A DNA stretch of 64,000 bases from Candidatus Omnitrophota bacterium (lineage in GTDB: Bacteria > Omnitrophota > Gorgyraeia > JAHJTE01). Positions within the stretch are counted from its first letter, which is position 1. The number at the start of each line of letters is the position of its first letter. The translations under genes and the position numbers were made by a program. The notes beneath the pieces are model-generated. The model saw only the letters and a list, made by a program, of their open reading frames with translations. It made no database searches and was not told the DNA's origin. Shown here piece after piece: positions 1-64,000 of the stretch. The stretch spans positions 135,674 through 199,673 of the forward strand of contig JAHJTE010000003.1 of the NCBI GenBank assembly GCA_018830005.1, given 5' to 3'.

Positions 1-360
1 TAATGACGATTACTGAAGCGACGAGCTGTATTAACCTTATGGAGATAATGCGAGGGGATAAAACTAGCGCAGCACATAAACACGATAGGGATATAAGTAA
101 ACGCGTAAAGAATCTCCAATTAACTGTTTTTAAGCCACGTAGGAGAAAAACTAAAAAAGTTAATATGGCCAGCAAAGTAAGCCAAGTAAATGAATTTGAC
201 AATAATAGTTTCATCTTTATACCTTATATAACTAATCTAAACGCTAATTTTATATTATTACGTCCCAAGCTATAATTTTAATATTTTGGTTAATCTAATC
301 AAAATAAATAGTCTATTAAGAAATTATAAATCTATTTTGGCTTGTCTTTTCACATCTAAA

Positions 361-400
361 CAAAAACCCCCTGCAATGTATTCTATCACAGAGGCTTAGG
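361..400. repeat. 40-bp element, copy A (35/40 identical to 12478-12517)
   Basis: By-eye alignment of caaaaaccccctgcaatgtattctatcacagaggcttagg with the copy at 12478; both lie just left of tRNA-3'-end-like segments. Confidence 0.6.
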
Positions 401-425
401 AAATCAAGCTCCCCCGCGAGGACTC
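399..425. repeat. att-like copy of tRNA-Asn 3' end (18-bp exact match 408-425 = 55561-55578)
   Basis: gctcccccgcgaggactc is identical to the acceptor/T-stem segment of the tRNA at 55561-55578. The preceding atcaa also matches, apart from a 3-bp gap. Confidence 0.6.
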
Positions 426-627
426 CTCGCTTCGCGCTAGAACCTGTCGCTTTTATAAAGTAGCCCCCGCTCGATCACTCACTCCCCATTATGTAGGGAA
501 GATTTTATTTCTGCTTTATTAATCCAAATTCTTCTTTACTAATTATGTTATTTATTTTAAAATAAGAAAGGAATAGAAGAATGATAAGAGACAGGCAAAT
601 AAAAGAGGGGAGGAAAATTTTACGATT

Positions 628-2787
628 ATGAGTCAAGAAATTCTTCACAAACACCACTTCCTGCCGCGTGAAGTTATCACGTTTATTATTATAACTATAT
701 TGAGTGGTATTTGTTTATTTAACTTTGTCTCTCTCGAGCCTACTGTTGATAATAACTTTTTCTTCTCCAGCGAAGATCCACAATTTCAAAGCGAACATTT
801 AATTAACAGTTTATTCATCCGTAAAGACTCCCAGCTTATTATCTCAGCCACTGGTAATATTAATGGTACAGGATACCACGAAAAGATTTCAGAGCTGAGT
901 AAAAGATTGCTAGAAATCGATGGCGTAACCAATGTTAATAGTCTAACGCATGCGGGACCAGGTGATGTAAAAGCGGCCTTTAAGAGCCCTCTGTGGAAAC
1001 GCCTCATTGTCGCCAGCAACAGAAAATCAACCAATCTCATTGTCCTTTTAGACGAAAATAAAGTCTCCCTAATCATCCCAGAGATTGAAGAAACCATGGG
1101 CATCTTCGAGGATGAAGGTTTTCATCTGCAGGCAGCCGGACTGCCTTACGTTGTTGAATTAATTAGGCGTAACCTTCAGAAGGACTTTAGAATCTTCAGC
1201 CTCCTGGCCTTTTTAATATTCGGCTTTTTAATCTTTCAGATTTTTCGTTCAAAAAGTATCCTTTTAGGAACAATGCTATCCTGTCTGAATGCGGTTATGT
1301 GGACATTTAAGATAACGGATTTAATTGGTATTCCTATGGGCATTCTCACAGCGAATCTAGGTACGATTATTTTTGTTATGACACTTTCCCATATTATCTT
1401 TTTGACATTTAATTGGCGGATCTTCCGCTCTGATCCAAATAGTAAGAATCCTGTGGCTGACGCCATAGCACGAACACTGCCTCCTTCTATCTGGAGTATG
1501 CTGACAACGCTTTTAGGATTTTTAAGTTTGATGTCCGTATCAGCGAAACCTTTAAGGGAATTGGGTCACTCCGGTGCCCTCGGTTCTATAGTGGCGATCG
1601 TTGTGGCCTACGGTGTGTTTCCTACATTCTTAAGAGTGGCAAGCCAGCAGTCTGAGAAAAAAGGTAAGATTGAAAACTATGGAATAAAGACATATAAGTT
1701 TATTAACCTAGAAAAACAATTTATCATGCTGATCATTTTTGTCACCTGCCTTTTGACCTTACCGGGATTAAAAAGGCTTGATTCTGATCCGAGTCTTCTT
1801 TCTTACTTTTCTAAATCCAGTGAAATTCATAAGGGTCTAAGTTATATTGATCAAAACGGTGGCAGTAGTCCGCTTATTCTAGTTGTTGGTACAAAAAGTA
1901 AGGAGAAAATTCATTCGGACAAATCTTATAAGCAGCTATGGAATCTCCAGGAATCACTGGAGCAACACCGTGGCGTTGGCTCAGTCATATCCTTGCCCGT
2001 GCTCATTGCCCAAGCCGCAAAGACGCCTATTTTTGGCTGGCTTTTTCCGCGATCAATTCTGTTAAAAGCAATGGAGATGCCGACGAACGATAAGATTGCC
2101 AAGAGCTTTATAACAAAAGACCGTAAATATGGTCTCTTCTATCTGCGCATGATCGAATCATATCGTGTTCTGCCTCGCCTGGATGTTGTTGAAGAGATTA
2201 AATCCATAGCTGAGAATGAAGGCTTTCATACCGAAATCATCGGAGGCATATACAACCTGCAAGGACACTTAGCTAAGCTTGTTGCATCAAGTTTAGTAGG
2301 AGGACTGGGGAAACTTATTCTCCTTTTTGCTCTTATTACCTGGTTTATTTCGCGCTCTTTGCGTATGACCTTAGCTGTGGTAGCTAGTATTTCTATCATC
2401 CCCTTGACCATCCTGGGATGCTTTGGGGTATATCGAATCCCCTTAGACATTATTTCTGCTCCGGCTTCGAATGTCGCGATCGCCATGGGCATTGATTCCA
2501 TGATCCATATGATAAAATCTTTCCGTCGTACGCGAAACTGGCAAACGGTCCGCGATGAACTCTGGCAGCCAATATTAACTTCTATGTTTGTTGTTGCCGC
2601 TGGCTTCGGTATCTTTTTATTATCGAGCTTTCCTCCCACCCAGCGATTTGGCGGGGCTATTCTCTTCGGTACTGTCCTAGCAGCACTTACTGCCCTCTAC
2701 ATAATGCCCTTACTTTTCGAATATATTAGTTTGGATAAATGGAGGTCTCTTCTAAAGAAAAAACCAAAGACAACCACCTCTACTTGA
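628..2787 (+). CDS. RND-superfamily exporter (MMPL/HpnN-like, two 6-TM SSD-type bundles)
   Basis: 719 aa. Two internally repeated hydrophobic 6-TM blocks, each preceded by a soluble loop. The architecture and TM motifs (GxxxD/E...IPL) are typical of RND/MMPL transporters. Confidence 0.7.
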   Translation: MSQEILHKHHFLPREVITFIIITILSGICLFNFVSLEPTVDNNFFFSSEDPQFQSEHLINSLFIRKDSQLIISATGNINGTGYHEKISELSKRLLEIDGVTNVNSLTHAGPGDVKAAFKSPLWKRLIVASNRKSTNLIVLLDENKVSLIIPEIEETMGIFEDEGFHLQAAGLPYVVELIRRNLQKDFRIFSLLAFLIFGFLIFQIFRSKSILLGTMLSCLNAVMWTFKITDLIGIPMGILTANLGTIIFVMTLSHIIFLTFNWRIFRSDPNSKNPVADAIARTLPPSIWSMLTTLLGFLSLMSVSAKPLRELGHSGALGSIVAIVVAYGVFPTFLRVASQQSEKKGKIENYGIKTYKFINLEKQFIMLIIFVTCLLTLPGLKRLDSDPSLLSYFSKSSEIHKGLSYIDQNGGSSPLILVVGTKSKEKIHSDKSYKQLWNLQESLEQHRGVGSVISLPVLIAQAAKTPIFGWLFPRSILLKAMEMPTNDKIAKSFITKDRKYGLFYLRMIESYRVLPRLDVVEEIKSIAENEGFHTEIIGGIYNLQGHLAKLVASSLVGGLGKLILLFALITWFISRSLRMTLAVVASISIIPLTILGCFGVYRIPLDIISAPASNVAIAMGIDSMIHMIKSFRRTRNWQTVRDELWQPILTSMFVVAAGFGIFLLSSFPPTQRFGGAILFGTVLAALTALYIMPLLFEYISLDKWRSLLKKKPKTTTST

Positions 2788-2838
2788 TTATTTAAGATTT
2801 ACGCTTCTCCTAGCTTTGCAACGACTAAAAATAAAAAA

Positions 2839-2866
2839 GCCCCAAATAAATTGGGGCATTTTTTAT
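2839..2866 (+). terminator. rho-independent terminator after the RND gene
   Basis: gccccaa-ataaa-ttggggc hairpin followed by a T-run. Confidence 0.6.
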
Positions 2867-3016
2867 TCCTCCTGCCCTATTGGCGAGATAAGCTCTCTGA
2901 GGTAGCTAGAGTTAATTATAAGTACCTACAAAGGAACTTGCAGGCATGTGTTTAAAAAGGAATGTCAAGCCGATCAACAACCCGGACCGCCGAAGCGGTC
3001 CGAGCGTCGTCAAAAC

Positions 3017-3047
3017 TGGCTCCCCCTATTGGACGAATTTCGCAACT
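3017..3047. repeat. conserved intergenic motif copy R1 (tggctccccctattggacgaatttcgcaact)
   Basis: Core ccctattggacgaNtttcgcaact is shared with copies at 4876, 5646 and 11555. Confidence 0.6.
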
Positions 3048-3183
3048 TTTTAACTTCTCAAGAGGCGAACAAAATATTCAAGGAACTTATTTACGTCCTT
3101 GGCTAGTATTTATCTTACTGGACTGACATCCTTGAATAACATTGGGGGCTATAATAAATTTGTCAATTAACTGCGCGTATCCG

Positions 3184-4701
3184 TTATTTTCTCCGCATCA
3201 TCTTAATAAAATAGTTACGGAAACACTCCCAGTCACCCACAATGATTCTATTTATCGCAAATTGAAGGTTGTCCAGCAGCGTAATTATTCTAAAGACAAT
3301 CATAGTCAATACAGGAAATGCGATACTAACTTTATAGTAGAATTTTGGTAAAAAAAATCTGGCTATCCACCGCGGGAAAAAGCTTAGATTAAGCAGAAGT
3401 AAAATGATATCATAGGAATTATGAGGCTCAAAATGATAACTGCTTCTGTACGCCTGTTTAATCTCGTCAATTGCCAACCCTTTTTCTTTAGCAATCTTGT
3501 TCAGTTTCGTTCCCGGAAACAACATAAGATTATAATATATAAACCTGTATGGCCTAGGAATTTTTAACAAAAATCCAATACTCTCTCTCTGTTCGCCAAT
3601 TGTACCTAAAGGATCATGGCAGATTATATCATATCTAGGCGGAGACATACGATCTCTATAGCGATTAATCATGCTTATTGCTCGATAGATAGTTTTTGTG
3701 TCGGCTTTACGGTTGTAGCGCATTAAAGCAGTCAAGCTACCCGACTCTATCCCCATACAAAGATTACATAACCCTACCTCAACCAAGGCTTCTAGTTTCT
3801 CTTCGGTTACTGCTGAAGGAACAGTGATTGCCTTAAATGGAAGAGAAACTCTTTCCTTGTACATTCTACTAAACTCAATAATCTCTTCGCTACTTCTTGA
3901 AAAGAAACTATCATCTGCAAAGTGAATAAGCTCTATAAAATCATTTTCTCTACAGACATTCTCAAGCTCCTTGATTACGTCTGATATGGACCTTTTTCGA
4001 TAATGCCTAGCTGTGTACATAGAGTGATAAATTGAATTATTGCAGTAAGTACATGCAAAGGGACAGCCTCGGGAGGTCATAGTTTTATAAAAACATCGGT
4101 AAACTCCTCTGGCATCTTCATATACACGCCTACATTTTTCACGGTAAAGTTCACGTGTCAATTCCCCAGATTGTCCCATAATAGGATTAATGTAGAAATG
4201 GTCCTCAAAAGTAAAGTCCTGAAACGGAAGAGTAGAGATATCTTCTATTAGCGGAGAAAAGGAATTTTCTACAATCTTTCCCTTCTCAATATACCAAAGT
4301 CCGAGTATTTGAGAAATTGGTTTGCCGTCCATAATATCTTTTAATACTGGCTCGCCTTCTCCTACACATACCCAATCTGCAAATTTAAGACATTCCAGAG
4401 GCCTAACTGTAGCATGTATCCCGCCCCAAATTATTTTTGCCCTTGTGTTTTTATGAATAGCTTCGCTTAGCTGAGCAGCGAGAAAGAATAGATTAGTAAT
4501 AACTGTAATACCTACTATATCGCTATCATTTAAAATATTAACTACTTCCTGCAGGGTAACATTAGAATAAGATTTAAGTAAGGTAGGAGTGGGTAGAAAA
4601 ATGATTCTAGATTTATGGCCAAGACTTCGTACATAAGAAGAAAGGACACGCGAGCTCATCCCCGAAAACTCATCTACCATTGAAATAAAGGTTATTTTCA
4701 T
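3184..4701 (-). CDS. B12-binding domain radical SAM protein
   Basis: N-terminal Rossmann-like B12-binding region. CxxxCxxC cluster motif (RGCPFACTYC). 505 aa. Confidence 0.75.
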   Translation of the reverse strand: MKITFISMVDEFSGMSSRVLSSYVRSLGHKSRIIFLPTPTLLKSYSNVTLQEVVNILNDSDIVGITVITNLFFLAAQLSEAIHKNTRAKIIWGGIHATVRPLECLKFADWVCVGEGEPVLKDIMDGKPISQILGLWYIEKGKIVENSFSPLIEDISTLPFQDFTFEDHFYINPIMGQSGELTRELYREKCRRVYEDARGVYRCFYKTMTSRGCPFACTYCNNSIYHSMYTARHYRKRSISDVIKELENVCRENDFIELIHFADDSFFSRSSEEIIEFSRMYKERVSLPFKAITVPSAVTEEKLEALVEVGLCNLCMGIESGSLTALMRYNRKADTKTIYRAISMINRYRDRMSPPRYDIICHDPLGTIGEQRESIGFLLKIPRPYRFIYYNLMLFPGTKLNKIAKEKGLAIDEIKQAYRSSYHFEPHNSYDIILLLLNLSFFPRWIARFFLPKFYYKVSIAFPVLTMIVFRIITLLDNLQFAINRIIVGDWECFRNYFIKMMRRK

Positions 4702-4841
4702 ATTATATGCCGCGTTATTAGAAAACTAAAAATAATAGGCTCTCAATTCATAGTTGCTTGACTCAATTATAACTCCGCCAATAAAAATGGGCGGTCCTAT
4801 TTTTCTAAATTTCATTATACGCCGCGAAGGGAAATTTACAA

Positions 4842-4872
4842 TAAAAAAGCCCACCTTATTCAGATGGGCTGA
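4842..4872 (-). terminator. rho-independent terminator (minus strand)
   Basis: agccca...tgggct stem preceded by an A-run on plus, which is a U-run on minus. It lies downstream of the Cys-rich peptide gene. Confidence 0.5.
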
Positions 4873-4875
4873 ATT

Positions 4876-4905
4876 TTCTCCCCCTATTGGATGACTTTCG
4901 CAACT
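4876..4905. repeat. conserved intergenic motif copy R2
   Basis: ttctccccctattggatgactttcgcaact. Confidence 0.6.
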
Positions 4906-4969
4906 GGCTAATAATAAGAAAGGGGTGCTATATAAACACCCCTTTCTTAAAGCTGCCAGCTAATCAGAT

Positions 4970-5188
4970 TTAATCTACTTTTTTAGCGCAGCTACAACCT
5001 CTCTTACAATTACATGCGTTGTCCTTACAGCAATCGCCTTTGCAAGCGCACTGTTTTTCCCTGCAACATGTTTCCTGTGTGCACTGGCATTTAGCCTGCA
5101 AGCAACACTTCTCTTGCGCTAAAGTTGGTGTATTACTAAAAGGCAGCAAAAATGAAAGTAAAAACAATATCACAATTGTTTTTTTCAT
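4970..5188 (-). CDS. secreted Cys-rich metallothionein-like peptide (signal peptide + ~48-aa mature region with 18 Cys)
   Basis: Signal peptide MKKTIVILFLLSFLLPF...LAQE, then CC/CxC/CxxC clusters (KCCLQAKCQCTQETCC...CACKGDCCKDNACNCKRGCSC). Confidence 0.55.
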   Translation of the reverse strand: MKKTIVILFLLSFLLPFSNTPTLAQEKCCLQAKCQCTQETCCREKQCACKGDCCKDNACNCKRGCSCAKKVD

Positions 5189-5230
5189 GATAATACTCCT
5201 TTTTAAAAAGATTTACTTAAATATTACAAA

Positions 5231-5533
5231 TTAGGAATATTGCTTAGGAGGATGGAAGATTGACCGAATGGATTCTTCAGGCTGGACAAAGATATATTCA
5301 AAATCAAAATTCTCTTCTGGAAATATTATAGAAATTGCATCGGTATTTTTTATAGAGTCTACTGGCTGGGATATTTTCACACATAATTGAGGTTGACAAT
5401 CGCAAGATGAACCGCAACAGTCACATGCCTTATGCATCTTATGCGAATCTTTAATAAACATTTCAGAGAAGGAACATAAAACCAATGAGATAAAAATGAA
5501 CGTAAATAGAATTGTTATAAATATTTTTCTCAT
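5231..5533 (-). CDS. secreted small protein with CDCCGSSCDC motif
   Basis: N-terminal signal/TM segment. Cys cluster CDCCGSSCDCQPQLC. Adjacent to the other Cys-rich peptide. Confidence 0.45.
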   Translation of the reverse strand: MRKIFITILFTFIFISLVLCSFSEMFIKDSHKMHKACDCCGSSCDCQPQLCVKISQPVDSIKNTDAISIIFPEENFDFEYIFVQPEESIRSIFHPPKQYS

Positions 5534-5599
5534 AGATACTCACCTAAATAGCATTTTAAGTATAGCATAATTTTTTAAGAAAAACAAATCAACAAGCCA

Positions 5600-5637
5600 T
5601 AAAAAACCCTCCGCAAGTTTTTAATTTGCAGAGGGTT
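5600..5637 (-). terminator. rho-independent terminator of acr3 copy A
   Basis: aaccctccgcaa...ttgcagagggtt hairpin plus an A-run on plus (U-run on minus). Nearly identical to the terminator at 6838-6872. Confidence 0.65.
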
Positions 5638-5645
5638 GTGGAATT

Positions 5646-5675
5646 TTCTCCCCCTATTGGACGACTTTCGCAACT
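5646..5675. repeat. conserved intergenic motif copy R3
   Basis: ttctccccctattggacgactttcgcaact. Confidence 0.6.
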
Positions 5676-5722
5676 TTTTGGAAGAATCTAAGGAGTATTG
5701 CCTTAACGATGAAATAAAGAAA

Positions 5723-6787
5723 TTACTTGAAGAAATGTCGAGTTTTCAAACACATTCGCACTAACATTAGCATAACTGGCACTTCAATAAGTACTCCAAC
5801 CACAGTTGCCAACGATGCTCCTGATGAAAGACCAAACAACATAGCAGAAGTAGCAATTGCAACTTCAAAGTGATTGCTCGCTCCAATTAGTGCAGACGGT
5901 GCGGCATCTCTGTAGGGTAACTTTAACCATTTAGCGATTGCATATGTTAAAGCAAAAATGAAACAGGTCTGGATAAAAAGTGGTATAGCTATTAAAAATA
6001 TTACTTGGGGCTGCTCAATAATAAGTTCTCCTTTAAACGAAAATAATAGAACAAGCGTAACAAGCAACGCCCCGATTGATATTGGTGTCAAATAATGAAG
6101 GAATTTTTCCTCAAACCATTTCATTCCTTTTTTAGCAATGATAAGTTTTCTTGAGTGATACCCTAAAAAGAGTGGCAGCCCCACATAGGTAACTACTGAC
6201 AATACAATTGTCTGCCACGGAATGGGCATCCTGTTTACACCTAAAAGCCAACCTCCCAATGGTGCATAAAGAAACAACATTGTGAGTGAATTTATTGCTA
6301 CCATAACAAGTGTATGACCATCATTACCTTTTGACAGATGCCCCCAAACAAGCACCATTGCTGTACAAGGAGCTATGCCTAATAAGATACAGCCAGAAAT
6401 ATATGAACGGTAAAGTTCAACCTGCGTACCACCTTTGATAATCTCAAATCCTGGGAGTAGCCCCTTAAATAAAACACCTAAAAATAAAGTAGCTATTGCA
6501 AGCATAGTGAAAGGTTTGATGCACCAGTTTACAAACAGGGTAAGCAAAACAGGTTTAGGACTTTTTCCTGCCTTAACAACCTCAGCGAAATCAATTTTAA
6601 CCATAATCGGATACATCATAAAGAAAAGGCATATCGCAATAGGTATAGATACCTGATAAATTGATATGCTGTCTAAGGTAACGGCAACTTGGGGGAATAA
6701 TTTACCCAAGAGTATTCCCAGACCGATACACCCTATAACCCATAGGGTAAGATATTTCTCAAAGGAACTTAATTGTCGTTCTTCCAT
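5723..6787 (-). CDS. acr3: arsenite efflux transporter, Acr3 family (copy A)
   Basis: 354 aa, about 10 TM. N-terminal FEKYLTLWV and the [13 protein letters not shown] and PCTAMV motifs are typical of the ACR3/BART family. Confidence 0.85.
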
Positions 6788-6837
6788 CTTTTTCTCCTCT
6801 GAATCTTACGACTTAGTTAAGTTATAATTCTACCTCA

Positions 6838-6872
6838 AACAAAAACCCTCCGCAAGTTTTTAATTTGCAGAG
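6838..6872 (-). terminator. rho-independent terminator of acr3 copy B
   Basis: Same hairpin as at 5600-5637. Confidence 0.65.
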
Positions 6873-6885
6873 GATTAGTGTAATT

Positions 6886-6920
6886 TTCTCCCCGAGACCC
6901 CCAAAAATCCGAACTTTTGG
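6886..6920. repeat. diverged motif copy R4 (ttctccccgagaccc...aaaatccgaacttttgg)
   Basis: Shares the ttttctcccc start with the other copies, then carries an atccgaactttt motif that also recurs at 11298-11450. Confidence 0.4.
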
Positions 6921-7015
6921 CAAGCAACAATATATCTAGGAAAGAACGGGCTAAAGAACGGAGAAAGGTGGAAAATTTTAGTTTAGCACTCACACTGCTT
7001 TGGCTGGTATTTCTT

Positions 7016-8209
7016 TTATTTAAACCATCCTCGCGTATTCAGGCAAACACGCACAAGCATCAGCATCACAGGAACCTCAATCAGCACGCCAACAACAGTC
7101 GCCAACGCTGCTCCCGACGAAAGCCCAAAAAGCATAGTCGCCGTTGCAATAGCAACCTCGAAATGATTACTTGCGCCAATCATTGCCGAGGGAGCCGCAT
7201 CCTCATAACTCAACCTCAATTTCTTCGCCAGCCAATATGTTATACCAAATATCAAGCATGTCTGGATAAATAAAGGAATTGCTATCCATAAAATCGTCAA
7301 CGGCTTAGCAAGGATAACTGCCCCTTTAAAAGAGAACAAAAGAACCAACGTAAAAAGTAAAGCAATTATTGAGACTGGTGACAGCACATGCAAAAACTTC
7401 TCATTAAACCAATCTATTCCTTTATGACTTATAATCCACTTTCTTGAAAAAAAACCTGCAACTAACGGCAACGCAACATAGATAGCAATAGATAACAGCA
7501 ACGCTTGCCACGGAACAGGCATCCTTCCCACACCAAGAAGGAACCCACCAAGCACACCGTAAAGCAAAAGCATTGTTAAGGAATTGATAGCAACCATAAC
7601 AAGGGTGTGTCCGTCATTGCCTTTTGCAAGAAATCCCCAGACCAAAACCATTGCTGTGCATGGAGCTATACCGAGAAGAATACATCCAGCAAAATAGCTT
7701 CTCCACAAAGGCACCTGCAACATTCTCATTCCTTCATGCATAACAACCTGACCTGCACCATGAATTGAACCTACAGCCCAATCTATTGCTCCAGGAGGGA
7801 GTTTTACAAAATCCACTGCTTCTGCACCAATAAAACCCTTAAACAGCACACCCAAAAACAGAAAAGCAATAGCATACATGGTAAAAGGTTTTATTGCCCA
7901 GTTTACAAATAGCGTTAAACCAACAGGCTTGGGCGACTTGCCAGCCTTAATAACCTCAGCAAAATCAATCTTAACCATGATAGGATACATCATGAAAAAA
8001 AGACATATCGCAATGGGAACCGAAACAACAGGAGCACCACCGACATAAATAGAAAGGCCGTCAAGACACTTCGCCATTCCAGGCGCAATCTTACCTATTA
8101 AGATACCCCCGCCGATACACAACAAAACCCACAGCGTCAGATACTTCTCAAAAACCGACATACCCCTATTAACATTCTTTTCCATTTTTATATCTCCACA
8201 CTCCATCAT
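7016..8209 (-). CDS. acr3: arsenite efflux transporter, Acr3 family (copy B, with ~45-aa insertion)
   Basis: Paralog of copy A with high identity across the TM regions. It carries an extra loop ([38 protein letters not shown]). The start may be the internal MSVFEKYL. Confidence 0.8.
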
Positions 8210-8886
8210 AAATAGTTAATCATGATGTGTGACCAGACAAAATATATCCCTACCACAATAAATATCACTCCTGTAATCTTTCTTGCCCATAATTCTAATT
8301 TTGCAGTCTTATGAAACCACTTCGAAAACGACTTCACGCCAAAAACAATCCCCAACGCAAAAATGGTAACAGGAATTCCTGTGCCGATACCGTAAATAAA
8401 AGGATAAGTCATCCCTATTTTACTGTTCAATGCAAGTGGGATAAGGCTTCCGAAGAACAATGCGGCAGCAATAGGACAGAATGATAAGGCGAAAAGCATC
8501 CCGAGAAGAAATGCTCCGCCAGTTCCTGACTCAGCCAGCTTATTCTGCTTCTCATGAGACAACGAAAAAGAAAACGAACTGAACCTGATAACGTCAAGAA
8601 GAAACAATCCGACAATTAACAGAATTGGCCCAATTATCTTATTCAGATAAATTTGCAGAAAATTTGCTATAGATGGAACGCTTACGAGAGAAGCGATAAT
8701 GACAGAACCGATAACTGCGTAAGTCACCATCCTCCCGAGAACGTAAGCAATGCTCGAAAGAAACACAGCCATGGGATGATTAACCTTCTTTGAAAGAAAA
8801 GAAACAGCCGCAATATTCGTTGCAAGCGGACAAGGACTGATGGAAGTAAGTATGCCAAGCCACAAAGCAGACAAAAGCTCAATCAT
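8206..8886 (-). CDS. ccdA: cytochrome c biogenesis/thiol-disulfide transporter CcdA (DsbD transmembrane domain)
   Basis: [10 protein letters not shown] motif at the first TM. 6-TM, 226 aa. Overlaps neighbouring genes (ATGA). Confidence 0.7.
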
Positions 8887-9380
8887 GAGGAACCCCCTGC
8901 AATAAACGCTTCGGTCTCCTTTTTGACGTAATCAAAAAACTGCTGCTTGTTCCTAATAAATTGCCAGACACCCTCAAGGTTTTTGTAACCGACTTCTTTT
9001 CCGTCCTCAACTTTTGAAAGGACTACGCTTTTTGTGTAAAGCTTGTAATCATTAACGAAGTGCTCATTGCCTTTTTCCTCAACATTCACGGCACGGAACT
9101 CAAGCCCTCCGGAAGCAATCTCGTCGCTGAAATAAAGCTCCAAGGCTTCCTTTGTATAAGCCTCAATAGCTTTGCACGAGGCGCATCTGTAATTGCCGTA
9201 AAAATAATACGCAACAACGCCGGAATCAGAAACAGGAACAGAAGCGATAGGCGATGAGTCGACGCTTGAGGCGTCTTCAACAACTCCCAAAGAAGACGTA
9301 TCGCTCTCTTTAGGCGAATCACAGCCAGGAAGAAAAGACATGGCGAGAAGACCTACGGCTAAAAAAACAGGCAAAAACAA
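8883..9380 (-). CDS. thioredoxin-fold lipoprotein (CxxC)
   Basis: Lipobox FLPGC. CASC redox motif. Positioned between the Thioredoxin_3 gene and CcdA. Confidence 0.4.
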   Translation of the reverse strand: MFLPVFLAVGLLAMSFLPGCDSPKESDTSSLGVVEDASSVDSSPIASVPVSDSGVVAYYFYGNYRCASCKAIEAYTKEALELYFSDEIASGGLEFRAVNVEEKGNEHFVNDYKLYTKSVVLSKVEDGKEVGYKNLEGVWQFIRNKQQFFDYVKKETEAFIAGGSS

Positions 9381-9410
9381 AAACTTTTTCGTTTGATCAT
9401 CCTCCCCTAT

Positions 9411-9641
9411 TTATGAAAACATTCCTTTAATCTCATCACTCGAAGGCACCTTTCCTGCAACCTTCACCTTTCCGTCAACAACCAAAGCAGGCGTGGTCAT
9501 AACGCCATACTCCGTTATCTTGTCCATATCCTCAACCTTGATTAGCTCTGCATCAACACCTATCTCATCAACAGCTTTTTGTGCATTATCATATAACTGC
9601 TTGCACTTAGGACAACCCATGCCCAAAATCTCAATTTTCAT
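9411..9641 (-). CDS. small thioredoxin family protein (redox-active disulfide protein 2 type, GCPKC)
   Basis: Start trimmed to the internal MKIEILGMGCPKC, which has a GGGAGG SD 8 nt upstream. 76 aa. This is the classic partner of DUF318 permeases. Confidence 0.7.
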   Translation of the reverse strand: MKIEILGMGCPKCKQLYDNAQKAVDEIGVDAELIKVEDMDKITEYGVMTTPALVVDGKVKVAGKVPSSDEIKGMFS

Positions 9642-9663
9642 CTCTAATACCTCCCTAAATAAT

Positions 9664-10848
9664 TTAGCCTGCAATCATTCCAAATATAATTCCGCTCAGA
9701 GTTGCCATAACGACAACAAGGCCAACATAGACAACAGTCTTCTTAGTTCCTATAACACCTCTAATAACAAGCATATTGGGAAGACTCAAAGCAGGCCCTG
9801 CAAGAAGCAATGCAAGTGCTGGCCCTTTTCCCATGCCAGAACCAATCAAGCCCTGAAGTATGGGAACTTCTGTAAGTGTTGCAAAATACATGAACGCCCC
9901 GACAATTGACGCAAAAAAGTTAGCGAAAAGCGAATTGCCGCCAACAAGCCTCTCAATGAACACTGAAGGGATCAAACCCTCTTGCCCCGGTCTTCCCAAA
10001 AGAAGACCAGCAACCAAAACGCCTGCAAGAAGAAGAGGCATAATCTGCTTTGCAAAACCCCACGAACTCTGCGTCCATTCTTTAAGCTTGTTTTTCTTAA
10101 ACCACCGAAATAACATGATGCCAAGAAGGGATAGAAAAATAAGCGTAATCACCCATTTTGAACCAAAAATAGTAGCCCACAAGCCTGTATCGCCTTCCTG
10201 TGGTTTTCCCCAATTAGCAAAAACAAGAACTGCGACCATAGAGAAAAAATACATTCCGTTCTTCCAAAGAGGTCGCGTTTTCTCTTCTTCGCCGAATTGA
10301 AACTTTCCGTTAACCTGTCTTTCTCGCTCCTCTTTGAGAAATATGAGGTGCATCAGAAGACCGACGACTACACTAAAAACGATTACCCCGACAGCTCTCG
10401 CCACACCAAGCTGCCAACCAAGAATCCTCGCAGTCATTATTATAGCCAAAACATTAATTGCTGGCCCCGAATACAGAAACGCAACAGCAGGCCCAAGCCC
10501 GGCACCCTTCTTGTAGATACCCGAAAACAGAGGAAGAACCGTGCAGGAACAAACAGCAAGAATAGTTCCCGAAACAGAAGCCACGCCGTAAGCAACAATC
10601 TTCTTTGCCTCAGCACCGAAATACTTAATGACAGAAGCCTGACTCACAAAAACAGAAATCGCCCCAGCAATAAAAAAGGCCGGAACAAGACACAACAAAA
10701 CATGCTCCCTTGCATACCACCGCACAAGAGCTAATGACTCAAACAAAGGATTTCTGAAAGGCAGAAGTTCGACAGGCAAATAAAAGCACGCCAAAAACGC
10801 CGCCGTCATCAACAAAAACTTGTCTCTTTCCTTCATTCTTATCTCCAC
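9664..10848 (-). CDS. DUF318/ArsP-type permease (putative organoarsenical efflux)
   Basis: Two 4-5-TM halves. CSC motif in TM (AVCSCTVLPLFSG) as in ArsP. Lies directly downstream of arsR. Confidence 0.6.
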   Translation of the reverse strand: MEIRMKERDKFLLMTAAFLACFYLPVELLPFRNPLFESLALVRWYAREHVLLCLVPAFFIAGAISVFVSQASVIKYFGAEAKKIVAYGVASVSGTILAVCSCTVLPLFSGIYKKGAGLGPAVAFLYSGPAINVLAIIMTARILGWQLGVARAVGVIVFSVVVGLLMHLIFLKEERERQVNGKFQFGEEEKTRPLWKNGMYFFSMVAVLVFANWGKPQEGDTGLWATIFGSKWVITLIFLSLLGIMLFRWFKKNKLKEWTQSSWGFAKQIMPLLLAGVLVAGLLLGRPGQEGLIPSVFIERLVGGNSLFANFFASIVGAFMYFATLTEVPILQGLIGSGMGKGPALALLLAGPALSLPNMLVIRGVIGTKKTVVYVGLVVVMATLSGIIFGMIAG

Positions 10849-10885
10849 ATTTCCATCTGGTTATGTAATTTCGGCAAAAAAATAT

Positions 10886-11227
10886 TCATTTCCTGCAACA
10901 GAGCTTTTTCCTGTTAGCTTTCTCTGCCCTCTTTAAATCATCAATCATTGCCTTGTCATCATTCAGCCACTGACTAAGCATAGCAAGCAGCTTCTTTGCA
11001 TAAAGATTCTTCGGGCTAACAAAATAGTTAGTCCAAAAACCGTCCTGTTCAGAAGCAACAAGGCCAGCACCCACCAACTTTTTAAGCTGTTTGGACACCG
11101 CAGGCTGAGAAACCCCAAGAACAAACGCAAGCTCACAAACACACATCTTACGCTTCTCAAGAAGCTTCAGAATCCTCACCCTGTTAACATCAGCCAACGC
11201 CTTAAAGATAGTATCCAAATCTTTCAT
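10886..11227 (-). CDS. arsR: ArsR/SmtB-family metalloregulator
   Basis: wHTH (VNRVRILKLL...CVCELAFVLGVSQPAVSKQLKKL) carrying the CVC metalloid-binding motif. Start taken at MKDLDTIF. Confidence 0.75.
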   Translation of the reverse strand: MKDLDTIFKALADVNRVRILKLLEKRKMCVCELAFVLGVSQPAVSKQLKKLVGAGLVASEQDGFWTNYFVSPKNLYAKKLLAMLSQWLNDDKAMIDDLKRAEKANRKKLCCRK

Positions 11228-11297
11228 AAATATACACCCTTTCACAACCAAATAACTAAACGGTTATATAAATCTTACTGTTTCCAACCCAAGAAGT

Positions 11298-11460
11298 CAA
11301 GAACAAAAAAGTTCGGATATTTGAATAAGGGGGGTCGATTCAGACAAAATCCGAACTCTGTATTTCTACTGCGAAAAACGCATTTTCCATATAAAAAAGC
11401 CCCAGCTACGATAAGTAACTGAGGCTATATCCGAAAAAAGTTCGGATTTTCAAATTGGCT
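11298..11460. promoter_or_regulatory. candidate operator: aaaagttcggat direct and inverted copies upstream of arsR
   Basis: agttcggat at about 11300 and 11437, and atccgaact at about 11354. They lie in the arsR upstream region. The same motif occurs at 6896. Confidence 0.3.
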
Positions 11461-11554
11461 CCCCGAAACGTTCTCTCATCAAACCACATTCACCTATGAG
11501 TTTCGATTTACGATACGGAGAACTGCTCACGGACAGAAGCGGCTTTCTTCAAAA

Positions 11555-11583
11555 CCCTCCCCTATTGGACGAGTTTCGCAACT
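11555..11583. repeat. conserved intergenic motif copy R5
   Basis: ccctcccctattggacgagtttcgcaact. Confidence 0.55.
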
Positions 11584-11654
11584 GGCTGGACTCAGAAAGA
11601 GACAACATCCATAATCTGAGTCTCAAGTAATTGTTAATATAAACTTAACTAAGC

Positions 11655-12449
11655 TCAATGTAGCACTTTGAAAGACTGGACTATCTTCGCCATTGTCTCA
11701 AGCAATTCCTCATCTGGAGGGTCGCGTGTAATCCGGATAAATTGCACAGAGCTAAAATGGCCTTTTAGGAAGCGGATTGCCCCATATATCTGCCGAAGAC
11801 TGCTGACCAGTCCAGACTCAAACACGGCTTCTTTATGAAAAATAATCATATCACCCAATACGTTACAAATAATTACCTTAGGGTTTAGGTTTCCGTTAGA
11901 GTCCAATCCAGTTATTACTTGTTTCTGTTCAGGGGTAACATTATTTAAAACAGAGTCATCGATTGAGATATGTTCCGATTTCGATAATTCGCTACAAAAA
12001 TTTGAAATTGTAAGATTTTCTACTTGGCTACGCAATCTCTCTTGAATAGCAACAGGAAACATATCTATAAATAAACCAACTGCTATAGGGTCATATAATC
12101 CCCCCAAAGCCTGCGCTCCCACCCACGTTCTGCCGGACCTAACCACAAGAGTGCCCCATAATACACTTTTACCCTTGTGCAATCCATATGAAAATTGCGG
12201 AAAGAAAATCGCTTCTCCTGAATCGCCGCCAGGCATATCTACATTATCAACATTTTTCGGAATACCAAAACTTACAGGATATGAAAATTCAAAACGATTC
12301 TGAGTATCGCGATAAATACTCCATTTTTCATTTGATGCTGTCTTCGAAAAAGGCGATTCCGCGAATGCCACCGCTAAAAAATGCACCAATCCAATAAAAA
12401 CAATAAGGACAAACGCAATAACAATATCAATAAATATTCTCCTCTTCAT
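11655..12449 (-). CDS. hypothetical membrane-anchored protein
   Basis: N-terminal TM helix. No recognisable motifs. Confidence 0.35.
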   Translation of the reverse strand: MKRRIFIDIVIAFVLIVFIGLVHFLAVAFAESPFSKTASNEKWSIYRDTQNRFEFSYPVSFGIPKNVDNVDMPGGDSGEAIFFPQFSYGLHKGKSVLWGTLVVRSGRTWVGAQALGGLYDPIAVGLFIDMFPVAIQERLRSQVENLTISNFCSELSKSEHISIDDSVLNNVTPEQKQVITGLDSNGNLNPKVIICNVLGDMIIFHKEAVFESGLVSSLRQIYGAIRFLKGHFSSVQFIRITRDPPDEELLETMAKIVQSFKVLH

Positions 12450-12477
12450 CTTTTCTCCTTTTGATATTCAGCTAAAA

Positions 12478-12517
12478 CAAAAACCCACTGCAATATATTA
12501 TATCACAGTGGGTTAGG
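12478..12517. repeat. 40-bp element, copy B (aacccactg...cagtgggtt hairpin)
   Basis: 35/40 identity to 361-400. Contains a 9-bp perfect inverted repeat. Confidence 0.6.
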
Positions 12518-12564
12518 ATGGCAACTCCACGCTTAGAGTCAGTTAAAACGGAGCCCCATTAAAA

Positions 12565-12984
12565 GTGGGGCTCCGTTTGAAGTGGCTCCCCGAGCGAGAC
12601 TCGAAGCGAACAATAAGGCGTGTCGTAACTGATGAATTGCCATACCATTACAGATGGCACAATAAAACAAAAACTCTATTTCGGGGCAAAAAGCCGGATT
12701 TTATTCCAAGAGGCAAGATTGTTTCAAAGAAAGAACTGCGGCATTACAAGTATTTGCAGGAGTATAAAAACCCGATTAAGAAGGCGATGGGATTTCAGCG
12801 GATCATGCAGGAAGAAAACCTGAACCAAGGACAACTGGCAAAAAAAATGGGAATATCACGAGTAAGAATAACTCAAGTATTAAACCTGCTCAAGCTACCA
12901 CAAGAACAACAGACTTACGTTTTGGAATATGGTAAAAAAGAACAAATAACCGAAAGAATGTTAAGAGAATCTCCGAACCATTAA
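12565..12984 (+). CDS. ParB-like HTH protein (truncated relative to full ParB)
   Basis: ENLNQGQLAKKMGISRVRITQVLNLLKLPQEQQ resembles the ParB/KorB HTH. The N-terminal ParB nuclease-like domain is absent. Confidence 0.4.
   Translation: MGLRLKWLPERDSKRTIRRVVTDELPYHYRWHNKTKTLFRGKKPDFIPRGKIVSKKELRHYKYLQEYKNPIKKAMGFQRIMQEENLNQGQLAKKMGISRVRITQVLNLLKLPQEQQTYVLEYGKKEQITERMLRESPNH
12583..12608. repeat. degenerate att-like copy of tRNA 3' end (tggctccccgagcgagactcgaagcg)
   Basis: About 75% identical to the tRNA-Asn 3' segment tggctcccccgcgaggactcgaacc, in the same orientation. Confidence 0.45.
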
Positions 12985-15428
12985 TTATTCGTTGGCTTCA
13001 TATTCATCGCCAATAGTACAGATTTTAAATAATTATTTCTTCCGTAACATAACAATAGTCTATTTACTGTATTAACGCTAAATCCCTGATCAGGAATATT
13101 AAATCTGATTTTCCCCAAAAATCTATAACTCTGTTGAGCACTATCAATATTTTGTTTATCCATCCATTGCCAATCTTTTTGAGCTTGATTATATGAAGAA
13201 TCCAACTCCGACAATAATGTGGATATAATCTGATTTGCTTTTGTTTGATCCGTTTCATTCCCCACAGAAAGAAATATTTTATGTAAAACTTGCCTTAAAT
13301 CCCTCAATTTTCCAGCTTTTCTCATTTCTAAACAAATAAAAGAATTAGCCTCAAATGTAAATTCATAAGCACTCATCTTTTTCGATAAATTTTCCCACAA
13401 GCATTGCCCCTTATTAGAAACTTTCAATATTTCTTCCCATCGGAACTGATTATCAGTATATAAAATTGCCCCTGTTAATTGAGCAAGAAAGAAACCCAAC
13501 TCAAAATTTGGCGTTAAATGAGATATAAGTATCTGCCCTGCTCCCTTTTTCCCAACAGACGGCTGCAATAAGGCAAGAGGATCTGCCTTGCGCTGCTGTT
13601 TCATATATTCTAATACTTTTTCTGTATCGTCTTCAGACAAATCAGGCAAAGCTTTTGTAATATTATGCCTCAAGCTTTCCTCCGGCAACCCACTCATCAT
13701 CCTTTTTATATCATCCATACAAAGATCCTTCATTGGTGCCATTTGATCATCGCTCAACTTAAGTCCTTTAAGGCGAGATTGAGCCATTTCCCATATTTGC
13801 TTTTGAAGTTGAAGATTCAAAGAACAAGGATCAGGAATCAAATTAATGATTCCTTTTTCAATAAAAGGCATTAACTGCATAAATAACAATGCGTTTTTAA
13901 GTGTCTCTTGTTTATATTGAGCAGGTGATTCAACAGGATTATATTCTGGTTTTATGTATGTGGGATTCATAAATGGGTTCATAACCAATATTTCATCAAA
14001 ATAAAGCGAATAACTAATAACATTTTGAAGAATTGTTCTCGGGTCAATCAGGCCAGCATAAAGAACCCTTGATACTCTTTTATCAGGCATTGGTAATAAC
14101 TCAATTATATTTGTCCCTTTAGGCCATAAACATTCAAATGCCTTATGAATATCTGCAACCTGCTTATCACTTAATTCGGCACGAATATCTTCCCATGTTT
14201 TTCCCCGTGATAATCCCAAAATATTCATCAACATGTTAAAAAACATTAAATTCCGTTCTCTAATACTCCGCACATTAGTTATTGGCATCTCACCTGATTT
14301 CTTATCCCTACAGCATTTTTTGTATTTTTTCCCACTACCACAAATGCATTCATCATTAGCCCCGACTTTCTCCTTTCTTTCTGGCTTTTTTAGATATGAC
14401 AAATCACCTACAGTGCGACCATATGCATCTTGATAATGAGTTCTACCATCTTCATAACCAACATATATTTCCCCTCCAAAATGATGCAACTCATTCTTAG
14501 GTGGCATTAACACTCGCCCCAACTCCGACCACTCACATCTAATTTCTTTCTCAGGAAATAACCATTCTTTTTGGGCTGCGGCTACATATCTTCGTGCACG
14601 ACACTTTAAAATCAAATTTATTTTATTTACATCATTAGCCTCTATTTTACGCGAGCGTATCATTGCATCAATACGCGAAATCGTCGAATCAAAATGTCTC
14701 GCATTCGTCCTGTTCGAAAGTAAGTCTTGGCTATCCGAATCTTTTGCATATTCTAAATTTGTTAAAATAAGACAATGATTTAAGTCTAGAGGAAATATAG
14801 TCTGAGAACCCTTAAAAGAAATTAAAGGATCATCGGGGTACTTACAATGAGTAGAATCAGGCGGGCAAGCAGCATTATATATTGTCACAGGGTGATCAGT
14901 AATAATAAATTTTACATCTGAGTCTTCAGCAGACACAATTTCACGGGTTGCTTCAACCCACATCGTACAGTGCATTTGTCTTATATGCTGCATTTCAAGC
15001 AACAATTGAATCTTATTTATACCAGGATACTTTGTTTGAAGCCAATTCAATCCCTTTGGTGTTCGAATCTTTTGGGCATCTAAATATCCAAAGAACTCCT
15101 GGAAGGTTTTATGCATCGAAAGAAAATCGTTACTAATAAATGCCCGAATCGCAGCAAAACCAAATGTATCAATTTCACCAAAAAGATACTTTTCAATCTC
15201 ATCATTAATTAAACCAAAAAAGAATGTCGTGTATAAATCCTTTTCACAAAAACACTGTGACGGCGACCACCAGTGATAACTGTTAAAGACAACTTCTTTG
15301 CCATTAGGAAGAATCTTTTTATCTGGATGTAAATTTAGATAACAAAGCTTACTCCCCTTTGATAATAAAAATCTCTTTTGATACCATTCTGGTACATAAT
15401 GATTTTTTCTAGTTACAGATTTTTGCAT
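12981..15428 (-). CDS. DUF4238-like N-terminal domain + SEC-C metal-binding motif protein (815 aa)
   Basis: N-terminal NHYVPEWYQKRF matches the HYVPQFYLRNF signature I associate with DUF4238. CICGSGKKYKKCC is a canonical SEC-C motif. Confidence 0.5.
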   Translation of the reverse strand: MQKSVTRKNHYVPEWYQKRFLLSKGSKLCYLNLHPDKKILPNGKEVVFNSYHWWSPSQCFCEKDLYTTFFFGLINDEIEKYLFGEIDTFGFAAIRAFISNDFLSMHKTFQEFFGYLDAQKIRTPKGLNWLQTKYPGINKIQLLLEMQHIRQMHCTMWVEATREIVSAEDSDVKFIITDHPVTIYNAACPPDSTHCKYPDDPLISFKGSQTIFPLDLNHCLILTNLEYAKDSDSQDLLSNRTNARHFDSTISRIDAMIRSRKIEANDVNKINLILKCRARRYVAAAQKEWLFPEKEIRCEWSELGRVLMPPKNELHHFGGEIYVGYEDGRTHYQDAYGRTVGDLSYLKKPERKEKVGANDECICGSGKKYKKCCRDKKSGEMPITNVRSIRERNLMFFNMLMNILGLSRGKTWEDIRAELSDKQVADIHKAFECLWPKGTNIIELLPMPDKRVSRVLYAGLIDPRTILQNVISYSLYFDEILVMNPFMNPTYIKPEYNPVESPAQYKQETLKNALLFMQLMPFIEKGIINLIPDPCSLNLQLQKQIWEMAQSRLKGLKLSDDQMAPMKDLCMDDIKRMMSGLPEESLRHNITKALPDLSEDDTEKVLEYMKQQRKADPLALLQPSVGKKGAGQILISHLTPNFELGFFLAQLTGAILYTDNQFRWEEILKVSNKGQCLWENLSKKMSAYEFTFEANSFICLEMRKAGKLRDLRQVLHKIFLSVGNETDQTKANQIISTLLSELDSSYNQAQKDWQWMDKQNIDSAQQSYRFLGKIRFNIPDQGFSVNTVNRLLLCYGRNNYLKSVLLAMNMKPTNN

Positions 15429-15609
15429 TACTTTCTAATATCTCCTGACAATGCCGCATCCAAATTCTTGCACAGATATCAATAATTTCTTCCCTTCTCT
15501 CTTCTTGTGATAAATGAGAACTAGGATTCATTGGATTAGGGTTATCTGGATCAGCAGGTATAAATGTAAGCTTTATGTTGTCCCAATCAATTTTATTTCT
15601 TCCCGCCAC
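15409..15609 (-). CDS. small hypothetical protein (operon partner, overlaps DUF4238 gene start)
   Basis: 66 aa. 20-nt overlap with the downstream gene. Confidence 0.3.
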   Translation of the reverse strand: MAGRNKIDWDNIKLTFIPADPDNPNPMNPSSHLSQEERREEIIDICARIWMRHCQEILESNAKICN

Positions 15610-15790
15610 CTTTCACCTCCCTTGTTTTTTCCTTTTTTAATATTGGCTCCAAAAGTTCGTCAGCATAAGGAAGTAACAAGTCGACCTCTTTGGGAAGAAC
15701 GATGTCAGAAATATCACCTAAATTATCCGTTATAATCAATTCCTTCTTTTTCTTCAGCACAAGAAACCTCCTCAAACCCTTTTTCTTCAT
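15593..15790 (-). CDS. small hypothetical protein
   Basis: 65 aa. Overlaps the next gene. Confidence 0.25.
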   Translation of the reverse strand: MKKKGLRRFLVLKKKKELIITDNLGDISDIVLPKEVDLLLPYADELLEPILKKEKTREVKGGGKK

Positions 15791-15901
15791 TTATTTCCTT
15801 ATTATTGTAAAGATACACCGCTTTAGCTAACAAAGCACCAATCCGGTCAATACGTTCACTCATTGATAAATGCTCATACATAATTCTACTCCTGGATATA
15901 A

Positions 15902-16360
15902 TTACTTTTGAACCTTGTCAATTATCTTGTGCCACGCTTCAAGACAATCATTAACTTGAGATGATTTAATATTTAGTCCTTTCCAGCCATCCGGATATCT
16001 AATGCAAAGTTCCTCATCAATCTTAATTTCTTTATATCGCTTTTTTTCCTCAGAGACAAGTTTCTTCCAATCCTCAACGCCAATCACATAAAAATCTGGT
16101 CGATCTTTAAATTTTTTCTTCTCAAAATCAATAAGTACCAAGAGATCGTTCTCCCTAAAGACGCCACTCACTCCTGGCCATTCGCGACCTTGTTTCGCCT
16201 TAACCTGAATTCTTAACATTTTATAATCCGTTTCAACAAGAATATCTGTCCGCTTATGATGTCCCATAGTCAACTGTGCATAAATCCCTCGTTTACATAA
16301 TTCACTCGCGACAGAATATTCACCACTCAAGCCAAGAAACTCTTTGGATAATTTCTTCAT
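15902..16360 (-). CDS. hypothetical protein, possible PD-(D/E)xK-fold nuclease
   Basis: D-x(n)-E-x-K-like pattern (DILVET...IQVKAK). Weak call. Confidence 0.3.
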   Translation of the reverse strand: MKKLSKEFLGLSGEYSVASELCKRGIYAQLTMGHHKRTDILVETDYKMLRIQVKAKQGREWPGVSGVFRENDLLVLIDFEKKKFKDRPDFYVIGVEDWKKLVSEEKKRYKEIKIDEELCIRYPDGWKGLNIKSSQVNDCLEAWHKIIDKVQK

Positions 16361-16390
16361 ATCAATTCTTCTCCTTAAACATTCCCCATA

Positions 16391-17548
16391 CTATCTCTTC
16401 GTTGAATATTTCTTGTTTTTCCTCAACCAACCCATAGCTCTATACACATCTTTAATCCCAAGGAACCATTCTGCTAATAATTGTGTAGCTGACTCATCTT
16501 TCTCATCAGGAAAAGATTCATCCCATTTCTTTGCACAATCTCTAGCATTATCTCCAATACACCCCATATTGAATAATTCTCTTTTCACACATTCTAAGAA
16601 TACTAAATCAGCAACAATATGATAGTTAATCCATTTCTTGTCAGACACGTGATAACGTTGCAGCTTTGGCTCTATATGCTCGCCATGTACAATGCTATTT
16701 CGTAAATTATAGAAATCCCAAGCCCACCAGTAAAGTTTACTGCACCTGTGTTTCTTCCCCTTATTATCTGTTCTTGTTAGTTTAATAAATTCAGAACATT
16801 TTACCTGCTCATCAAGTTTCTCGGCTATCCAGCCTTTCTTATTAGGCACATTAGGAACCTGTAATAGAATTTCAAATGCCGTTGCCATCATAACAATTTT
16901 AGACAAAAAAGACACATCTTCATTTTGCACATGAGATAATCGAAACCATTCGAGACTTCTAAAAATTCGCTCTCTCACTTCAACCGAGACATTATTTTCA
17001 AACATTTTATTAAAACCGCTCATAAGTTCTTCGTTGGGCGATTTAAAGAATCCGCCAGTACTCCACGGTTTAGGAAAAGTAACTTCTCCCATTTCCCAAC
17101 CACCACTAAGCAAATTTCCTGCACGAACAGCAATATGATTATTGCCAGGAATAAAATTTTGAGTTATTAATTGAAATACTTCCGAACTTGATGGTCCCAT
17201 ACTTCGATTATTAGCGCATACAGCATTCTTTACTGTTGGAGCAATGGCACAAAAAGTAAGCATATTTACCGCATCCCTTAAATCGGAGTATTCTTTCTTG
17301 CTTAAACATCTGAAATTATTCTTCTTATAGGAACAGACTACAATCGTATCTACAGCTTTACCTTGATGATCTACATAAGAACTAAAATACCTTGTTAGAT
17401 GTTTCAACAAAGATTGGTTCTTAATCTTCGTATCAGCGTTTGTAAAAGACCAGAATAAGACAGGGCCAATTTGCAACTCATCCTTAAAATCCGCCCATGG
17501 CATAAATGATACTTGATGATATTTTTGTTTCTTTATTTTTGTACCCAT
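16391..17548 (-). CDS. hypothetical protein with HEPN-type Rx4HG motif (Abi-like?)
   Basis: YNLRNSIVHGEHI resembles the RNxxAHxE motif of Abi_2/HEPN proteins. Confidence 0.3.
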   Translation of the reverse strand: MGTKIKKQKYHQVSFMPWADFKDELQIGPVLFWSFTNADTKIKNQSLLKHLTRYFSSYVDHQGKAVDTIVVCSYKKNNFRCLSKKEYSDLRDAVNMLTFCAIAPTVKNAVCANNRSMGPSSSEVFQLITQNFIPGNNHIAVRAGNLLSGGWEMGEVTFPKPWSTGGFFKSPNEELMSGFNKMFENNVSVEVRERIFRSLEWFRLSHVQNEDVSFLSKIVMMATAFEILLQVPNVPNKKGWIAEKLDEQVKCSEFIKLTRTDNKGKKHRCSKLYWWAWDFYNLRNSIVHGEHIEPKLQRYHVSDKKWINYHIVADLVFLECVKRELFNMGCIGDNARDCAKKWDESFPDEKDESATQLLAEWFLGIKDVYRAMGWLRKNKKYSTKR

Positions 17549-17711
17549 TTTTTCAACACTTATTTATTATTCCGATCCAATCTGTTGGTTGGCTATTGCT
17601 TCAGCAACACTAAGCATCAAATTGTACAGAGAATCCGACATCATAAAATATGTTCCTCCAGAAGGTTATTATACCAAAACGAGGGGGTAAAAACACCAAA
17701 GAAGTCCTGAG

Positions 17712-17984
17712 TCAAACGTCATCATCAAGCTCACAGATAATTGCCTCAACTTTCTCCTCGGAAATTTCTATTTGGTAGTCGGGATGTTCTTCAGTTTTTT
17801 GCTGTTCTTCTTCCATGCGCTGCTTCTCATCAGTAAAATCTCTGTATTCCTCGTAATCCCTCACTCTCCGCACGCTTTTAATAGCCGCTGGGCTATTCAT
17901 CCTTCGCCTTACGGCATTCAAAGCACTGTTGATGTCTTTTGTACTCATTCTTCTCAGGTTTGGTATTTGACTCATGCATATCAC
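17712..17984 (-). CDS. small acidic hypothetical protein
   Basis: ORF only. Confidence 0.25.
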   Translation of the reverse strand: MICMSQIPNLRRMSTKDINSALNAVRRRMNSPAAIKSVRRVRDYEEYRDFTDEKQRMEEEQQKTEEHPDYQIEISEEKVEAIICELDDDV

Positions 17985-18032
17985 CTCAATTGTTTTTTTT
18001 CTCGTACGAAAGAAAGAGAAAAAAACAATCCC

Positions 18033-18383
18033 TCAGGAAGCCTTTAACCCCGGCTTAAAGTCATACATCCGCGTCTGGCTAATCTCACACTGCATTCTTT
18101 CCTCATCACAATAAAGCGACTTAGGCACTATGGTGAATTTGAACGCTTCCCTTACTCTGGGCAAGTTATCGTACACCGTAGACACCGGAATTCCTGTGCG
18201 CTTTGATATCTCTGTGAGAGTCATGCGGCTGTCTTCAAGAAGAAGAGGCACGATCTTCTTCATCATATGCATGCGCTCGCTAATAAACACCAGAGAGTGC
18301 GTGAATTGCCGTTCCTTCCTCACAAACTCAATCTCGCCCCTCAGGTACCCAACAGACCTTGCAATTCTTTCTTTGCGATTCAT
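18033..18383 (-). CDS. HTH transcriptional regulator (Lrp/AsnC-like HTH)
   Basis: LLEDSRMTLTEISKRTGIPVSTVYDNL. Confidence 0.4.
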   Translation of the reverse strand: MNRKERIARSVGYLRGEIEFVRKERQFTHSLVFISERMHMMKKIVPLLLEDSRMTLTEISKRTGIPVSTVYDNLPRVREAFKFTIVPKSLYCDEERMQCEISQTRMYDFKPGLKAS

Positions 18384-18715
18384 ACTCTCACCTTTTTCAT
18401 AGCCATCATAATTTTCTCGACGCCTTTTGCCTTTGTGGGCTCAAAATACAAATCCCTATCTACTTCAATACCGTTTGCGCTAAGCTTGCAAAGCTCCCTG
18501 AAGCTTATGTAGCCCCACTCAGCCATCTGGTAATCGTTGTTCAGAATAGCAAAGCCGAAAAGCAGCTCCTTTTCAGCATCGTACTCCGCGACATACCAGT
18601 CGCAGCCGCCCATGAAGAAATGCATGTGAATAACCTTTTCTTCCGCAGCTACGTCTTCTGTCTCATAGAATTTCGGTATTTTCTCAAGTTCCTTATCTGA
18701 TGGTTCATTCCACAT
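18380..18715 (-). CDS. DUF2958-like protein, paralog 1
   Basis: MWNEP...IHMHFFMGGCDWYVAEYD...FGFAILNND.QMAEWGY. Paralogous to 22802-23146. Confidence 0.45.
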   Translation of the reverse strand: MWNEPSDKELEKIPKFYETEDVAAEEKVIHMHFFMGGCDWYVAEYDAEKELLFGFAILNNDYQMAEWGYISFRELCKLSANGIEVDRDLYFEPTKAKGVEKIMMAMKKVRV

Positions 18716-18784
18716 CTGGCACCGCCTCCGGGATAATTTGTTTCCCGAAGGAAAAGAAACAAATTAGCACCAAACCCAACAGAT

Positions 18785-18800
18785 TCTTTTCAGTGCAAAA
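18785..18800 (+). promoter_or_regulatory. TTTTCAGTGYAAA motif copy 1 (~37 nt upstream of ATG 18837, no SD)
   Basis: cttttcagtgcaaaac. Confidence 0.4.
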
Positions 18801-18836
18801 CTTAAAAGCAACCTTGTCCCCACTAATCAATAGAAA

Positions 18837-19322
18837 ATGCAGAACGGATACGCATACCCAATCATCAGCCCCGAATACTTTAGCAAAAGCCATGACCGAT
18901 ACCTCACTATCACAAGCCAAAAATACGCGCCCCCACCGCCAATCCCCGCCGCACCTTCAAGCTCATCAGGCATTGAAGACATCCTCGAACAAGACTCACA
19001 AGCCCTCCTCGACCAAGTTGTAACCACAGCGTTCTCAATTGTTTACCGCCTCAGAATTTACAATGATATAAACACCAAGCTGGATTACAGCTGGGCAAAG
19101 ACCAAGAGCCAGCTCTTTCAGCTCTATGACTGGATTCCCGGCACTAACATGAACGTAGAAAGGCGTAGAAGTATGCTGCAAAAAGAGCTTAACGGCATAG
19201 ACAAACAAAAACTCGAAGAAAAAATAAACTGCTGGAAAGACCTCACACAACCAACCAACTACTTTGTCAACCTGTTCCACAAACACAAAGAACTAAAGCA
19301 AGATAAAAAGATGATGGAATAG
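18837..19322 (+). CDS. hypothetical protein
   Basis: 161 aa ORF. Confidence 0.35.
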   Translation: MQNGYAYPIISPEYFSKSHDRYLTITSQKYAPPPPIPAAPSSSSGIEDILEQDSQALLDQVVTTAFSIVYRLRIYNDINTKLDYSWAKTKSQLFQLYDWIPGTNMNVERRRSMLQKELNGIDKQKLEEKINCWKDLTQPTNYFVNLFHKHKELKQDKKMME

Positions 19323-19376
19323 ATTTCTATATGCAGTTTTTCATATATATGTGATTAGCTAAAATTTCGGGCATCA

Positions 19377-19712
19377 CTACAGGACTAATATCCCTGCCCT
19401 GATCAGAAACGACCCAAATAGGATTGCAGCAATCCAGAATAAGACCTTGCTTACCTCAGGATACCCAGTGAAATACAATTCATGCCAAGTAATCCTCTCA
19501 GTGCCTTTTTCAGTAATGTTTTCTTTTGTATGCGTTTGTGCGTTAAAAGACATTCCAAAAAACATACAAAAGGCACTGGCTCCAAATAAGAAAATCAGAA
19601 AATTGTCTATTTGGGTCGCAAACAAGGAGAAAACGATGATAACTAATGAGCACATTATTCCAAGCCGGTCAGGGCTTAATATACTCTTGAGTTCTCTAAT
19701 AATCCCTTCCAT
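19377..19712 (-). CDS. small membrane protein
   Basis: Hydrophobic segments. Confidence 0.3.
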   Translation of the reverse strand: MEGIIRELKSILSPDRLGIMCSLVIIVFSLFATQIDNFLIFLFGASAFCMFFGMSFNAQTHTKENITEKGTERITWHELYFTGYPEVSKVLFWIAAILFGSFLIRAGILVL

Positions 19713-19778
19713 ACGACAGGGAGAGAGAATACAACTATTTAAATATTGGGCTGTCAGAAAACTCTTCCAGTGCTCGCC

Positions 19779-20069
19779 TCAAAATCTGCCCTTAACCAAT
19801 TTCTTAACCAGCACTGTAATCAGAACGGTAAAAATTCCAGAAACCTCGCTTGCAATAATACCCTTTATTATTGGGTCCAATGCATTAGCTAACCGTTCTG
19901 GGATTGATGGAAAATCAAACAATAAGCTAGCCATATAAACAACAAAAGGAACCAAAACTGCGAATTTAGCAATAAATACCAAATCCTTATTTAGATTCTT
20001 TGCTTGAACACCGCCAATGCCTGCCACAATAAAAATATCCAGTATAATTAATATTGAGTCTATTTCCAT
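19779..20069 (-). CDS. small membrane protein
   Basis: Two TM helices. Confidence 0.3.
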   Translation of the reverse strand: MEIDSILIILDIFIVAGIGGVQAKNLNKDLVFIAKFAVLVPFVVYMASLLFDFPSIPERLANALDPIIKGIIASEVSGIFTVLITVLVKKLVKGRF

Positions 20070-20149
20070 ATGTCTGTAGATGTCAGCTCCCTATTTAATA
20101 ATTATGTTTATGGGCAGATTTTGAACTCTTGCGCTCCTCCTTCTTCAGT

Positions 20150-20165
20150 ATCTTTTCAGTGTAAA
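20150..20165 (+). promoter_or_regulatory. TTTTCAGTGYAAA motif copy 2 (34 nt upstream of ATG 20199)
   Basis: tcttttcagtgtaaac. Confidence 0.4.
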
Positions 20166-20198
20166 CCATTTATACCCTTCTGCTACTACTTTGATTTA

Positions 20199-21623
20199 AT
20201 GACAGATACAACTCTCACAGACGAGCTTCTTCTCAAGCTTGAGCCGGAATGGGGCAGCAAAAAAATAGAAAGCCTCAAGCTAATATACGCGCTTGGTGAC
20301 GAAGACCGAAAAACCAGAATAGAAAAAATCCTGAACATTTCATCCAGAAAACTCCTGAATGACAACCTCCTCAACACCAACGTTCTGCTGCCGCCGGTAA
20401 CAAAAGAAGAATGCGAAGGAAAAAAAGAAGTCTTTGCCGGAACAGTCTGCTACGGCAAAAATGGCGAGGACAAGCATAGGGAGCTATATCCCTTGTATCT
20501 CAATTTCGAAGACGTAAAAAACCACACACTCATAACAGGCCTCTCAGGCACAGGAAAAACCACGCTCGGCTACAACCTCCTAATAGAACTCTCACAAAAA
20601 GGCAAACGCTGCATCGTATTTGATTGGGACAGAACATGGCGAAACCTACTCTCACTCGACAAAAAAGAGTATCCATTCACTGAGAAAATAAAGGTCTACA
20701 CGATAGGGCGAAGCGACATTATGCCGTTTAGCTGGAACATGTTCTTCAACCCGCCACCAAACGTGAAATTCTCAAACTGGCTCGGCATATCATCCAGCAA
20801 ACCACTCCAAAAAAGCCTGTATTCCGGGCAAGGTGTAAGCGACTATCTCGAAAACGAAGCAGAACAGCTCATGGACGCATACCAAAACGGCGTACTCAAA
20901 ATGCTCCCAAACATCGAAGATATGAAAATCCGCATACAGGCAAAATACGCCCAAGCACGACAGCTCCTCTGGAAACAAAGCACAGAAAGAATCCTAAAAG
21001 AACTCACACGAGAAAGCATGAAAGAAGTATTCGGCTCACGACAGCCCATAGACATATCAAAAGAAATCCTTGAAAGAGACGGCATAACAATCATAGAAAT
21101 GGACATAGAAACACCCGAACACCTAAGAGTCCTGTTCCAGGAACTGGTCCTCAACTACTTCATGCTTTACTACCTGCACAAAGGCGAAGCAGAAAAAGAA
21201 GAACTCCGCACAGTAGTATTTCTCGAAGAATTCCCAAACATGCTACCCAAATCTAAAATTGAAACGCAAACCGGAGGAGAAATCATCAAAATGCTCTTCA
21301 AAGAAGCCAGAAAATTCGGGCTGGGAATCGTAGCCATAGCACAAGAAAGCTCAGAACTCCCAAACTATGTTACAGCAAACTGCAAAATCCAGGCACACTT
21401 CGCCTGCCAAACCAAGCGAGACATAGAAGCCACAGCGGGAAGTCTTTTTCTAAAGAAACATGAGATTCCTTATATGGATCTCATCTGGCAGGGTGAAGCA
21501 ATAATGAAAGTCAAAGGCAGAGTCAAAAACTGCCTCGTAAAAATCCCACTCGCTCCAATTAAAGAAAAAATCACTGACGAACAGCTCAAAGAGATGAAAG
21601 AAAAATGGCAGCCCCAAAGCTAA
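20199..21623 (+). CDS. FtsK/HerA-superfamily P-loop ATPase (conjugative DNA-translocase-like), paralog 1
   Basis: Walker A LITGLSGTGKTTL, and a Walker B region (VVFLEEF). Start moved to MTDTTL because the upstream 43 codons look noncoding. Homologous to 50166-52289. Confidence 0.55.
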   Translation: MTDTTLTDELLLKLEPEWGSKKIESLKLIYALGDEDRKTRIEKILNISSRKLLNDNLLNTNVLLPPVTKEECEGKKEVFAGTVCYGKNGEDKHRELYPLYLNFEDVKNHTLITGLSGTGKTTLGYNLLIELSQKGKRCIVFDWDRTWRNLLSLDKKEYPFTEKIKVYTIGRSDIMPFSWNMFFNPPPNVKFSNWLGISSSKPLQKSLYSGQGVSDYLENEAEQLMDAYQNGVLKMLPNIEDMKIRIQAKYAQARQLLWKQSTERILKELTRESMKEVFGSRQPIDISKEILERDGITIIEMDIETPEHLRVLFQELVLNYFMLYYLHKGEAEKEELRTVVFLEEFPNMLPKSKIETQTGGEIIKMLFKEARKFGLGIVAIAQESSELPNYVTANCKIQAHFACQTKRDIEATAGSLFLKKHEIPYMDLIWQGEAIMKVKGRVKNCLVKIPLAPIKEKITDEQLKEMKEKWQPQS

Positions 21624-21970
21624 AGATAGTGTTCTACGAAAACGAAAATGTGCAGAGCTACTTCTACCTTGAGAAAACCGAATCGCTCCGAGTAATTAAA
21701 ATCCTAAAAATCCTTCCCCAGCTTACAGAATGGACACCCGTATCTACAATATCGAAAAAGATAAGCGCCAAATTGCCTGCAACCTTATGGACAATACAGA
21801 AGCTCGCAGGAGCACAACGCATAGAAATCAACACAGGCAAAGAAACCCAAACCATAGCAGAACGCCCCATAATCCTCGTCCAGAAAAAACAATACAACAC
21901 CCTCAACAACATCCTCAAAACAAAATACCTAAGAGCAACGGTATACGTCAAAGCACATATTCGAAAATAA
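21605..21970 (+). CDS. hypothetical protein
   Basis: ORF overlapping the previous gene end. Confidence 0.3.
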   Translation: MAAPKLKIVFYENENVQSYFYLEKTESLRVIKILKILPQLTEWTPVSTISKKISAKLPATLWTIQKLAGAQRIEINTGKETQTIAERPIILVQKKQYNTLNNILKTKYLRATVYVKAHIRK

Positions 21971-22184
21971 GGGGCACACATAAATACTTTAGTATTTATA
22001 TATCGAAAATGTGAAGCTCTCATCCTGATTGTTGCTTTTTTTTGTTAGCCTGCGGTTCTCCTGCCAGGGAGAAAAAACGCCTTTGAGGCGTAGCCGAGAA
22101 GTGGTTTTAGCATGGCAAGCCTTTGCGAGCAAGGCGAGCAATGGTAACAAAAAAACGATCCTTGCCACCCCATCCCTGCCAGTG

Positions 22185-22200
22185 CCTTTTCAGTGCAAGC
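22185..22200 (+). promoter_or_regulatory. TTTTCAGTGYAAA motif copy 3
   Basis: ccttttcagtgcaagc. Followed by about 200 nt of leader with CCTGCCAG copies and hairpin/U-runs. Confidence 0.35.
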
Positions 22201-22411
22201 ATTAAATACCTGCCAGATATTACCTGCCAGTAATTAACCAAATTCATACACGCTGACGAAAAGCACAAATTCTGAGAAGCCAAGCGAAAAGGCATCTCAC
22301 AGCGAACAGAAATCTTGAAGAGGGAGCACGCTCCTGTTTTTACGCGAAGGTTTTAACAGGAGAACCCCTAAAAAAATGCTCCCTCCTCTTTTTTGAAAGG
22401 AGGTGATTGTT

Positions 22412-22519
22412 ATGCAGTTTTGTCCTGATTGCGGAGGCCAGCTGATTCACGAGGAAGGCTGCGTGCTGTGCCCGTGCTGCGGCTGGAACGCATGCCAATG
22501 TGCACTGTGCATTGGCTAA
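22412..22519 (+). CDS. 35-aa zinc-ribbon peptide (CPDC...CPCC...C..C)
   Basis: MQFCPDCGGQLIHEEGCVLCPCCGWNACQCALCIG. Strong SD aaaggaggtg. Not in the ORF track (<60 aa). Confidence 0.4.
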   Translation: MQFCPDCGGQLIHEEGCVLCPCCGWNACQCALCIG

Positions 22520-22534
22520 CAAGAAAGGAGGTAT

Positions 22535-22783
22535 ATGTTGAGAAGTATTACGCATGAAGAAGCAAAGAAATTCAGGGACCTGATAAGTGGCCAGTTTAGC
22601 AATTTTGTTTTGCTCGCAACAGAGCTGGACGGAATTGAAACCTGCGTTATCGCTTCCCTGGACGGCACCCAAGGAGACTACGTTACAACGCCCCTGGCTG
22701 TGCTAGTCAACAAGCCAATCTTCAGGAAACTCAAAAACCCGGGAGCCACGCTAACCCACAACCAAAACCTGATACTCGAATAA
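22535..22783 (+). CDS. hypothetical protein
   Basis: SD aaggagg upstream. Confidence 0.35.
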   Translation: MLRSITHEEAKKFRDLISGQFSNFVLLATELDGIETCVIASLDGTQGDYVTTPLAVLVNKPIFRKLKNPGATLTHNQNLILE

Positions 22784-22801
22784 AAAAAGGAGAAAAAAGC
22801 C

Positions 22802-23146
22802 ATGTGGAACAAACCAACAAGCAAAGACCTCGAGCAAATCCCCGCCTTTTACTCAACGGAAAGCACACCGCTAAAAGACAAAATCATACACGCCCACTTC
22901 TTCATAGGCGGATGCGACTGGTACGCAACAGAATACGATCCAAAGGATGAACTCTTCTTCGGGTTTGCCATACTCAACAACGACCTCGAAATGGCAGAGT
23001 GGGGATACTTCAGCCTCAAAGAGTTAAGCGATTTGAAAGTGTCTTTTCTTGAAGTTGACAGAGACCTCCACTGGAACCCAACAAAAGCACAGAACATAGA
23101 AAAGATTGCGGAAGCACAGGGATGGCAAACAGTAAGCACCACATAA
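22802..23146 (+). CDS. DUF2958-like protein, paralog 2
   Basis: MWNKP...IHAHFFIGGCDWYATEYD...FGFAILNNDLEMAEWGY. Confidence 0.45.
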   Translation: MWNKPTSKDLEQIPAFYSTESTPLKDKIIHAHFFIGGCDWYATEYDPKDELFFGFAILNNDLEMAEWGYFSLKELSDLKVSFLEVDRDLHWNPTKAQNIEKIAEAQGWQTVSTT

Positions 23147-23156
23147 GGAGGGCTGC

Positions 23157-23381
23157 ATGAGAAGTCTAATCGAAAAAAATCTGGAACGCACATCAATCCA
23201 GACAAGCCTGCCAGCAATGCTCAAAACACTCAGGTACTTCTGCCTGAGCATGACATCAATCCTGCTATCCCTCATCTTCCCAATAGCAGAACTTCAATTC
23301 CTTGTGCTTGCCATAATCACAGGAGCCAAGTGGATAACAGACAGCAAACACAATGGAATAATCATTATCGAAAGGGGGTGA
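23157..23381 (+). CDS. small membrane protein
   Basis: 2 TM. Confidence 0.3.
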   Translation: MRSLIEKNLERTSIQTSLPAMLKTLRYFCLSMTSILLSLIFPIAELQFLVLAIITGAKWITDSKHNGIIIIERG

Positions 23382-23386
23382 AAAAA

Positions 23387-23635
23387 ATGATACAGGTTGC
23401 AAGGTTATGCAGGTTCGATAGCGACTCATCATTAAAGGCATTCGTTGACGTGTCTATCAACGGACAGGTGCTTGTGAAAGGCATACGAGTTGTTATGGGA
23501 AAAAAGGGCTTGTTTACTTCAATGCCAAGAGAAAAGTCCAAAGACGGCAAATGGTACGAAACCGTCATGCTCCTGAACGAAGAAATAAAACAGGAATTGC
23601 AAGAAGCAGTTCTTGAAGCTTTTAATACTGAGTAA
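23387..23635 (+). CDS. spoVG: SpoVG-family protein
   Basis: VDVSINGQVLVKGIRVVMGKKGLFTSMPREKSKDGKWYETV...LQEAVLEAF matches the SpoVG pattern. SD aagggggtg. Confidence 0.65.
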   Translation: MIQVARLCRFDSDSSLKAFVDVSINGQVLVKGIRVVMGKKGLFTSMPREKSKDGKWYETVMLLNEEIKQELQEAVLEAFNTE

Positions 23636-23888
23636 CAGGATAAAAGTTGCTGGCTTGCTCAAAACCAGCCCCTATGAAGGTGAAAAACCTATCTAACTTA
23701 TTTCGCAAAAGGAATAAGGACAACAGCGGGGAAAAGCCAAAACCAACACTACCACCACTACCACCACCGAAAAAGCTCCTGGGCACGAGCCATAAACTGC
23801 CCGCTTCCTTTGACTGAAAAAGAAAGGGGGCAAGAAAAGCGAAAGCTTTAAATAATCTAAAGTAATACTATGTTGCATGGTGTTATAA

Positions 23889-24074
23889 ATGGTAAAGATT
23901 TTAGTTGAATTATCCGCCGAGGAAGATAAAATCGTCGAAGTGTACAAAATAGTGAACAAGCTGAAGACAAAACAAGACGCAATTAAGGACATGGTAAGAT
24001 ACTTTGAAGTCAACATAACACCAAAAAAGCTTAATAAGAACGAAGAATACTATAAAAAAGCCCTAAAATTTTGA
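23889..24074 (+). CDS. small hypothetical protein
   Basis: 61 aa. Confidence 0.3.
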   Translation: MVKILVELSAEEDKIVEVYKIVNKLKTKQDAIKDMVRYFEVNITPKKLNKNEEYYKKALKF

Positions 24075-24084
24075 GGTGGAACAA

Positions 24085-24612
24085 ATGATTAGCACTACTT
24101 GGACAATAGTCAGCGTTGTTGCAATAATTGTCTTAGGCTATATTTGGCATACATACAACAAACTTGTGAACCTACGAATACTCGTAGAAAGACAAGCAAG
24201 CCACTTAGAAGCACATTTAAAAAAGAAATTCGACCTAATACCTGCGCTAACAGAAGTAGTGAAAGGCTACTCTAACCACGAAAAAGGAATACTGACCGAA
24301 GTAACAAAGCTCAGATCACAATGGGGTACAGCAAGCAATACTACTGACAAGATGAAAACAGCAAATATGCTAGAATCAGCATTATCCAAATTACTCATTG
24401 TTCACGAAAGATATCCGAACATAAAAGCAGACAGAAGCTTCAACAACATCCAAAAGAACATCCACTACGTCGAAAGAGAATTACTCCACGAAAGAAAAGT
24501 ATTCAACAAAAGAGTTAGCTACTTCAAACAAAAGGTAGAACAGTTTCCCTCAAATATCATAGCAAAGATGTTCAGGTTTAAAGAAAAAGAATTTTTTTCA
24601 ATGGAAGAATGA
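24085..24612 (+). CDS. LemA-family membrane protein
   Basis: N-terminal TM, then YNKLVNLRILVERQASHLEAHLKKKFDLIPALTEVVKGYSNHE, typical of LemA. SD gaggtgg. Confidence 0.65.
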   Translation: MISTTWTIVSVVAIIVLGYIWHTYNKLVNLRILVERQASHLEAHLKKKFDLIPALTEVVKGYSNHEKGILTEVTKLRSQWGTASNTTDKMKTANMLESALSKLLIVHERYPNIKADRSFNNIQKNIHYVERELLHERKVFNKRVSYFKQKVEQFPSNIIAKMFRFKEKEFFSMEE

Positions 24613-24806
24613 AAATGAATGGCAAAAAAATTAAGAAAGCAGTATCCCTATCTCTAGGGCTATTAGTCGCGTTCTTTGCGCATAAATGGTTTGAGCAAGC
24701 TTATACTCAGCCTACTGATTGGGGAAAATGGGTAATGATAGCAGTCACGTTGATTATTTTGATGGTAATTGTCTATTTTAATGTTGACAAGGACGGTAAT
24801 TTTTAA
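24609..24806 (+). CDS. small membrane protein (LemA partner)
   Basis: 65 aa, 2 TM. Overlaps the LemA stop. Confidence 0.3.
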   Translation: MKMNGKKIKKAVSLSLGLLVAFFAHKWFEQAYTQPTDWGKWVMIAVTLIILMVIVYFNVDKDGNF

Positions 24807-24836
24807 TTACGGCAAGGTTTTCTTGCCCCTCTTTTT

Positions 24837-25130
24837 TTAGTAATGGCAGAACTGTCTTATTGTATTAAGAACATTGGAAGGTGCTTTTTCTTTCAAAACT
24901 TTGAAAGCTTCGTAAAAAGCATTGATTTGATCAGTGGATAAAGCGGCAAAGAAATCAATATTATCACAGTAAGGATTAAACCCAACTTCAAGATTCTCAT
25001 AAAACCCAAAATAAGAGCTCATCTTTCCCCCGCAAACATTTTTCAATGCCTCAAAGTTTTCAGAAGAAAGATTCGTCCAAAGAAACCGGACAAAATTAGC
25101 CTCGAGTAATGATCTCTTCAAATTATCCAT
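24837..25130 (-). CDS. hypothetical protein
   Basis: ORF. Confidence 0.3.
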   Translation of the reverse strand: MDNLKRSLLEANFVRFLWTNLSSENFEALKNVCGGKMSSYFGFYENLEVGFNPYCDNIDFFAALSTDQINAFYEAFKVLKEKAPSNVLNTIRQFCHY

Positions 25131-25156
25131 ATTTTATGTGGGCGATTATACGTTTT

Positions 25157-25735
25157 TTATTCTAATCTTAAAAAAGCTGACGTCGTACCATCTTTATTGA
25201 TATCCCAATACTTAGGCTGATGTAGAACCATCGCACCCTTATTGTTATCGTGGCCAAAAATTTCTTTTTCAATGGTTGAGAGACATTTTAAATTTTGTTG
25301 TGCCAACTTTCGGAATGGGATTTCTGCAATTTTTGGATTCATATGATGTATATCAGCCCGAAAACTTTCCCAAATTTTCGTTGAAGCATCAGCACAATCT
25401 TGCGAAATAATGTTTTTTATATTAAATTCATCAATTAATTCTTTGATGGTTTTTGTGATTCCATCTTCTTTGTGTCTTTCAATATTATTTCTTTCAGCGA
25501 TGAATTTAATTATGCCTTCATTAATGGCATGACTCATCATGACTGCTCCAATAAAATAACCGTCTCGATAGAGATAAATGCATTCAGAGGAAACTTTGGC
25601 AAAATAATGCCCTCCAACAATCCCCTGGTGTTCAATTTCTAAATATCTTGTTATTTTTTCTTCAATTGAGCCTTTGCATTGAGATTCAATGCTTTCTTTT
25701 AATTGAATTCTTCTTAGTTTTTCGACATTATCCAT
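25157..25735 (-). CDS. hypothetical protein
   Basis: 192 aa ORF. Confidence 0.3.
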   Translation of the reverse strand: MDNVEKLRRIQLKESIESQCKGSIEEKITRYLEIEHQGIVGGHYFAKVSSECIYLYRDGYFIGAVMMSHAINEGIIKFIAERNNIERHKEDGITKTIKELIDEFNIKNIISQDCADASTKIWESFRADIHHMNPKIAEIPFRKLAQQNLKCLSTIEKEIFGHDNNKGAMVLHQPKYWDINKDGTTSAFLRLE

Positions 25736-25908
25736 TTTATTCTTTCATATTTCATAAGATTTTGGTATCTTTTCAATGATTCCCTACATTTTAATAGTTT
25801 ACACCTACCAACACACCAAAACAACACTATTCTTTTCATTGCAAAACAAGTGCAAATAATAAATACTTTTCTGCAACTACTTCAGAATAGATTCAACGAA
25901 AGGGGGTA

Positions 25909-26112
25909 GTGATGGCTTATACGCCAGAACTAAGTTTTGAAAAAAGCTGCGTGCTGCGAAGAATTGCATGGTCATTGCACAAGCCGATGACTTATGCAAT
26001 TGAATGGGCCTTTGACGAACTCGTCAAAAACCTTGACGCGCAGGCAATCTGTAAAGCCTGCAAAGACCCAACCCAATGCGGCACCTGTCCATTCAAAGCG
26101 GGGAGGCTCTAA
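25909..26112 (+). CDS. small Cys-containing hypothetical protein
   Basis: 67 aa, CKACK...CGTC. Confidence 0.3.
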   Translation: MMAYTPELSFEKSCVLRRIAWSLHKPMTYAIEWAFDELVKNLDAQAICKACKDPTQCGTCPFKAGRL

Positions 26113-26153
26113 GCCTCCCACCACTTTTCAACCAACAAGGGGGTATTAAAAAA

Positions 26154-26354
26154 ATGGCAAAGAAAGAAGAAACCAAACAGGCAGAAAAGAAATTTGAGGG
26201 AAAACAGCCAGCTAAACAGTTCGAGGAAAAACAGCCAATACTCGAAAGAAAGATAAGCCTAAGTAACGACGGCAATTGGCTCATCATCAAGACAATCAGG
26301 ACAGACATTGTTCACGTCAACTACATGAACAAAATCCTCAACAAAGGTGAATAG
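26154..26354 (+). CDS. small Lys/Glu-rich hypothetical protein
   Basis: Start at MAKKEE with SD aaggggg. Confidence 0.3.
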   Translation: MAKKEETKQAEKKFEGKQPAKQFEEKQPILERKISLSNDGNWLIIKTIRTDIVHVNYMNKILNKGE

Positions 26355-26356
26355 CA

Positions 26357-26545
26357 ATGGACGACCTCGAAGAGCGCTGCAAAAAAGCAGTGCTCAACAT
26401 AGCCAGCCACGTCAGCGACATTAAACACAACGTCAAAGACATGAACCACAAACTCAGCCACTTCCTGAGAAATTATCGTGAGGACTACTACGAAGCACTC
26501 GACGGCATAAAATACCAAAAACAACTGAAAGAATACCAAAGATAA
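26357..26545 (+). CDS. small hypothetical protein
   Basis: 62 aa. Confidence 0.25.
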   Translation: MDDLEERCKKAVLNIASHVSDIKHNVKDMNHKLSHFLRNYREDYYEALDGIKYQKQLKEYQR

Positions 26546-26599
26546 ATTCCTGACAAAAAGTTTATATAGGCGAATCACGTTAAAATATCTGATAGCCAG

Positions 26600-27226
26600 T
26601 TGAAAATTGAAAAAAAATACATGGTCTTAAGTTGTGTTTTCCTTATTCCAGTTTTACTTATCATATTATTTTTGTTAACTGGCTGTGCAAGAAGCGTGCA
26701 ACAAACCGAGGCAAGCCAACCCGAAAGAAACTGCGACCAATATCCAAATAATGGAGACTGCGTTTGTCCTGAAGGACTTACTAAAAGAGCGTCAAGCATA
26801 GGTCTTTATTGCGAAAATATCACCTGCTTTGGTTACTTGACGCATGATGGACAGTGTGTTGATGAATGTCCTGAAGGTTATGAGCCAATTATGAGCACAG
26901 CTCCAGGCCCACCTCCGGATTGCGTTATTGAAGGCTATTTCTCTTCTGAAAGAAGAAAGCAAGAAACTGAATGTGAAAAGGATAATGACTGTGTTTGGGA
27001 TGAGTACGAGATTAACTCTTGTTGCACCTGTATTCCCCAAATTGTTAATGTCAAAACGCGTGAAAGGAATATGCAGTGGCGAGAGAAAAACTGTGTTGGA
27101 CCAGCGAATTATTCCGAGTGGAAATGGCGTCTCTGCCCCGACAGCCCTTACATAGAGCACAGGTGCAATTGGACAATTGAAACAGAACCGCTTATTTGTT
27201 GGGAAGGAAAAAAATGCACAGTATAG
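26600..27226 (+). CDS. Cys-rich secreted lipoprotein
   Basis: Lipobox LLTGC. More than 20 Cys in the mature part. Confidence 0.4.
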   Translation: MKIEKKYMVLSCVFLIPVLLIILFLLTGCARSVQQTEASQPERNCDQYPNNGDCVCPEGLTKRASSIGLYCENITCFGYLTHDGQCVDECPEGYEPIMSTAPGPPPDCVIEGYFSSERRKQETECEKDNDCVWDEYEINSCCTCIPQIVNVKTRERNMQWREKNCVGPANYSEWKWRLCPDSPYIEHRCNWTIETEPLICWEGKKCTV

Positions 27227-27270
27227 GAACAACAATCAACAACACCAAAACATAACCGTTTTTCTTAGTA

Positions 27271-27286
27271 CCTTTTCAGTGTAAAC
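27271..27286 (+). promoter_or_regulatory. TTTTCAGTGYAAA motif copy 4
   Basis: ccttttcagtgtaaac, about 30 nt upstream of the 27318 start. Confidence 0.4.
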
Positions 27287-27317
27287 TTCTTAAACAGCTA
27301 ACCCCATAACTGATTCT

Positions 27318-27755
27318 GTGGCATCTGCGCAACACCTCATCAAGAAAATGTTTGAAATCCTCGAAGCACAGAAAAGAGACATAAACCAGCTCTACCTCGT
27401 CACACAGCACGCCGTAACAGACATATACAGGGCAAACTCTTACGCAGCCCAGCTGGAAGGCATCCTGCAAAAAATAAGCAGCCTCCTGGCCATCTATGAA
27501 AGCCTCAAAAATAGCGCAGCGGACATGACAGACAAAGAAGCAAAAAAGTACGCGCAGCTCCTCAACAACATAGCCACAGAAACCAAATTCCTCAAAGCAA
27601 CAAGCGAAGCAATGGACGACACCATAAAAAAGGTTAAAGATTCAGGGGACATAGAGCACAGAATCAGTGGAAACATAGTGCACTTAAAGAAGCAAGTAAA
27701 TAAGACGCTTAAGAAAATGGAGCAAATCATATCAACAAATCAAACTATATTCTAA
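27318..27755 (+). CDS. coiled-coil hypothetical protein
   Basis: GTG start, no SD. Confidence 0.3.
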   Translation: MASAQHLIKKMFEILEAQKRDINQLYLVTQHAVTDIYRANSYAAQLEGILQKISSLLAIYESLKNSAADMTDKEAKKYAQLLNNIATETKFLKATSEAMDDTIKKVKDSGDIEHRISGNIVHLKKQVNKTLKKMEQIISTNQTIF

Positions 27756-27931
27756 ACAAACCAAAGATATTTATACTTAAACAACTCTTGTTTTCACACG
27801 CAAACAACTTTTTTCAATAGCACATTGAACCTTCTCAACTATGGGCTCAGAGCTCAGCCGGAGACTGGTTTAGTGTTCTATTGGTTGTTAAACAATATTT
27901 TTATATTGTGCGTTACTGTGAGGTGATGAAT

Positions 27932-29359
27932 ATGGCTGAAGACGATATTTATGGGAACAAAAGGCATTATGAGAATTTTAAGCAAAATATTAGGTATCTT
28001 ACTCTGCCACCTGATGTTTATCTTAAGGTAGTGCTGAGAGATCCAATAATCCCGTTAAGAGGTTCCAGAAGAAAATATTATTGTCTTAACAAGGCGAACC
28101 TCTCTTATTTTTACCAGATGGTTGAGTACTTGGAGGCAAAAGACATGTCTTATATCGCAAGGATGAGAATTCTTCGGGATATCCTGTTCATCTGCCACCA
28201 TGTCCCTAAAAACCTTGAAGAATGCACCAGGGAAGACATAAACAAGCTAATGGCACACGCCCACCGCAGTTATAAAACACCTTCCAGCAAAAACCACTTC
28301 ATCAAACACCTGAGATACATCTGGAAAATCCTATTTCCAGAAAAGGACTCGCACGGCAGAACAGAGGATACTATCACACCTTATCCCGTTAGGCACGTCT
28401 CTCCAAGCATCGATAAAAGCAGACAAAAAATACGCAAGGACAAATTCACAACACAAGAACTCCAAAACATAATCAGCTATTTCGGAAAAGACCCAAGAAT
28501 GCAAGCATACCTGACACTAGCCCTAGAAAGCCTCGGCAGGCCGCAAGAACTGCTTTACCTCCGAATAGGCAACGTCGAGATGCACGACAACTATGCCAAA
28601 ATCTTTCTTTCCGAACACGGCAAAGAAGGAACAGGCATACTTCAATGCATAGACAGCTACCCATACCTCCTTAAATGGCTTAACCAACATCCGCTAAAGA
28701 ACAACCCCCAAGCATTCCTCTTTGTAAACACGGGAACAACCAACACACTCGAACAATTCAAGCCAACAAACATAAACAAAATGCTGGCAAAAGCCGTTAA
28801 GGACCTCCGAATAAACAAGCCAATAACATGCTATAGCCTAAAAAGAAACGGCGTAACCCTAAGAAGGCTTAGAGGAGAAAGCGACATGGAAATACAGCAC
28901 GCCGCCAGATGGACAAGCACGCAAGTCCTGAAAACATACGACCAAAGCAGCCAAAACGAAGCCCTAAAGCTGCAACTCCAAAAAAGAGGCCTGATACCAG
29001 TAGCCACCGACAATAACCCTCTCACAAACAAGAAATGCGCCTTCTGCAACACCGTAGCCGGCAGCACAGACATCACCTGCCCGCAATGCAAGCGCCCACT
29101 AGACAGGAAACACGTAATCGAGGAAACAAAAAAAGACGAGCAAATACAAAACCTAAAAGAAACAGTAAGCCAATTCACCAAGCAAATATCCACCATGAAA
29201 CAAGAAATACTACAAGACCTGGCAAAAGAAATACTACACAATCAGCAAGGCTACAGGCCGGACAACCGGGAAGACACGGGAAACTTTTCATCCAAGAGCT
29301 CCTCAAAAACACCCGTCAGCGACTTACCCTTAGAAACCTCGCGCTTCAAAGCCCTATAA
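27932..29359 (+). CDS. tyrosine-type site-specific recombinase with C-terminal zinc ribbon
   Basis: C-terminal H..R...Y-like block (HAARWTSTQVLKTYD) and CAFCN...CPQC. Start at MAEDD with SD gaggtga. Confidence 0.5.
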   Translation: MAEDDIYGNKRHYENFKQNIRYLTLPPDVYLKVVLRDPIIPLRGSRRKYYCLNKANLSYFYQMVEYLEAKDMSYIARMRILRDILFICHHVPKNLEECTREDINKLMAHAHRSYKTPSSKNHFIKHLRYIWKILFPEKDSHGRTEDTITPYPVRHVSPSIDKSRQKIRKDKFTTQELQNIISYFGKDPRMQAYLTLALESLGRPQELLYLRIGNVEMHDNYAKIFLSEHGKEGTGILQCIDSYPYLLKWLNQHPLKNNPQAFLFVNTGTTNTLEQFKPTNINKMLAKAVKDLRINKPITCYSLKRNGVTLRRLRGESDMEIQHAARWTSTQVLKTYDQSSQNEALKLQLQKRGLIPVATDNNPLTNKKCAFCNTVAGSTDITCPQCKRPLDRKHVIEETKKDEQIQNLKETVSQFTKQISTMKQEILQDLAKEILHNQQGYRPDNREDTGNFSSKSSSKTPVSDLPLETSRFKAL

Positions 29360-29885
29360 TGGCCAGACTTAACACGAAAAGCAACCCACACCTTAGCCAT
29401 AAGGCACACCTCGCTCAGAAACCACATAGTTAGCTCTGGAATAAATCAGGCGAAAGAACAGCAGCCTCTTCTCGCGCGGCAAATAAGATAAGTTTGCCTT
29501 AACAAAATCATCCAAGCTACTAAAGCCTTGGCTGCGCACAATTCCTTCCAAACAATCGTTATTCATCTATCCAGAAGTAGTAACTACTTTTAATATAAGC
29601 TTTGCACTGACAACGCACTTAATCCTTCAGTGCATCTTCTATGAGCTTGACAACGTCAAGCTGGCCCCTGCCGCGCTCAGTAAGCTCGCCCTTACGTTCG
29701 AGTTCCTCACAGTCAGCCTTGACCCGCTCAACCACAGCCATAACTTTTTCTAGCTTCGACTCCATAGTAAATCACCTCGCGAGAACACCCCTTTTTTTCC
29801 AAAAGAACACAATTAATATCCTGAATAACCACCAAATATATAAGCCTTATGCCCCCAATTTATCCCGCAAGTTCTTCAGCACTGA

Positions 29886-29899
29886 TTCAGTGTAAATCT
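29886..29899 (+). promoter_or_regulatory. TTTTCAGTGYAAA motif copy 5 (ttcagtgtaaatct)
   Basis: 35 nt upstream of ATG 29934. Confidence 0.35.
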
Positions 29900-29933
29900 T
29901 AATTACACGCAGTACCCCTCAAGCATAAAAAAG

Positions 29934-30206
29934 ATGGTAGACTTAAACACATACGCCTGGGTAGTCAGAGGCAAACAACGCACAGCAACACTCAAAACAA
30001 TCACACACCAAATGACACCCAGCCAAATATGCAAAAAGAGCAAGCAATACGACGAAAAAATAAGCCTCAACAACACAAGCGACACACTCCGAAGCCTCGT
30101 CAGACAAGGACTGGCAACATGCTTGAATCCGGAAGCAAAAACAGGAAGGCTATACAAGCTTACAGAAATGGGAGAAGGAATAAAAGAAGAACTAATGAAA
30201 GGATAA
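29934..30206 (+). CDS. small wHTH DNA-binding protein
   Basis: TLRSLVRQGLA...GRLYKLTEMG is a winged-helix pattern. Confidence 0.35.
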   Translation: MVDLNTYAWVVRGKQRTATLKTITHQMTPSQICKKSKQYDEKISLNNTSDTLRSLVRQGLATCLNPEAKTGRLYKLTEMGEGIKEELMKG

Positions 30207-30207
30207 A

Positions 30208-31734
30208 TCAATAGTTCTTGTAGAATGCTTCCGCGGTGAATTTCATGAATTCGTCTTTTTTATCAATACTTCTGCTTATTACTTGCCAAGGTTCCAATCT
30301 GGCTATTTCTGTTTGAAGGTCCTTAGCGGTTTTTGTGTTGCACCCGAGGATTTCTTGGACGGATGATGACGAAACTCCCTCGCATTGAAAAATAAAGGCA
30401 AATTCTAGGAGTTCTTGGAAATTAAAGAATTTTTGTTGGTAGTCGTTTGGTGATTGGCTGGCGAAGAATACGACGACCCCTTTTGATCTGCCTTCTCGGA
30501 TTATTTTTTCAAGGAAGATATTTTTTTGGCCCAGATAATTATGTGCTTCATCAAATACTAGGATCGTTCTTATAGTTCGCCTATTGTTTTCGACGGGGCT
30601 ATCAGGCATGGTTGTCATTTCTTTGTATAGTCTTTCTATTACTAGGTATGCCACTAATTCCTTAAGCACTGGCATTGTGTGGACGTCTATTAGTAATGTT
30701 CGGTCTGTCAGTCTTTCTATTGGTGGAATTTCTGATCCGTGGGACCAGAATAGGTCAAAGTCAGATAGGTCTCTTAACACTTCTATAAGACTGTCATCAC
30801 GTTTTCCTTGTTCTTCATAGGTGATGCGGGCTATTTCGTAGACATCTCTAAAGTCTGGGTATGGTTTATCGGTGTTGGCTCTTCGGGAATAAGCTGCGCG
30901 GATTGTTTCTGTTAAAGCGCCTTTTTGGACTACTCCTAATTTAGAGTTTATGGAAGCAAAACTTTCTGCTTTTTCTCTTGCGGATACATTTATTGTTTGT
31001 TCGTCATATGCCGGCAGAATAAATGGATTTATGGGTAATGTTTGGGCTCCCTGCAGCAAACGATAAAGCTGAACCTTCGAATTGTCTAGGAACTTCTGGT
31101 TGTCTCCAACATCACCCTTATAATCAAAATAAATAAAGTTTGTTTGGAAATTTGACTGTAAACGAATATCTGTAAGAATCTTTAGAAGAAACTGAGTCTT
31201 CCCAACCCCAGGCTTCCCCATAATCGCCAAGTGAGAATTCGCATGAATATTTGTGTTGTTTAACTCTATAACAACATCAGATTTTTGCAATAGCGTCTTT
31301 CCAAGCAGAATTTCGAATCCCTTCCCAAGCATTTCCTTCCTTCCTTTAAACTCGACTTTGGAAACTAATTTCTTTATTAGCAGGTCTGCATTATTTCCGC
31401 ATTCTTCGAATATTCTTTGAAGCTTGATACTGCCATTATCTATATGGTTCTTCACAATTGATTTATTTGAGTAAAAATTTTCGTCGTTTATATCTGCTCG
31501 ATGATATACGGAACTTATTAATGTCTTAAGAAACACCTCATCAGCACCGATAAAGGTTGGTCGTTTAATTTCTGCACCGCTAAAATCTGTGTTTTCAGCG
31601 ACTTTTACTCCATCTTCTGTCAGAGAAAGCATGAACGCTATTCTAGCTAGTATATATTTCTCTAATTTTGTTTCCAGACGTAACGCACTCAATATCTCGT
31701 CTGTATCTCTTGATGTGTATAGTCTATCGGCCAT
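30208..31734 (-). CDS. HerA/FtsK-like (DUF87-type) P-loop ATPase
   Basis: Walker A AIMGKPGVGKTQFL. Walker B VFDEAHNYLG. FASQSP motif. Confidence 0.55.
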   Translation of the reverse strand: MADRLYTSRDTDEILSALRLETKLEKYILARIAFMLSLTEDGVKVAENTDFSGAEIKRPTFIGADEVFLKTLISSVYHRADINDENFYSNKSIVKNHIDNGSIKLQRIFEECGNNADLLIKKLVSKVEFKGRKEMLGKGFEILLGKTLLQKSDVVIELNNTNIHANSHLAIMGKPGVGKTQFLLKILTDIRLQSNFQTNFIYFDYKGDVGDNQKFLDNSKVQLYRLLQGAQTLPINPFILPAYDEQTINVSAREKAESFASINSKLGVVQKGALTETIRAAYSRRANTDKPYPDFRDVYEIARITYEEQGKRDDSLIEVLRDLSDFDLFWSHGSEIPPIERLTDRTLLIDVHTMPVLKELVAYLVIERLYKEMTTMPDSPVENNRRTIRTILVFDEAHNYLGQKNIFLEKIIREGRSKGVVVFFASQSPNDYQQKFFNFQELLEFAFIFQCEGVSSSSVQEILGCNTKTAKDLQTEIARLEPWQVISRSIDKKDEFMKFTAEAFYKNY

Positions 31735-31736
31735 GC

Positions 31737-33725
31737 TTAGTCCTCCCAGAAATAGCCGGTTCTAACGGTTGTAAGTTCTTGCTTAGAATCGAACTCTAGT
31801 TTTGCTGCTCCTGCAAGATGATTTGAGAGATTTCGATAATAATTCTTGTCTATTTCTGTATCCGTTGAAAGAATAATAACTTGTTCCCCTGCATTTGGGA
31901 AGTAGTTATTGACAATATTATCTCTGTGAGTACTATCTAGCCTTGATAGAGGAGTGTCAATTATGATAGGAAGCTTTAGTTGGCTTGTTTGGGCCAATCC
32001 CCACAGTAACGAAACGGCAAATACTTCTTTTTCTCCTGCAGAAAGTCCTGACTTCCTTATTTCATGGCCATTACGGTCAATAATTCTGATTTCATAGGTT
32101 TTGTCATCTATATTAATGTCTTTTATCAATCCGCCTTTACTGGATAGCAGCTTATACATTTCAAAGGTTTTCTCTTGAAGCAAGTGTACTTTATTTTTCC
32201 TTAGACGAACGACAAACTGGTTCAAAAGATTGGAGATAGCGTCACATTCTGAAATAAAATCTGCCTTGTCCTTTGAAAGGTGGTGTTTTTCATAAAGTTT
32301 CTCGATTTCTATTTCGATATCACGGATGCTATGGTCAATAGTCAATATCTCGTCTTCAATCATTCTAAGCTGCTCTGTTTTTCTCCCGATTTGAATGGAA
32401 CAATTTTCTATCTGGTCCTGAAGCATAGCAAATAATTCCCGTTCTGATTCGCTTGCCCCTTTCCCTCGACAAGAGCCTTCAATTTCTTTTATTTGAATTG
32501 TCAACTCCCTCTTTTCTTCTAAGAGAGGAGCAACCAAGAAGACATCACTTTTTTCTAGAGTTTCCATCTGATTCATCACTTTTGCAGAATCTCTTTCGGA
32601 GAGGCTAAGAACCTTTTCTACATGCGTCGAATCTCCTTCGCTAAGCAGTCGTTCAATGCGTCGTTCTAATTCCTTCATTTTCTCGATTGAAAGTTTTTCG
32701 CGATATATAGGTTCAGGTTCTTCAACTACTCGCACAATTTTCTTGGCAAGCTCTCCTGCGTGTTCACGAATTGCTTCGCCGTGATTAGTGTTGCGCTCTT
32801 TTTCAATTTGGGCCCTTACTTTATCGAAAAGTTTTCCAGCAAGTCCGAATGGCAGCGCTGATTCACATAGATGTTTTATTTCGCTATCTAGTTGGCTTAA
32901 CCTATTTGCTACCTGAATACGCCTTTTTTCATTCTGCCTGATAACATCTTTTGATTCTGGAGTTTCATGAAAGGCTGCTTGAAAACGTTTTTTTGCTTCT
33001 TCCTGTTGTTCAGTGAATTCTACAATTTCAGCCTTAATTTCGCCTTTTTCCGTACACTTTTTTTCTCGTTTGCTTTTTTCCCGTTTCAATTCACTTTGCT
33101 TGAATTCGAGGTCTGCATCAGAAATCTCGATGAAGCCTTTGCGTTCTTCTTGCTTAAGATAGGCCACATCACTTGCAAGCCTATTGATGTATTGGATGCC
33201 TAATGCCGCTTCTAAAGAAGTTTGTAAGCGAACTTCGGAATGGTCATCAGAAGCAATCTCTTGTATTTTTTCTCCATCAAAAAAGAAGAATTGAGTTATT
33301 CCTGGTGGAATCGCGGCACGAATATATTCTTGCCAAATATCTTTATTTTGCACGGTAACGCGTTTCCCGTCTTTTACTACGACGAGCCGTTCCGCTATGT
33401 CTTTTGATTTTGGATCTTCCACTGTCCCGGCTGACCATGTCCTTTTAATGATTAGTTCTGAACCGTCATCTTCTTCTATGGCGAGCTCAAAAGAAACTGC
33501 CGTGTTGTTCTTTGCTTTCTCTTTTCGGTTTATACAACGATATATTTCTTCGTTTTTTGCCCCATATAGGCAATAATTGACAGCCTCCATGATAGCCGTC
33601 TTACCCGACCCATTCATTCCTCCTATTAAAAAAATACTTTTTCCTTCTTCATTGTCTGGAAAAAGAATTTCTGTAGGAAATTGAAACGACTTATAGTTCT
33701 CAATTATTAACTTGCGTAGTTTCAT
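31737..33725 (-). CDS. SMC-like ABC ATPase (DndD/SbcC-like)
   Basis: N-terminal Walker A IGGMNGSGKTAIMEAV. Long coiled coil. Signature LSAGEKEVFAVSLL. Walker B LPIIIDTPLSRLD. 662 aa. Confidence 0.6.
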   Translation of the reverse strand: MKLRKLIIENYKSFQFPTEILFPDNEEGKSIFLIGGMNGSGKTAIMEAVNYCLYGAKNEEIYRCINRKEKAKNNTAVSFELAIEEDDGSELIIKRTWSAGTVEDPKSKDIAERLVVVKDGKRVTVQNKDIWQEYIRAAIPPGITQFFFFDGEKIQEIASDDHSEVRLQTSLEAALGIQYINRLASDVAYLKQEERKGFIEISDADLEFKQSELKREKSKREKKCTEKGEIKAEIVEFTEQQEEAKKRFQAAFHETPESKDVIRQNEKRRIQVANRLSQLDSEIKHLCESALPFGLAGKLFDKVRAQIEKERNTNHGEAIREHAGELAKKIVRVVEEPEPIYREKLSIEKMKELERRIERLLSEGDSTHVEKVLSLSERDSAKVMNQMETLEKSDVFLVAPLLEEKRELTIQIKEIEGSCRGKGASESERELFAMLQDQIENCSIQIGRKTEQLRMIEDEILTIDHSIRDIEIEIEKLYEKHHLSKDKADFISECDAISNLLNQFVVRLRKNKVHLLQEKTFEMYKLLSSKGGLIKDINIDDKTYEIRIIDRNGHEIRKSGLSAGEKEVFAVSLLWGLAQTSQLKLPIIIDTPLSRLDSTHRDNIVNNYFPNAGEQVIILSTDTEIDKNYYRNLSNHLAGAAKLEFDSKQELTTVRTGYFWED

Positions 33726-34360
33726 AGATGTTCCTCGCTAAGTTCCCAAATTCCTCGAGGCGAATTGTTCTTTAGTGTGCCATCTTGCGTCATTCGATAT
33801 CGTTCCCAATTAGTGTTATTCTGCCATATGTAATCATTTGTTGCTTTACGCCATTCGAGGTCTCGTGGCAAGAGCTTGCCGTCTAACATTTTTTCAATCT
33901 CTTCTCGGACCTTTCGTCCAGGTGCCGAGCCTCCCAATCTTTTCAAGGCTTTGATAATGAGTTCGCGAAGCACAGCTCCCTCAGTTTTAGGTGCACGTGA
34001 GTGAGTGCGTTTTTTCTTGCCCCTATTGTTTAGCGAATCACTTCCTCCTATGCGCTGCCTCAACTCGTTAACAATATCTTCAAATTCGTCAGCAAGATGA
34101 CCAAATAATTTGTCTGCATTATTGGGGCCGCTTAAGGCCGCTATCAACCTAGACTTTTCTGAACGAAGCGCATCTGGTACAGCTACATTTGCCTTTTCAA
34201 GTCGCTTAATGGTCTTGGTAATCTCCTGTAGTTGCTTCTCACGCTCTCTTATTTCACTTTTTTGCACGCTACTATCAAGATGCTTAATTACTTCTCGGCA
34301 AAGCTTTACGAGCAAAGTATGGTCTTTCAAATAAGGGGTAACATCTGGAGTAACGCTCAT
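33722..34360 (-). CDS. coiled-coil protein with C-terminal Mrr_N-like winged helix
   Basis: LRELIIKALKRLGGSAPGRKVREEIEKML...SPRGIWELSEE follows the Mrr_N pattern. Confidence 0.45.
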   Translation of the reverse strand: MSVTPDVTPYLKDHTLLVKLCREVIKHLDSSVQKSEIREREKQLQEITKTIKRLEKANVAVPDALRSEKSRLIAALSGPNNADKLFGHLADEFEDIVNELRQRIGGSDSLNNRGKKKRTHSRAPKTEGAVLRELIIKALKRLGGSAPGRKVREEIEKMLDGKLLPRDLEWRKATNDYIWQNNTNWERYRMTQDGTLKNNSPRGIWELSEEHL

Positions 34361-34551
34361 TAGCCGGCACCTTCGTTTGTCTCAAAATTGGTCTTCATAA
34401 TCTCACGCAAAGCATCGTAAATCCCTGCTCTGCGATCTTTAAATTCGTGTTCCTGAACGGTCTCAAGGAGCTTGATTACTTTATCAAAATTGACCTCGTG
34501 CTGACGGCAAAGGTCCTGCAAGAGTGTTTTGTCTTCATTTGTTAGATTCAT
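34360..34551 (-). CDS. small hypothetical protein (operon member)
   Basis: 63 aa. Start/stop overlaps on both sides. Confidence 0.3.
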   Translation of the reverse strand: MNLTNEDKTLLQDLCRQHEVNFDKVIKLLETVQEHEFKDRRAGIYDALREIMKTNFETNEGAG

Positions 34552-35936
34552 TTCTGCACCGCCTCTTCAATAAGATCCTCAACATGACGCTTGGCTGTTT
34601 CAAGTAGATTTTGAGATTCCCTAAGCGCCTGTTTAGATTGAATAACCAAATCAGCCAACTTATCCCTTTTACTTTTTGATAATAAGGGTATCTTCAATTT
34701 TTTTATAGATCCTAGTTTCCAATGTACAATTAAAGCACCTGAACATTCTCTTTCGATTTGCATGCGGCATGCTTTTGAATTGATTGCTAAAGCTAAATAT
34801 TCAGGAGAAATTGAAGGATCAATTATTGATAATCTAACTATTCCACTCGAAATTATACCATCTAAAAGAGTATCTAAACAGTAGCATACACCTGGTGTTC
34901 CATCCTTCGTCAGAAGCAATTCCCCTACTGCTGGCTTAAAAGCTGCTAGAGATTTAAATAAGCTATCGGAAATATATTTATCGCTGCTACCCGTGATAAT
35001 TCCCATCTCTTTCATGTTGCTTACTCTTGCAAAAAGTTTTCCTGAATCAGTATACTTTCCGCTGCCGACTTCTATACCTTTTGAAAAAGTGGCAATCTTT
35101 GAAAGAGGAATCGTTTGAATAGACGTCAAGTGGCTTTCAATCTGACGAAACGCAATCTGATAATAATCCGCATCTGCTCGATTGTTTCCCACTACCTCCG
35201 ACAGCCTTGCCTCATATGACAGCGGCTTGTCAAAGACAAGCTTGTCCAGCTCCAACTCGCTTTCCAGAAGCTCCTGCGCCTGAGCGTATAGGGATTTGGA
35301 GCTATCTAAAAGGGCAAATGATTTTTGTATTAAACTACCGATTTTATCTTGCAGAGATATAGGAGGGCTTGGTATTAAAATGCGTTCAACCTCACGACAG
35401 TTTAAATTTACCTGTTCAGTTTGGCGGGAATGTCTCCAAAGCTGGTCTCTACCCATTTTGATTTGCAAATAAGCAGTCAAATAATAAGGATTTAAGGAAT
35501 TACTAGTCTTTATAATAGCAACATTTTGATTTGTTACTCTCTTAGGGTCAACAGATCTGATTATTGCAGCACGACCAACAATCTCATGAGTTGCACCTAT
35601 TATTGTTACAACAACACTGTCATCGTTAATATAGTCCTTAGGCGATAAAGCGTACTCTGGAATAAAGTCACAATTATCGTAATCTATACGCCCCTCACGT
35701 AATGTATTGGTCTTAATAAAATGAACAGTGGAGTCATTTTTAGTTATTCTCCGGTTTCGTGGTGTTCTTCCAGTTCGCACTGGTTCAGATATCATTTTAG
35801 AAAGCCGTTTGACATCATACTTTTGTGAAAATGATTTCCAAACTGAATCTTCCCAGAGATAATGGGGTTTATAAAATTCACTATCAATTCTTGTATACTG
35901 AATGTCGGATATTTTTACTTCACTCCAAACAGCCAT
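34548..35936 (-). CDS. hsdS: HsdS-like DNA specificity subunit (two TRDs)
   Basis: RIDSEFYKP is a conserved S-subunit motif. 462 aa. Confidence 0.6.
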   Translation of the reverse strand: MAVWSEVKISDIQYTRIDSEFYKPHYLWEDSVWKSFSQKYDVKRLSKMISEPVRTGRTPRNRRITKNDSTVHFIKTNTLREGRIDYDNCDFIPEYALSPKDYINDDSVVVTIIGATHEIVGRAAIIRSVDPKRVTNQNVAIIKTSNSLNPYYLTAYLQIKMGRDQLWRHSRQTEQVNLNCREVERILIPSPPISLQDKIGSLIQKSFALLDSSKSLYAQAQELLESELELDKLVFDKPLSYEARLSEVVGNNRADADYYQIAFRQIESHLTSIQTIPLSKIATFSKGIEVGSGKYTDSGKLFARVSNMKEMGIITGSSDKYISDSLFKSLAAFKPAVGELLLTKDGTPGVCYCLDTLLDGIISSGIVRLSIIDPSISPEYLALAINSKACRMQIERECSGALIVHWKLGSIKKLKIPLLSKSKRDKLADLVIQSKQALRESQNLLETAKRHVEDLIEEAVQK

Positions 35937-38710
35937 TATTCCGTCCTCCAGAAGTCGAATTTTTGTTTTAATGCAAATTTGACAAAGGATTCGGCTATGC
36001 AGAGTTTGTCTTCTGATAATTTTTTTGCGTTGGCAAGGTCTTCTGGTGTTAAGTTGAAGTTGACCAAATCCTGATTAATCATTGGTTGCCCTTCTTGGGG
36101 GTGACCATTTGGAAATTCGATTAGGTTTCCGTCTTCATCGATTAGGTGCTCGTAGTCTCCAGAATTATTTTTACCACCCCGTTCACTCACAGCCATAAAA
36201 ATAGAATAGTCCAATTTCTTAGCAACTTCAGCGTCGATGTAGCGGTTTTTAAGTGTTCCAATAAGGTCACTATCTAATAACACAAGTTCCAGCTTTCCGC
36301 GAGTAGTTAGGGCTTTTAGTTCGTATTCTGCTTGAGGTATTGCTTTTTCCAACGCTTTAATTTCAGCTTTAAGTCGTTTCTGTTGACCTTTTATCTTTTC
36401 TTTAAGCTTTTTTTCTTCTGCCCTGCTATTTTCTTTTAGCTTTTTCTTTTCTGCGCTCAGCTCTCCATTGGTTCCTTTCCATCCTTTTTCTAATGCCTTT
36501 ATTTCAGTTTGTAATTTCAGTCTTACTGCTTCTATGTCCGATTCCGTGTCAGAAAGTTTTTGTTTGGCTTTAATTAGTTCGCTTTTTAACGAGTTGAGCT
36601 TTTCTTCGGCTTCCTCTTTTTTCTCTTCAATACTTAAGGGATTGACATCCTCTTCACTTTCCTTAACGTCTTCGACTTCGTTTTCTTCATTTGTTTCGTT
36701 AATATGGTCAGCTTCTTCCTGTTCACTAAAGGTTTCTAGTAATAAATCCGCAATTGCTTCAGGAATGACGTCTTCAGGTATATCCGTTGCTTTCTGATAT
36801 TTCTTAAGCAATGAATTAATGATTGCTTCGTAATCGGGGCAGGATGCGGCTATGGCCTGTTTTGCTTTTTCAATTTTTGCCAATTCGTCTTCAGTATATT
36901 TCTGCACGAATAGTACTGATGTTTTGGTGCCTGTATGAGGTTTAAAAGTATTCTGATGAAGTCCCACAACTGCTAAGAGTCGAGCCTTTCGGAGTATCCA
37001 TTCTCGAATAAATGCCAGTGATGAGTTGTTGAATTTTCCTTGCGGAAGGACAATTCCTGCGCGCCCTCCCGGTCTTAAAAATTTCAGTATTCGTTCAATG
37101 AATAGAACGTCTCGTTCTTCCTTTGCTTGCTTGTCTTTAGCTCTCTTGAGCGCTGGTTTTGCGAGGTCATAGTGAGCAAGCATTTTCTTGTCTTTCATTT
37201 CTCCTGCAAATGGGGGATTTGCAAGGACGACATCAAACTTTAATTCGTCAAAGTATTTCCATGCGAGGTCTTCTTCTTTAAGAAGATTTGATTCATCTTG
37301 AGCTATTAATCTATTTTTAAGTAGTTTGGCGTCTTTGAGGCCTTGCATGAGTTTTTGGCCTGATTGTGTGCTGTACCATGTTTTTGGGTCTAGACTATTT
37401 ACGTCTGGTCCAAAGATATTGGTGTGACCGTCGCCAGCGATGAGCATTAATGCACGTGATGTCTTTGCGGCTCGCATTTCGAAATCGATTCCCCAAAGGT
37501 ATTTTGATGCATAACGGTGTTTGCGGAGTTCGCGCTGTGCAGTGCCGGCTGCTGGATAGCACCATTCCATAGCGTGGATTAGAAATCCTCCTGAACCACA
37601 TGCGGGATCCATGACGTATTCGTCTTTTTTTGGATTGAGCATTCGAACACACATTTCAACGACGTGCCGTGGCGTGAAAAATTGTCCTTTTTTCTTTTTT
37701 GCTTCTGTCGGTAGCAAGTATTCAAAAGCGTCATCCATAATCCTGAGGTTTGAGCCTAGTAGTCTTACCCCTTCAATGGGACCTACGCAAACTTGCAGGT
37801 GGTCTTTTCGAAGTTTAATATCCTCGTTTTCGTCAAATATGCCTGGCCATTCTTCACTTGATTTATGGAATAGTTTATTGATGCGGTCATAGGTTATTTC
37901 TGGGTCTATTGACTTCCTGAATTCGACTTCTTGATTCCTTCTTTTGGGGTTTTCTACGGCTTCTTTTTCATCCCATATCTTAGCGAAAATAAGTTTAAAT
38001 ATTTCGTTGAATTCGTCGACTCCGCTGTCTGCCAAAACAAGTTCTTCCAAATCTTGAACTATTTTTTTGAAATTAAAACTCTTTTTGAGGTGGGCTAATG
38101 TTTTCTTTGCTTCAAGTACATCTTTTGGTTCCTGGCCTCTGCGAGGTATGTCAAATAGGGTGTCGTCAAATTCTTTTGGATATGGACGATATAGTATGAT
38201 ACTGTCGCTTCCATTCGACCATACACCAACGGGTGAGCCTTCAGCATTTAAATAACTCTTAAGCTGTTCAATTCCGTCTTTGCGTTTTGGCTTTTTAACT
38301 TCAACTATAATTTTGGGTGTTTGCTTTGTTGAATCAGTATAAACGATGATGTCGGCAGCTTTCGTGTTAACTTCAGTCCCAAATTGAACGGACTTTTCCA
38401 GCTCTATCTCTTCTGGTTTATATTCATAGGAATATATGAGCTTGTACACCCAAAGCTGCCTTACTATTTCTTCAGGATGGGATTTGCCATCAGCTGAATA
38501 AACAAGAACTTCTTCTTTGCCTGAAGAAAAGGGTATCATGCTTTTAACATAATATTTTGTTTTTCCTGCCTCGCGCCCTGATTCGACTACTTTAGGGTAA
38601 ATCTTGATTATTTCGTGTATTGGTTTTTCTAAATTCTCAAATTCTGTTAATTCATACTGAGTTTTAGGATCTTTAAAAACCTTATCTAGCACTTCTTTTG
38701 TGTTCATCAT
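35936..38710 (-). CDS. N6-adenine DNA methyltransferase with N-terminal HSDR_N-type nuclease-like domain and C-terminal coiled coil
   Basis: DPACGSGGFL (motif I) and LANPPFAGEM (NPPF motif IV). N-terminal ADIIVY...IIVEVKKPK...GVWSNG resembles HSDR_N (PD-(D/E)xK). 924 aa. Confidence 0.65.
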   Translation of the reverse strand: MMNTKEVLDKVFKDPKTQYELTEFENLEKPIHEIIKIYPKVVESGREAGKTKYYVKSMIPFSSGKEEVLVYSADGKSHPEEIVRQLWVYKLIYSYEYKPEEIELEKSVQFGTEVNTKAADIIVYTDSTKQTPKIIVEVKKPKRKDGIEQLKSYLNAEGSPVGVWSNGSDSIILYRPYPKEFDDTLFDIPRRGQEPKDVLEAKKTLAHLKKSFNFKKIVQDLEELVLADSGVDEFNEIFKLIFAKIWDEKEAVENPKRRNQEVEFRKSIDPEITYDRINKLFHKSSEEWPGIFDENEDIKLRKDHLQVCVGPIEGVRLLGSNLRIMDDAFEYLLPTEAKKKKGQFFTPRHVVEMCVRMLNPKKDEYVMDPACGSGGFLIHAMEWCYPAAGTAQRELRKHRYASKYLWGIDFEMRAAKTSRALMLIAGDGHTNIFGPDVNSLDPKTWYSTQSGQKLMQGLKDAKLLKNRLIAQDESNLLKEEDLAWKYFDELKFDVVLANPPFAGEMKDKKMLAHYDLAKPALKRAKDKQAKEERDVLFIERILKFLRPGGRAGIVLPQGKFNNSSLAFIREWILRKARLLAVVGLHQNTFKPHTGTKTSVLFVQKYTEDELAKIEKAKQAIAASCPDYEAIINSLLKKYQKATDIPEDVIPEAIADLLLETFSEQEEADHINETNEENEVEDVKESEEDVNPLSIEEKKEEAEEKLNSLKSELIKAKQKLSDTESDIEAVRLKLQTEIKALEKGWKGTNGELSAEKKKLKENSRAEEKKLKEKIKGQQKRLKAEIKALEKAIPQAEYELKALTTRGKLELVLLDSDLIGTLKNRYIDAEVAKKLDYSIFMAVSERGGKNNSGDYEHLIDEDGNLIEFPNGHPQEGQPMINQDLVNFNLTPEDLANAKKLSEDKLCIAESFVKFALKQKFDFWRTE

Positions 38711-38829
38711 AAATCAACCTCTTTGTATATCGTGTGTTATATTTACTCGCCTCTCACTTATTAATAGCTATAAATTATTTCAGCATTAATAAACTTTGGC
38801 AGTGTTTGTAGCCTTTCTTAATATTTCTT

Positions 38830-40398
38830 CTATAACTGTAATTTGAAAAGTTTCTTTAGTACTTTCTGCACGGTTTCTTGATAATCTTCAATTTGGCGTT
38901 CATCAATTCCTACTGTGGCGCGTTCATGAATTAGTTTACATCGCAATCCGTAGTAGTGGTTAATCTTTTTCCAGAGTTTCTCGCTAATCTTGACGTATTT
39001 TTTTATTTCTTTCTCAACTTTATGCCTTGCATTAAACAGGTCTAACAATTCTCTGTCCGTATAGTGATGTCTCGATTCATTGACCAAATACTCTTTAAAT
39101 GCGATTTCTAGGGTGCTATCTAATAATATCAGGCAGATGCGGTTCTTTTGCTCTAGCTTTTGATGATAGATGATATCTACAGCAATCATTCCTTCATAAA
39201 GACCGCTTGTCCAAGGTTTATCCTTTGCAATCTTTCGATTAGCTTGCTTAATAATGTCACTATATCTTAAGTTGGCTTTAGGCAAAGGGGGGAGATATGA
39301 CCTTTTTGCCTCCGGAAAATTGTCTATCTTCTTTGCCACAATATGTCCGGAAGGATATTTAAAAACTTTGTCTGACCAGTCGCCCTCCCATCTCCTAGAA
39401 AGTGACGCAAAATCTTTCACAACCTGAACAAGCCAACCACGCAACGCAACAAAAATTGGATGATTTTGATTAATCCCTGACTTACTGCTATTCCATGGCA
39501 TTAAGTCAGCCTCTCCTTTAAGCGAAACAATGACTCTGGTGAGGGAAATGCTGGGATGCGGTCGTCCTGCTAATCCTTTTGTAAAACCAACTTCATAATT
39601 TTTGAGAGCTTTCGCAATTAATCGGTCATTACAGTAGAAGTAGACCCCATACTCACCACTAGCAGGACTTGACTCCATGCTGAGACCAGCAAGAACCTCA
39701 ACTTTAACAACCTTACCTTCTGCGCTTGGTAAATCACCATGATACCTATGTGGTAAATACTCCGGAGGGTATGCCCAATTTTCAAAGATATGTGGTTTTA
39801 AAACGTCTGCATTAAGCTGAATTTTTAACTGCTTATTAAATAAAAATTTGGCGTAGGTAGCTTCTAAATGCTCTCTAAGGTATTTGAGACTACCATCGGT
39901 TATTACAAAACGAAGTTTATGAAGTTCAATTCTAGTAGTTCCTTCAGTTATCTGATCAACCTCATAAACAGGTAGCTCCCAATCATCATTATCAAGCCAA
40001 GTTTCATCAAATTCTATACTATAAGTTTTTTCTTTAGCATACCGAGTTATTATTCGTATATCCTGAGACAAAGCTACAACCGCCCTTTTGCTTCCAACTC
40101 CAAAAATCCCTATTGTCTCATCTGTTGGCAAATTACTAGTCTGCCCGGGCCCAACAATTAAATTAAGTTCGGATTTCTTAATTCCCCCGGCACTATCAGA
40201 AACATTAATCAACTGCCTGTCTTTATCAATATCTATATGGATTTCTAAAGACCTCTTTCTGCCGATTTTCACCCATATATCAAGGGCATTATCAATTAGC
40301 TCACAAATGGAGCGATTAAGGTCATAATCCGCAATAATGGAAAGAAATATCCTTTTAGAAGGGACAGCATCTATCGTATCTACTTCTTTCTTTACCAA
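38830..40398 (-). CDS. GHKL-family ATPase (MORC/paraMORC-like)
   Basis: Bergerat-fold motifs ELIDNALD, SDSAGGI and GIFGVGSKRA. Confidence 0.55.
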   Translation of the reverse strand: MVKKEVDTIDAVPSKRIFLSIIADYDLNRSICELIDNALDIWVKIGRKRSLEIHIDIDKDRQLINVSDSAGGIKKSELNLIVGPGQTSNLPTDETIGIFGVGSKRAVVALSQDIRIITRYAKEKTYSIEFDETWLDNDDWELPVYEVDQITEGTTRIELHKLRFVITDGSLKYLREHLEATYAKFLFNKQLKIQLNADVLKPHIFENWAYPPEYLPHRYHGDLPSAEGKVVKVEVLAGLSMESSPASGEYGVYFYCNDRLIAKALKNYEVGFTKGLAGRPHPSISLTRVIVSLKGEADLMPWNSSKSGINQNHPIFVALRGWLVQVVKDFASLSRRWEGDWSDKVFKYPSGHIVAKKIDNFPEAKRSYLPPLPKANLRYSDIIKQANRKIAKDKPWTSGLYEGMIAVDIIYHQKLEQKNRICLILLDSTLEIAFKEYLVNESRHHYTDRELLDLFNARHKVEKEIKKYVKISEKLWKKINHYYGLRCKLIHERATVGIDERQIEDYQETVQKVLKKLFKLQL

Positions 40399-40407
40399 AT
40401 TAACCCC

Positions 40408-40590
40408 CTATGAAACAATGTTACTCCTGCTCTTAATAAAGCTTTCCAAGTCCTCGGGATAAACCCGCCACCTGCCAATCTTTGTTGCCTTTATCTGCTT
40501 GGCCTTGATTAGGTCGCGCACCCATTTCTCGGTTACGTCCAGTTTCTTAGAGACTTGTTTTACTGTGAAATATTTTTTTAGGTCATCCAT
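40408..40590 (-). CDS. xis: excisionase/AlpA-family HTH protein
   Basis: 60 aa: FTVKQVSKKLDVTEKWVRDLIKAKQIKATKIGRWRVYPEDL. Confidence 0.5.
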   Translation of the reverse strand: MDDLKKYFTVKQVSKKLDVTEKWVRDLIKAKQIKATKIGRWRVYPEDLESFIKSRSNIVS

Positions 40591-40690
40591 AGCTTTGTGG
40601 CTCCGGAATTGAGGCAGATTATGAGATATTGACGACTTATCTTTACTTATTATTACTTCCTATTGTACAGGAAGCGCTTTAAAAGTCAAC

Positions 40691-40718
40691 AGAATACTGA
40701 AAACAGAATACTGAAAAC
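40691..40718. repeat. exact 14-bp tandem duplication (agaatactgaaaac x2) upstream of xis
   Basis: Direct reading. Confidence 0.7.
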
Positions 40719-40729
40719 ACGATTTGCTA

Positions 40730-41140
40730 TTTGTTTCTATAGCTTCATTTATATAATACCACACCCAGAAACAAACCCAACCAATCACAAATCAAGCACT
40801 TACGCAGTAGAAACAAATCTACCACCGTAGAAACAATACCCACCACCAACATCGCCCCCAAAAATAAACCCATATAATAAAAAGGGGCAACACACAAAAC
40901 GCCTTCAAGCCCATAAGGCAAACAAGCACCAACCCAAAAAAGGCTACATCACCCCAGCCCCCCTAGAATAATGCCATATAAGATAAAGGGGGCACATCTA
41001 AACGCCCACCCAAAAATAAAACTCCACATAAAAACAAGGAGGGCCAAGAATACAGCGCCAGCAAGCCGAAAGGCAATACAGCGCATCCAGACCACCAAAC
41101 AAAAAAGAAGAAACAATGAAAGGAAAAAAAGGAAGCAAAC
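40730..41140. repeat. A+C-rich noncoding region with two sets of direct repeats (iteron-like)
   Basis: 20-bp tandem gtagaaacaaatctaccacc / gtagaaacaatacccaccacc at 40807-40847. 33-bp imperfect repeat at 40870-40903 and 40974-41006. No ORF. Confidence 0.5.
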
Positions 41141-41413
41141 CTAAATCAAAAGCTCCTCCTCCTTAAGAACCAACCTCGAAACCTCCCTGAACTCCGCCTG
41201 CTCAGCCAACCCAACCAGCTCAGCCTTCAGAAGCTCCTGCTCCCACCCCGTGAGAACCGCACATACACCGTATGACGCCAGGACACCCTGCAAATCATCC
41301 AAGACATCCTCAACATCAAACCAGACATCAAACTGCCTCACATACTCCACGACACGATACACCAGCCACGAACCAGACTCACTGACAACTTTGTCTTTAC
41401 ACATATCGAACAC
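41141..41413 (-). CDS. hypothetical protein
   Basis: ORF. Confidence 0.3.
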   Translation of the reverse strand: MFDMCKDKVVSESGSWLVYRVVEYVRQFDVWFDVEDVLDDLQGVLASYGVCAVLTGWEQELLKAELVGLAEQAEFREVSRLVLKEEELLI

Positions 41414-41616
41414 CTCCGAATTTCTTTTTTATAGCGCCAGCTATTAGAAAAAAGAAATGGAGGACACCCAACCAAACAAAAGCCACCACAAACTATGTAA
41501 TGTTTTAGACGGCCCCTAAGGGAAAAGGTTTAGGAACGGATTTTGCGAACGAGCAAAAGCCTCCATAAACCTTTAGGCGTGAAAAAAACACAAGAAATCA
41601 GACACAGAAAAAAAGA

Positions 41617-41811
41617 TTAAAACAGAAAAGAAAAATACTCCTGCATCTCACCCAGAAGCTGCTTTCCCTGCTCACTTTCAAATTCAACAAACTCAATCTC
41701 TTTCCGTTCATAATCCACTTTCCTAAACTGCATAAGCACAGCATCAACAGTGAAACCCCTAAAAGTCGGCAACTGAAACGGAACATTTTGTAACATCCTC
41801 AACACCTCCAA
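41617..41811 (-). CDS. hypothetical protein
   Basis: ORF. Confidence 0.25.
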   Translation of the reverse strand: MEVLRMLQNVPFQLPTFRGFTVDAVLMQFRKVDYERKEIEFVEFESEQGKQLLGEMQEYFSFLF

Positions 41812-41829
41812 GCAAAAAAAGAGGGGGAT

Positions 41830-42177
41830 TCACCCCTCAACATCACCGTCCTGCTCTCCCTCCTTCAGCACCAAGTACTCAAACGCCTTCTCGAGAACAA
41901 GAACAGCCTTGGGCAAATCATTCACTCCTAAAGAACTCGAACTCTGCCAATCACCATTGTTATCCTTGTAACGCCTCTGCAACGTCACAGAACAATACTC
42001 AACATCTTTGCCCTTAATGTTCCTGGCATTCTTCCAGACAGTAGCACTTATAGCTCCTGTGCTAAACTTCTTCTCAGGCTTGTTTCCATCTCCCATTTTC
42101 ATAAACTCCATTCCAGCTCTTCTAAACGAGAGCAAGAATTTTATTTCTGCCAAGAAATAATAAAATTCGTGCGACAA
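41830..42177 (-). CDS. hypothetical protein
   Basis: ORF. Confidence 0.3.
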   Translation of the reverse strand: MSHEFYYFLAEIKFLLSFRRAGMEFMKMGDGNKPEKKFSTGAISATVWKNARNIKGKDVEYCSVTLQRRYKDNNGDWQSSSSLGVNDLPKAVLVLEKAFEYLVLKEGEQDGDVEG

Positions 42178-42220
42178 AACTTAAAAAGGAAAAAATAATT
42201 AGAAAAAAGGAATAAGGCAA

Positions 42221-42514
42221 TCAGTACCGGGAATAATACCGTTTATCTGACAGAAGCTTCTTCTCAACACTGCCAACACCTTCAGCTTGGCGGGAACCGG
42301 CCTTGCACTCATCAATAATCTTATCAATAGTGTCGCCCCTCAAGTCAGCCAAGCTAGTGTTCGGCAGCCGAAGACACATCTCCTCAGATATTGAATACGT
42401 CTGCCTCGCATAAACGATACCGCTACCATAAGAACTACTGGAATCGCCAACAGGAATCCTCCTGATGCGAGTAACTTTCTTCTTCCGCCACACCCTCAAC
42501 AACGCGTCAGTCAT
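42221..42514 (-). CDS. hypothetical protein
   Basis: ORF. Confidence 0.3.
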   Translation of the reverse strand: MTDALLRVWRKKKVTRIRRIPVGDSSSSYGSGIVYARQTYSISEEMCLRLPNTSLADLRGDTIDKIIDECKAGSRQAEGVGSVEKKLLSDKRYYSRY

Positions 42515-42795
42515 CTATAGCCACCTCGATAATCAGGGCCATCATAAAGATTAACAGGAACGTCAGCACACCTCATAGTCTTCTCAGCTTCTTTCCAGGC
42601 ACCTTTCAGCAAACTGTCAAAATAACTGGCAGGATCCCACGCAATCCTATTATCCTCAGACTCCTTCAGCCAAGCATCAAGGTCAACAATATTCCTCAAA
42701 ATGTCATAATCCCCATTAGGAAAAACCCTGGCGTAAACCACGCCAGGCCTTTCCAACTCCTTCACGGAATGTTTTACACAGTCATTAATCCCCAT
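42511..42795 (-). CDS. hypothetical protein
   Basis: ORF, overlaps the previous gene. Confidence 0.3.
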   Translation of the reverse strand: MGINDCVKHSVKELERPGVVYARVFPNGDYDILRNIVDLDAWLKESEDNRIAWDPASYFDSLLKGAWKEAEKTMRCADVPVNLYDGPDYRGGYR

Positions 42796-42910
42796 GGCAC
42801 CAAAAAAACAAGAACATGCTTAAAAAGGTTACGAAAGAAAATCCGAAAGATTTATGCACAAAAACAATAAGCCTTAAATATCCCGCTAGTATTTCAGGAA
42901 ATATTAGAAA

Positions 42911-43324
42911 ATGTATAAGAAAAGCAATTACGGCATAGGATTTTCGCCACTAGAAAAAGCAACCTACAGTGTTGGACTTAGAGCATACGCTCCGGAATTA
43001 CAGAGTCAAGAACTCTTATTTGCTAGAGTCAAGAATCCGCAGGCATACGAGTCAATCCTAGCAAAACACTACAACAAATTTTTGGACTACATAAAAGGCA
43101 TGACAAGATACAACCCAACCAGCAACACGGAAGAGACAAGCACGCTGGAAAAAAACATCACAAACTACCATTCCGACATCAAAGACAAGAAGCAAATAGA
43201 CCCGCGAACTCATTACGCATTCCCCCTCGGCCCAGAAGCAGCAATAATCGTAGACATCGGACTAAACCCAACCGGACTAAAAACAAACAGCCTCGGCAAT
43301 ATAGAACAAATTCGACTTAAATAA
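42911..43324 (+). CDS. hypothetical protein
   Basis: ORF. Confidence 0.3.
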   Translation: MYKKSNYGIGFSPLEKATYSVGLRAYAPELQSQELLFARVKNPQAYESILAKHYNKFLDYIKGMTRYNPTSNTEETSTLEKNITNYHSDIKDKKQIDPRTHYAFPLGPEAAIIVDIGLNPTGLKTNSLGNIEQIRLK

Positions 43325-43448
43325 TAAAGCAAGTTTCTTTTTCTACCCGAAACTGAATTACAAACCCGATTGCGCACTAAGAACGGTCTGGATACCCGCG
43401 AGAAGATGTGGTATCATAATAGCCAAAATATAAAAGTGGACAAAAGAT

Positions 43449-43745
43449 ATGCCTGACTATTACGATAAATATTCATATTTAGAAAAAGCTTTCAAAAACG
43501 ACACTCGCTCATTAGATCTCCTATACGAATTCCACGACAAGTCACTAGACTACTTCAAATGTACACTAAAAACAAAATTCGACTATATCAAAGAACAGGA
43601 ACTCCTTGATAAGATAGAAATATCCATCGGCAACTTGAACGATTATATTCGGCAAACCAACATAGCAATAAAACAGCTGCCAACGCCAAACAAACCCGGC
43701 AAAATAATGCGTTTCACGCAAGAATGTTATCGGCAGGAAGAATAA
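43449..43745 (+). CDS. hypothetical protein
   Basis: ORF. Confidence 0.3.
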   Translation: MPDYYDKYSYLEKAFKNDTRSLDLLYEFHDKSLDYFKCTLKTKFDYIKEQELLDKIEISIGNLNDYIRQTNIAIKQLPTPNKPGKIMRFTQECYRQEE

Positions 43746-43757
43746 AAGGGATTCCGT

Positions 43758-44360
43758 ATGGAAGAATCGCAATACGCTAAAGACTACGAATTTGCTCAAC
43801 ACTGCATAAAAAACAGTGACTTTGATGAATTCTACAAACGCTACAAAGCAAACATAGAAAAAACTATTAAAAAAAGATTGTACGGAGAAATGGCAACCTA
43901 CCTAGAAGACATAAGCCAAGAAATCATAATGTACCTACTCTACAAAGGCGGACTTGGAAAATATCAAGGCAGATCTCGACTAAGTACATGGCTGTTCGTA
44001 GTAGTAAGGGGACGCACCATAGACTTCATCAGAAACATCACGAGACACAAAGAATCATCATATGACCCGGTAGTACTTAATGGCAAAGCAAAAAAAGACA
44101 GGTCAGTAACTCGCAAACTCATAGAAGAAGAAACCACAAGCCTTGTCTGGAAAACACTAAAAGAAATGCGAGATACGTGGAATCTTCAAAAAACGGTATT
44201 TATGGAAAAACACCACCTCGAACGACTCACATATAAACAAATCGGGCAGATGTTCAACATAAAACAGACAACAGTATACAACCACATACTCAAAGCAGAA
44301 GATAAGTTTAGAGAACTGTTTAGCGACCTAAATCCGGATTACGAGGAGGAACAAATATGA
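43758..44360 (+). CDS. sigma-70 family (ECF-type) RNA polymerase sigma factor
   Basis: Region 2 (STWLFVVVRGRTIDFIR). Region 4 HTH (LTYKQIGQMFNIKQTTVYNHILKA). Confidence 0.55.
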   Translation: MEESQYAKDYEFAQHCIKNSDFDEFYKRYKANIEKTIKKRLYGEMATYLEDISQEIIMYLLYKGGLGKYQGRSRLSTWLFVVVRGRTIDFIRNITRHKESSYDPVVLNGKAKKDRSVTRKLIEEETTSLVWKTLKEMRDTWNLQKTVFMEKHHLERLTYKQIGQMFNIKQTTVYNHILKAEDKFRELFSDLNPDYEEEQI

Positions 44361-45070
44361 ATAAATTATGCAAAATAAGCGGGCACCTCATACGATTCTA
44401 CCCCCATCTCCCCGAGAAGCTAATGCAACACATTCACAGCTGTGCGGAATGCAGCGAAAAACTAAAAACAATAAAGCTATTTGCAAAACTGCAAGGAGAC
44501 AAACCAGACTACGCCAAGATAGAAAAAGCACCCACCTGCCCCGATGACAACACCTTCGCAGCACTCCTTGACGGACAACTTCAAGGGAAAGAATTGCAAA
44601 AAATGGAAAGCCACCTCCTCAACTGCGCCCAGTGCTTCCACATAGCCGCAGAATACATCAAAGAACACCAACCAGCAACAGAAACCATAGAGCAACTGCT
44701 GGCAGATGCAGAACCAAGCCTTGAGGCAGCAGCTCTCTTGGACAAAGTTCGCGGGCTAAGCGAAGCATTCATCAACAAGTATTATCCGGCTATGCAGGAA
44801 TGGTTTGATGGCGCATTCGGAGCGATAAGAGAAAGTATCTTGGCAGGAGAACAACTGGCAACAGTTCCAGTAAGGGGAATGGGTTTCTCTCAGAATAAGC
44901 AACAAATAATTGCGAAGACAGTGCTGATAATGCAGGAAGTCCTCAAAGAAGCCAAGCCGGACTGGACACGCGAGCAATACAAGAAATGTATCGAAAAACA
45001 GTGCAAAAAACTCAAGGCCGACAGAAAACTGAAAAACGCTCTACTGGAATATTGTGAGCACCTTAAATAA
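44357..45070 (+). CDS. putative zf-HC2 anti-sigma factor
   Basis: HxxxCxxC motifs (HIHSCAECSEKL, HLLNCAQCFH). Immediately follows the sigma gene and overlaps it. Confidence 0.4.
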   Translation: MNKLCKISGHLIRFYPHLPEKLMQHIHSCAECSEKLKTIKLFAKLQGDKPDYAKIEKAPTCPDDNTFAALLDGQLQGKELQKMESHLLNCAQCFHIAAEYIKEHQPATETIEQLLADAEPSLEAAALLDKVRGLSEAFINKYYPAMQEWFDGAFGAIRESILAGEQLATVPVRGMGFSQNKQQIIAKTVLIMQEVLKEAKPDWTREQYKKCIEKQCKKLKADRKLKNALLEYCEHLK

Positions 45071-45076
45071 AAAACC

Positions 45077-47893
45077 ATGTCTATTTCAGTTGAAACATTC
45101 AACTTCCTTTATTGCACCATTCTTTTCATTTTAATCGCATGGCATGGATTCTCAAAAAAATCCGTAACTATCGACCTTAGCGAATCTTCAATAAGAATTA
45201 TCCTAGCCTATATCGTAACGGGGCTTATAATGACAAGCTCGCTCATAACCATTGCCCATTCCACCTTCATTCTCAACATGCGAATACCCACGAATCACCG
45301 ACTGCTTCTAGCCGCGCTACCATGCCTCATATTAGTTACAACCCTGCTTGTCAGCTTAGTAAGGCTGTCAAAATATCTCAAAAAAATTATACGGACATCC
45401 AAAGATTACGAAGACGCAGAAATAGTTGAAAAAGCCAATGACCTATCCGATGCGATAGGCTTGCCAAAAGCACCAACCATCCTCTTTGCAAAAGAAAAAA
45501 ACCGAACACCCGAAGTCCAATCTTACCCGTTACTCAGGAAAAGCTTTGTGATATTCCCCTCTAACTTACGACAATACATCGAAAGGTTTATGACAAAAGA
45601 AACCGGGATAGAACCCACAGATGCAAATTGGAAAAAACACTATGAAACATTTCGCGATTTTATAATTCTTCACGAGCTATCACACATAAAAAACAAGGAC
45701 ACCAGCTACTGGACACACTCATCGTCGCTTATAACTCAAAGTATCCTCTGGTTTCTGGCGTCTGTGATACTCTCTGCTCACGTATATTTTGGCAAAATAA
45801 ATAAGTTTGGCATCTCACCCCTCACTTCTATATCAGGCATAGCATTACTCTTTTTGCTAACAGCATCATTTAGACGAACAAGGGAATACCTGTCTGACGC
45901 CTCAGCCATGCTCTACCTCTCTTATAGTAAAAGCAACTTGTTGTCCCAAAAAAAGCCGGGCACAAACAAAACGCTAATAGAAACTTTCCTGAATTGGCAC
46001 GAACACCAACCCGAAACAGTAAGCCCTTCCCGCGGACCCGGCTTTTCCTCACTAAACAGGCTGGCACACCCCTCACACAAGAAGCGCTCGGAAGCTATAA
46101 CCAAACAAGAGTATATATCACCCAAAATCCCATACCCGACCAACGAATCAATTATTTTCATAGCAATACTAAATGTCATATTAACATATGCCCTGCTTGA
46201 AGGCATTGGACAATTCTTCACTCATTTCATGCCATTAAAAAGTGTTATCGACGGCTGGGCGGGCTCAACAACCTATATGATAGCCTTCATTACACCACCC
46301 TTATTAAGCGCCATGTTCTTAACCCTCCCAATAAAGAACACCATAAGCCCACTAAATAACATGAATACGTACCTTAAACCAATCGTTGTTAAAACGCTGA
46401 TTTTCACTGCAATCTCAACACTCACATTTATATTTTTAGGAAACACTACAAGAGCAATGGCATCTATTGCTGAATCCCGAGGCCCATATTTCTTCTGGTT
46501 CCTGACATCTTTCAGCGCGCTGACAGTCATAGCTGCCACACTTCTTCTTACATTAATAATATCCTTAGTTAACGAAACAAATCCTGCATCAAAAAAACTT
46601 CTTAAAACGCTATTAGCAGTAACACCCATTGTAATCGCATTCATAGTGGCGCCACCCCTGCTGCTGGGATTTCTTTTCAAACCCAATTATTTCCTTGCAA
46701 TATTCTCATTCGTAATCGCATATGGCATATGGCTACGCATACCTCCCAAGAAAAATATCATCATATGGGATGACCGCTCTTTTTACCCAAAAATATTCAA
46801 CCGCTCGATATGCTGCGAAGCTAAAGGACACGGCATATTATCCAGGCTTCGCTTTGCCGCACTTATAGCCCTTTTCGACTTCAGCATCCCTCTACTTTTA
46901 TGCATACCAATATATTTATTCCTCAACACCATTCTAGACAGCAACACACTCGAATTCACGAGAAACCTAATTAGCGCATCAAGATCATCAGAGCTGTACT
47001 CTTCCAAACAATTTATTATTCTCGCAGTTTTCTTCATAGGTGCTTTTTGGACGCTGTATGCCCGGGAAAAAGACCACATTCCATCCAAGATAGTTAACTG
47101 CTCTGAAATGATAGGCATATCCGAACTCGTCCAACACAAAGATTTCTCAAGAATCTATAAAACAATTCTTGCCAAGACCAAAAACCACTTGGAAAAAAAT
47201 AAATTCGTTGAATTCCCAAACAGCAACTTAGAAACCGCATATATCGCGTTTTGCGCAACAAACATCATCAAGCATGACACACATGAAACATCCCTAATAA
47301 AAGAACAAACGACACATTTCCTGACCTCACTTTACAACAACAAAGGAGGCTTTGGCGCAGCAAAAGGCGGGGAGCCCAGGCTAAGGGAAACATACTACGC
47401 GGTAGAAATAATCAGCGTGCTCCAGACCCTGAAAAGCATCGACAAGGACAAAATATCAGAATGGATAATATCATGCCAGAATATTAATGACGGCAATTTT
47501 GTCACACCGTACTTCGGCCAGCCAAGCATAGAAGAAACATTCTACGCGATTAACACTCTAAACCGTCTTTCATCCCACATCCCAAACTATGAAAAATGCA
47601 AACAATGGCTCCTGACAACATGGCGGAAAAAAGCCGACATCGAAAACACCTTCTACCTGACAAGCGCTCTCCCGCAACTTGAGCCCCAATACATCGAAGA
47701 AATCACAAAAAAATATCTTCACATAAACAATGACCGTTTTTTCCGATTCCGCTACGACAAGGACTTAAGAAAAATACGCATGCACCTGCATATAGCACGC
47801 CAGTGCTATGGGCTTAATTCAGACGAATTCAAGCAGTTAACCAAAAACACAGAAGAAGAAATTGAGAAAATAATAGCGTCGTCCCAATTTTAG
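45077..47893 (+). CDS. polytopic membrane protein: M48/M56-like HExxH peptidase + C-terminal prenyltransferase/terpene-cyclase-type repeats
   Basis: HELSHIKNKD in a membrane context. More than 12 TM. C-terminal repeats GGFGAAKGGEPRLRETYYAVEII and NDGNFVTPYFGQPSIEETFYAINTL. Confidence 0.45.
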   Translation: MSISVETFNFLYCTILFILIAWHGFSKKSVTIDLSESSIRIILAYIVTGLIMTSSLITIAHSTFILNMRIPTNHRLLLAALPCLILVTTLLVSLVRLSKYLKKIIRTSKDYEDAEIVEKANDLSDAIGLPKAPTILFAKEKNRTPEVQSYPLLRKSFVIFPSNLRQYIERFMTKETGIEPTDANWKKHYETFRDFIILHELSHIKNKDTSYWTHSSSLITQSILWFLASVILSAHVYFGKINKFGISPLTSISGIALLFLLTASFRRTREYLSDASAMLYLSYSKSNLLSQKKPGTNKTLIETFLNWHEHQPETVSPSRGPGFSSLNRLAHPSHKKRSEAITKQEYISPKIPYPTNESIIFIAILNVILTYALLEGIGQFFTHFMPLKSVIDGWAGSTTYMIAFITPPLLSAMFLTLPIKNTISPLNNMNTYLKPIVVKTLIFTAISTLTFIFLGNTTRAMASIAESRGPYFFWFLTSFSALTVIAATLLLTLIISLVNETNPASKKLLKTLLAVTPIVIAFIVAPPLLLGFLFKPNYFLAIFSFVIAYGIWLRIPPKKNIIIWDDRSFYPKIFNRSICCEAKGHGILSRLRFAALIALFDFSIPLLLCIPIYLFLNTILDSNTLEFTRNLISASRSSELYSSKQFIILAVFFIGAFWTLYAREKDHIPSKIVNCSEMIGISELVQHKDFSRIYKTILAKTKNHLEKNKFVEFPNSNLETAYIAFCATNIIKHDTHETSLIKEQTTHFLTSLYNNKGGFGAAKGGEPRLRETYYAVEIISVLQTLKSIDKDKISEWIISCQNINDGNFVTPYFGQPSIEETFYAINTLNRLSSHIPNYEKCKQWLLTTWRKKADIENTFYLTSALPQLEPQYIEEITKKYLHINNDRFFRFRYDKDLRKIRMHLHIARQCYGLNSDEFKQLTKNTEEEIEKIIASSQF

Positions 47894-47901
47894 CTGGTGA
47901 A

Positions 47902-48585
47902 TCACAAAAGCGACATTAAATCATTCCTCATAAGCTTGCAAACCTCTATAATCCTGTTAGTAAACCGCAAACGATTATCTTTCACGTAAACAGCTTCTAC
48001 AACAAGATCCTCTGCTGCAGCAATACCAGAAGCCCTAACATCATGCCTATCACACTGATACAAAGAAACTATCCGTTTCTTGTCATAACTGTTTACGGGC
48101 AACGATAAGTGCTCAACACTCTTACCCGCGATGTACTCACGTAAAGCTTTTACTCTAGAATCCCACCGCACTGCTTCATCTTTAGTCAAACGCACAATCC
48201 TTACTTCAAACAAATCAATATCCTTTAGTAATAACTTAATCGCGTCTTCCCCATTACCTTTCCTTATTAATACCGGAATGCGCCTATAAAGAACCACCAT
48301 CTCACCCCAAAGCTTCTTAAAAAGCTTTTTTTCAAAATACAAAGATTTACAACCAGGCTCAGGCTCGTTTTCAGCAAAATGAATATGCGGACTGAAATAG
48401 TGATTAAAATACCTGATAAGTCCTCTAATAAAACTCTCATATTTAAGCTCGAGCAGGAAATCCTTATTCTTGTAACTCCCATCCCACTCCTGAATAAGTA
48501 CCGCTAACTGCTTCTCAACCTTCTCTATAAGCCGCACTTCTTCCGGACTCAACTCGCGTCTCCTGCCAAACCATCCCATATTCAT
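47902..48585 (-). CDS. hypothetical protein
   Basis: 227 aa ORF. Confidence 0.3.
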   Translation of the reverse strand: MNMGWFGRRRELSPEEVRLIEKVEKQLAVLIQEWDGSYKNKDFLLELKYESFIRGLIRYFNHYFSPHIHFAENEPEPGCKSLYFEKKLFKKLWGEMVVLYRRIPVLIRKGNGEDAIKLLLKDIDLFEVRIVRLTKDEAVRWDSRVKALREYIAGKSVEHLSLPVNSYDKKRIVSLYQCDRHDVRASGIAAAEDLVVEAVYVKDNRLRFTNRIIEVCKLMRNDLMSLL

Positions 48586-48928
48586 AACTCCTATATTAAC
48601 AATATATATACTTATCTATCTGATCCCGTATTCCTACAAGTAGGCACACCCTTTGCTATTAGTCGTTCGGAAAGAACTATATTTTCCAAAGTTTCTGATA
48701 AATATTTCTCTCAAAAAAAGCACTTTTCTGGAAAATTTGGCTAATTCAACACGACTAAGGAGTAGAAAAATAAATGTGGAAATTGAAAAAAGTTTGGAAA
48801 ATCTTGCGGAATGATTCGACTATTAGGTGAAGAACAAAAAGTCAAGCTGAAAGGGGGTAAAAATTCTTGGAAAAAAGAGGGTGTTCGATACAACAAATAG
48901 TTGGAACGAAAAAAGAGGAGGTAAAAAT

Positions 48929-49222
48929 ATGTACTGTTCATTTTGCAACTCTTATTCTTGTAAGTGCGATGACGACAAGTTCAGCCCGCTAACCCCGAAT
49001 TATCTTTGGCCTGATAAACCAAAGAGTCACAAAAAAATCTTCGGTGAAACCTTTGATGACCCCGGAAGAAAGATTTTGCACGAGAAGAAACCAATAGAGC
49101 GTGAGCCAGTATTTCCTCCGAAGCCTGATTTGCATTACATGAGACCATTGCACAGACCTCTTGGGATAGATAGCATGCGGTGGCAGATGATGCCCACTCC
49201 CCCAGGGTTCATCAAATTCTAA
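48929..49222 (+). CDS. small Cys-containing hypothetical protein
   Basis: Start MYCSFCNSYSCKCDDD with SD agaggagg. Confidence 0.3.
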   Translation: MYCSFCNSYSCKCDDDKFSPLTPNYLWPDKPKSHKKIFGETFDDPGRKILHEKKPIEREPVFPPKPDLHYMRPLHRPLGIDSMRWQMMPTPPGFIKF

Positions 49223-49328
49223 ACGTAGGATCAACGAAGCATCCAGCAGAAGGAACTACCAATAACCGGTTAGCTAGGGGGGCGCAAGCAGCCCCCCCCA
49301 TTACTTTCTCAAGAAGGAAAAAGAAATC

Positions 49329-49709
49329 ATGAAGGTAATCAATTACACAAATATTAAAGCAGTAGAAAGAATTCTGCGCATCCTAGCAACTGGCGTGGAT
49401 ACCGCAGACCTCGTCGTTTACATCACGTTCCCCAACATCGAAGAGGAAAAATTTAACGGATTGTTCATTGATGATAAGCCGCCTACAATAAAAATATTTA
49501 TGCGCAAAAACAACAACGTCTACTACAAGCCTGCAAAACGCCTGATAGCGATAAGAAACTACTGCCAATTCATTGCATACATATTCCTGCACGAATTCTA
49601 CCATTACGCAGCAAGACTCAAAAACTTTCGCTATGCTAATGAACGCGAAGAAAACCTTGCAGACCAGTACGCCTACGACACACTCAAAAAAGCAGGACTC
49701 ACGCTATAA
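49329..49709 (+). CDS. small HExxH-motif protein (putative zinc metallopeptidase-like)
   Basis: FLHEFYHYAARL. Confidence 0.3.
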   Translation: MKVINYTNIKAVERILRILATGVDTADLVVYITFPNIEEEKFNGLFIDDKPPTIKIFMRKNNNVYYKPAKRLIAIRNYCQFIAYIFLHEFYHYAARLKNFRYANEREENLADQYAYDTLKKAGLTL

Positions 49710-49728
49710 AAACGGGAGAAGTAAGACT

Positions 49729-50148
49729 ATGGAAAAAAATAATGAGCTTGAAAAAATCATGCAGGAATCAATGGGACAGGATCTGAGCGAAAACACAATA
49801 AACACCATTCCTGTAGACGCTTATGTCCAGCAAAACTTCATTGGAAGCTCATTCAGAGACAAAGAAAAAACCGAAGCCGACGGCTCCAGCAACCGCACAC
49901 GAAACTTTTTCATAAAAAAATTTCACTGCGGATGCTACACCGGCACCATCAAGACCTACGGAAGATACTGCGACAACCCCGTGCCACCAGGCAGAAAAAC
50001 GTGGAAAGAACCCTACCACATCCTGTGCGTCAACTGCGCCAAAATCCTCGAATGCGAAGGGTGCGGAAAAACCGGCGACAGGATATGCTTTACCAAGCGC
50101 GGTCAGAAATGGTACTGCCTTGACTGCCTCAGAACGCTAAGACTATAA
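49729..50148 (+). CDS. Cys-rich zinc-binding protein
   Basis: CGCYTG...CVNCAKILECEGCG...CLDC. Confidence 0.3.
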   Translation: MEKNNELEKIMQESMGQDLSENTINTIPVDAYVQQNFIGSSFRDKEKTEADGSSNRTRNFFIKKFHCGCYTGTIKTYGRYCDNPVPPGRKTWKEPYHILCVNCAKILECEGCGKTGDRICFTKRGQKWYCLDCLRTLRL

Positions 50149-50165
50149 GAAAGGAGAAAAAAATT

Positions 50166-52289
50166 GTGAAGGTAAGCCCCAGATTCCAACAAGCGCGGAA
50201 CACAATAGAATTCTTCGGCCTGCAAAACAACGAGGTCATACTTCGCCTTTTCAAAACTTTTGCAAGAAACCAGCGCAACACCACAGCATACCATACGCTA
50301 ATGCGCGCAATCCACAACCACCCTTATGTAATGAACAAACAGATCAGCCAAAGCCCATTCGCCACGCCACCACCCCCCACAACACAGCAAGGCAAAATGC
50401 GCATCGGCTTAGACGAACACAACAGGCCATACCACCTTGAAATAAAAAATTTCACCAAACACCTCCTGATAACAGGAACAACAGGCTTTGGAAAAACATC
50501 ATTTTTCCAAAACACAATGACCTTCCTGCACAAAATGGGAACAAAGTTCTTGGCGATTGACATAAAGAAAGACACGCGCGAACTGCTCCACCGCATTCCA
50601 ATGCTCATCCTGCGCTTCAAAGAAAACACCAACTTCAAACTCAACCCCCTACAGCGACTGCCAGGCGTAAGCCAGATAGAACAGGACGACCTCTTTATCA
50701 GACTGCTCGCAGAAACCACATTCTTGGCTGAAGGCTCCACAAGCCTATTGCTTGACTCTCTCTGCGAACTACGAAACAAAAAAGGCGCCATAACCGTCTT
50801 TGACCTTTACCAATCAATCGAAGAAAAAGGAAAAAAATTCCGCACATTAAGACAGCTGGGATGGCGGGACAGCTGCCTCCGAAGCCTAAAAACACTAGTC
50901 CTATCATTCGGGCCAATGCTAGACTGCGCAGAAGGACTTCCCATCCACCGCATAATCCAAGAACACAACGTCGTAGCAGAGCTTGACTCGGCAGGCTCAT
51001 ACAAAAGCTTCTTCGGCACCCTCCTCCCAGCCTACTACCTGAAATGGAAAATCAGCAACAACATCAAAAGCCCGTTTCACGCAAACTTCTGCGACGAAGG
51101 AAACATGCTGCTAAGCAAAACCATAGAGTTCCACAGCGTCACAAAAAAGCTAAGCATCCTCACACTCATAGAGCTTGGCAGGGAATTCCAAGAATCATGG
51201 TTCATCTCAAGCCAAGAACCAAAAAAGCTGTCAGAAAGCGTGAAGTGCAACACAGCCACAAAAATCCTCCTTCCCCTGGAAGACGGGCCCAGCAGAAATT
51301 ACATGAGCGATACCGTAGGCATGACACAAACACAAACAATACACACAACCCTGTTCGTCACAGGACAGTCAGTCGTAAAACAAGAAGGACAAAAACCACA
51401 CAAAATAACCCTGGACCCCCCTCCTGAAAATGCCGGGCTCACAGAATTCAGCGACCAAGAAGCCGAACAAGAAAGCCAACCCATCATAAACCAGTACCCC
51501 ACAAAAATGAAAAAACAGACAATAACTATCGAGGAATTCAAGCCGGCACAAAAGTGCCCCAGATGCGGAACCGGAGAACTAATAATTAAAGAAGGAAAAT
51601 TTGGAAAATTCATAGCCTGCAATCAGTACCCAAACTGCAAACACACGGAGCAACTCAAAAACGAACAGCCACAAGAACTCACACAACAACAAAAAGAACT
51701 ATTATGGCACATCAAACTACACCCCGAACTTTCCAAAACACAACACTACAAAAGCCTCAATCTCTCAGCCGGAAAAGCAGACAACCTTATGAAAAAAATG
51801 CGTCACCTCGTAAGAGAAATCACCATTCCCACACAACAGCGCGGCAGACAACCAATCCTACTCGCGCTCACCAAACAGGCATGCCAACAGCTCGGCGTAG
51901 AACAGCCTCGCACCAGAGGAGCAGAAATAGAACACGACTTCCACGTAGCCCGCTACGTCGCACAGCTCAAAAAAGCGGGACACAAAGCAGAGCCGAACTT
52001 CAAGCTCAAAGATAAAGAAGCAGACATCGGCATAATGCTCCCCAACGGAGAAATAATCGCAGTAGAAATAAGCACGACAACAACGCCCGAATGGGAAATG
52101 CAACAAGCCATCAAAAACATCAAAGCAGGATTTGACAAAACAATAATCATAAACACCAACCCTGACAAATCTCAGGAGTTTAACATAAAAGCGCAGTTTC
52201 AGCTAAGCCCCGAACAAGAAAGCAAAATAACCATATCGCAGCTGATACCAGACATAACAGAACTGATACGAAAGGAGCAAGAAACGTGA
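50166..52289 (+). CDS. FtsK/HerA-superfamily ATPase fused to topoisomerase-type C4 zinc ribbon and C-terminal nuclease-like domain, paralog 2
   Basis: Walker A LITGTTGFGKTSF. CPRCGTGELIIKEGKFGKFIACNQYPNCKH zinc ribbon. C-terminal EIEHDFHV...DIGIML...AVEIST. GTG start with SD aaggag. Confidence 0.55.
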   Translation: MKVSPRFQQARNTIEFFGLQNNEVILRLFKTFARNQRNTTAYHTLMRAIHNHPYVMNKQISQSPFATPPPPTTQQGKMRIGLDEHNRPYHLEIKNFTKHLLITGTTGFGKTSFFQNTMTFLHKMGTKFLAIDIKKDTRELLHRIPMLILRFKENTNFKLNPLQRLPGVSQIEQDDLFIRLLAETTFLAEGSTSLLLDSLCELRNKKGAITVFDLYQSIEEKGKKFRTLRQLGWRDSCLRSLKTLVLSFGPMLDCAEGLPIHRIIQEHNVVAELDSAGSYKSFFGTLLPAYYLKWKISNNIKSPFHANFCDEGNMLLSKTIEFHSVTKKLSILTLIELGREFQESWFISSQEPKKLSESVKCNTATKILLPLEDGPSRNYMSDTVGMTQTQTIHTTLFVTGQSVVKQEGQKPHKITLDPPPENAGLTEFSDQEAEQESQPIINQYPTKMKKQTITIEEFKPAQKCPRCGTGELIIKEGKFGKFIACNQYPNCKHTEQLKNEQPQELTQQQKELLWHIKLHPELSKTQHYKSLNLSAGKADNLMKKMRHLVREITIPTQQRGRQPILLALTKQACQQLGVEQPRTRGAEIEHDFHVARYVAQLKKAGHKAEPNFKLKDKEADIGIMLPNGEIIAVEISTTTTPEWEMQQAIKNIKAGFDKTIIINTNPDKSQEFNIKAQFQLSPEQESKITISQLIPDITELIRKEQET

Positions 52290-52558
52290 TAGATGACAAA
52301 AAATTACAGGACGAGCTGCTCGAACTGCTGACAGAACAGCAAATACCAGAAGAACTCAGATCCCACCCGCCACCATATGACTGGAAAAGCCTTCTCCGTC
52401 CCCTGGGAAAATTTGTGCTGGTAATCATCGGTATCTGCGCAGCCCCTTTTGTGGCGTCAATCATCATAGCAATAGTAACGCTCTGCCCCGTCATAGTTCC
52501 AATCTGGATACTGATGTACATTGCACAACAAAAAACCAATCCCACCAACAGGAGATAA
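52286..52558 (+). CDS. small membrane protein
   Basis: GTG start overlapping the previous stop (GTGA). 2 TM. Confidence 0.3.
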   Translation: MIDDKKLQDELLELLTEQQIPEELRSHPPPYDWKSLLRPLGKFVLVIIGICAAPFVASIIIAIVTLCPVIVPIWILMYIAQQKTNPTNRR

Positions 52559-52565
52559 AAAAATC

Positions 52566-53396
52566 ATGGAAGAAACTGAAGGAATGGAAAACATGGAAAC
52601 ACCTGAAGAAATGGAAGGCATTGAAGAAGCAGAAAACATCTCCCTTGATGCAACAAAAGAAGCTGACGAACTTATCGAACAGTCAATGCAGGAAGGCATC
52701 TCCGAATTCAGCGCGGACGCAACAAAAGATACCATAGCTAATATTATGCACGAAGAAGGAATTCCGGAAGAAAAAATTGAAGCACTAACAGAAAAAGGAC
52801 ACGAGCTGCTCAGCAAAGAACCAGCAAAACACGAGGTCTCTGAAGAAAAAGAAATACAAGGACTAAAACAAACCTCTGGCCGTGAAGGATCGCCAAAGCC
52901 ATACAACTATCCATCAGAACCCGGGAAAAAAGCTCAGCACAACATTCCTTATCCTTTTGGCAAGAACACAGAAGAAATCAGCCAAAGAGAACGGCTTGAA
53001 GCCATGAAAGAAGGGCTTGAAGAATTCCTAGAAACACCCCACAAGACACCACATCAGGAAGAAGCGGTAATTGAAAAACTGGAAGAAATACAACAGCAAC
53101 TAAGCGGGCTGCCACCAGACCCGCCAGAACCAGAAGAGCCAGAAATTGAAGACGTAACAGACAAACAAGCACAAGCTGAAGGATGGCAAGACGCAAGAGA
53201 AAGAAAAACATGGCTGGACGGCACAGAAAGCGTAAAACAAATACCTAAAAACGTATACAAACCCGCCAAGCTCAATACCATCAAAGGCATGTACAGCCAA
53301 GGCTTAGAAAACAAAGGTAAAGTGGGATATGACGGATTCGGAGAACTAATGGACGACCTAGACGACACAATAAATGACATGGGAACAATGTTCTAA
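52566..53396 (+). CDS. highly acidic Glu-rich protein (candidate DNA mimic)
   Basis: MEETEGMENMETPEEMEGIEE... SD aggag. Confidence 0.35.
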   Translation: MEETEGMENMETPEEMEGIEEAENISLDATKEADELIEQSMQEGISEFSADATKDTIANIMHEEGIPEEKIEALTEKGHELLSKEPAKHEVSEEKEIQGLKQTSGREGSPKPYNYPSEPGKKAQHNIPYPFGKNTEEISQRERLEAMKEGLEEFLETPHKTPHQEEAVIEKLEEIQQQLSGLPPDPPEPEEPEIEDVTDKQAQAEGWQDARERKTWLDGTESVKQIPKNVYKPAKLNTIKGMYSQGLENKGKVGYDGFGELMDDLDDTINDMGTMF

Positions 53397-53430
53397 TAAT
53401 TTTCAACACTTAAACAATAAGGAGGACGTT

Positions 53431-53685
53431 ATGGCAAAACCACAAAAGCTGACAGAAGCAGAACAAGAACTGGTAGTATTTCTTGCAAATTGTCCCGAAC
53501 CTGAGTCTATACACGGCATAGCCGACATTTACCACCTATCGACAGAACAAACGTTAAACATGCTTGCAAGATTAAGTAAGAGTTTGCGGATTTACAGAAA
53601 TAAAAAGCTCGAAATCAGTCTTGCAATTGACCCTGACGCAATCACGAATCAAGAAAACGAAATACCAACAGACGAAACTCTATAA
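53431..53685 (+). CDS. small hypothetical protein
   Basis: SD aaggagg. Confidence 0.3.
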   Translation: MAKPQKLTEAEQELVVFLANCPEPESIHGIADIYHLSTEQTLNMLARLSKSLRIYRNKKLEISLAIDPDAITNQENEIPTDETL

Positions 53686-53714
53686 ATCCAAAACCGAAAA
53701 AAGGGGCCGGAACA

Positions 53715-53900
53715 GTGAAGAAAGCAGTAAGCAAAAAATGCAGAAGCAGAAAAATGAAGCTTCACAGCTTCACGTGGGAACTTCTGCCTCCCGGCACCCT
53801 CAAACGAGATAAATCAAAACACCAAAAGCCCGAAGAACGATGGAACGAAATACAAGCCATAGGCAGCCAGATAATAGCCGAAAGCAAAGAAACTAATTGA
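53715..53900 (+). CDS. small basic hypothetical protein
   Basis: ORF. Confidence 0.25.
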   Translation: MKKAVSKKCRSRKMKLHSFTWELLPPGTLKRDKSKHQKPEERWNEIQAIGSQIIAESKETN

Positions 53901-53953
53901 CAAAATGTCTTATTTGGACTACCATATGATACAGTTAATAACAGGAAAGAATT

Positions 53954-55606
53954 ATGAAAGACAAAAAGTGCGCCCTATATATTCGAGTTTCTACCCCCCG
54001 CCAGGCAAGCGTTGAAGACGGCAGCCTCGACGCCCAGGAATCCAAGCTAAAAGCCTACGTCAACTACGAAAACACATCCAAACAAGACAAGTGGAAAATA
54101 AGCGGAACCTACCGAGAAGAAGGACGCAGTGCCAAAGACCTCAAGCGCCCACAATTCCAGCGCATGATGCAAGACATCAACGACGGCAAAATAAACACCA
54201 TAGTCGTCTGGAAAATCGACAGGCTCACCCGCAGCCTCAAAGACTTCTCCAACCTATGGGAAACATTCAAAGACCAAGGCATACAACTCATCAGCCTAAA
54301 CGAAAAATTCGACACAAGCACAGCAATCGGCAGAGCAATGCTCACCATCATCCTCGTCTTCGCTCAACTCGAACGCGAGCAAACCGGAGAAAGAACCTCA
54401 GCCACAATGCAATACCGCGCAGAACAAGGACTCTGGAACGGAGGCAGAATACTCGGCTACGACCTTGATAAAGAAAAAAAGGGCGTGCTCAAAATCAACA
54501 AAGAACAATCCAAACTGATAAACAAAGCTTTCGAGCTATGCATGCAAAAAGGCAGCGCAGGCCAAACCCAACAAATACTTAACGAACTCGGCCACAGAAT
54601 GCCAACATACGAATCACGCAGAGGCAAAAAACACGGCAATACCCTCTTCACAAAACAAGCAGTAATAAGACTTCTGACAAACTCCGCCTATATTGGAAAA
54701 ATCAGTTGGGCCGGCAAACTATACAAAGGAATACAGAAGCCCATCATAGATGCAAAAACATTCGATAAAGTCCAGACAATACTAGGAAAGAACCGTAAAA
54801 CAAGAACCAATGAAAGAGCACCCAAGCAACACGTCTACATCCTCCAGGGCATTCTCAAGTGCGGCAAGTGCGGCTCAATGCTCACTCCAAAAAGCGGCAA
54901 GAACGGCTCCGGACAGCCATACCATTATTATCAATGCACCCAGAACAGCCACATAGGAAAACAAGCGTGCAAAGCCAAATATGTTCCTGCTAAAAGCATT
55001 GAAGACTTTGTTCTCGAAAGAGTCCGCGAGCTGTCAACCAAGCAAGAAGAAATTGACGCAATGATAGAAAGGGCTAGCAAGGCAGGAAACAAACAGATAA
55101 CCCAGCTTGAGGAGAATAAAAAAAGGCTTCTGGCAAAACTTCAAGAAGTCAAAGGCAGGCTCGGAAAGATAGTGGACGCCATAGAGGCCGGACAGGCATT
55201 CAGAACATTCTCTGAACGCGTCAAAACTCTTGAAGAAGAACGCGAAAGCCTAGAAAAAAAGATAGAAGAAACTTCTTTCGAAATAGAAAAAGCCAGTCAG
55301 GAAATACTGAGCGCAGAAACAATGAAGCAAAACTTCCAACAGCTCAGGGACGTAATAGATAAAGCTAATCCTCAGCAACTGAAAGACCTGCTCTACAACA
55401 TCATAGAAGTCATCGAATACCACGAATCAACAGACGACAAATCAACAGGACACCTCAAAATAAGCTACTTCGAACAACCCAACCTCACCATACCCGACCC
55501 CAAAAATACAAAGAGCGAACAACACCCAAATGGGGCATTGTTCGCTCAGAGTATCAAATGGCTCCCCCGCGAGGACTCGAACCTCGGACATGGTGGTTAC
55601 AAGTGA
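53954..55606 (+). CDS. large serine recombinase (resolvase-domain integrase)
   Basis: N-terminal resolvase catalytic domain (YIRVSTPRQ...VWKIDRLTRS). Recombinase domain and zinc ribbon (CGKCGSML...YYQC). Coiled coil. The 3' end overlaps the tRNA 3' exon. Confidence 0.8.
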   Translation: MKDKKCALYIRVSTPRQASVEDGSLDAQESKLKAYVNYENTSKQDKWKISGTYREEGRSAKDLKRPQFQRMMQDINDGKINTIVVWKIDRLTRSLKDFSNLWETFKDQGIQLISLNEKFDTSTAIGRAMLTIILVFAQLEREQTGERTSATMQYRAEQGLWNGGRILGYDLDKEKKGVLKINKEQSKLINKAFELCMQKGSAGQTQQILNELGHRMPTYESRRGKKHGNTLFTKQAVIRLLTNSAYIGKISWAGKLYKGIQKPIIDAKTFDKVQTILGKNRKTRTNERAPKQHVYILQGILKCGKCGSMLTPKSGKNGSGQPYHYYQCTQNSHIGKQACKAKYVPAKSIEDFVLERVRELSTKQEEIDAMIERASKAGNKQITQLEENKKRLLAKLQEVKGRLGKIVDAIEAGQAFRTFSERVKTLEEERESLEKKIEETSFEIEKASQEILSAETMKQNFQQLRDVIDKANPQQLKDLLYNIIEVIEYHESTDDKSTGHLKISYFEQPNLTIPDPKNTKSEQHPNGALFAQSIKWLPREDSNLGHGGYK

Positions 55607-55886
55607 CCCGAAATTACTTTCGGACTTGGACTATATCATTGCCCTCGACTTTACGTTAGGGCAGCGGGTATATAGTCTCTGCACATTTAGGCTCGGCTCT
55701 TTAGCCTCGCACACTTAGCTCAGGATTATCCTTGGTTTTGAGGACTTCCCTGAATTAGCCCGCTTTGTCAACTGCGGTTTCCCGCAGAAGCTGCGCTTTC
55801 TAAATCCCTTGGCTTTACCTCAGGATGTTCATCCGGCTTTGACGGACTCGCACAGCCACCCGCTCTACCAACTGAGCTACAGGGGA
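55559..55886 (-). tRNA. tRNA-Asn(GUU) interrupted by a group I intron; exons 55852-55886 and 55559-55599
   Basis: The reverse complement gives UCCCCUG UA GCUC AGUUGGUA GAGC G GGUGG CUGU|intron|UAA CCACC AUGUC CGAGG UUCGAGU CCUCG CGGGGGA G CCA. Spliced length is 76 nt. The body closely resembles E. coli tRNA-Asn (U1-A72, G73). Confidence 0.8.
55600..55851 (-). ncRNA. group I intron (252 nt) in tRNA anticodon loop
   Basis: Carries the conserved group I elements. P is UGCGGGAAA. Q/P4 is AAUCCUGAGCUAAG. R is GUGCAGAGACUA. S is AUGAUAUAGUCCAAG. CCCUAACGUAAAGUCGAGGG is also present. Very similar to cyanobacterial tRNA-Leu introns. Ends in G, and the 5' exon ends in U. Confidence 0.8.
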
Positions 55887-55977
55887 ATTTTATTCATCAT
55901 TCATATTTAGTATTTCGCTTTAAAAGAACGTTCTACTATTTTATCTGAATGCCCTATTTAGTCAAGAAGAAACCTTC

Positions 55978-56568
55978 TTAGTAGCCGCGGGAGATAATAT
56001 ACAGACGTTCTAAGATAAAACGTATATTATCAAGTGTTATATCCTCTCTTATCCTGTAATTAGGCTTGCTGATGGAAAATTCTTTCTTTGCCCTTAACTG
56101 AGTAAAGCCCCTTGAAAATATATCCCTTATTGCCTGCTTTACTTCTAGTCTGCTCAAGATACTTAAAACCGTGCCTTTATTTTTAGATATGCATAAAAAC
56201 TCTTTATCAAAATCCGGATCACGAGTCTTTATAGCCTGAACCATGCCAAACTTCTTACCAAAACGCATCAGGGATGATTCTTTGCGAATAATAAGATTAA
56301 AGGATGGCCTTTTGTAAAAATAAACATACAAATATGGGGGGCTATGACGACTTGCAGGAATAAGCCAAAGCTTAAAATTTACGCCATTAAATTTCCCTTT
56401 TAAGGTAACCACGGGAAAAATCGAAATTTTACCCGAAAACTCCTTAGCTAAAGACTGTAATATCTTCGACTTCTTCTTACCGGAAGCAAACGCAACGACA
56501 ATCAAAACTACCGCTATGAGCAAAAATGGTAAGAATTCAAAAATAAGATGCATTATTTTCTCATCCAT
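55978..56568 (-). CDS. hypothetical membrane-anchored protein
   Basis: N-terminal TM. Confidence 0.3.
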   Translation of the reverse strand: MDEKIMHLIFEFLPFLLIAVVLIVVAFASGKKKSKILQSLAKEFSGKISIFPVVTLKGKFNGVNFKLWLIPASRHSPPYLYVYFYKRPSFNLIIRKESSLMRFGKKFGMVQAIKTRDPDFDKEFLCISKNKGTVLSILSRLEVKQAIRDIFSRGFTQLRAKKEFSISKPNYRIREDITLDNIRFILERLYIISRGY

Positions 56569-56668
56569 AATGCAATATTATAGGCCTAAAGAATAGAACA
56601 TTCAATTCAAAAAAGCCTATTTATTCTATTTGCCTCAACTATCAGCTAGCAGTATAATACATATTACT

Positions 56669-58144
56669 ATGCGCAAAGTCCTATTCTTAACTACTTTCCT
56701 TGTAATTGCGATTGCCTTGCCACATGCATCCCTTGCGCTGGATATCAAAAATGCTGATTTATCTGGAAGCTGGTATCCGGCTAACAAGCTCATCCTCTCC
56801 CATCAGATTGAAAATTATCTGAAAAAAGCTGAAATTGCTCCGGTTAAGGGAGAGGTAATTGCCATAATCTCTCCCCATGCAGGCATTAAATATTCAGGCC
56901 AGGTGTCAGCTTATGGCTTTAAAGCAGTCAAAGATAAACAGATTAATACTGTTATAGTCGTGGGCTTTAATCATGCCATTGACTATGATGGCATTGCTGT
57001 ATTTGACAAAGATGGAATAAAAACCCCTTTGGGCGTTCTCCATATTGAAAAAGATTTAAGTACTAAACTTATAAATAGCCATAAGAAAATATTTAGTAAA
57101 ATCGATGCATTTCAAAATGAAAATTCTATTGAACTTATATTGCCCTTTATCCAGACTGCCCTGGGGAATCCAAAGGTTGTACTTATTGCTATTGGCAGAC
57201 AAGATCTCAAAAATTGCGAAATTCTAGGCGCGAGCCTTTATCAGGTGTTAAAAGATCGACAAAACTTCCTCATCATAGCAAGCACTGATATGAGCCATTA
57301 TCTTTCATACAACCAAGCAAATGAGACTGATGCAAAGACTATAGATTTAATAAAAAAAATGGAGCCGGAAGAATTATTTTTATCCAGCCACGGGAAAAAC
57401 CGTATGTGCGGAACAGCTAGCGTGGTCTCTACGATGATTGCTGCTAAAAAATTAGGTGCCAATACAGTGCAAATTCTAAAGCAGGCTAACTCAGGAGATG
57501 TCCTCTGGGATAAAAATCGTGTGGTTGGATATCTAAGTGCAGCATTTATAAAAGAGGATAAGAAAAAAATAGCGGAGAATGAAAAAATGGAAGAAAAAGA
57601 ACTCTTAAGCCAAGATCAGAAAAATAAACTCTTAAAACTTGCACGTGATACGATTAGGCATTTCCTTACTACTGGTAAGACCTTGGAAGTTAAAGAAGAT
57701 GATCCTATTCTGAAGCAAACTATGGGCGCTTTTGTCACTTTGCATAAAAAAGGACAACTACGGGGTTGCATTGGAAACATTATCGGGACAAAAGCGTTGT
57801 ATTTAACGGTCAGGGATATGGCGATCGCATCTGCAACTGAGGATCCGCGTTTTAGTTCAGTCACAAAAGATGAGTTGCCCGATATCGACATCGAGATCTC
57901 TGCCTTATCGCCATTAAAAAAGATTACTAATCATGATGAAATAATTCTAGGAAAACACGGTGTGCTTGTTAAGGATTTCTTTAGAAGTGGTGTATATCTG
58001 CCGCAGGTAGCAACCGAAACCGGCTGGACTAAAGAACAATTTATGAGTTCACTCTGCGCTAGTAAAGCAGGAATAGCGCCTGATGCCTGGAAAACTGGTA
58101 AATGCGAAATCTATATCTTCTCTGCAGAGGTATTTAGAGAGTAG
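56669..58144 (+). CDS. AmmeMemoRadiSam system fusion protein: Memo-like (protein B) + AMMECR1 (protein A), with signal peptide
   Basis: Memo motifs (ISPHAGIKYSGQVSAYGF, VVGFNH). C-terminal GAFVTLHKKGQLRGCIGNI (AMMECR1). Start at MRKVLFL with a TATAAT about 10 nt upstream and no SD. Confidence 0.7.
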   Translation: MRKVLFLTTFLVIAIALPHASLALDIKNADLSGSWYPANKLILSHQIENYLKKAEIAPVKGEVIAIISPHAGIKYSGQVSAYGFKAVKDKQINTVIVVGFNHAIDYDGIAVFDKDGIKTPLGVLHIEKDLSTKLINSHKKIFSKIDAFQNENSIELILPFIQTALGNPKVVLIAIGRQDLKNCEILGASLYQVLKDRQNFLIIASTDMSHYLSYNQANETDAKTIDLIKKMEPEELFLSSHGKNRMCGTASVVSTMIAAKKLGANTVQILKQANSGDVLWDKNRVVGYLSAAFIKEDKKKIAENEKMEEKELLSQDQKNKLLKLARDTIRHFLTTGKTLEVKEDDPILKQTMGAFVTLHKKGQLRGCIGNIIGTKALYLTVRDMAIASATEDPRFSSVTKDELPDIDIEISALSPLKKITNHDEIILGKHGVLVKDFFRSGVYLPQVATETGWTKEQFMSSLCASKAGIAPDAWKTGKCEIYIFSAEVFRE

Positions 58145-60456
58145 CCTTTCAGCAATATTAATCCTGCCAAGTTTAATCCCGCAACTAAAAGACATGTCAG
58201 GGGTATCCCAAGCATAGGAATTAAAAATATAGAGGTTAGAATTGCACCTAGACATGAACCAAAAAGATCTATACCATAGGTAAGGCCAGCTGAACGAGAA
58301 ACTCCCAGAGCGTTAGCCTCAAGATTTAAGCTATTGGCTAAAGGAAACTGGAATCCGCCAATAAAACCAGGGATTAGAGGCAATAGCGGAAATATAATAT
58401 TTGAGCCCAGCCAAAAACTAAATCTACCTTTTAGATTTAAAAATAGCCAAAATAGAAGCGGCAGCATTAAAGGATAGATAAATATTGCTATCTGCGTCTT
58501 GGAAAACAATTTATAATTCTCTGTTTTGATTTTGAATGAAATTTCATAATCTTGTTTTTCCAATCTCTTCGTAATACACCAGCTGCCAAAGATTAAACCT
58601 ATCATATAAGAAGTTAAGATAATCCCCAATTTATAATAGACGTATCCGTAGAGAACCTGGAATGAAAGCAAGGTTATAATCTGAAATGTTATTTCCGCAA
58701 AGCCCGTAGTTCCCATACAAGTCAGAACCCCCCAATTAGCAAACCTCCTGCCTTTAATCCTAAACCATATAGGCCAGAGCAGAAGAACATAAATAAATGC
58801 TGTTGCAATATAAATCTTTTTAGGGCTTATAAATTTGAATAGCTTTTTTAAATTATATTTAAAATATGTGTTCCAGAGGACTAAATTATAGTAATAAGCA
58901 ATGGGCTTAAAATCTGTATTGATAGCCCCTGCCTTTGACTGAGCCAACATTTTCTTAAAAGAATCTATCCTTTCTTGGGAGAATTCGCTAAAGAGATAGT
59001 ACTCCCTCACATACCTTGCTTGAATGCTTCTCTTCTTAAGCCTCTCTATCAGGACCTGCCAGTCTAAAGTAAGTATTCCCTTCTTATTTGAAGCAAAAAA
59101 GAAATTTGTCTCACCCGGAGTTATCTCTACTTGAGAAAAAACACTCTCTAAGGTCCTTTCTAATGTAAGGTAAAGTTGCTTCTGCTCTGTGCTGATATAA
59201 TTAGGGTTGGATTGCATCGAAAAACATAAGATTCCATCGGACTTTAGAACATTTTCTGCCTCAGCATAAAATTCTTTAGTATAGAATCTATTAAGCTGGG
59301 CAGTATTGGGAGACGGAAGATTTATAATCACCACATCGTAACTCTCCTTTGACCTCTTGATAAATAACCTTGCATCCATATTCGTTATAATCCTAACCCT
59401 GGGATCATCTAATGCCTCATTCGGCGGAAGAAATTCTCTTGCCAAGCTAATTAGCAAAGGATCTAGCTCAACATAATCTACTCTTTCTACCGGATGTTTT
59501 AATACCTCCTGCAATTGCCCGCTTGAACCACCTCCTATCAGCAAAACCTTTTTAGGATCAGGATGTTGAAGAAGCGGAAGATGAGCCTTGCTTTCACTGC
59601 TAAAGTCATCTGGCACAGTAAAGCTATATAATCCATTGCTAAAAACACTAAAAAGTTCTTTCCTCCTGGTAATGGCGATATTTCCATATACTGAATTTTG
59701 CGATGTCAGAAGTTTGTAATCCCTCCATTGCAGACTTAAGGAGTGCTGACGTAGTAAATATAGCTGGCCTGAGGAAATAAGGAAAATGAATACAATAATA
59801 AGCGCTGCGCAAAAAATAGCCAAAGTCCTCCTCTTGCGCAACAGCAAAAAGGCAGAGAATAAATTCAATATACTAAGTAAAAACATAATGTAGATAGGTG
59901 AAAGCAAGCGGATTAACAAAAGACTGGTTATCAACCCTCCCACAGAAGCTCCTATGGCTTCTAAAATATATACGTAACCAATCTGGCTTGCCCCTCCTCT
60001 AGCAGGACCTGCCTTGATTCCATTAGAATCATCAAGCTCTACGTGAGTCTTATAGGTTTGGCAACCTAAAACAAAAAGAAATCCTCCCAATAGACAAATG
60101 GGTGCTAATAAAATAAAAGTAGCCAAACTCATAGGAAGAACCCCAATAATCTCACCTGGTAAGTAATGTAGCCATAAAGGAACGAGCCTGACTGCTAAAA
60201 CACTTAGAGGCAAGATAAATGCTAATATTATTTCACCCAGGCTTAAAATAACTAACCTTTGACTAATCCGCTCAACCATCCACCTGCCTAGCCCCCAGCT
60301 TCCTAGCGCCATCCAGAATAACCAGCTAGCCAATGTAATACCCAGGGAAAGTTCGTTTCCGTAGAAGACTACCAGAAACTCACGCATCAAGATGATTTGC
60401 CCGGCCATGGCGCTAAAGCCGATTAATATCAAGGCAAAGCTAAGCTGTTTCTTCAT
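58111..60456 (-). CDS. polytopic membrane protein with spermidine-synthase-like domain
   Basis: VLLIGGGSSGQLQEVLKHPVERVDYVELDP...DPRVRII...YDVVIINLPSP...FYTKEFY is a spermidine synthase fold. More than 12 TM. Confidence 0.6.
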   Translation of the reverse strand: MKKQLSFALILIGFSAMAGQIILMREFLVVFYGNELSLGITLASWLFWMALGSWGLGRWMVERISQRLVILSLGEIILAFILPLSVLAVRLVPLWLHYLPGEIIGVLPMSLATFILLAPICLLGGFLFVLGCQTYKTHVELDDSNGIKAGPARGGASQIGYVYILEAIGASVGGLITSLLLIRLLSPIYIMFLLSILNLFSAFLLLRKRRTLAIFCAALIIVFIFLISSGQLYLLRQHSLSLQWRDYKLLTSQNSVYGNIAITRRKELFSVFSNGLYSFTVPDDFSSESKAHLPLLQHPDPKKVLLIGGGSSGQLQEVLKHPVERVDYVELDPLLISLAREFLPPNEALDDPRVRIITNMDARLFIKRSKESYDVVIINLPSPNTAQLNRFYTKEFYAEAENVLKSDGILCFSMQSNPNYISTEQKQLYLTLERTLESVFSQVEITPGETNFFFASNKKGILTLDWQVLIERLKKRSIQARYVREYYLFSEFSQERIDSFKKMLAQSKAGAINTDFKPIAYYYNLVLWNTYFKYNLKKLFKFISPKKIYIATAFIYVLLLWPIWFRIKGRRFANWGVLTCMGTTGFAEITFQIITLLSFQVLYGYVYYKLGIILTSYMIGLIFGSWCITKRLEKQDYEISFKIKTENYKLFSKTQIAIFIYPLMLPLLFWLFLNLKGRFSFWLGSNIIFPLLPLIPGFIGGFQFPLANSLNLEANALGVSRSAGLTYGIDLFGSCLGAILTSIFLIPMLGIPLTCLLVAGLNLAGLILLKGYSLNTSAEKI

Positions 60457-60472
60457 TTATTTAATCCTTATT

Positions 60473-61636
60473 TTACCAAACCCCTGATATGTCTGTTTGA
60501 CAGAATTTGCACTTTCCATTTACAATATTATTCTCTAATATCTTGTAGCCAAGTCTGCGAATCAATAGCTTGCCGTCAGTTGGGCAATATGTGTTTTCAG
60601 CCTCATGTCCAGGTACATTGCCGATATAAACAAACAAAAGCCCTTCTTCCATCGCTACTCTTCTTGCCTCCTCCAGAGTCTTTAGGGGAGTAGGGGAAAT
60701 ATTCTTCAATTTATAAGTAGGATAGAATCTGGAAAAGTGGACAGGGACATCTTTACCTACTTCACTCTTCAACCACTTGCACATCTTTCTTATCGTTGCC
60801 ATATCATCGTTAAGAGAAGGAATTATTAAGTTAGTAATCTCTACATGAACTCTATTCTTTTTAAGAATCTTTATAGTATTTAATACTGTATCCAGATCCC
60901 CTTCTGGAATTTTGCTGTAGAATTCCTGTGTAAAACCTTTCAGGTCAATATTAGCTCCGTCCAGATAAGCTGCGAGTTTCTCTGCCGGCTTGGGGTTAAG
61001 AGATCCGTTGGAGTGATAGATGTTTCTCAGGCCGTGGCTACGTGCAATCTCCGCTGTATCTAACATATATTCGTAGAATATAGATGGCTCACTATAAGTA
61101 TAAGCTATGGTAGGACATCTGTATTTCATGCTGGCTTCAACTGCAGCCTTAGGCGGTAGATATTGATTTGAGGTTTCCTCAGGAGGAAATTGTGAGATCT
61201 GCCAGTTCTGGCAATATTTACATCGGAAATTGCAACCTGCTGTGGCAATAGAGAATGCCAAGGTTGCGGGCAAAAAATGAAACAATGGTTTTTTCTCAAT
61301 GGGATCAACATGTACTGCAGTAGGATTCCCATATACGAGGGTATAGTGTTTACCATCGTGTGGTTCTCTTACCTTACAAAAACCCCTCATTCCATTTTTG
61401 AGCACACAATTCCTCGGACAGAGATGACATTGAATTGTTGTCTCATCTAACTTCTCATAAAACATTGCCTCTTTTGAATTGAGAAAGCCCATGCCTCCTT
61501 TTCCTTCTTCGGCCTGGCTAGATCTGTTCAATAAATCCAGAACTAACGGAGAAACCACAAGACCTGCTCCTGTTAGAAGACAGGCCTTACAAAAATCTCT
61601 ACGGGAAATCACTTTCTCAAATAAAGTTCTATTCAT
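60473..61636 (-). CDS. AmmeMemoRadiSam-system radical SAM enzyme with Tat-like N-terminal signal
   Basis: CNFRCKYCQNW (CxxxCxxC). N-terminal SRRDFCKACLLTGAGLVV. Confidence 0.7.
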   Translation of the reverse strand: MNRTLFEKVISRRDFCKACLLTGAGLVVSPLVLDLLNRSSQAEEGKGGMGFLNSKEAMFYEKLDETTIQCHLCPRNCVLKNGMRGFCKVREPHDGKHYTLVYGNPTAVHVDPIEKKPLFHFLPATLAFSIATAGCNFRCKYCQNWQISQFPPEETSNQYLPPKAAVEASMKYRCPTIAYTYSEPSIFYEYMLDTAEIARSHGLRNIYHSNGSLNPKPAEKLAAYLDGANIDLKGFTQEFYSKIPEGDLDTVLNTIKILKKNRVHVEITNLIIPSLNDDMATIRKMCKWLKSEVGKDVPVHFSRFYPTYKLKNISPTPLKTLEEARRVAMEEGLLFVYIGNVPGHEAENTYCPTDGKLLIRRLGYKILENNIVNGKCKFCQTDISGVW

Positions 61637-61717
61637 GATAGTAAAATCATCCTATCATACTATTCTAATGGGCTTGATTCGAAGTGCTTATAACAATCAG
61701 ATAAGATTTTACTTAAA

Positions 61718-62332
61718 TTAGGCTCTTTCGCTACAAATCTCTTTTCTGTGTTCTAAGGCTTGGCTTATTGTGTGGGAATCTGCGTATTCGATATTACCTC
61801 CCATAGGAATGCCTAAGCCTATACGAGTAATCTTTACGCCGGTGGGTTTAAGAAATTTGGTTAGGTATAAAGCGGTGGTTTCACCCTCTGTATCAGCATC
61901 AGTAGCTATAATCAATTCATTTATCCCCTCTTGCTTTATGCGCTGCAAGAGATCATCAATCTTTAAATCCTCTGGCCCCTTACCTTCAAGAGGAGCAATC
62001 GAACCTAACAATACATGATATCTGCCTTTAAAAGTACCTGCGTTCTCAATAACAGCTACATCATTGGGACCTTCAACAATACAAAGACCGGTTTTGATCC
62101 GAGCCGGGTCCTGACAAATAGAACAGATTTCTTTATCGCTTAAGTTATTACATACCTTGCAGAAACAAATAGATTCCTTTGCCCTTATAATTGCCGAAAC
62201 CAATCTTTTAACTTCGGGACGCACAGAATGCAGTATGTAAAAAGCAATGCGTTGCGCGCTCCTTCTGCCTATCCCAGGCATCTTTACTAATTCCTTGATA
62301 AGATTTTCTAAGGTAGGAGGAAAATTTGCCAT
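61718..62332 (-). CDS. recR: recombination protein RecR
   Basis: HhH (GIGRRSAQRIAFYIL). C4 zinc finger (CFCKVCNNLSDKEICSIC). Toprim. Confidence 0.85.
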   Translation of the reverse strand: MANFPPTLENLIKELVKMPGIGRRSAQRIAFYILHSVRPEVKRLVSAIIRAKESICFCKVCNNLSDKEICSICQDPARIKTGLCIVEGPNDVAVIENAGTFKGRYHVLLGSIAPLEGKGPEDLKIDDLLQRIKQEGINELIIATDADTEGETTALYLTKFLKPTGVKITRIGLGIPMGGNIEYADSHTISQALEHRKEICSERA

Positions 62333-62335
62333 TAT

Positions 62336-63913
62336 CTAAATCACCCTGCCTTTAAATGTATCTAAGACATCCTTTAGAAAATCATCTGTCCCGCCCGGCT
62401 CTTGAACCTCTCTATCACCGATAATAACATCTATTCTAATTTTAGCCTGCAGCAGAACTCCTAAAGTCTGCTCAATAAGTTCGCGGTTCTCCTTATGCAC
62501 TAAGAATTCTTTGTGGAAATCTGAGGTCTTAGGAAGAACTAAGGTAATTAGATCCTCCTGGCACTTCTGAGGCTTAGCATCTGCTAGATATGTGGCTACA
62601 GACATCTTCTTCTTGCCAATAGCAATCAGGCATTGCTTCCAGATAGAATTTATCATTTCCAGGCTAACGCTAGCTGTCTCCTTGTTGCCTACATCAGGAG
62701 TATCCTCTTTAGTAGGCTCTTTCTCACTTGAAATCATAAACGAACCACGTTCACTCTTTATAACAGTCGGTATTGTTCTTATAATCGGCTCGACATCAGG
62801 AGCTTTCTTATCTTGATTATGCGCCTTATACGTTAATTTTACAAGAGATACTTCAAGTGGTATACGTAAAGAATTAATTCTCTTTCCCAGCGCCTTAACA
62901 TCAATCAAGACTCCTAAAATATGCAAGATTCTGTCTAGGCTCAATTGTTGGCTCTGTTTGGAAATCGCCTCAATAAATTCTTGAGGTAAATCAACAATGC
63001 CTGTTAATTTAGACGAATCACTAATTCTTGCTATCATAAGATTTCGAAAATGTTCAATTATATTATCCAAAAGCTTACTCAAATCTTTACCACCAGCGAT
63101 TAAGGTATCTAACAGTTTTACCAGTGCAATGCTATCACTTTGAATAATCCTCTTGCTGAATTCAAAAAGTACATCCTGTTCAATTAGGCCTAAGACAGAA
63201 CTTACATCTTTAAGCGATATCTTATCGGCGCTATAAGAGATAAGCTGATCAAGAATCGATTCTGCGTCGCGTAGCGAACCTTCGCAGGCCTTTGCAATGG
63301 AAAGCAGGACTTTTTCATCAATCTTGACATGCTCAGACTTGATTATTTCTTCTAACTTTTGTGTAATCTTTAAGATAGGGATCTTCCTGAAATCAAAACG
63401 CTGACAACGAGACAGGACTGTTGAAGGCACTTTATATGCTTGAGTCGTAGCAAAAATAAATTTAACATGTTCGGGTGGTTCTTCCAGGGTCTTTAGAAGC
63501 GCATTGAACGCCTCAGTAGTAAGCATATGCACTTCATCTATTATATATATCTTGAATCTTCCGGAAGAAGGAGAAAACTTAACATTTTCTCTCAATTGCC
63601 TTATCTCATCAATGCCGCGATTAGAAGCACCATCTATCTCTAAGATATCAAGGTTTGTGCCTTTAGAAATCTCTTCGCAAGTTGAGCATTTATTACAAGG
63701 GTTGGAAGAAATCCCTTTCTGGCAGTTGAGGGCCTTGGCAAGAATGCGGGCGGTAGAAGTCTTTCCCACTCCCCGCGGACCGCAAAAAATATAGGCGTGG
63801 GCTATGCGTTCTGAACTGAGAGCATTCTTGAGTGTTTTTGCGACATGCTCCTGACCTAAAACTTCATCAAAATTTTGTGGTCGCCATTTACGGGCAAAGA
63901 CTATATAAGACAT
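62336..63913 (-). CDS. dnaX: DNA polymerase III subunit gamma/tau
   Basis: RPQNFDEVLGQEHV...GPRGVGKTSTARILAKALNC. Zn module CNKCSTC. DExx box IIDEVHML. Confidence 0.85.
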   Translation of the reverse strand: MSYIVFARKWRPQNFDEVLGQEHVAKTLKNALSSERIAHAYIFCGPRGVGKTSTARILAKALNCQKGISSNPCNKCSTCEEISKGTNLDILEIDGASNRGIDEIRQLRENVKFSPSSGRFKIYIIDEVHMLTTEAFNALLKTLEEPPEHVKFIFATTQAYKVPSTVLSRCQRFDFRKIPILKITQKLEEIIKSEHVKIDEKVLLSIAKACEGSLRDAESILDQLISYSADKISLKDVSSVLGLIEQDVLFEFSKRIIQSDSIALVKLLDTLIAGGKDLSKLLDNIIEHFRNLMIARISDSSKLTGIVDLPQEFIEAISKQSQQLSLDRILHILGVLIDVKALGKRINSLRIPLEVSLVKLTYKAHNQDKKAPDVEPIIRTIPTVIKSERGSFMISSEKEPTKEDTPDVGNKETASVSLEMINSIWKQCLIAIGKKKMSVATYLADAKPQKCQEDLITLVLPKTSDFHKEFLVHKENRELIEQTLGVLLQAKIRIDVIIGDREVQEPGGTDDFLKDVLDTFKGRVI

Positions 63914-64000
63914 GAGATTGGGTAAGATCTAAAGATAGCTTAAAGGAACAACAAAAAAATTATAGCACAACTAAAAAATTTAAACAAGAATAAGTAATCT

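Follow-up and report, generated by a model that had tools for sequence, protein, structure and literature searches.

A tRNA-Asn(GUU) gene of Omnitrophota with a group I intron at position 35/36 and, separately, a serine-integrase element at its 3' end

Introduction

Group I introns that lie between positions 35 and 36 of tRNA-Asn were listed as a class ("Asn.4Ug") by Williams (2020; bioRxiv 10.1101/2020.01.27.920355). A member of this class from Patescibacteria self-splices in vitro, and sequencing of the RT-PCR product placed its junction exactly at 35/36 (Nakagawa et al. 2026, mSystems, PMC13011429). Most of the published 35/36 introns (25 of 28) are classed in subgroup IA. For Omnitrophota, the published survey of complete genomes has only an intron at 33/34 of tRNA-fMet, and our literature searches on introns in this phylum found nothing specific. 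It is also documented for this class that ARAGORN and tFind are ambiguous as to the junction and the isoacceptor.

The IC3 introns of cyanobacterial tRNA-Leu(UAA) and Azoarcus tRNA-Ile are the other natural comparison. Like the intron that we describe here, they are about 200-250 nt long, interrupt the anticodon loop of a bacterial tRNA, lack P5abc and P7.1/P7.2, and have tetraloops on P2 and P9. They differ from it in the host tRNA and the insertion site (34/35 in tRNA-Leu; 36/37 in tRNA-Ile2 and tRNA-Arg) and in the guide sequence, and their overall similarity to it is below that of the Asn-class introns.

The 3' ends of tRNA genes can also be targets of integrating elements. On computational grounds, Mageeney and colleagues (2020; PMC7192596) predicted that 14 of 297 serine-integrase elements use tRNA or tmRNA genes, and they described this behaviour as previously unreported for these enzymes and in need of experimental proof. 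Our literature searches on serine integrases at tRNA-Asn found nothing specific.

Here we analyze a 64,000-nt stretch of DNA from a Candidatus Omnitrophota bacterium (the window). We propose, with a probability of roughly 87%, that it contains a host tRNA-Asn(GUU) gene with a self-splicing group I intron at 35/36 and that, as a separate event, a serine-integrase element was inserted at the end of this gene.

Results

A split tRNA-Asn(GUU) gene

ARAGORN in its default mode called no tRNA in the whole 64-kb window. With introns allowed, it called a split tRNA-Asn(gtt) whose coordinates are exactly 55559-55886 (tRNA, 76 nt; intron, 252 nt, at 35/36); this is the gene that a first-pass annotation of the sequence had described and had suggested checking with an intron-aware tRNA finder. 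The joined exons form a canonical cloverleaf, and the spliced tRNA is identical at 74 of 76 positions to the intron-less tRNA-Asn genes of L086 and L092 (L numbers are our own handles). The annotation was also right about the insertion site: 35/36 is the only junction at which U precedes the 5' splice site and the intron also ends in G. The gene and its flanks are laid out as follows.

55886-55852, minus strand: 5' exon of tRNA-Asn, 35 nt (tRNA positions 1-35), ending in ...GGCUGU, with anticodon G34 and U35
55599-55559, minus strand: 3' exon of tRNA-Asn, 41 nt, from U36 to the encoded CCA end; UAACCACC...GGGGGAGCCA
55938..55965, minus strand: promoter-like site some 50 nt upstream of the tRNA, with TTGACT and TAAAAT separated by a 16-nt spacer
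55513..55547, minus strand: terminator-like hairpin and T run, directly after the tRNA, in element DNA and antisense to the end of the integrase ORF

The promoter-like site is a consensus match only, at 10 of 12 positions, and about one such match is found in shuffled sequence.

Anatomy of the group I intron

The first-pass annotation had identified the 252-nt insert as a group I intron and had named a group I covariance model as the check on this call. We found that Rfam's Intron_gpI (RF00028) matches 55812-55607 on the minus strand over the full length of the model, with 84 bits (E 6.4e-20; the gathering score is 50). This is the sole Rfam match within the 64-kb window. In the following list, intron nt n is window position 55852-n.

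55851-55600, minus strand: group I intron, 252 nt, which begins GCGAG and ends CACUUG, with the terminal omega-G at 55600
55789..55794, minus strand: internal guide sequence GCAGCU (intron nt 58-63), which forms P1 with exon GGCUGU, including a U(-1)-G58 wobble
55797..55849, minus strand: P1-loop insertion (intron nt 3-55), drawn as two extra hairpins
55772..55787, minus strand: P2 hairpin with a GAAA tetraloop (intron nt 65-80); 6/6 pairs change on both sides and 96% of cells are paired
55663..55764, minus strand: P3 (intron nt 88-93 with 184-189), which encloses P4, P5, P6/P6a, and the 5' strand of P7
Intron nt 98-103/128-133, P4; 107-111/120-124, P5; 134-168, P6/P6a; 173-179, 5' strand of P7
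55628..55633, minus strand: 3' strand of P7, UAGUCC (intron nt 219-224), with A174 bulged
55641..55662, minus strand: P8 (intron nt 190-211), with a CCUAA...GAGGG motif; 6/7 pairs change on both sides
55607..55624, minus strand: P9 hairpin with a GUAA tetraloop (intron nt 228-245); 5/7 pairs change on both sides and 94.6% of cells are paired

We aligned 21 introns and asked how well the P1-P9 structure is maintained. Standard pairs occupy 87.1% of the cells, as compared to 33-46% if the 3' partners are slid. Both sides change at 39 of the 58 pairs (including 4/6 pairs in P3, 4/6 in P4, and 3/5 in P5), and none of 500 shuffles reaches any of our five measures. Covariation of base pairs thus supports helices P2-P5, P8, and P9. 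Other parts of the structure do not vary. The last five bases of the 5' exon (GCUGU) pair with the internal guide sequence, and the P1 pairs CUGU/GCAG, the U-G pair included, are invariant in 21/21 introns; in P7, five of the six pairs are invariant across all 21 sequences. By analogy with the P7 helix of Tetrahymena, we take the G175-C223 pair to be the analogue of the guanosine-binding pair. The window copy has every position that is invariant in the 21 introns, as it must by construction of the alignment.

In the window copy, P7.1/P7.2 is absent: CAGAGACTATA runs directly into ACCCGCT, which is the 3' strand of P3. Nor does this copy show an evident P10 pairing with its 3' exon. Its P1 loop is unusual, with about 50 extra nt; the P1 loops of most relatives are 5-10 nt and lack the insertion. 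In the alignment of the clade, comparable putative hairpin insertions, as read from the sequences, are present in the P1 loops of L060, L046, L050, L001, and L078.

The Asn 35/36 class beyond the window

The same junction (CTGT, then an intron ending in G, then TAA) is found in 63 other species representatives, 27 of which are labelled Omnitrophota. The introns of all 63 homologous loci end in G, and 13 of the 15 loci that we tested pass the Rfam gathering score at the junction site. We excluded L007 (Nocardia), L012, and L065 from the count as chance matches to the DNA pattern. We also excluded L041 and L042, which lack the 35/36 junction; they have an uninterrupted CTGT-TAA loop and a second copy of the 3' half further downstream. 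Some relatives, such as L009, L022, L015, and the Nitrospirota copies, have an insert of about 40-50 nt at the position of P7.1/P7.2.

The window intron is an additional member of a class that was already known. The first-pass annotation considered tRNA-Asn to be an unusual host, which is true only in comparison to the four classical hosts, as the class was listed in 2020, was spliced in 2026, and is present in these 63 other species. The window copy and the class have in common the tRNA that is interrupted and the place of insertion, a U preceding the 5' splice site and a G as the last intron base, the guide GCAGC, the GNRA hairpin of P2, the core CAGAGACTA ... GATATAGTCC, the P9 hairpin, and a gene that default tRNA finders miss. 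It differs in being without P7.1/P7.2 (most published members are labelled IA), in the putative two-hairpin P1-loop insertion of about 50 nt, in its probable host phylum (Omnitrophota), and in having no homing endonuclease ORF.

How the intron would be spliced

By extension from the validated member of the class, the window copy probably self-splices. The precursor transcript would be about 330 nt. Exon GGCUGU and guide GCAGCU would form P1, with the U35-G58 wobble at the 5' splice site, and the P3-P9 core would fold; P2 and P9 are capped by GNRA tetraloops, and P8 contains the CCUAA...GAGGG motif, which appears to resemble a tetraloop receptor. A free guanosine held in P7 would then attack after U35, terminal G252 would take its place, and the exons would be joined to give the anticodon loop CUGUUAA. 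Only a few close relatives share the P1-loop insertion, which might slow folding or interfere with it.

A serine integrase that runs into the tRNA gene

Convergent to the tRNA gene, and overlapping it, is an ORF for a large serine recombinase. The boundaries of the associated element were mapped with a contig from the same species (L165) that has an empty site.

53954..55606, plus strand: large serine recombinase ORF, 550 aa, antisense across the whole tRNA 3' exon and overlapping attL
12592..55558: integrated element, 42,976 bp core to core, absent from L165
55559..55567: attL crossover core, TGGCTCCCC on the plus strand, which is GGGGAGCCA in the sense of the tRNA (tRNA positions 68-76)
12583..12591: attR crossover core, the same 9 bp; host DNA resumes leftward on the plus strand
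408..425, minus strand: older 18-nt copy of the tRNA-Asn 3' end, GAGTCCTCGCGGGGGAGC, an exact repeat of 55561-55578 (E 3e-4), with a terminator-like hairpin after it

L165 is 99.99% identical to the window (1 mismatch in 8,445 bp), and in it window position 55556 is joined directly to 12605; its bases 10988-13815 correspond to window 12605-9778 at 99.9%. In the empty site, a different terminator-like hairpin follows the CCA. attL and attR have only GGGGAGCCA in common. We reconstructed an attP of about 52 bp, with arms TTGTTCGCTTCGAGT and ACTCTGAGCGAACAA, which has dyad symmetry at 16 of 25 positions, centred in the core between GGGG and AGCCA, with GA as the predicted central dinucleotide. 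The first-pass annotation's view that the 3' end of this tRNA is the att site of a serine integrase agrees with these results, and the empty site now narrows the core to 9 bp.

Other boundaries can be set aside. A 55-kb island bounded by the 18-nt repeat (408-425 and 55561-55578) is ruled out by L165, as the true end is at 12583-12591; the 18-mer at 408-425 is an older remnant and not a boundary of the serine-integrase element. A search for a second copy of the tRNA's 3' end, with a 29-mer and 3 mismatches allowed, gave only the gene itself.

A ParB-HTH ORF lies at the left end of the element, opposite the serine integrase at the right end. The cargo includes defence and restriction-modification genes and two genes with matches to FtsK/HerA/TrwB-like ATPases in Pfam; we identified no directionality factor. 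A Memo-AMMECR1 gene is a neighbour.

The integrase matches the Pfam families Resolvase (3e-39), Recombinase (8e-13), and Zn_ribbon_recom (5e-15), which is the domain set of the Bxb1, phiC31, and A118-type integrases. As in those systems, a short core (9 bp here) is central in a dyad-symmetric attP of about 50 bp, the integrase gene is at one end of the element, and the target gene is restored on integration. Unlike in those systems, the site used is at the very 3' end of a tRNA gene, the clade is spread across uncultivated lineages and is mostly found at tRNA-Asn, and the ORF does not reach a stop codon before the core. Instead, it reads through the core into the following DNA: in the window, it is antisense to the tRNA 3' exon over its last 16 codons and terminates within the final 7 nt of the intron. 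Six homologues of the integrase run into the tRNA in the same reading frame. We considered whether this tail might switch on excision, because the circular form would fuse the ORF in frame to the ParB-HTH ORF (12565-12984) to give 668 aa, and we rejected the idea. A related element, in its attP forms, has only a short, unconserved tail beyond the core, and the fusion is therefore probably due to chance.

To see how general the association with tRNA-Asn is, we retrieved homologues of the integrase without using the tail that derives from the tRNA. About 49 of the roughly 70 that could be assessed are followed by a convergent tRNA 3' end, including about 32 at intron-less tRNA-Asn genes and 6-7 at intron-containing ones. 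Furthermore, a related element (L107 and L108 versus L109, L110, and L123; over 99.4% identical) has been caught in both its attP and attL forms. It adjoins two different tRNA-Asn genes or else non-tRNA DNA, and the point of divergence is the same core each time. A related element has ACCAATC/GATTGGT around this core.

Given its adjacency to the site, the length of the core, the symmetry of attP, and this recurrence, the integrase in the window probably catalysed the integration. The element has recombined with the last 9 bp of tRNA-Asn (GGGGAGCCA), separately from the intron; the tRNA and its intron remain host DNA, and the element replaces only the DNA after the CCA, bringing a new terminator-like hairpin with it. 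The intron and the integration site, which are about 40 nt apart, are independent features. We rejected a link between integration and the intron because most of the homologous integrases adjoin intron-less tRNA-Asn genes.

Alternative explanations

The first-pass annotation emphasized the intron's likeness to cyanobacterial tRNA-Leu introns. The likeness is real, with 66% identity to the tRNA-Leu intron of Nostoc PCC 7120 (z 8.0) and a P7-P8-P7' segment that is nearly identical, but the nearest relatives are other tRNA-Asn introns: an Asn 35/36 intron from Nitrospirota that is labelled IA1 (GCF_900169565.1) has 71% identity (z 12.2) and matches almost base for base in the guide, P2, P3, and P4. 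The experimentally validated intron of GCA_016700035.1 also aligns to ours with a score of 121.5 (shuffled sequences have a mean of 91 and a standard deviation of 7). The window intron might still be of IC3 type, having moved into tRNA-Asn from the cyanobacterial tRNA-Leu lineage and standing outside the mostly IA-labelled Asn lineage. Its lack of P7.1/P7.2 between P7 and P3' and the GNRA loops on P2 and P9 would fit such an origin, although the agreement with IC3 introns consists of the pairwise similarity (z 8.0) and the set of helices only. Besides the closer match in Nitrospirota, relatives with and without a segment at the P7.1/P7.2 position share the insertion site, the guide, and P9, which fits loss or gain of P7.1/P7.2 within a single lineage. 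We therefore consider an IC3 origin to be unlikely.

The other alternatives have still less in their favor. Many homologous loci are labelled as Thr, Asp, or other tRNAs with shifted junctions when ARAGORN is run with introns allowed, which is the ambiguity already documented for ARAGORN and tFind, so one could place the junction elsewhere in the anticodon loop (at 33/34, for instance, to give tRNA-Thr(UGU), or another isoacceptor). However, 35/36 alone has U preceding the 5' splice site together with a terminal G in the intron, the invariant P1 sets the U-G wobble at U35, the 35/36 product is the one with 74/76 identity to intron-less tRNA-Asn, and RT-PCR sequencing confirmed 35/36 in a homologue; another junction has hardly any chance of being correct. 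That the gene is a pseudogene, or that its intron is inactive, with tRNA-Asn supplied by an intron-less gene elsewhere in the genome, is suggested by the odd P1-loop insertion of about 50 nt and by the lack of any default ARAGORN call in the visible 64 kb. We think this very improbable: the exons give a canonical cloverleaf that is 74/76 identical to intron-less tRNA-Asn, the helices covary, all positions that are invariant in the 21 introns are present (by construction of the alignment), and the 8,445 bp that contain the tRNA and the intron have only one base difference between the occupied and empty variants of the population. As for the insertion, the element also contains a tyrosine integrase of the Phage_integrase family (27881-29359), and tRNA genes are used by 44.5% of tyrosine integrases as compared to 4.9% of serine integrases (PMC7192596). 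The tyrosine integrase, or else homologous recombination, might have inserted the 43-kb segment, with the serine recombinase as a passenger. But about 15 kb lie between the tyrosine integrase gene and attR, and 26 kb between it and attL, while the serine recombinase ORF overlaps attL; the 9-bp core is central in a dyad-symmetric attP of about 52 bp, as expected of serine integrases; homologues of the serine recombinase are at the same tRNA position in dozens of unrelated contigs; and the related element, in its attP and attL forms, breaks at the same core. Insertion by that route would be quite surprising.

A possible cassette array downstream of tRNA-Asn

The host DNA beyond attR (window 408-12582) and its equivalents in L046, L060, and L079 raise a more speculative idea, namely that they form an array of integrase-less cassettes that tRNA-Asn-specific serine integrases, acting in trans, captured and stacked at tRNA-Asn. 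At the end of each putative cassette is a conserved motif (GTTGCGAAAnTCGTCCAATAGGGGGAG), about 27 nt long and similar to the 3' end of tRNA-Asn; it is followed by CCA or AAAATTC and then, usually, by a terminator-like hairpin. The cargo varies by genome, and in the window it comprises arsenic-resistance genes and a radical-SAM gene. (Two paired small ORFs in the cargo of L046 look, on inspection by eye, like a toxin-antitoxin system.) More ordinary readings are that the motifs of about 27 nt are scars of repeated integrations or a lineage-specific terminator module, and we would bet against the array. If the array is real, a tRNA gene and a serine recombinase would form the basis of an integron-like system.

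Implications

Asn 35/36 introns are common beyond Patescibacteria, with at least 27 species representatives labelled Omnitrophota; the published survey called them rare in other phyla. Because default tRNA finders miss the gene, such a genome would be scored as being without tRNA-Asn, which distorts estimates of its completeness. The copies with and without P7.1/P7.2 at a single site provide a natural series on the interconversion of group I subgroups. Finally, occupied and empty sites within one species, together with the attP and attL forms of a related element, provide clean natural evidence for the use of the last 9 bp of tRNA genes by a clade of large serine integrases. Given a target that is conserved across phyla, these integrases could find use as broad-host-range integration tools.

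The split tRNA-Asn gene

The first-pass annotation had proposed a tRNA-Asn(GUU) gene split by a 252-nt group I intron, and this was borne out in full. In its default mode, ARAGORN called no tRNA genes across the whole window. With introns allowed, it returned a 76-nt tRNA-Asn(gtt) at exactly 55886-55559 with a 252-nt intron between anticodon positions 35 and 36 (the 35/36 site). The sole Rfam match within the window was the group I intron model (55812-55607, minus strand; 84 bits, E = 6.4e-20), which is above the gathering score of 50. Of the junctions that the anticodon loop allows, 35/36 is the only one at which the 5' exon ends in U and the intron in G. The spliced 76-mer is identical at 74 of 76 positions to the intron-less tRNA-Asn(GTT) genes of two independently found metagenome loci, L086 and L092 (L-numbers denote loci from other genomes or metagenome contigs). 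Transcription of the tRNA would start from a promoter-like site at 55965-55938.

Within 55886-55559, minus strand: tRNA-Asn 5' exon, TCCCCTGTAGCTCAGTTGGTAGAGCGGGTGGCTGT
Between the two exons, minus strand: intron of 252 nt, GCGAG to CACTTG
Within 55886-55559, minus strand: tRNA-Asn 3' exon, TAACCACCATGTCCGAGGTTCGAGTCCTCGCGGGGGAGCCA

Fold of the intron

Using the window sequence together with Rfam's alignment, we derived a P1-P9 model and counted base pairs on an alignment of 21 short introns. Standard pairs fill 87.1% of the alignment cells, compared to 33-46% after a shift of the 3' partners by 1-3 columns; both sides change in 39 of 58 pairs; and none of 500 shuffles reached any of five measures. 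Compensatory changes were found in P2 (6 of 6 pairs), P3 (4/6), P4 (4/6), P5 (3/5), P8 (6/7), and P9 (5/7). P1, in which exon CUGU pairs with guide GCAG, is invariant, including its U-G pair, and 5 of the 6 pairs of P7 (AGAGACUA with UAGUCC) are invariant as well. In the window copy, these elements lie as follows:

Intron nt 58-63: guide sequence
Intron nt 65-80: P2, with a GAAA loop
Intron nt 228-245: P9, with a GUAA loop

P8 of the window intron carries a CCUAA...GAGGG motif that is tetraloop-receptor-like. By analogy with Tetrahymena, we take G175-C223, with A174 bulged, to be the counterpart of the guanosine-binding pair. The intron would self-splice by the standard two-step guanosine mechanism.

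The window intron has two structural peculiarities. Its P1 loop has about 50 extra nucleotides, drawn as two hairpins; comparable insertions are found in L060, L046, L050, L001, and L078, and the loop is 5-10 nt in other loci. Also, the 5' strand of P7 directly abuts the 3' strand of P3, so P7.1/P7.2 is missing. Many relatives (L009, L022, L028, L054, L015, L053, and published Nitrospirota copies, where it is about 40-50 nt long) have an extra segment at this point, which we read as P7.1/P7.2.

A known class of introns in a new lineage

The first-pass annotation had also called a tRNA-Asn host unusual. This holds relative to the classical four hosts only: intron-interrupted bacterial tRNA classes have been extended from four to 21 (Williams, bioRxiv 2020, 10.1101/2020.01.27.920355) and, as cited by Nakagawa et al. 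(PMC13011429), these include Asn at the 35/36 site ("Asn.4Ug"). In vitro self-splicing, precisely at 35/36, has been demonstrated for one Asn and one Asp intron (Nakagawa et al., mSystems 2026, PMC13011429). The same study found 28 such introns among 4,934 complete genomes (19 in Patescibacteria, 3 in Cyanobacteriota, 3 in Nitrospirota, and 1 in each of three other phyla) and assigned 25 of the 28 to class IA. Thus, this kind of intron is already known, with experimental support. Among the rows listed from their Table S5, Omnitrophota appears only with an fMet 33/34 IC3 intron.

We compared the window core (guide sequence to terminal G) to sequences from the PMC13011429 supplement. A Nitrospirota Asn intron labelled IA1 (GCF_900169565.1) is 71% identical (z = 12.2), and the tRNA-Leu IC3 intron of Nostoc PCC 7120 is 66% identical (z = 8.0), with near-identity across P7-P8-P7'. 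The Nostoc comparison justifies the earlier claim of likeness to cyanobacterial tRNA-Leu introns. The validated Patescibacteria Asn intron, aligned to the full-length window intron, gave a global score of 121.5 (shuffled mean 91, sd 7). Despite the similarity to the tRNA-Leu intron, the nearest relatives of the window intron are the Asn-specific introns, and it looks like a member of the Asn lineage without P7.1/P7.2. As a new member, it adds a structural variant to a known, experimentally validated class that was previously uncatalogued in this organism's lineage.

Distribution of the Asn 35/36 intron

We scanned one genome per GTDB species for a tRNA-Asn 3' exon joined to the conserved P7 strand (TCGAACCNNNGACATNNNNNTTAN{15,45}GACTNTNTC). 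This returned 82 loci; for 63 of these, both exons could be reconstructed around the junction CTGT|intron...G|TAA. Because the pattern is narrow, these counts are lower bounds. The introns measure 183-618 nt. Where tested, 13 of 15 loci passed the Rfam gathering score at the 35/36 site. By record title, the 63 comprise 27 Omnitrophota, 23 candidate-phyla-radiation (Patescibacteria), 5 Planctomycetes, 5 Pseudomonadales or Gammaproteobacteria, and 3 unnamed bacteria. The Pseudomonadales or Gammaproteobacteria labels are doubtful because these loci are near-identical to Collierbacteria loci. For instance, the tRNA-Asn and intron of L006 and L008 ("uncultured Pseudomonadales") are almost identical to those of Collierbacteria L017 and L026, which suggests mis-binning or mislabelling of the assemblies.

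Closest to the window copy are L046 (84% over tRNA and intron), L060, L033, L031, and L001, all Omnitrophota by label. In many Omnitrophota-labelled loci, dnaX was matched within a few kb of the tRNA, as was recR in some. Going by these labels, the window probably comes from a member of Omnitrophota.

At the 35/36 site of L010, L013, L019, L048, L061, L062, L063, L070, and L079 there are group I introns of a second sequence type. Most begin with TCACGAG, and they end in GTCAG followed by ATCG, ATTG, ATAG, or AGCG; those tested were above the Rfam threshold (L013, 76 bits; L048, 79 bits). Introns above 500 nt, at 17 loci, have an apparent internal ORF. The one in L048 (about 4700-4900; ...CEQCSYDRCVEALEFHH...CANCHRELH) resembles, by eye, the HNH homing endonucleases reported for Patescibacteria tRNA-Asn introns.

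The 3' end of the tRNA is an att site

A large serine recombinase of 550 amino acids is encoded at 53954-55606 (plus strand), and the end of this ORF overlaps the entire 3' exon in antisense. By exact-protein lookup of the neighboring host genes, we retrieved a contig of the same species, L165 (GCA_043815545.1, JBDRIX010000016.1). Over 8,445 bp, its positions 2569-11013 show a single mismatch to window 64000-55556, and 10988-13815 match window 12605-9778. Since both flanks match, L165 is an empty site, relative to which the window has 42,976 bp inserted. In tRNA sense, the sites read:

attB: ...GGTTCGAGTCCTCGCG GGGGAGCCA CTTCAAACGGAGCCCC...
attL: left arm as attB, then GGGGAGCCA TTTGATACTCTGAGCGAAC...
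attR: ...TTGTTCGCTTCGAGTCTCGCTC GGGGAGCCA CTTCAAACGG...

All of them share a 9-bp core, corresponding to tRNA positions 68-76. The reconstructed attP arms, TTGTTCGCTTCGAGT and ACTCTGAGCGAACAA, are symmetric at 16 of 25 positions around GGGG|AGCCA, as would be expected for the attP of a serine integrase. The proposal that the tRNA-Asn 3' end is a serine-integrase att site holds. The tRNA and intron are host DNA throughout, and the host's terminator-like hairpin is replaced by the element's own (55547-55513). Crossover would fall at the central GA dinucleotide, and integration would be catalysed by the serine integrase rather than by a tyrosine integrase within the element:

27881-29359: tyrosine integrase
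12592-55558: many defence-type genes, among them (DndE-HerA, SMC-like ATPase, Mrr_N, type I specificity subunit, N6_Mtase/Eco57I-like enzyme, MORC-like HATPase)
Within 12592-55558: two genes with FtsK/HerA/TrwB-like ATPase matches
Within 12592-55558: sigma-70-like gene, then zf-HC2 ORF (a possible ECF sigma/anti-sigma pair)

The element may be composite or have another element nested inside it. In its plus-strand gene blocks (plus strand, 18000-30000 and 40000-56000), A exceeds T, with an AT skew of 0.2-0.44, much above that of the flanking host DNA.

Sites resembling the tRNA 3' end downstream

The motif GTTGCGAAAnTCGTCCAATAGGGGGAG recurs immediately downstream of genes, or of small groups of genes, on the minus strand:

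3013-3047, 4871-4905, 5641-5675, ~6860-6893, 11456-11464, 11549-11583; minus strand: copies in the window
L046 1663 and 2344, L060 707, L079 7572: copies in other loci

All copies are in tRNA-Asn orientation and downstream of tRNA-Asn. They are followed by CCA or AAAATTC and then usually by a terminator-like hairpin. There was no integrase gene near the copies, and neither window 12.6-64 kb nor about 160 other loci contained the motif. The cargo differs from genome to genome: arsenic-resistance genes and a radical-SAM gene in this stretch of the window, and two small ORFs in L046 that look by eye like a toxin-antitoxin pair.

At 408-425, 55 kb away from the gene itself, there is an exact 18-nt copy of the tRNA-Asn 3' end (GAGTCCTCGCGGGGGAGC), after which come TTGATTTCC and a terminator-like hairpin. 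This copy is probably the original 3' end, displaced by an older integration. L046 has a similar remnant at about 1025-1043, roughly 230 nt downstream of its tRNA-Asn. The array of sites resembling the tRNA 3' end at 408-12582 is the most novel lead.

L041 has, at about 1640-2100, a tRNA-Asn gene without an intron and, 364 nt beyond it, a repeat of the gene's 3' half (TAACCAGCATGTCC...). Such a long direct repeat is typical of islands inserted by tyrosine integrases.

A clade of serine integrases that targets tRNA 3' ends

A homologous serine integrase converges on the tRNA 3' end in 14 of the 82 intron-bearing loci. In six of these (L015, L009, L027, L062, L029, and L024), as in the window, the ORF runs into the tRNA antisense in a single shared reading frame. 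For an unbiased search, we removed the tRNA-derived tail from five integrases, aligned them, and searched metagenome contigs; 80 loci matched, at 30-71% identity. In about 49 of the roughly 70 that could be assessed, the integrase gene is immediately followed by the 3' end of a convergent tRNA gene. These tRNAs are intron-less Asn (about 32), intron-containing Asn (6-7), Arg(TCT) (3), Arg(GCG) (2), Gln (1), and Asp (1), and a few were unassignable.

A related element is >99.4% identical in five metagenome contigs and diverges at the same TGGCTCCCC core in every one (~4603-4613). L107 and L108 have it next to two different tRNA-Asn genes. In L109, L110, and L123 it adjoins non-tRNA DNA, and we interpret this as the attP form (arms ACCAATC/GATTGGT). 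These contigs provide evidence from nature that the element has recently moved between hosts. Together with the tRNA counts, they imply that the clade targets tRNA 3' ends, mostly of tRNA-Asn, independently of the intron.

In the window integrase and its closer homologues, no stop codon precedes the core, so the ORF continues into a tail (...WLPREDSNLGHGGY; window 55559-55606). The tail is probably not functional, since in the attP forms of the related element the part beyond the core is short and lacks conservation. In the reconstructed circle, 53954-55567 joins ORF 12565-12984 (plus strand; ParB-HTH domain, Pfam 1.7e-12) in frame, which adds 118 codons to give 668 amino acids; this fusion is probably a coincidence.

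Only 14 of 297 serine-integrase elements were found to have t(m)RNA targets by Mageeney et al. (NAR 2020, PMC7192596), who described such targeting as previously unreported and in need of proof. The att site in the window is a clean natural example of this rarely documented behavior of serine integrases.
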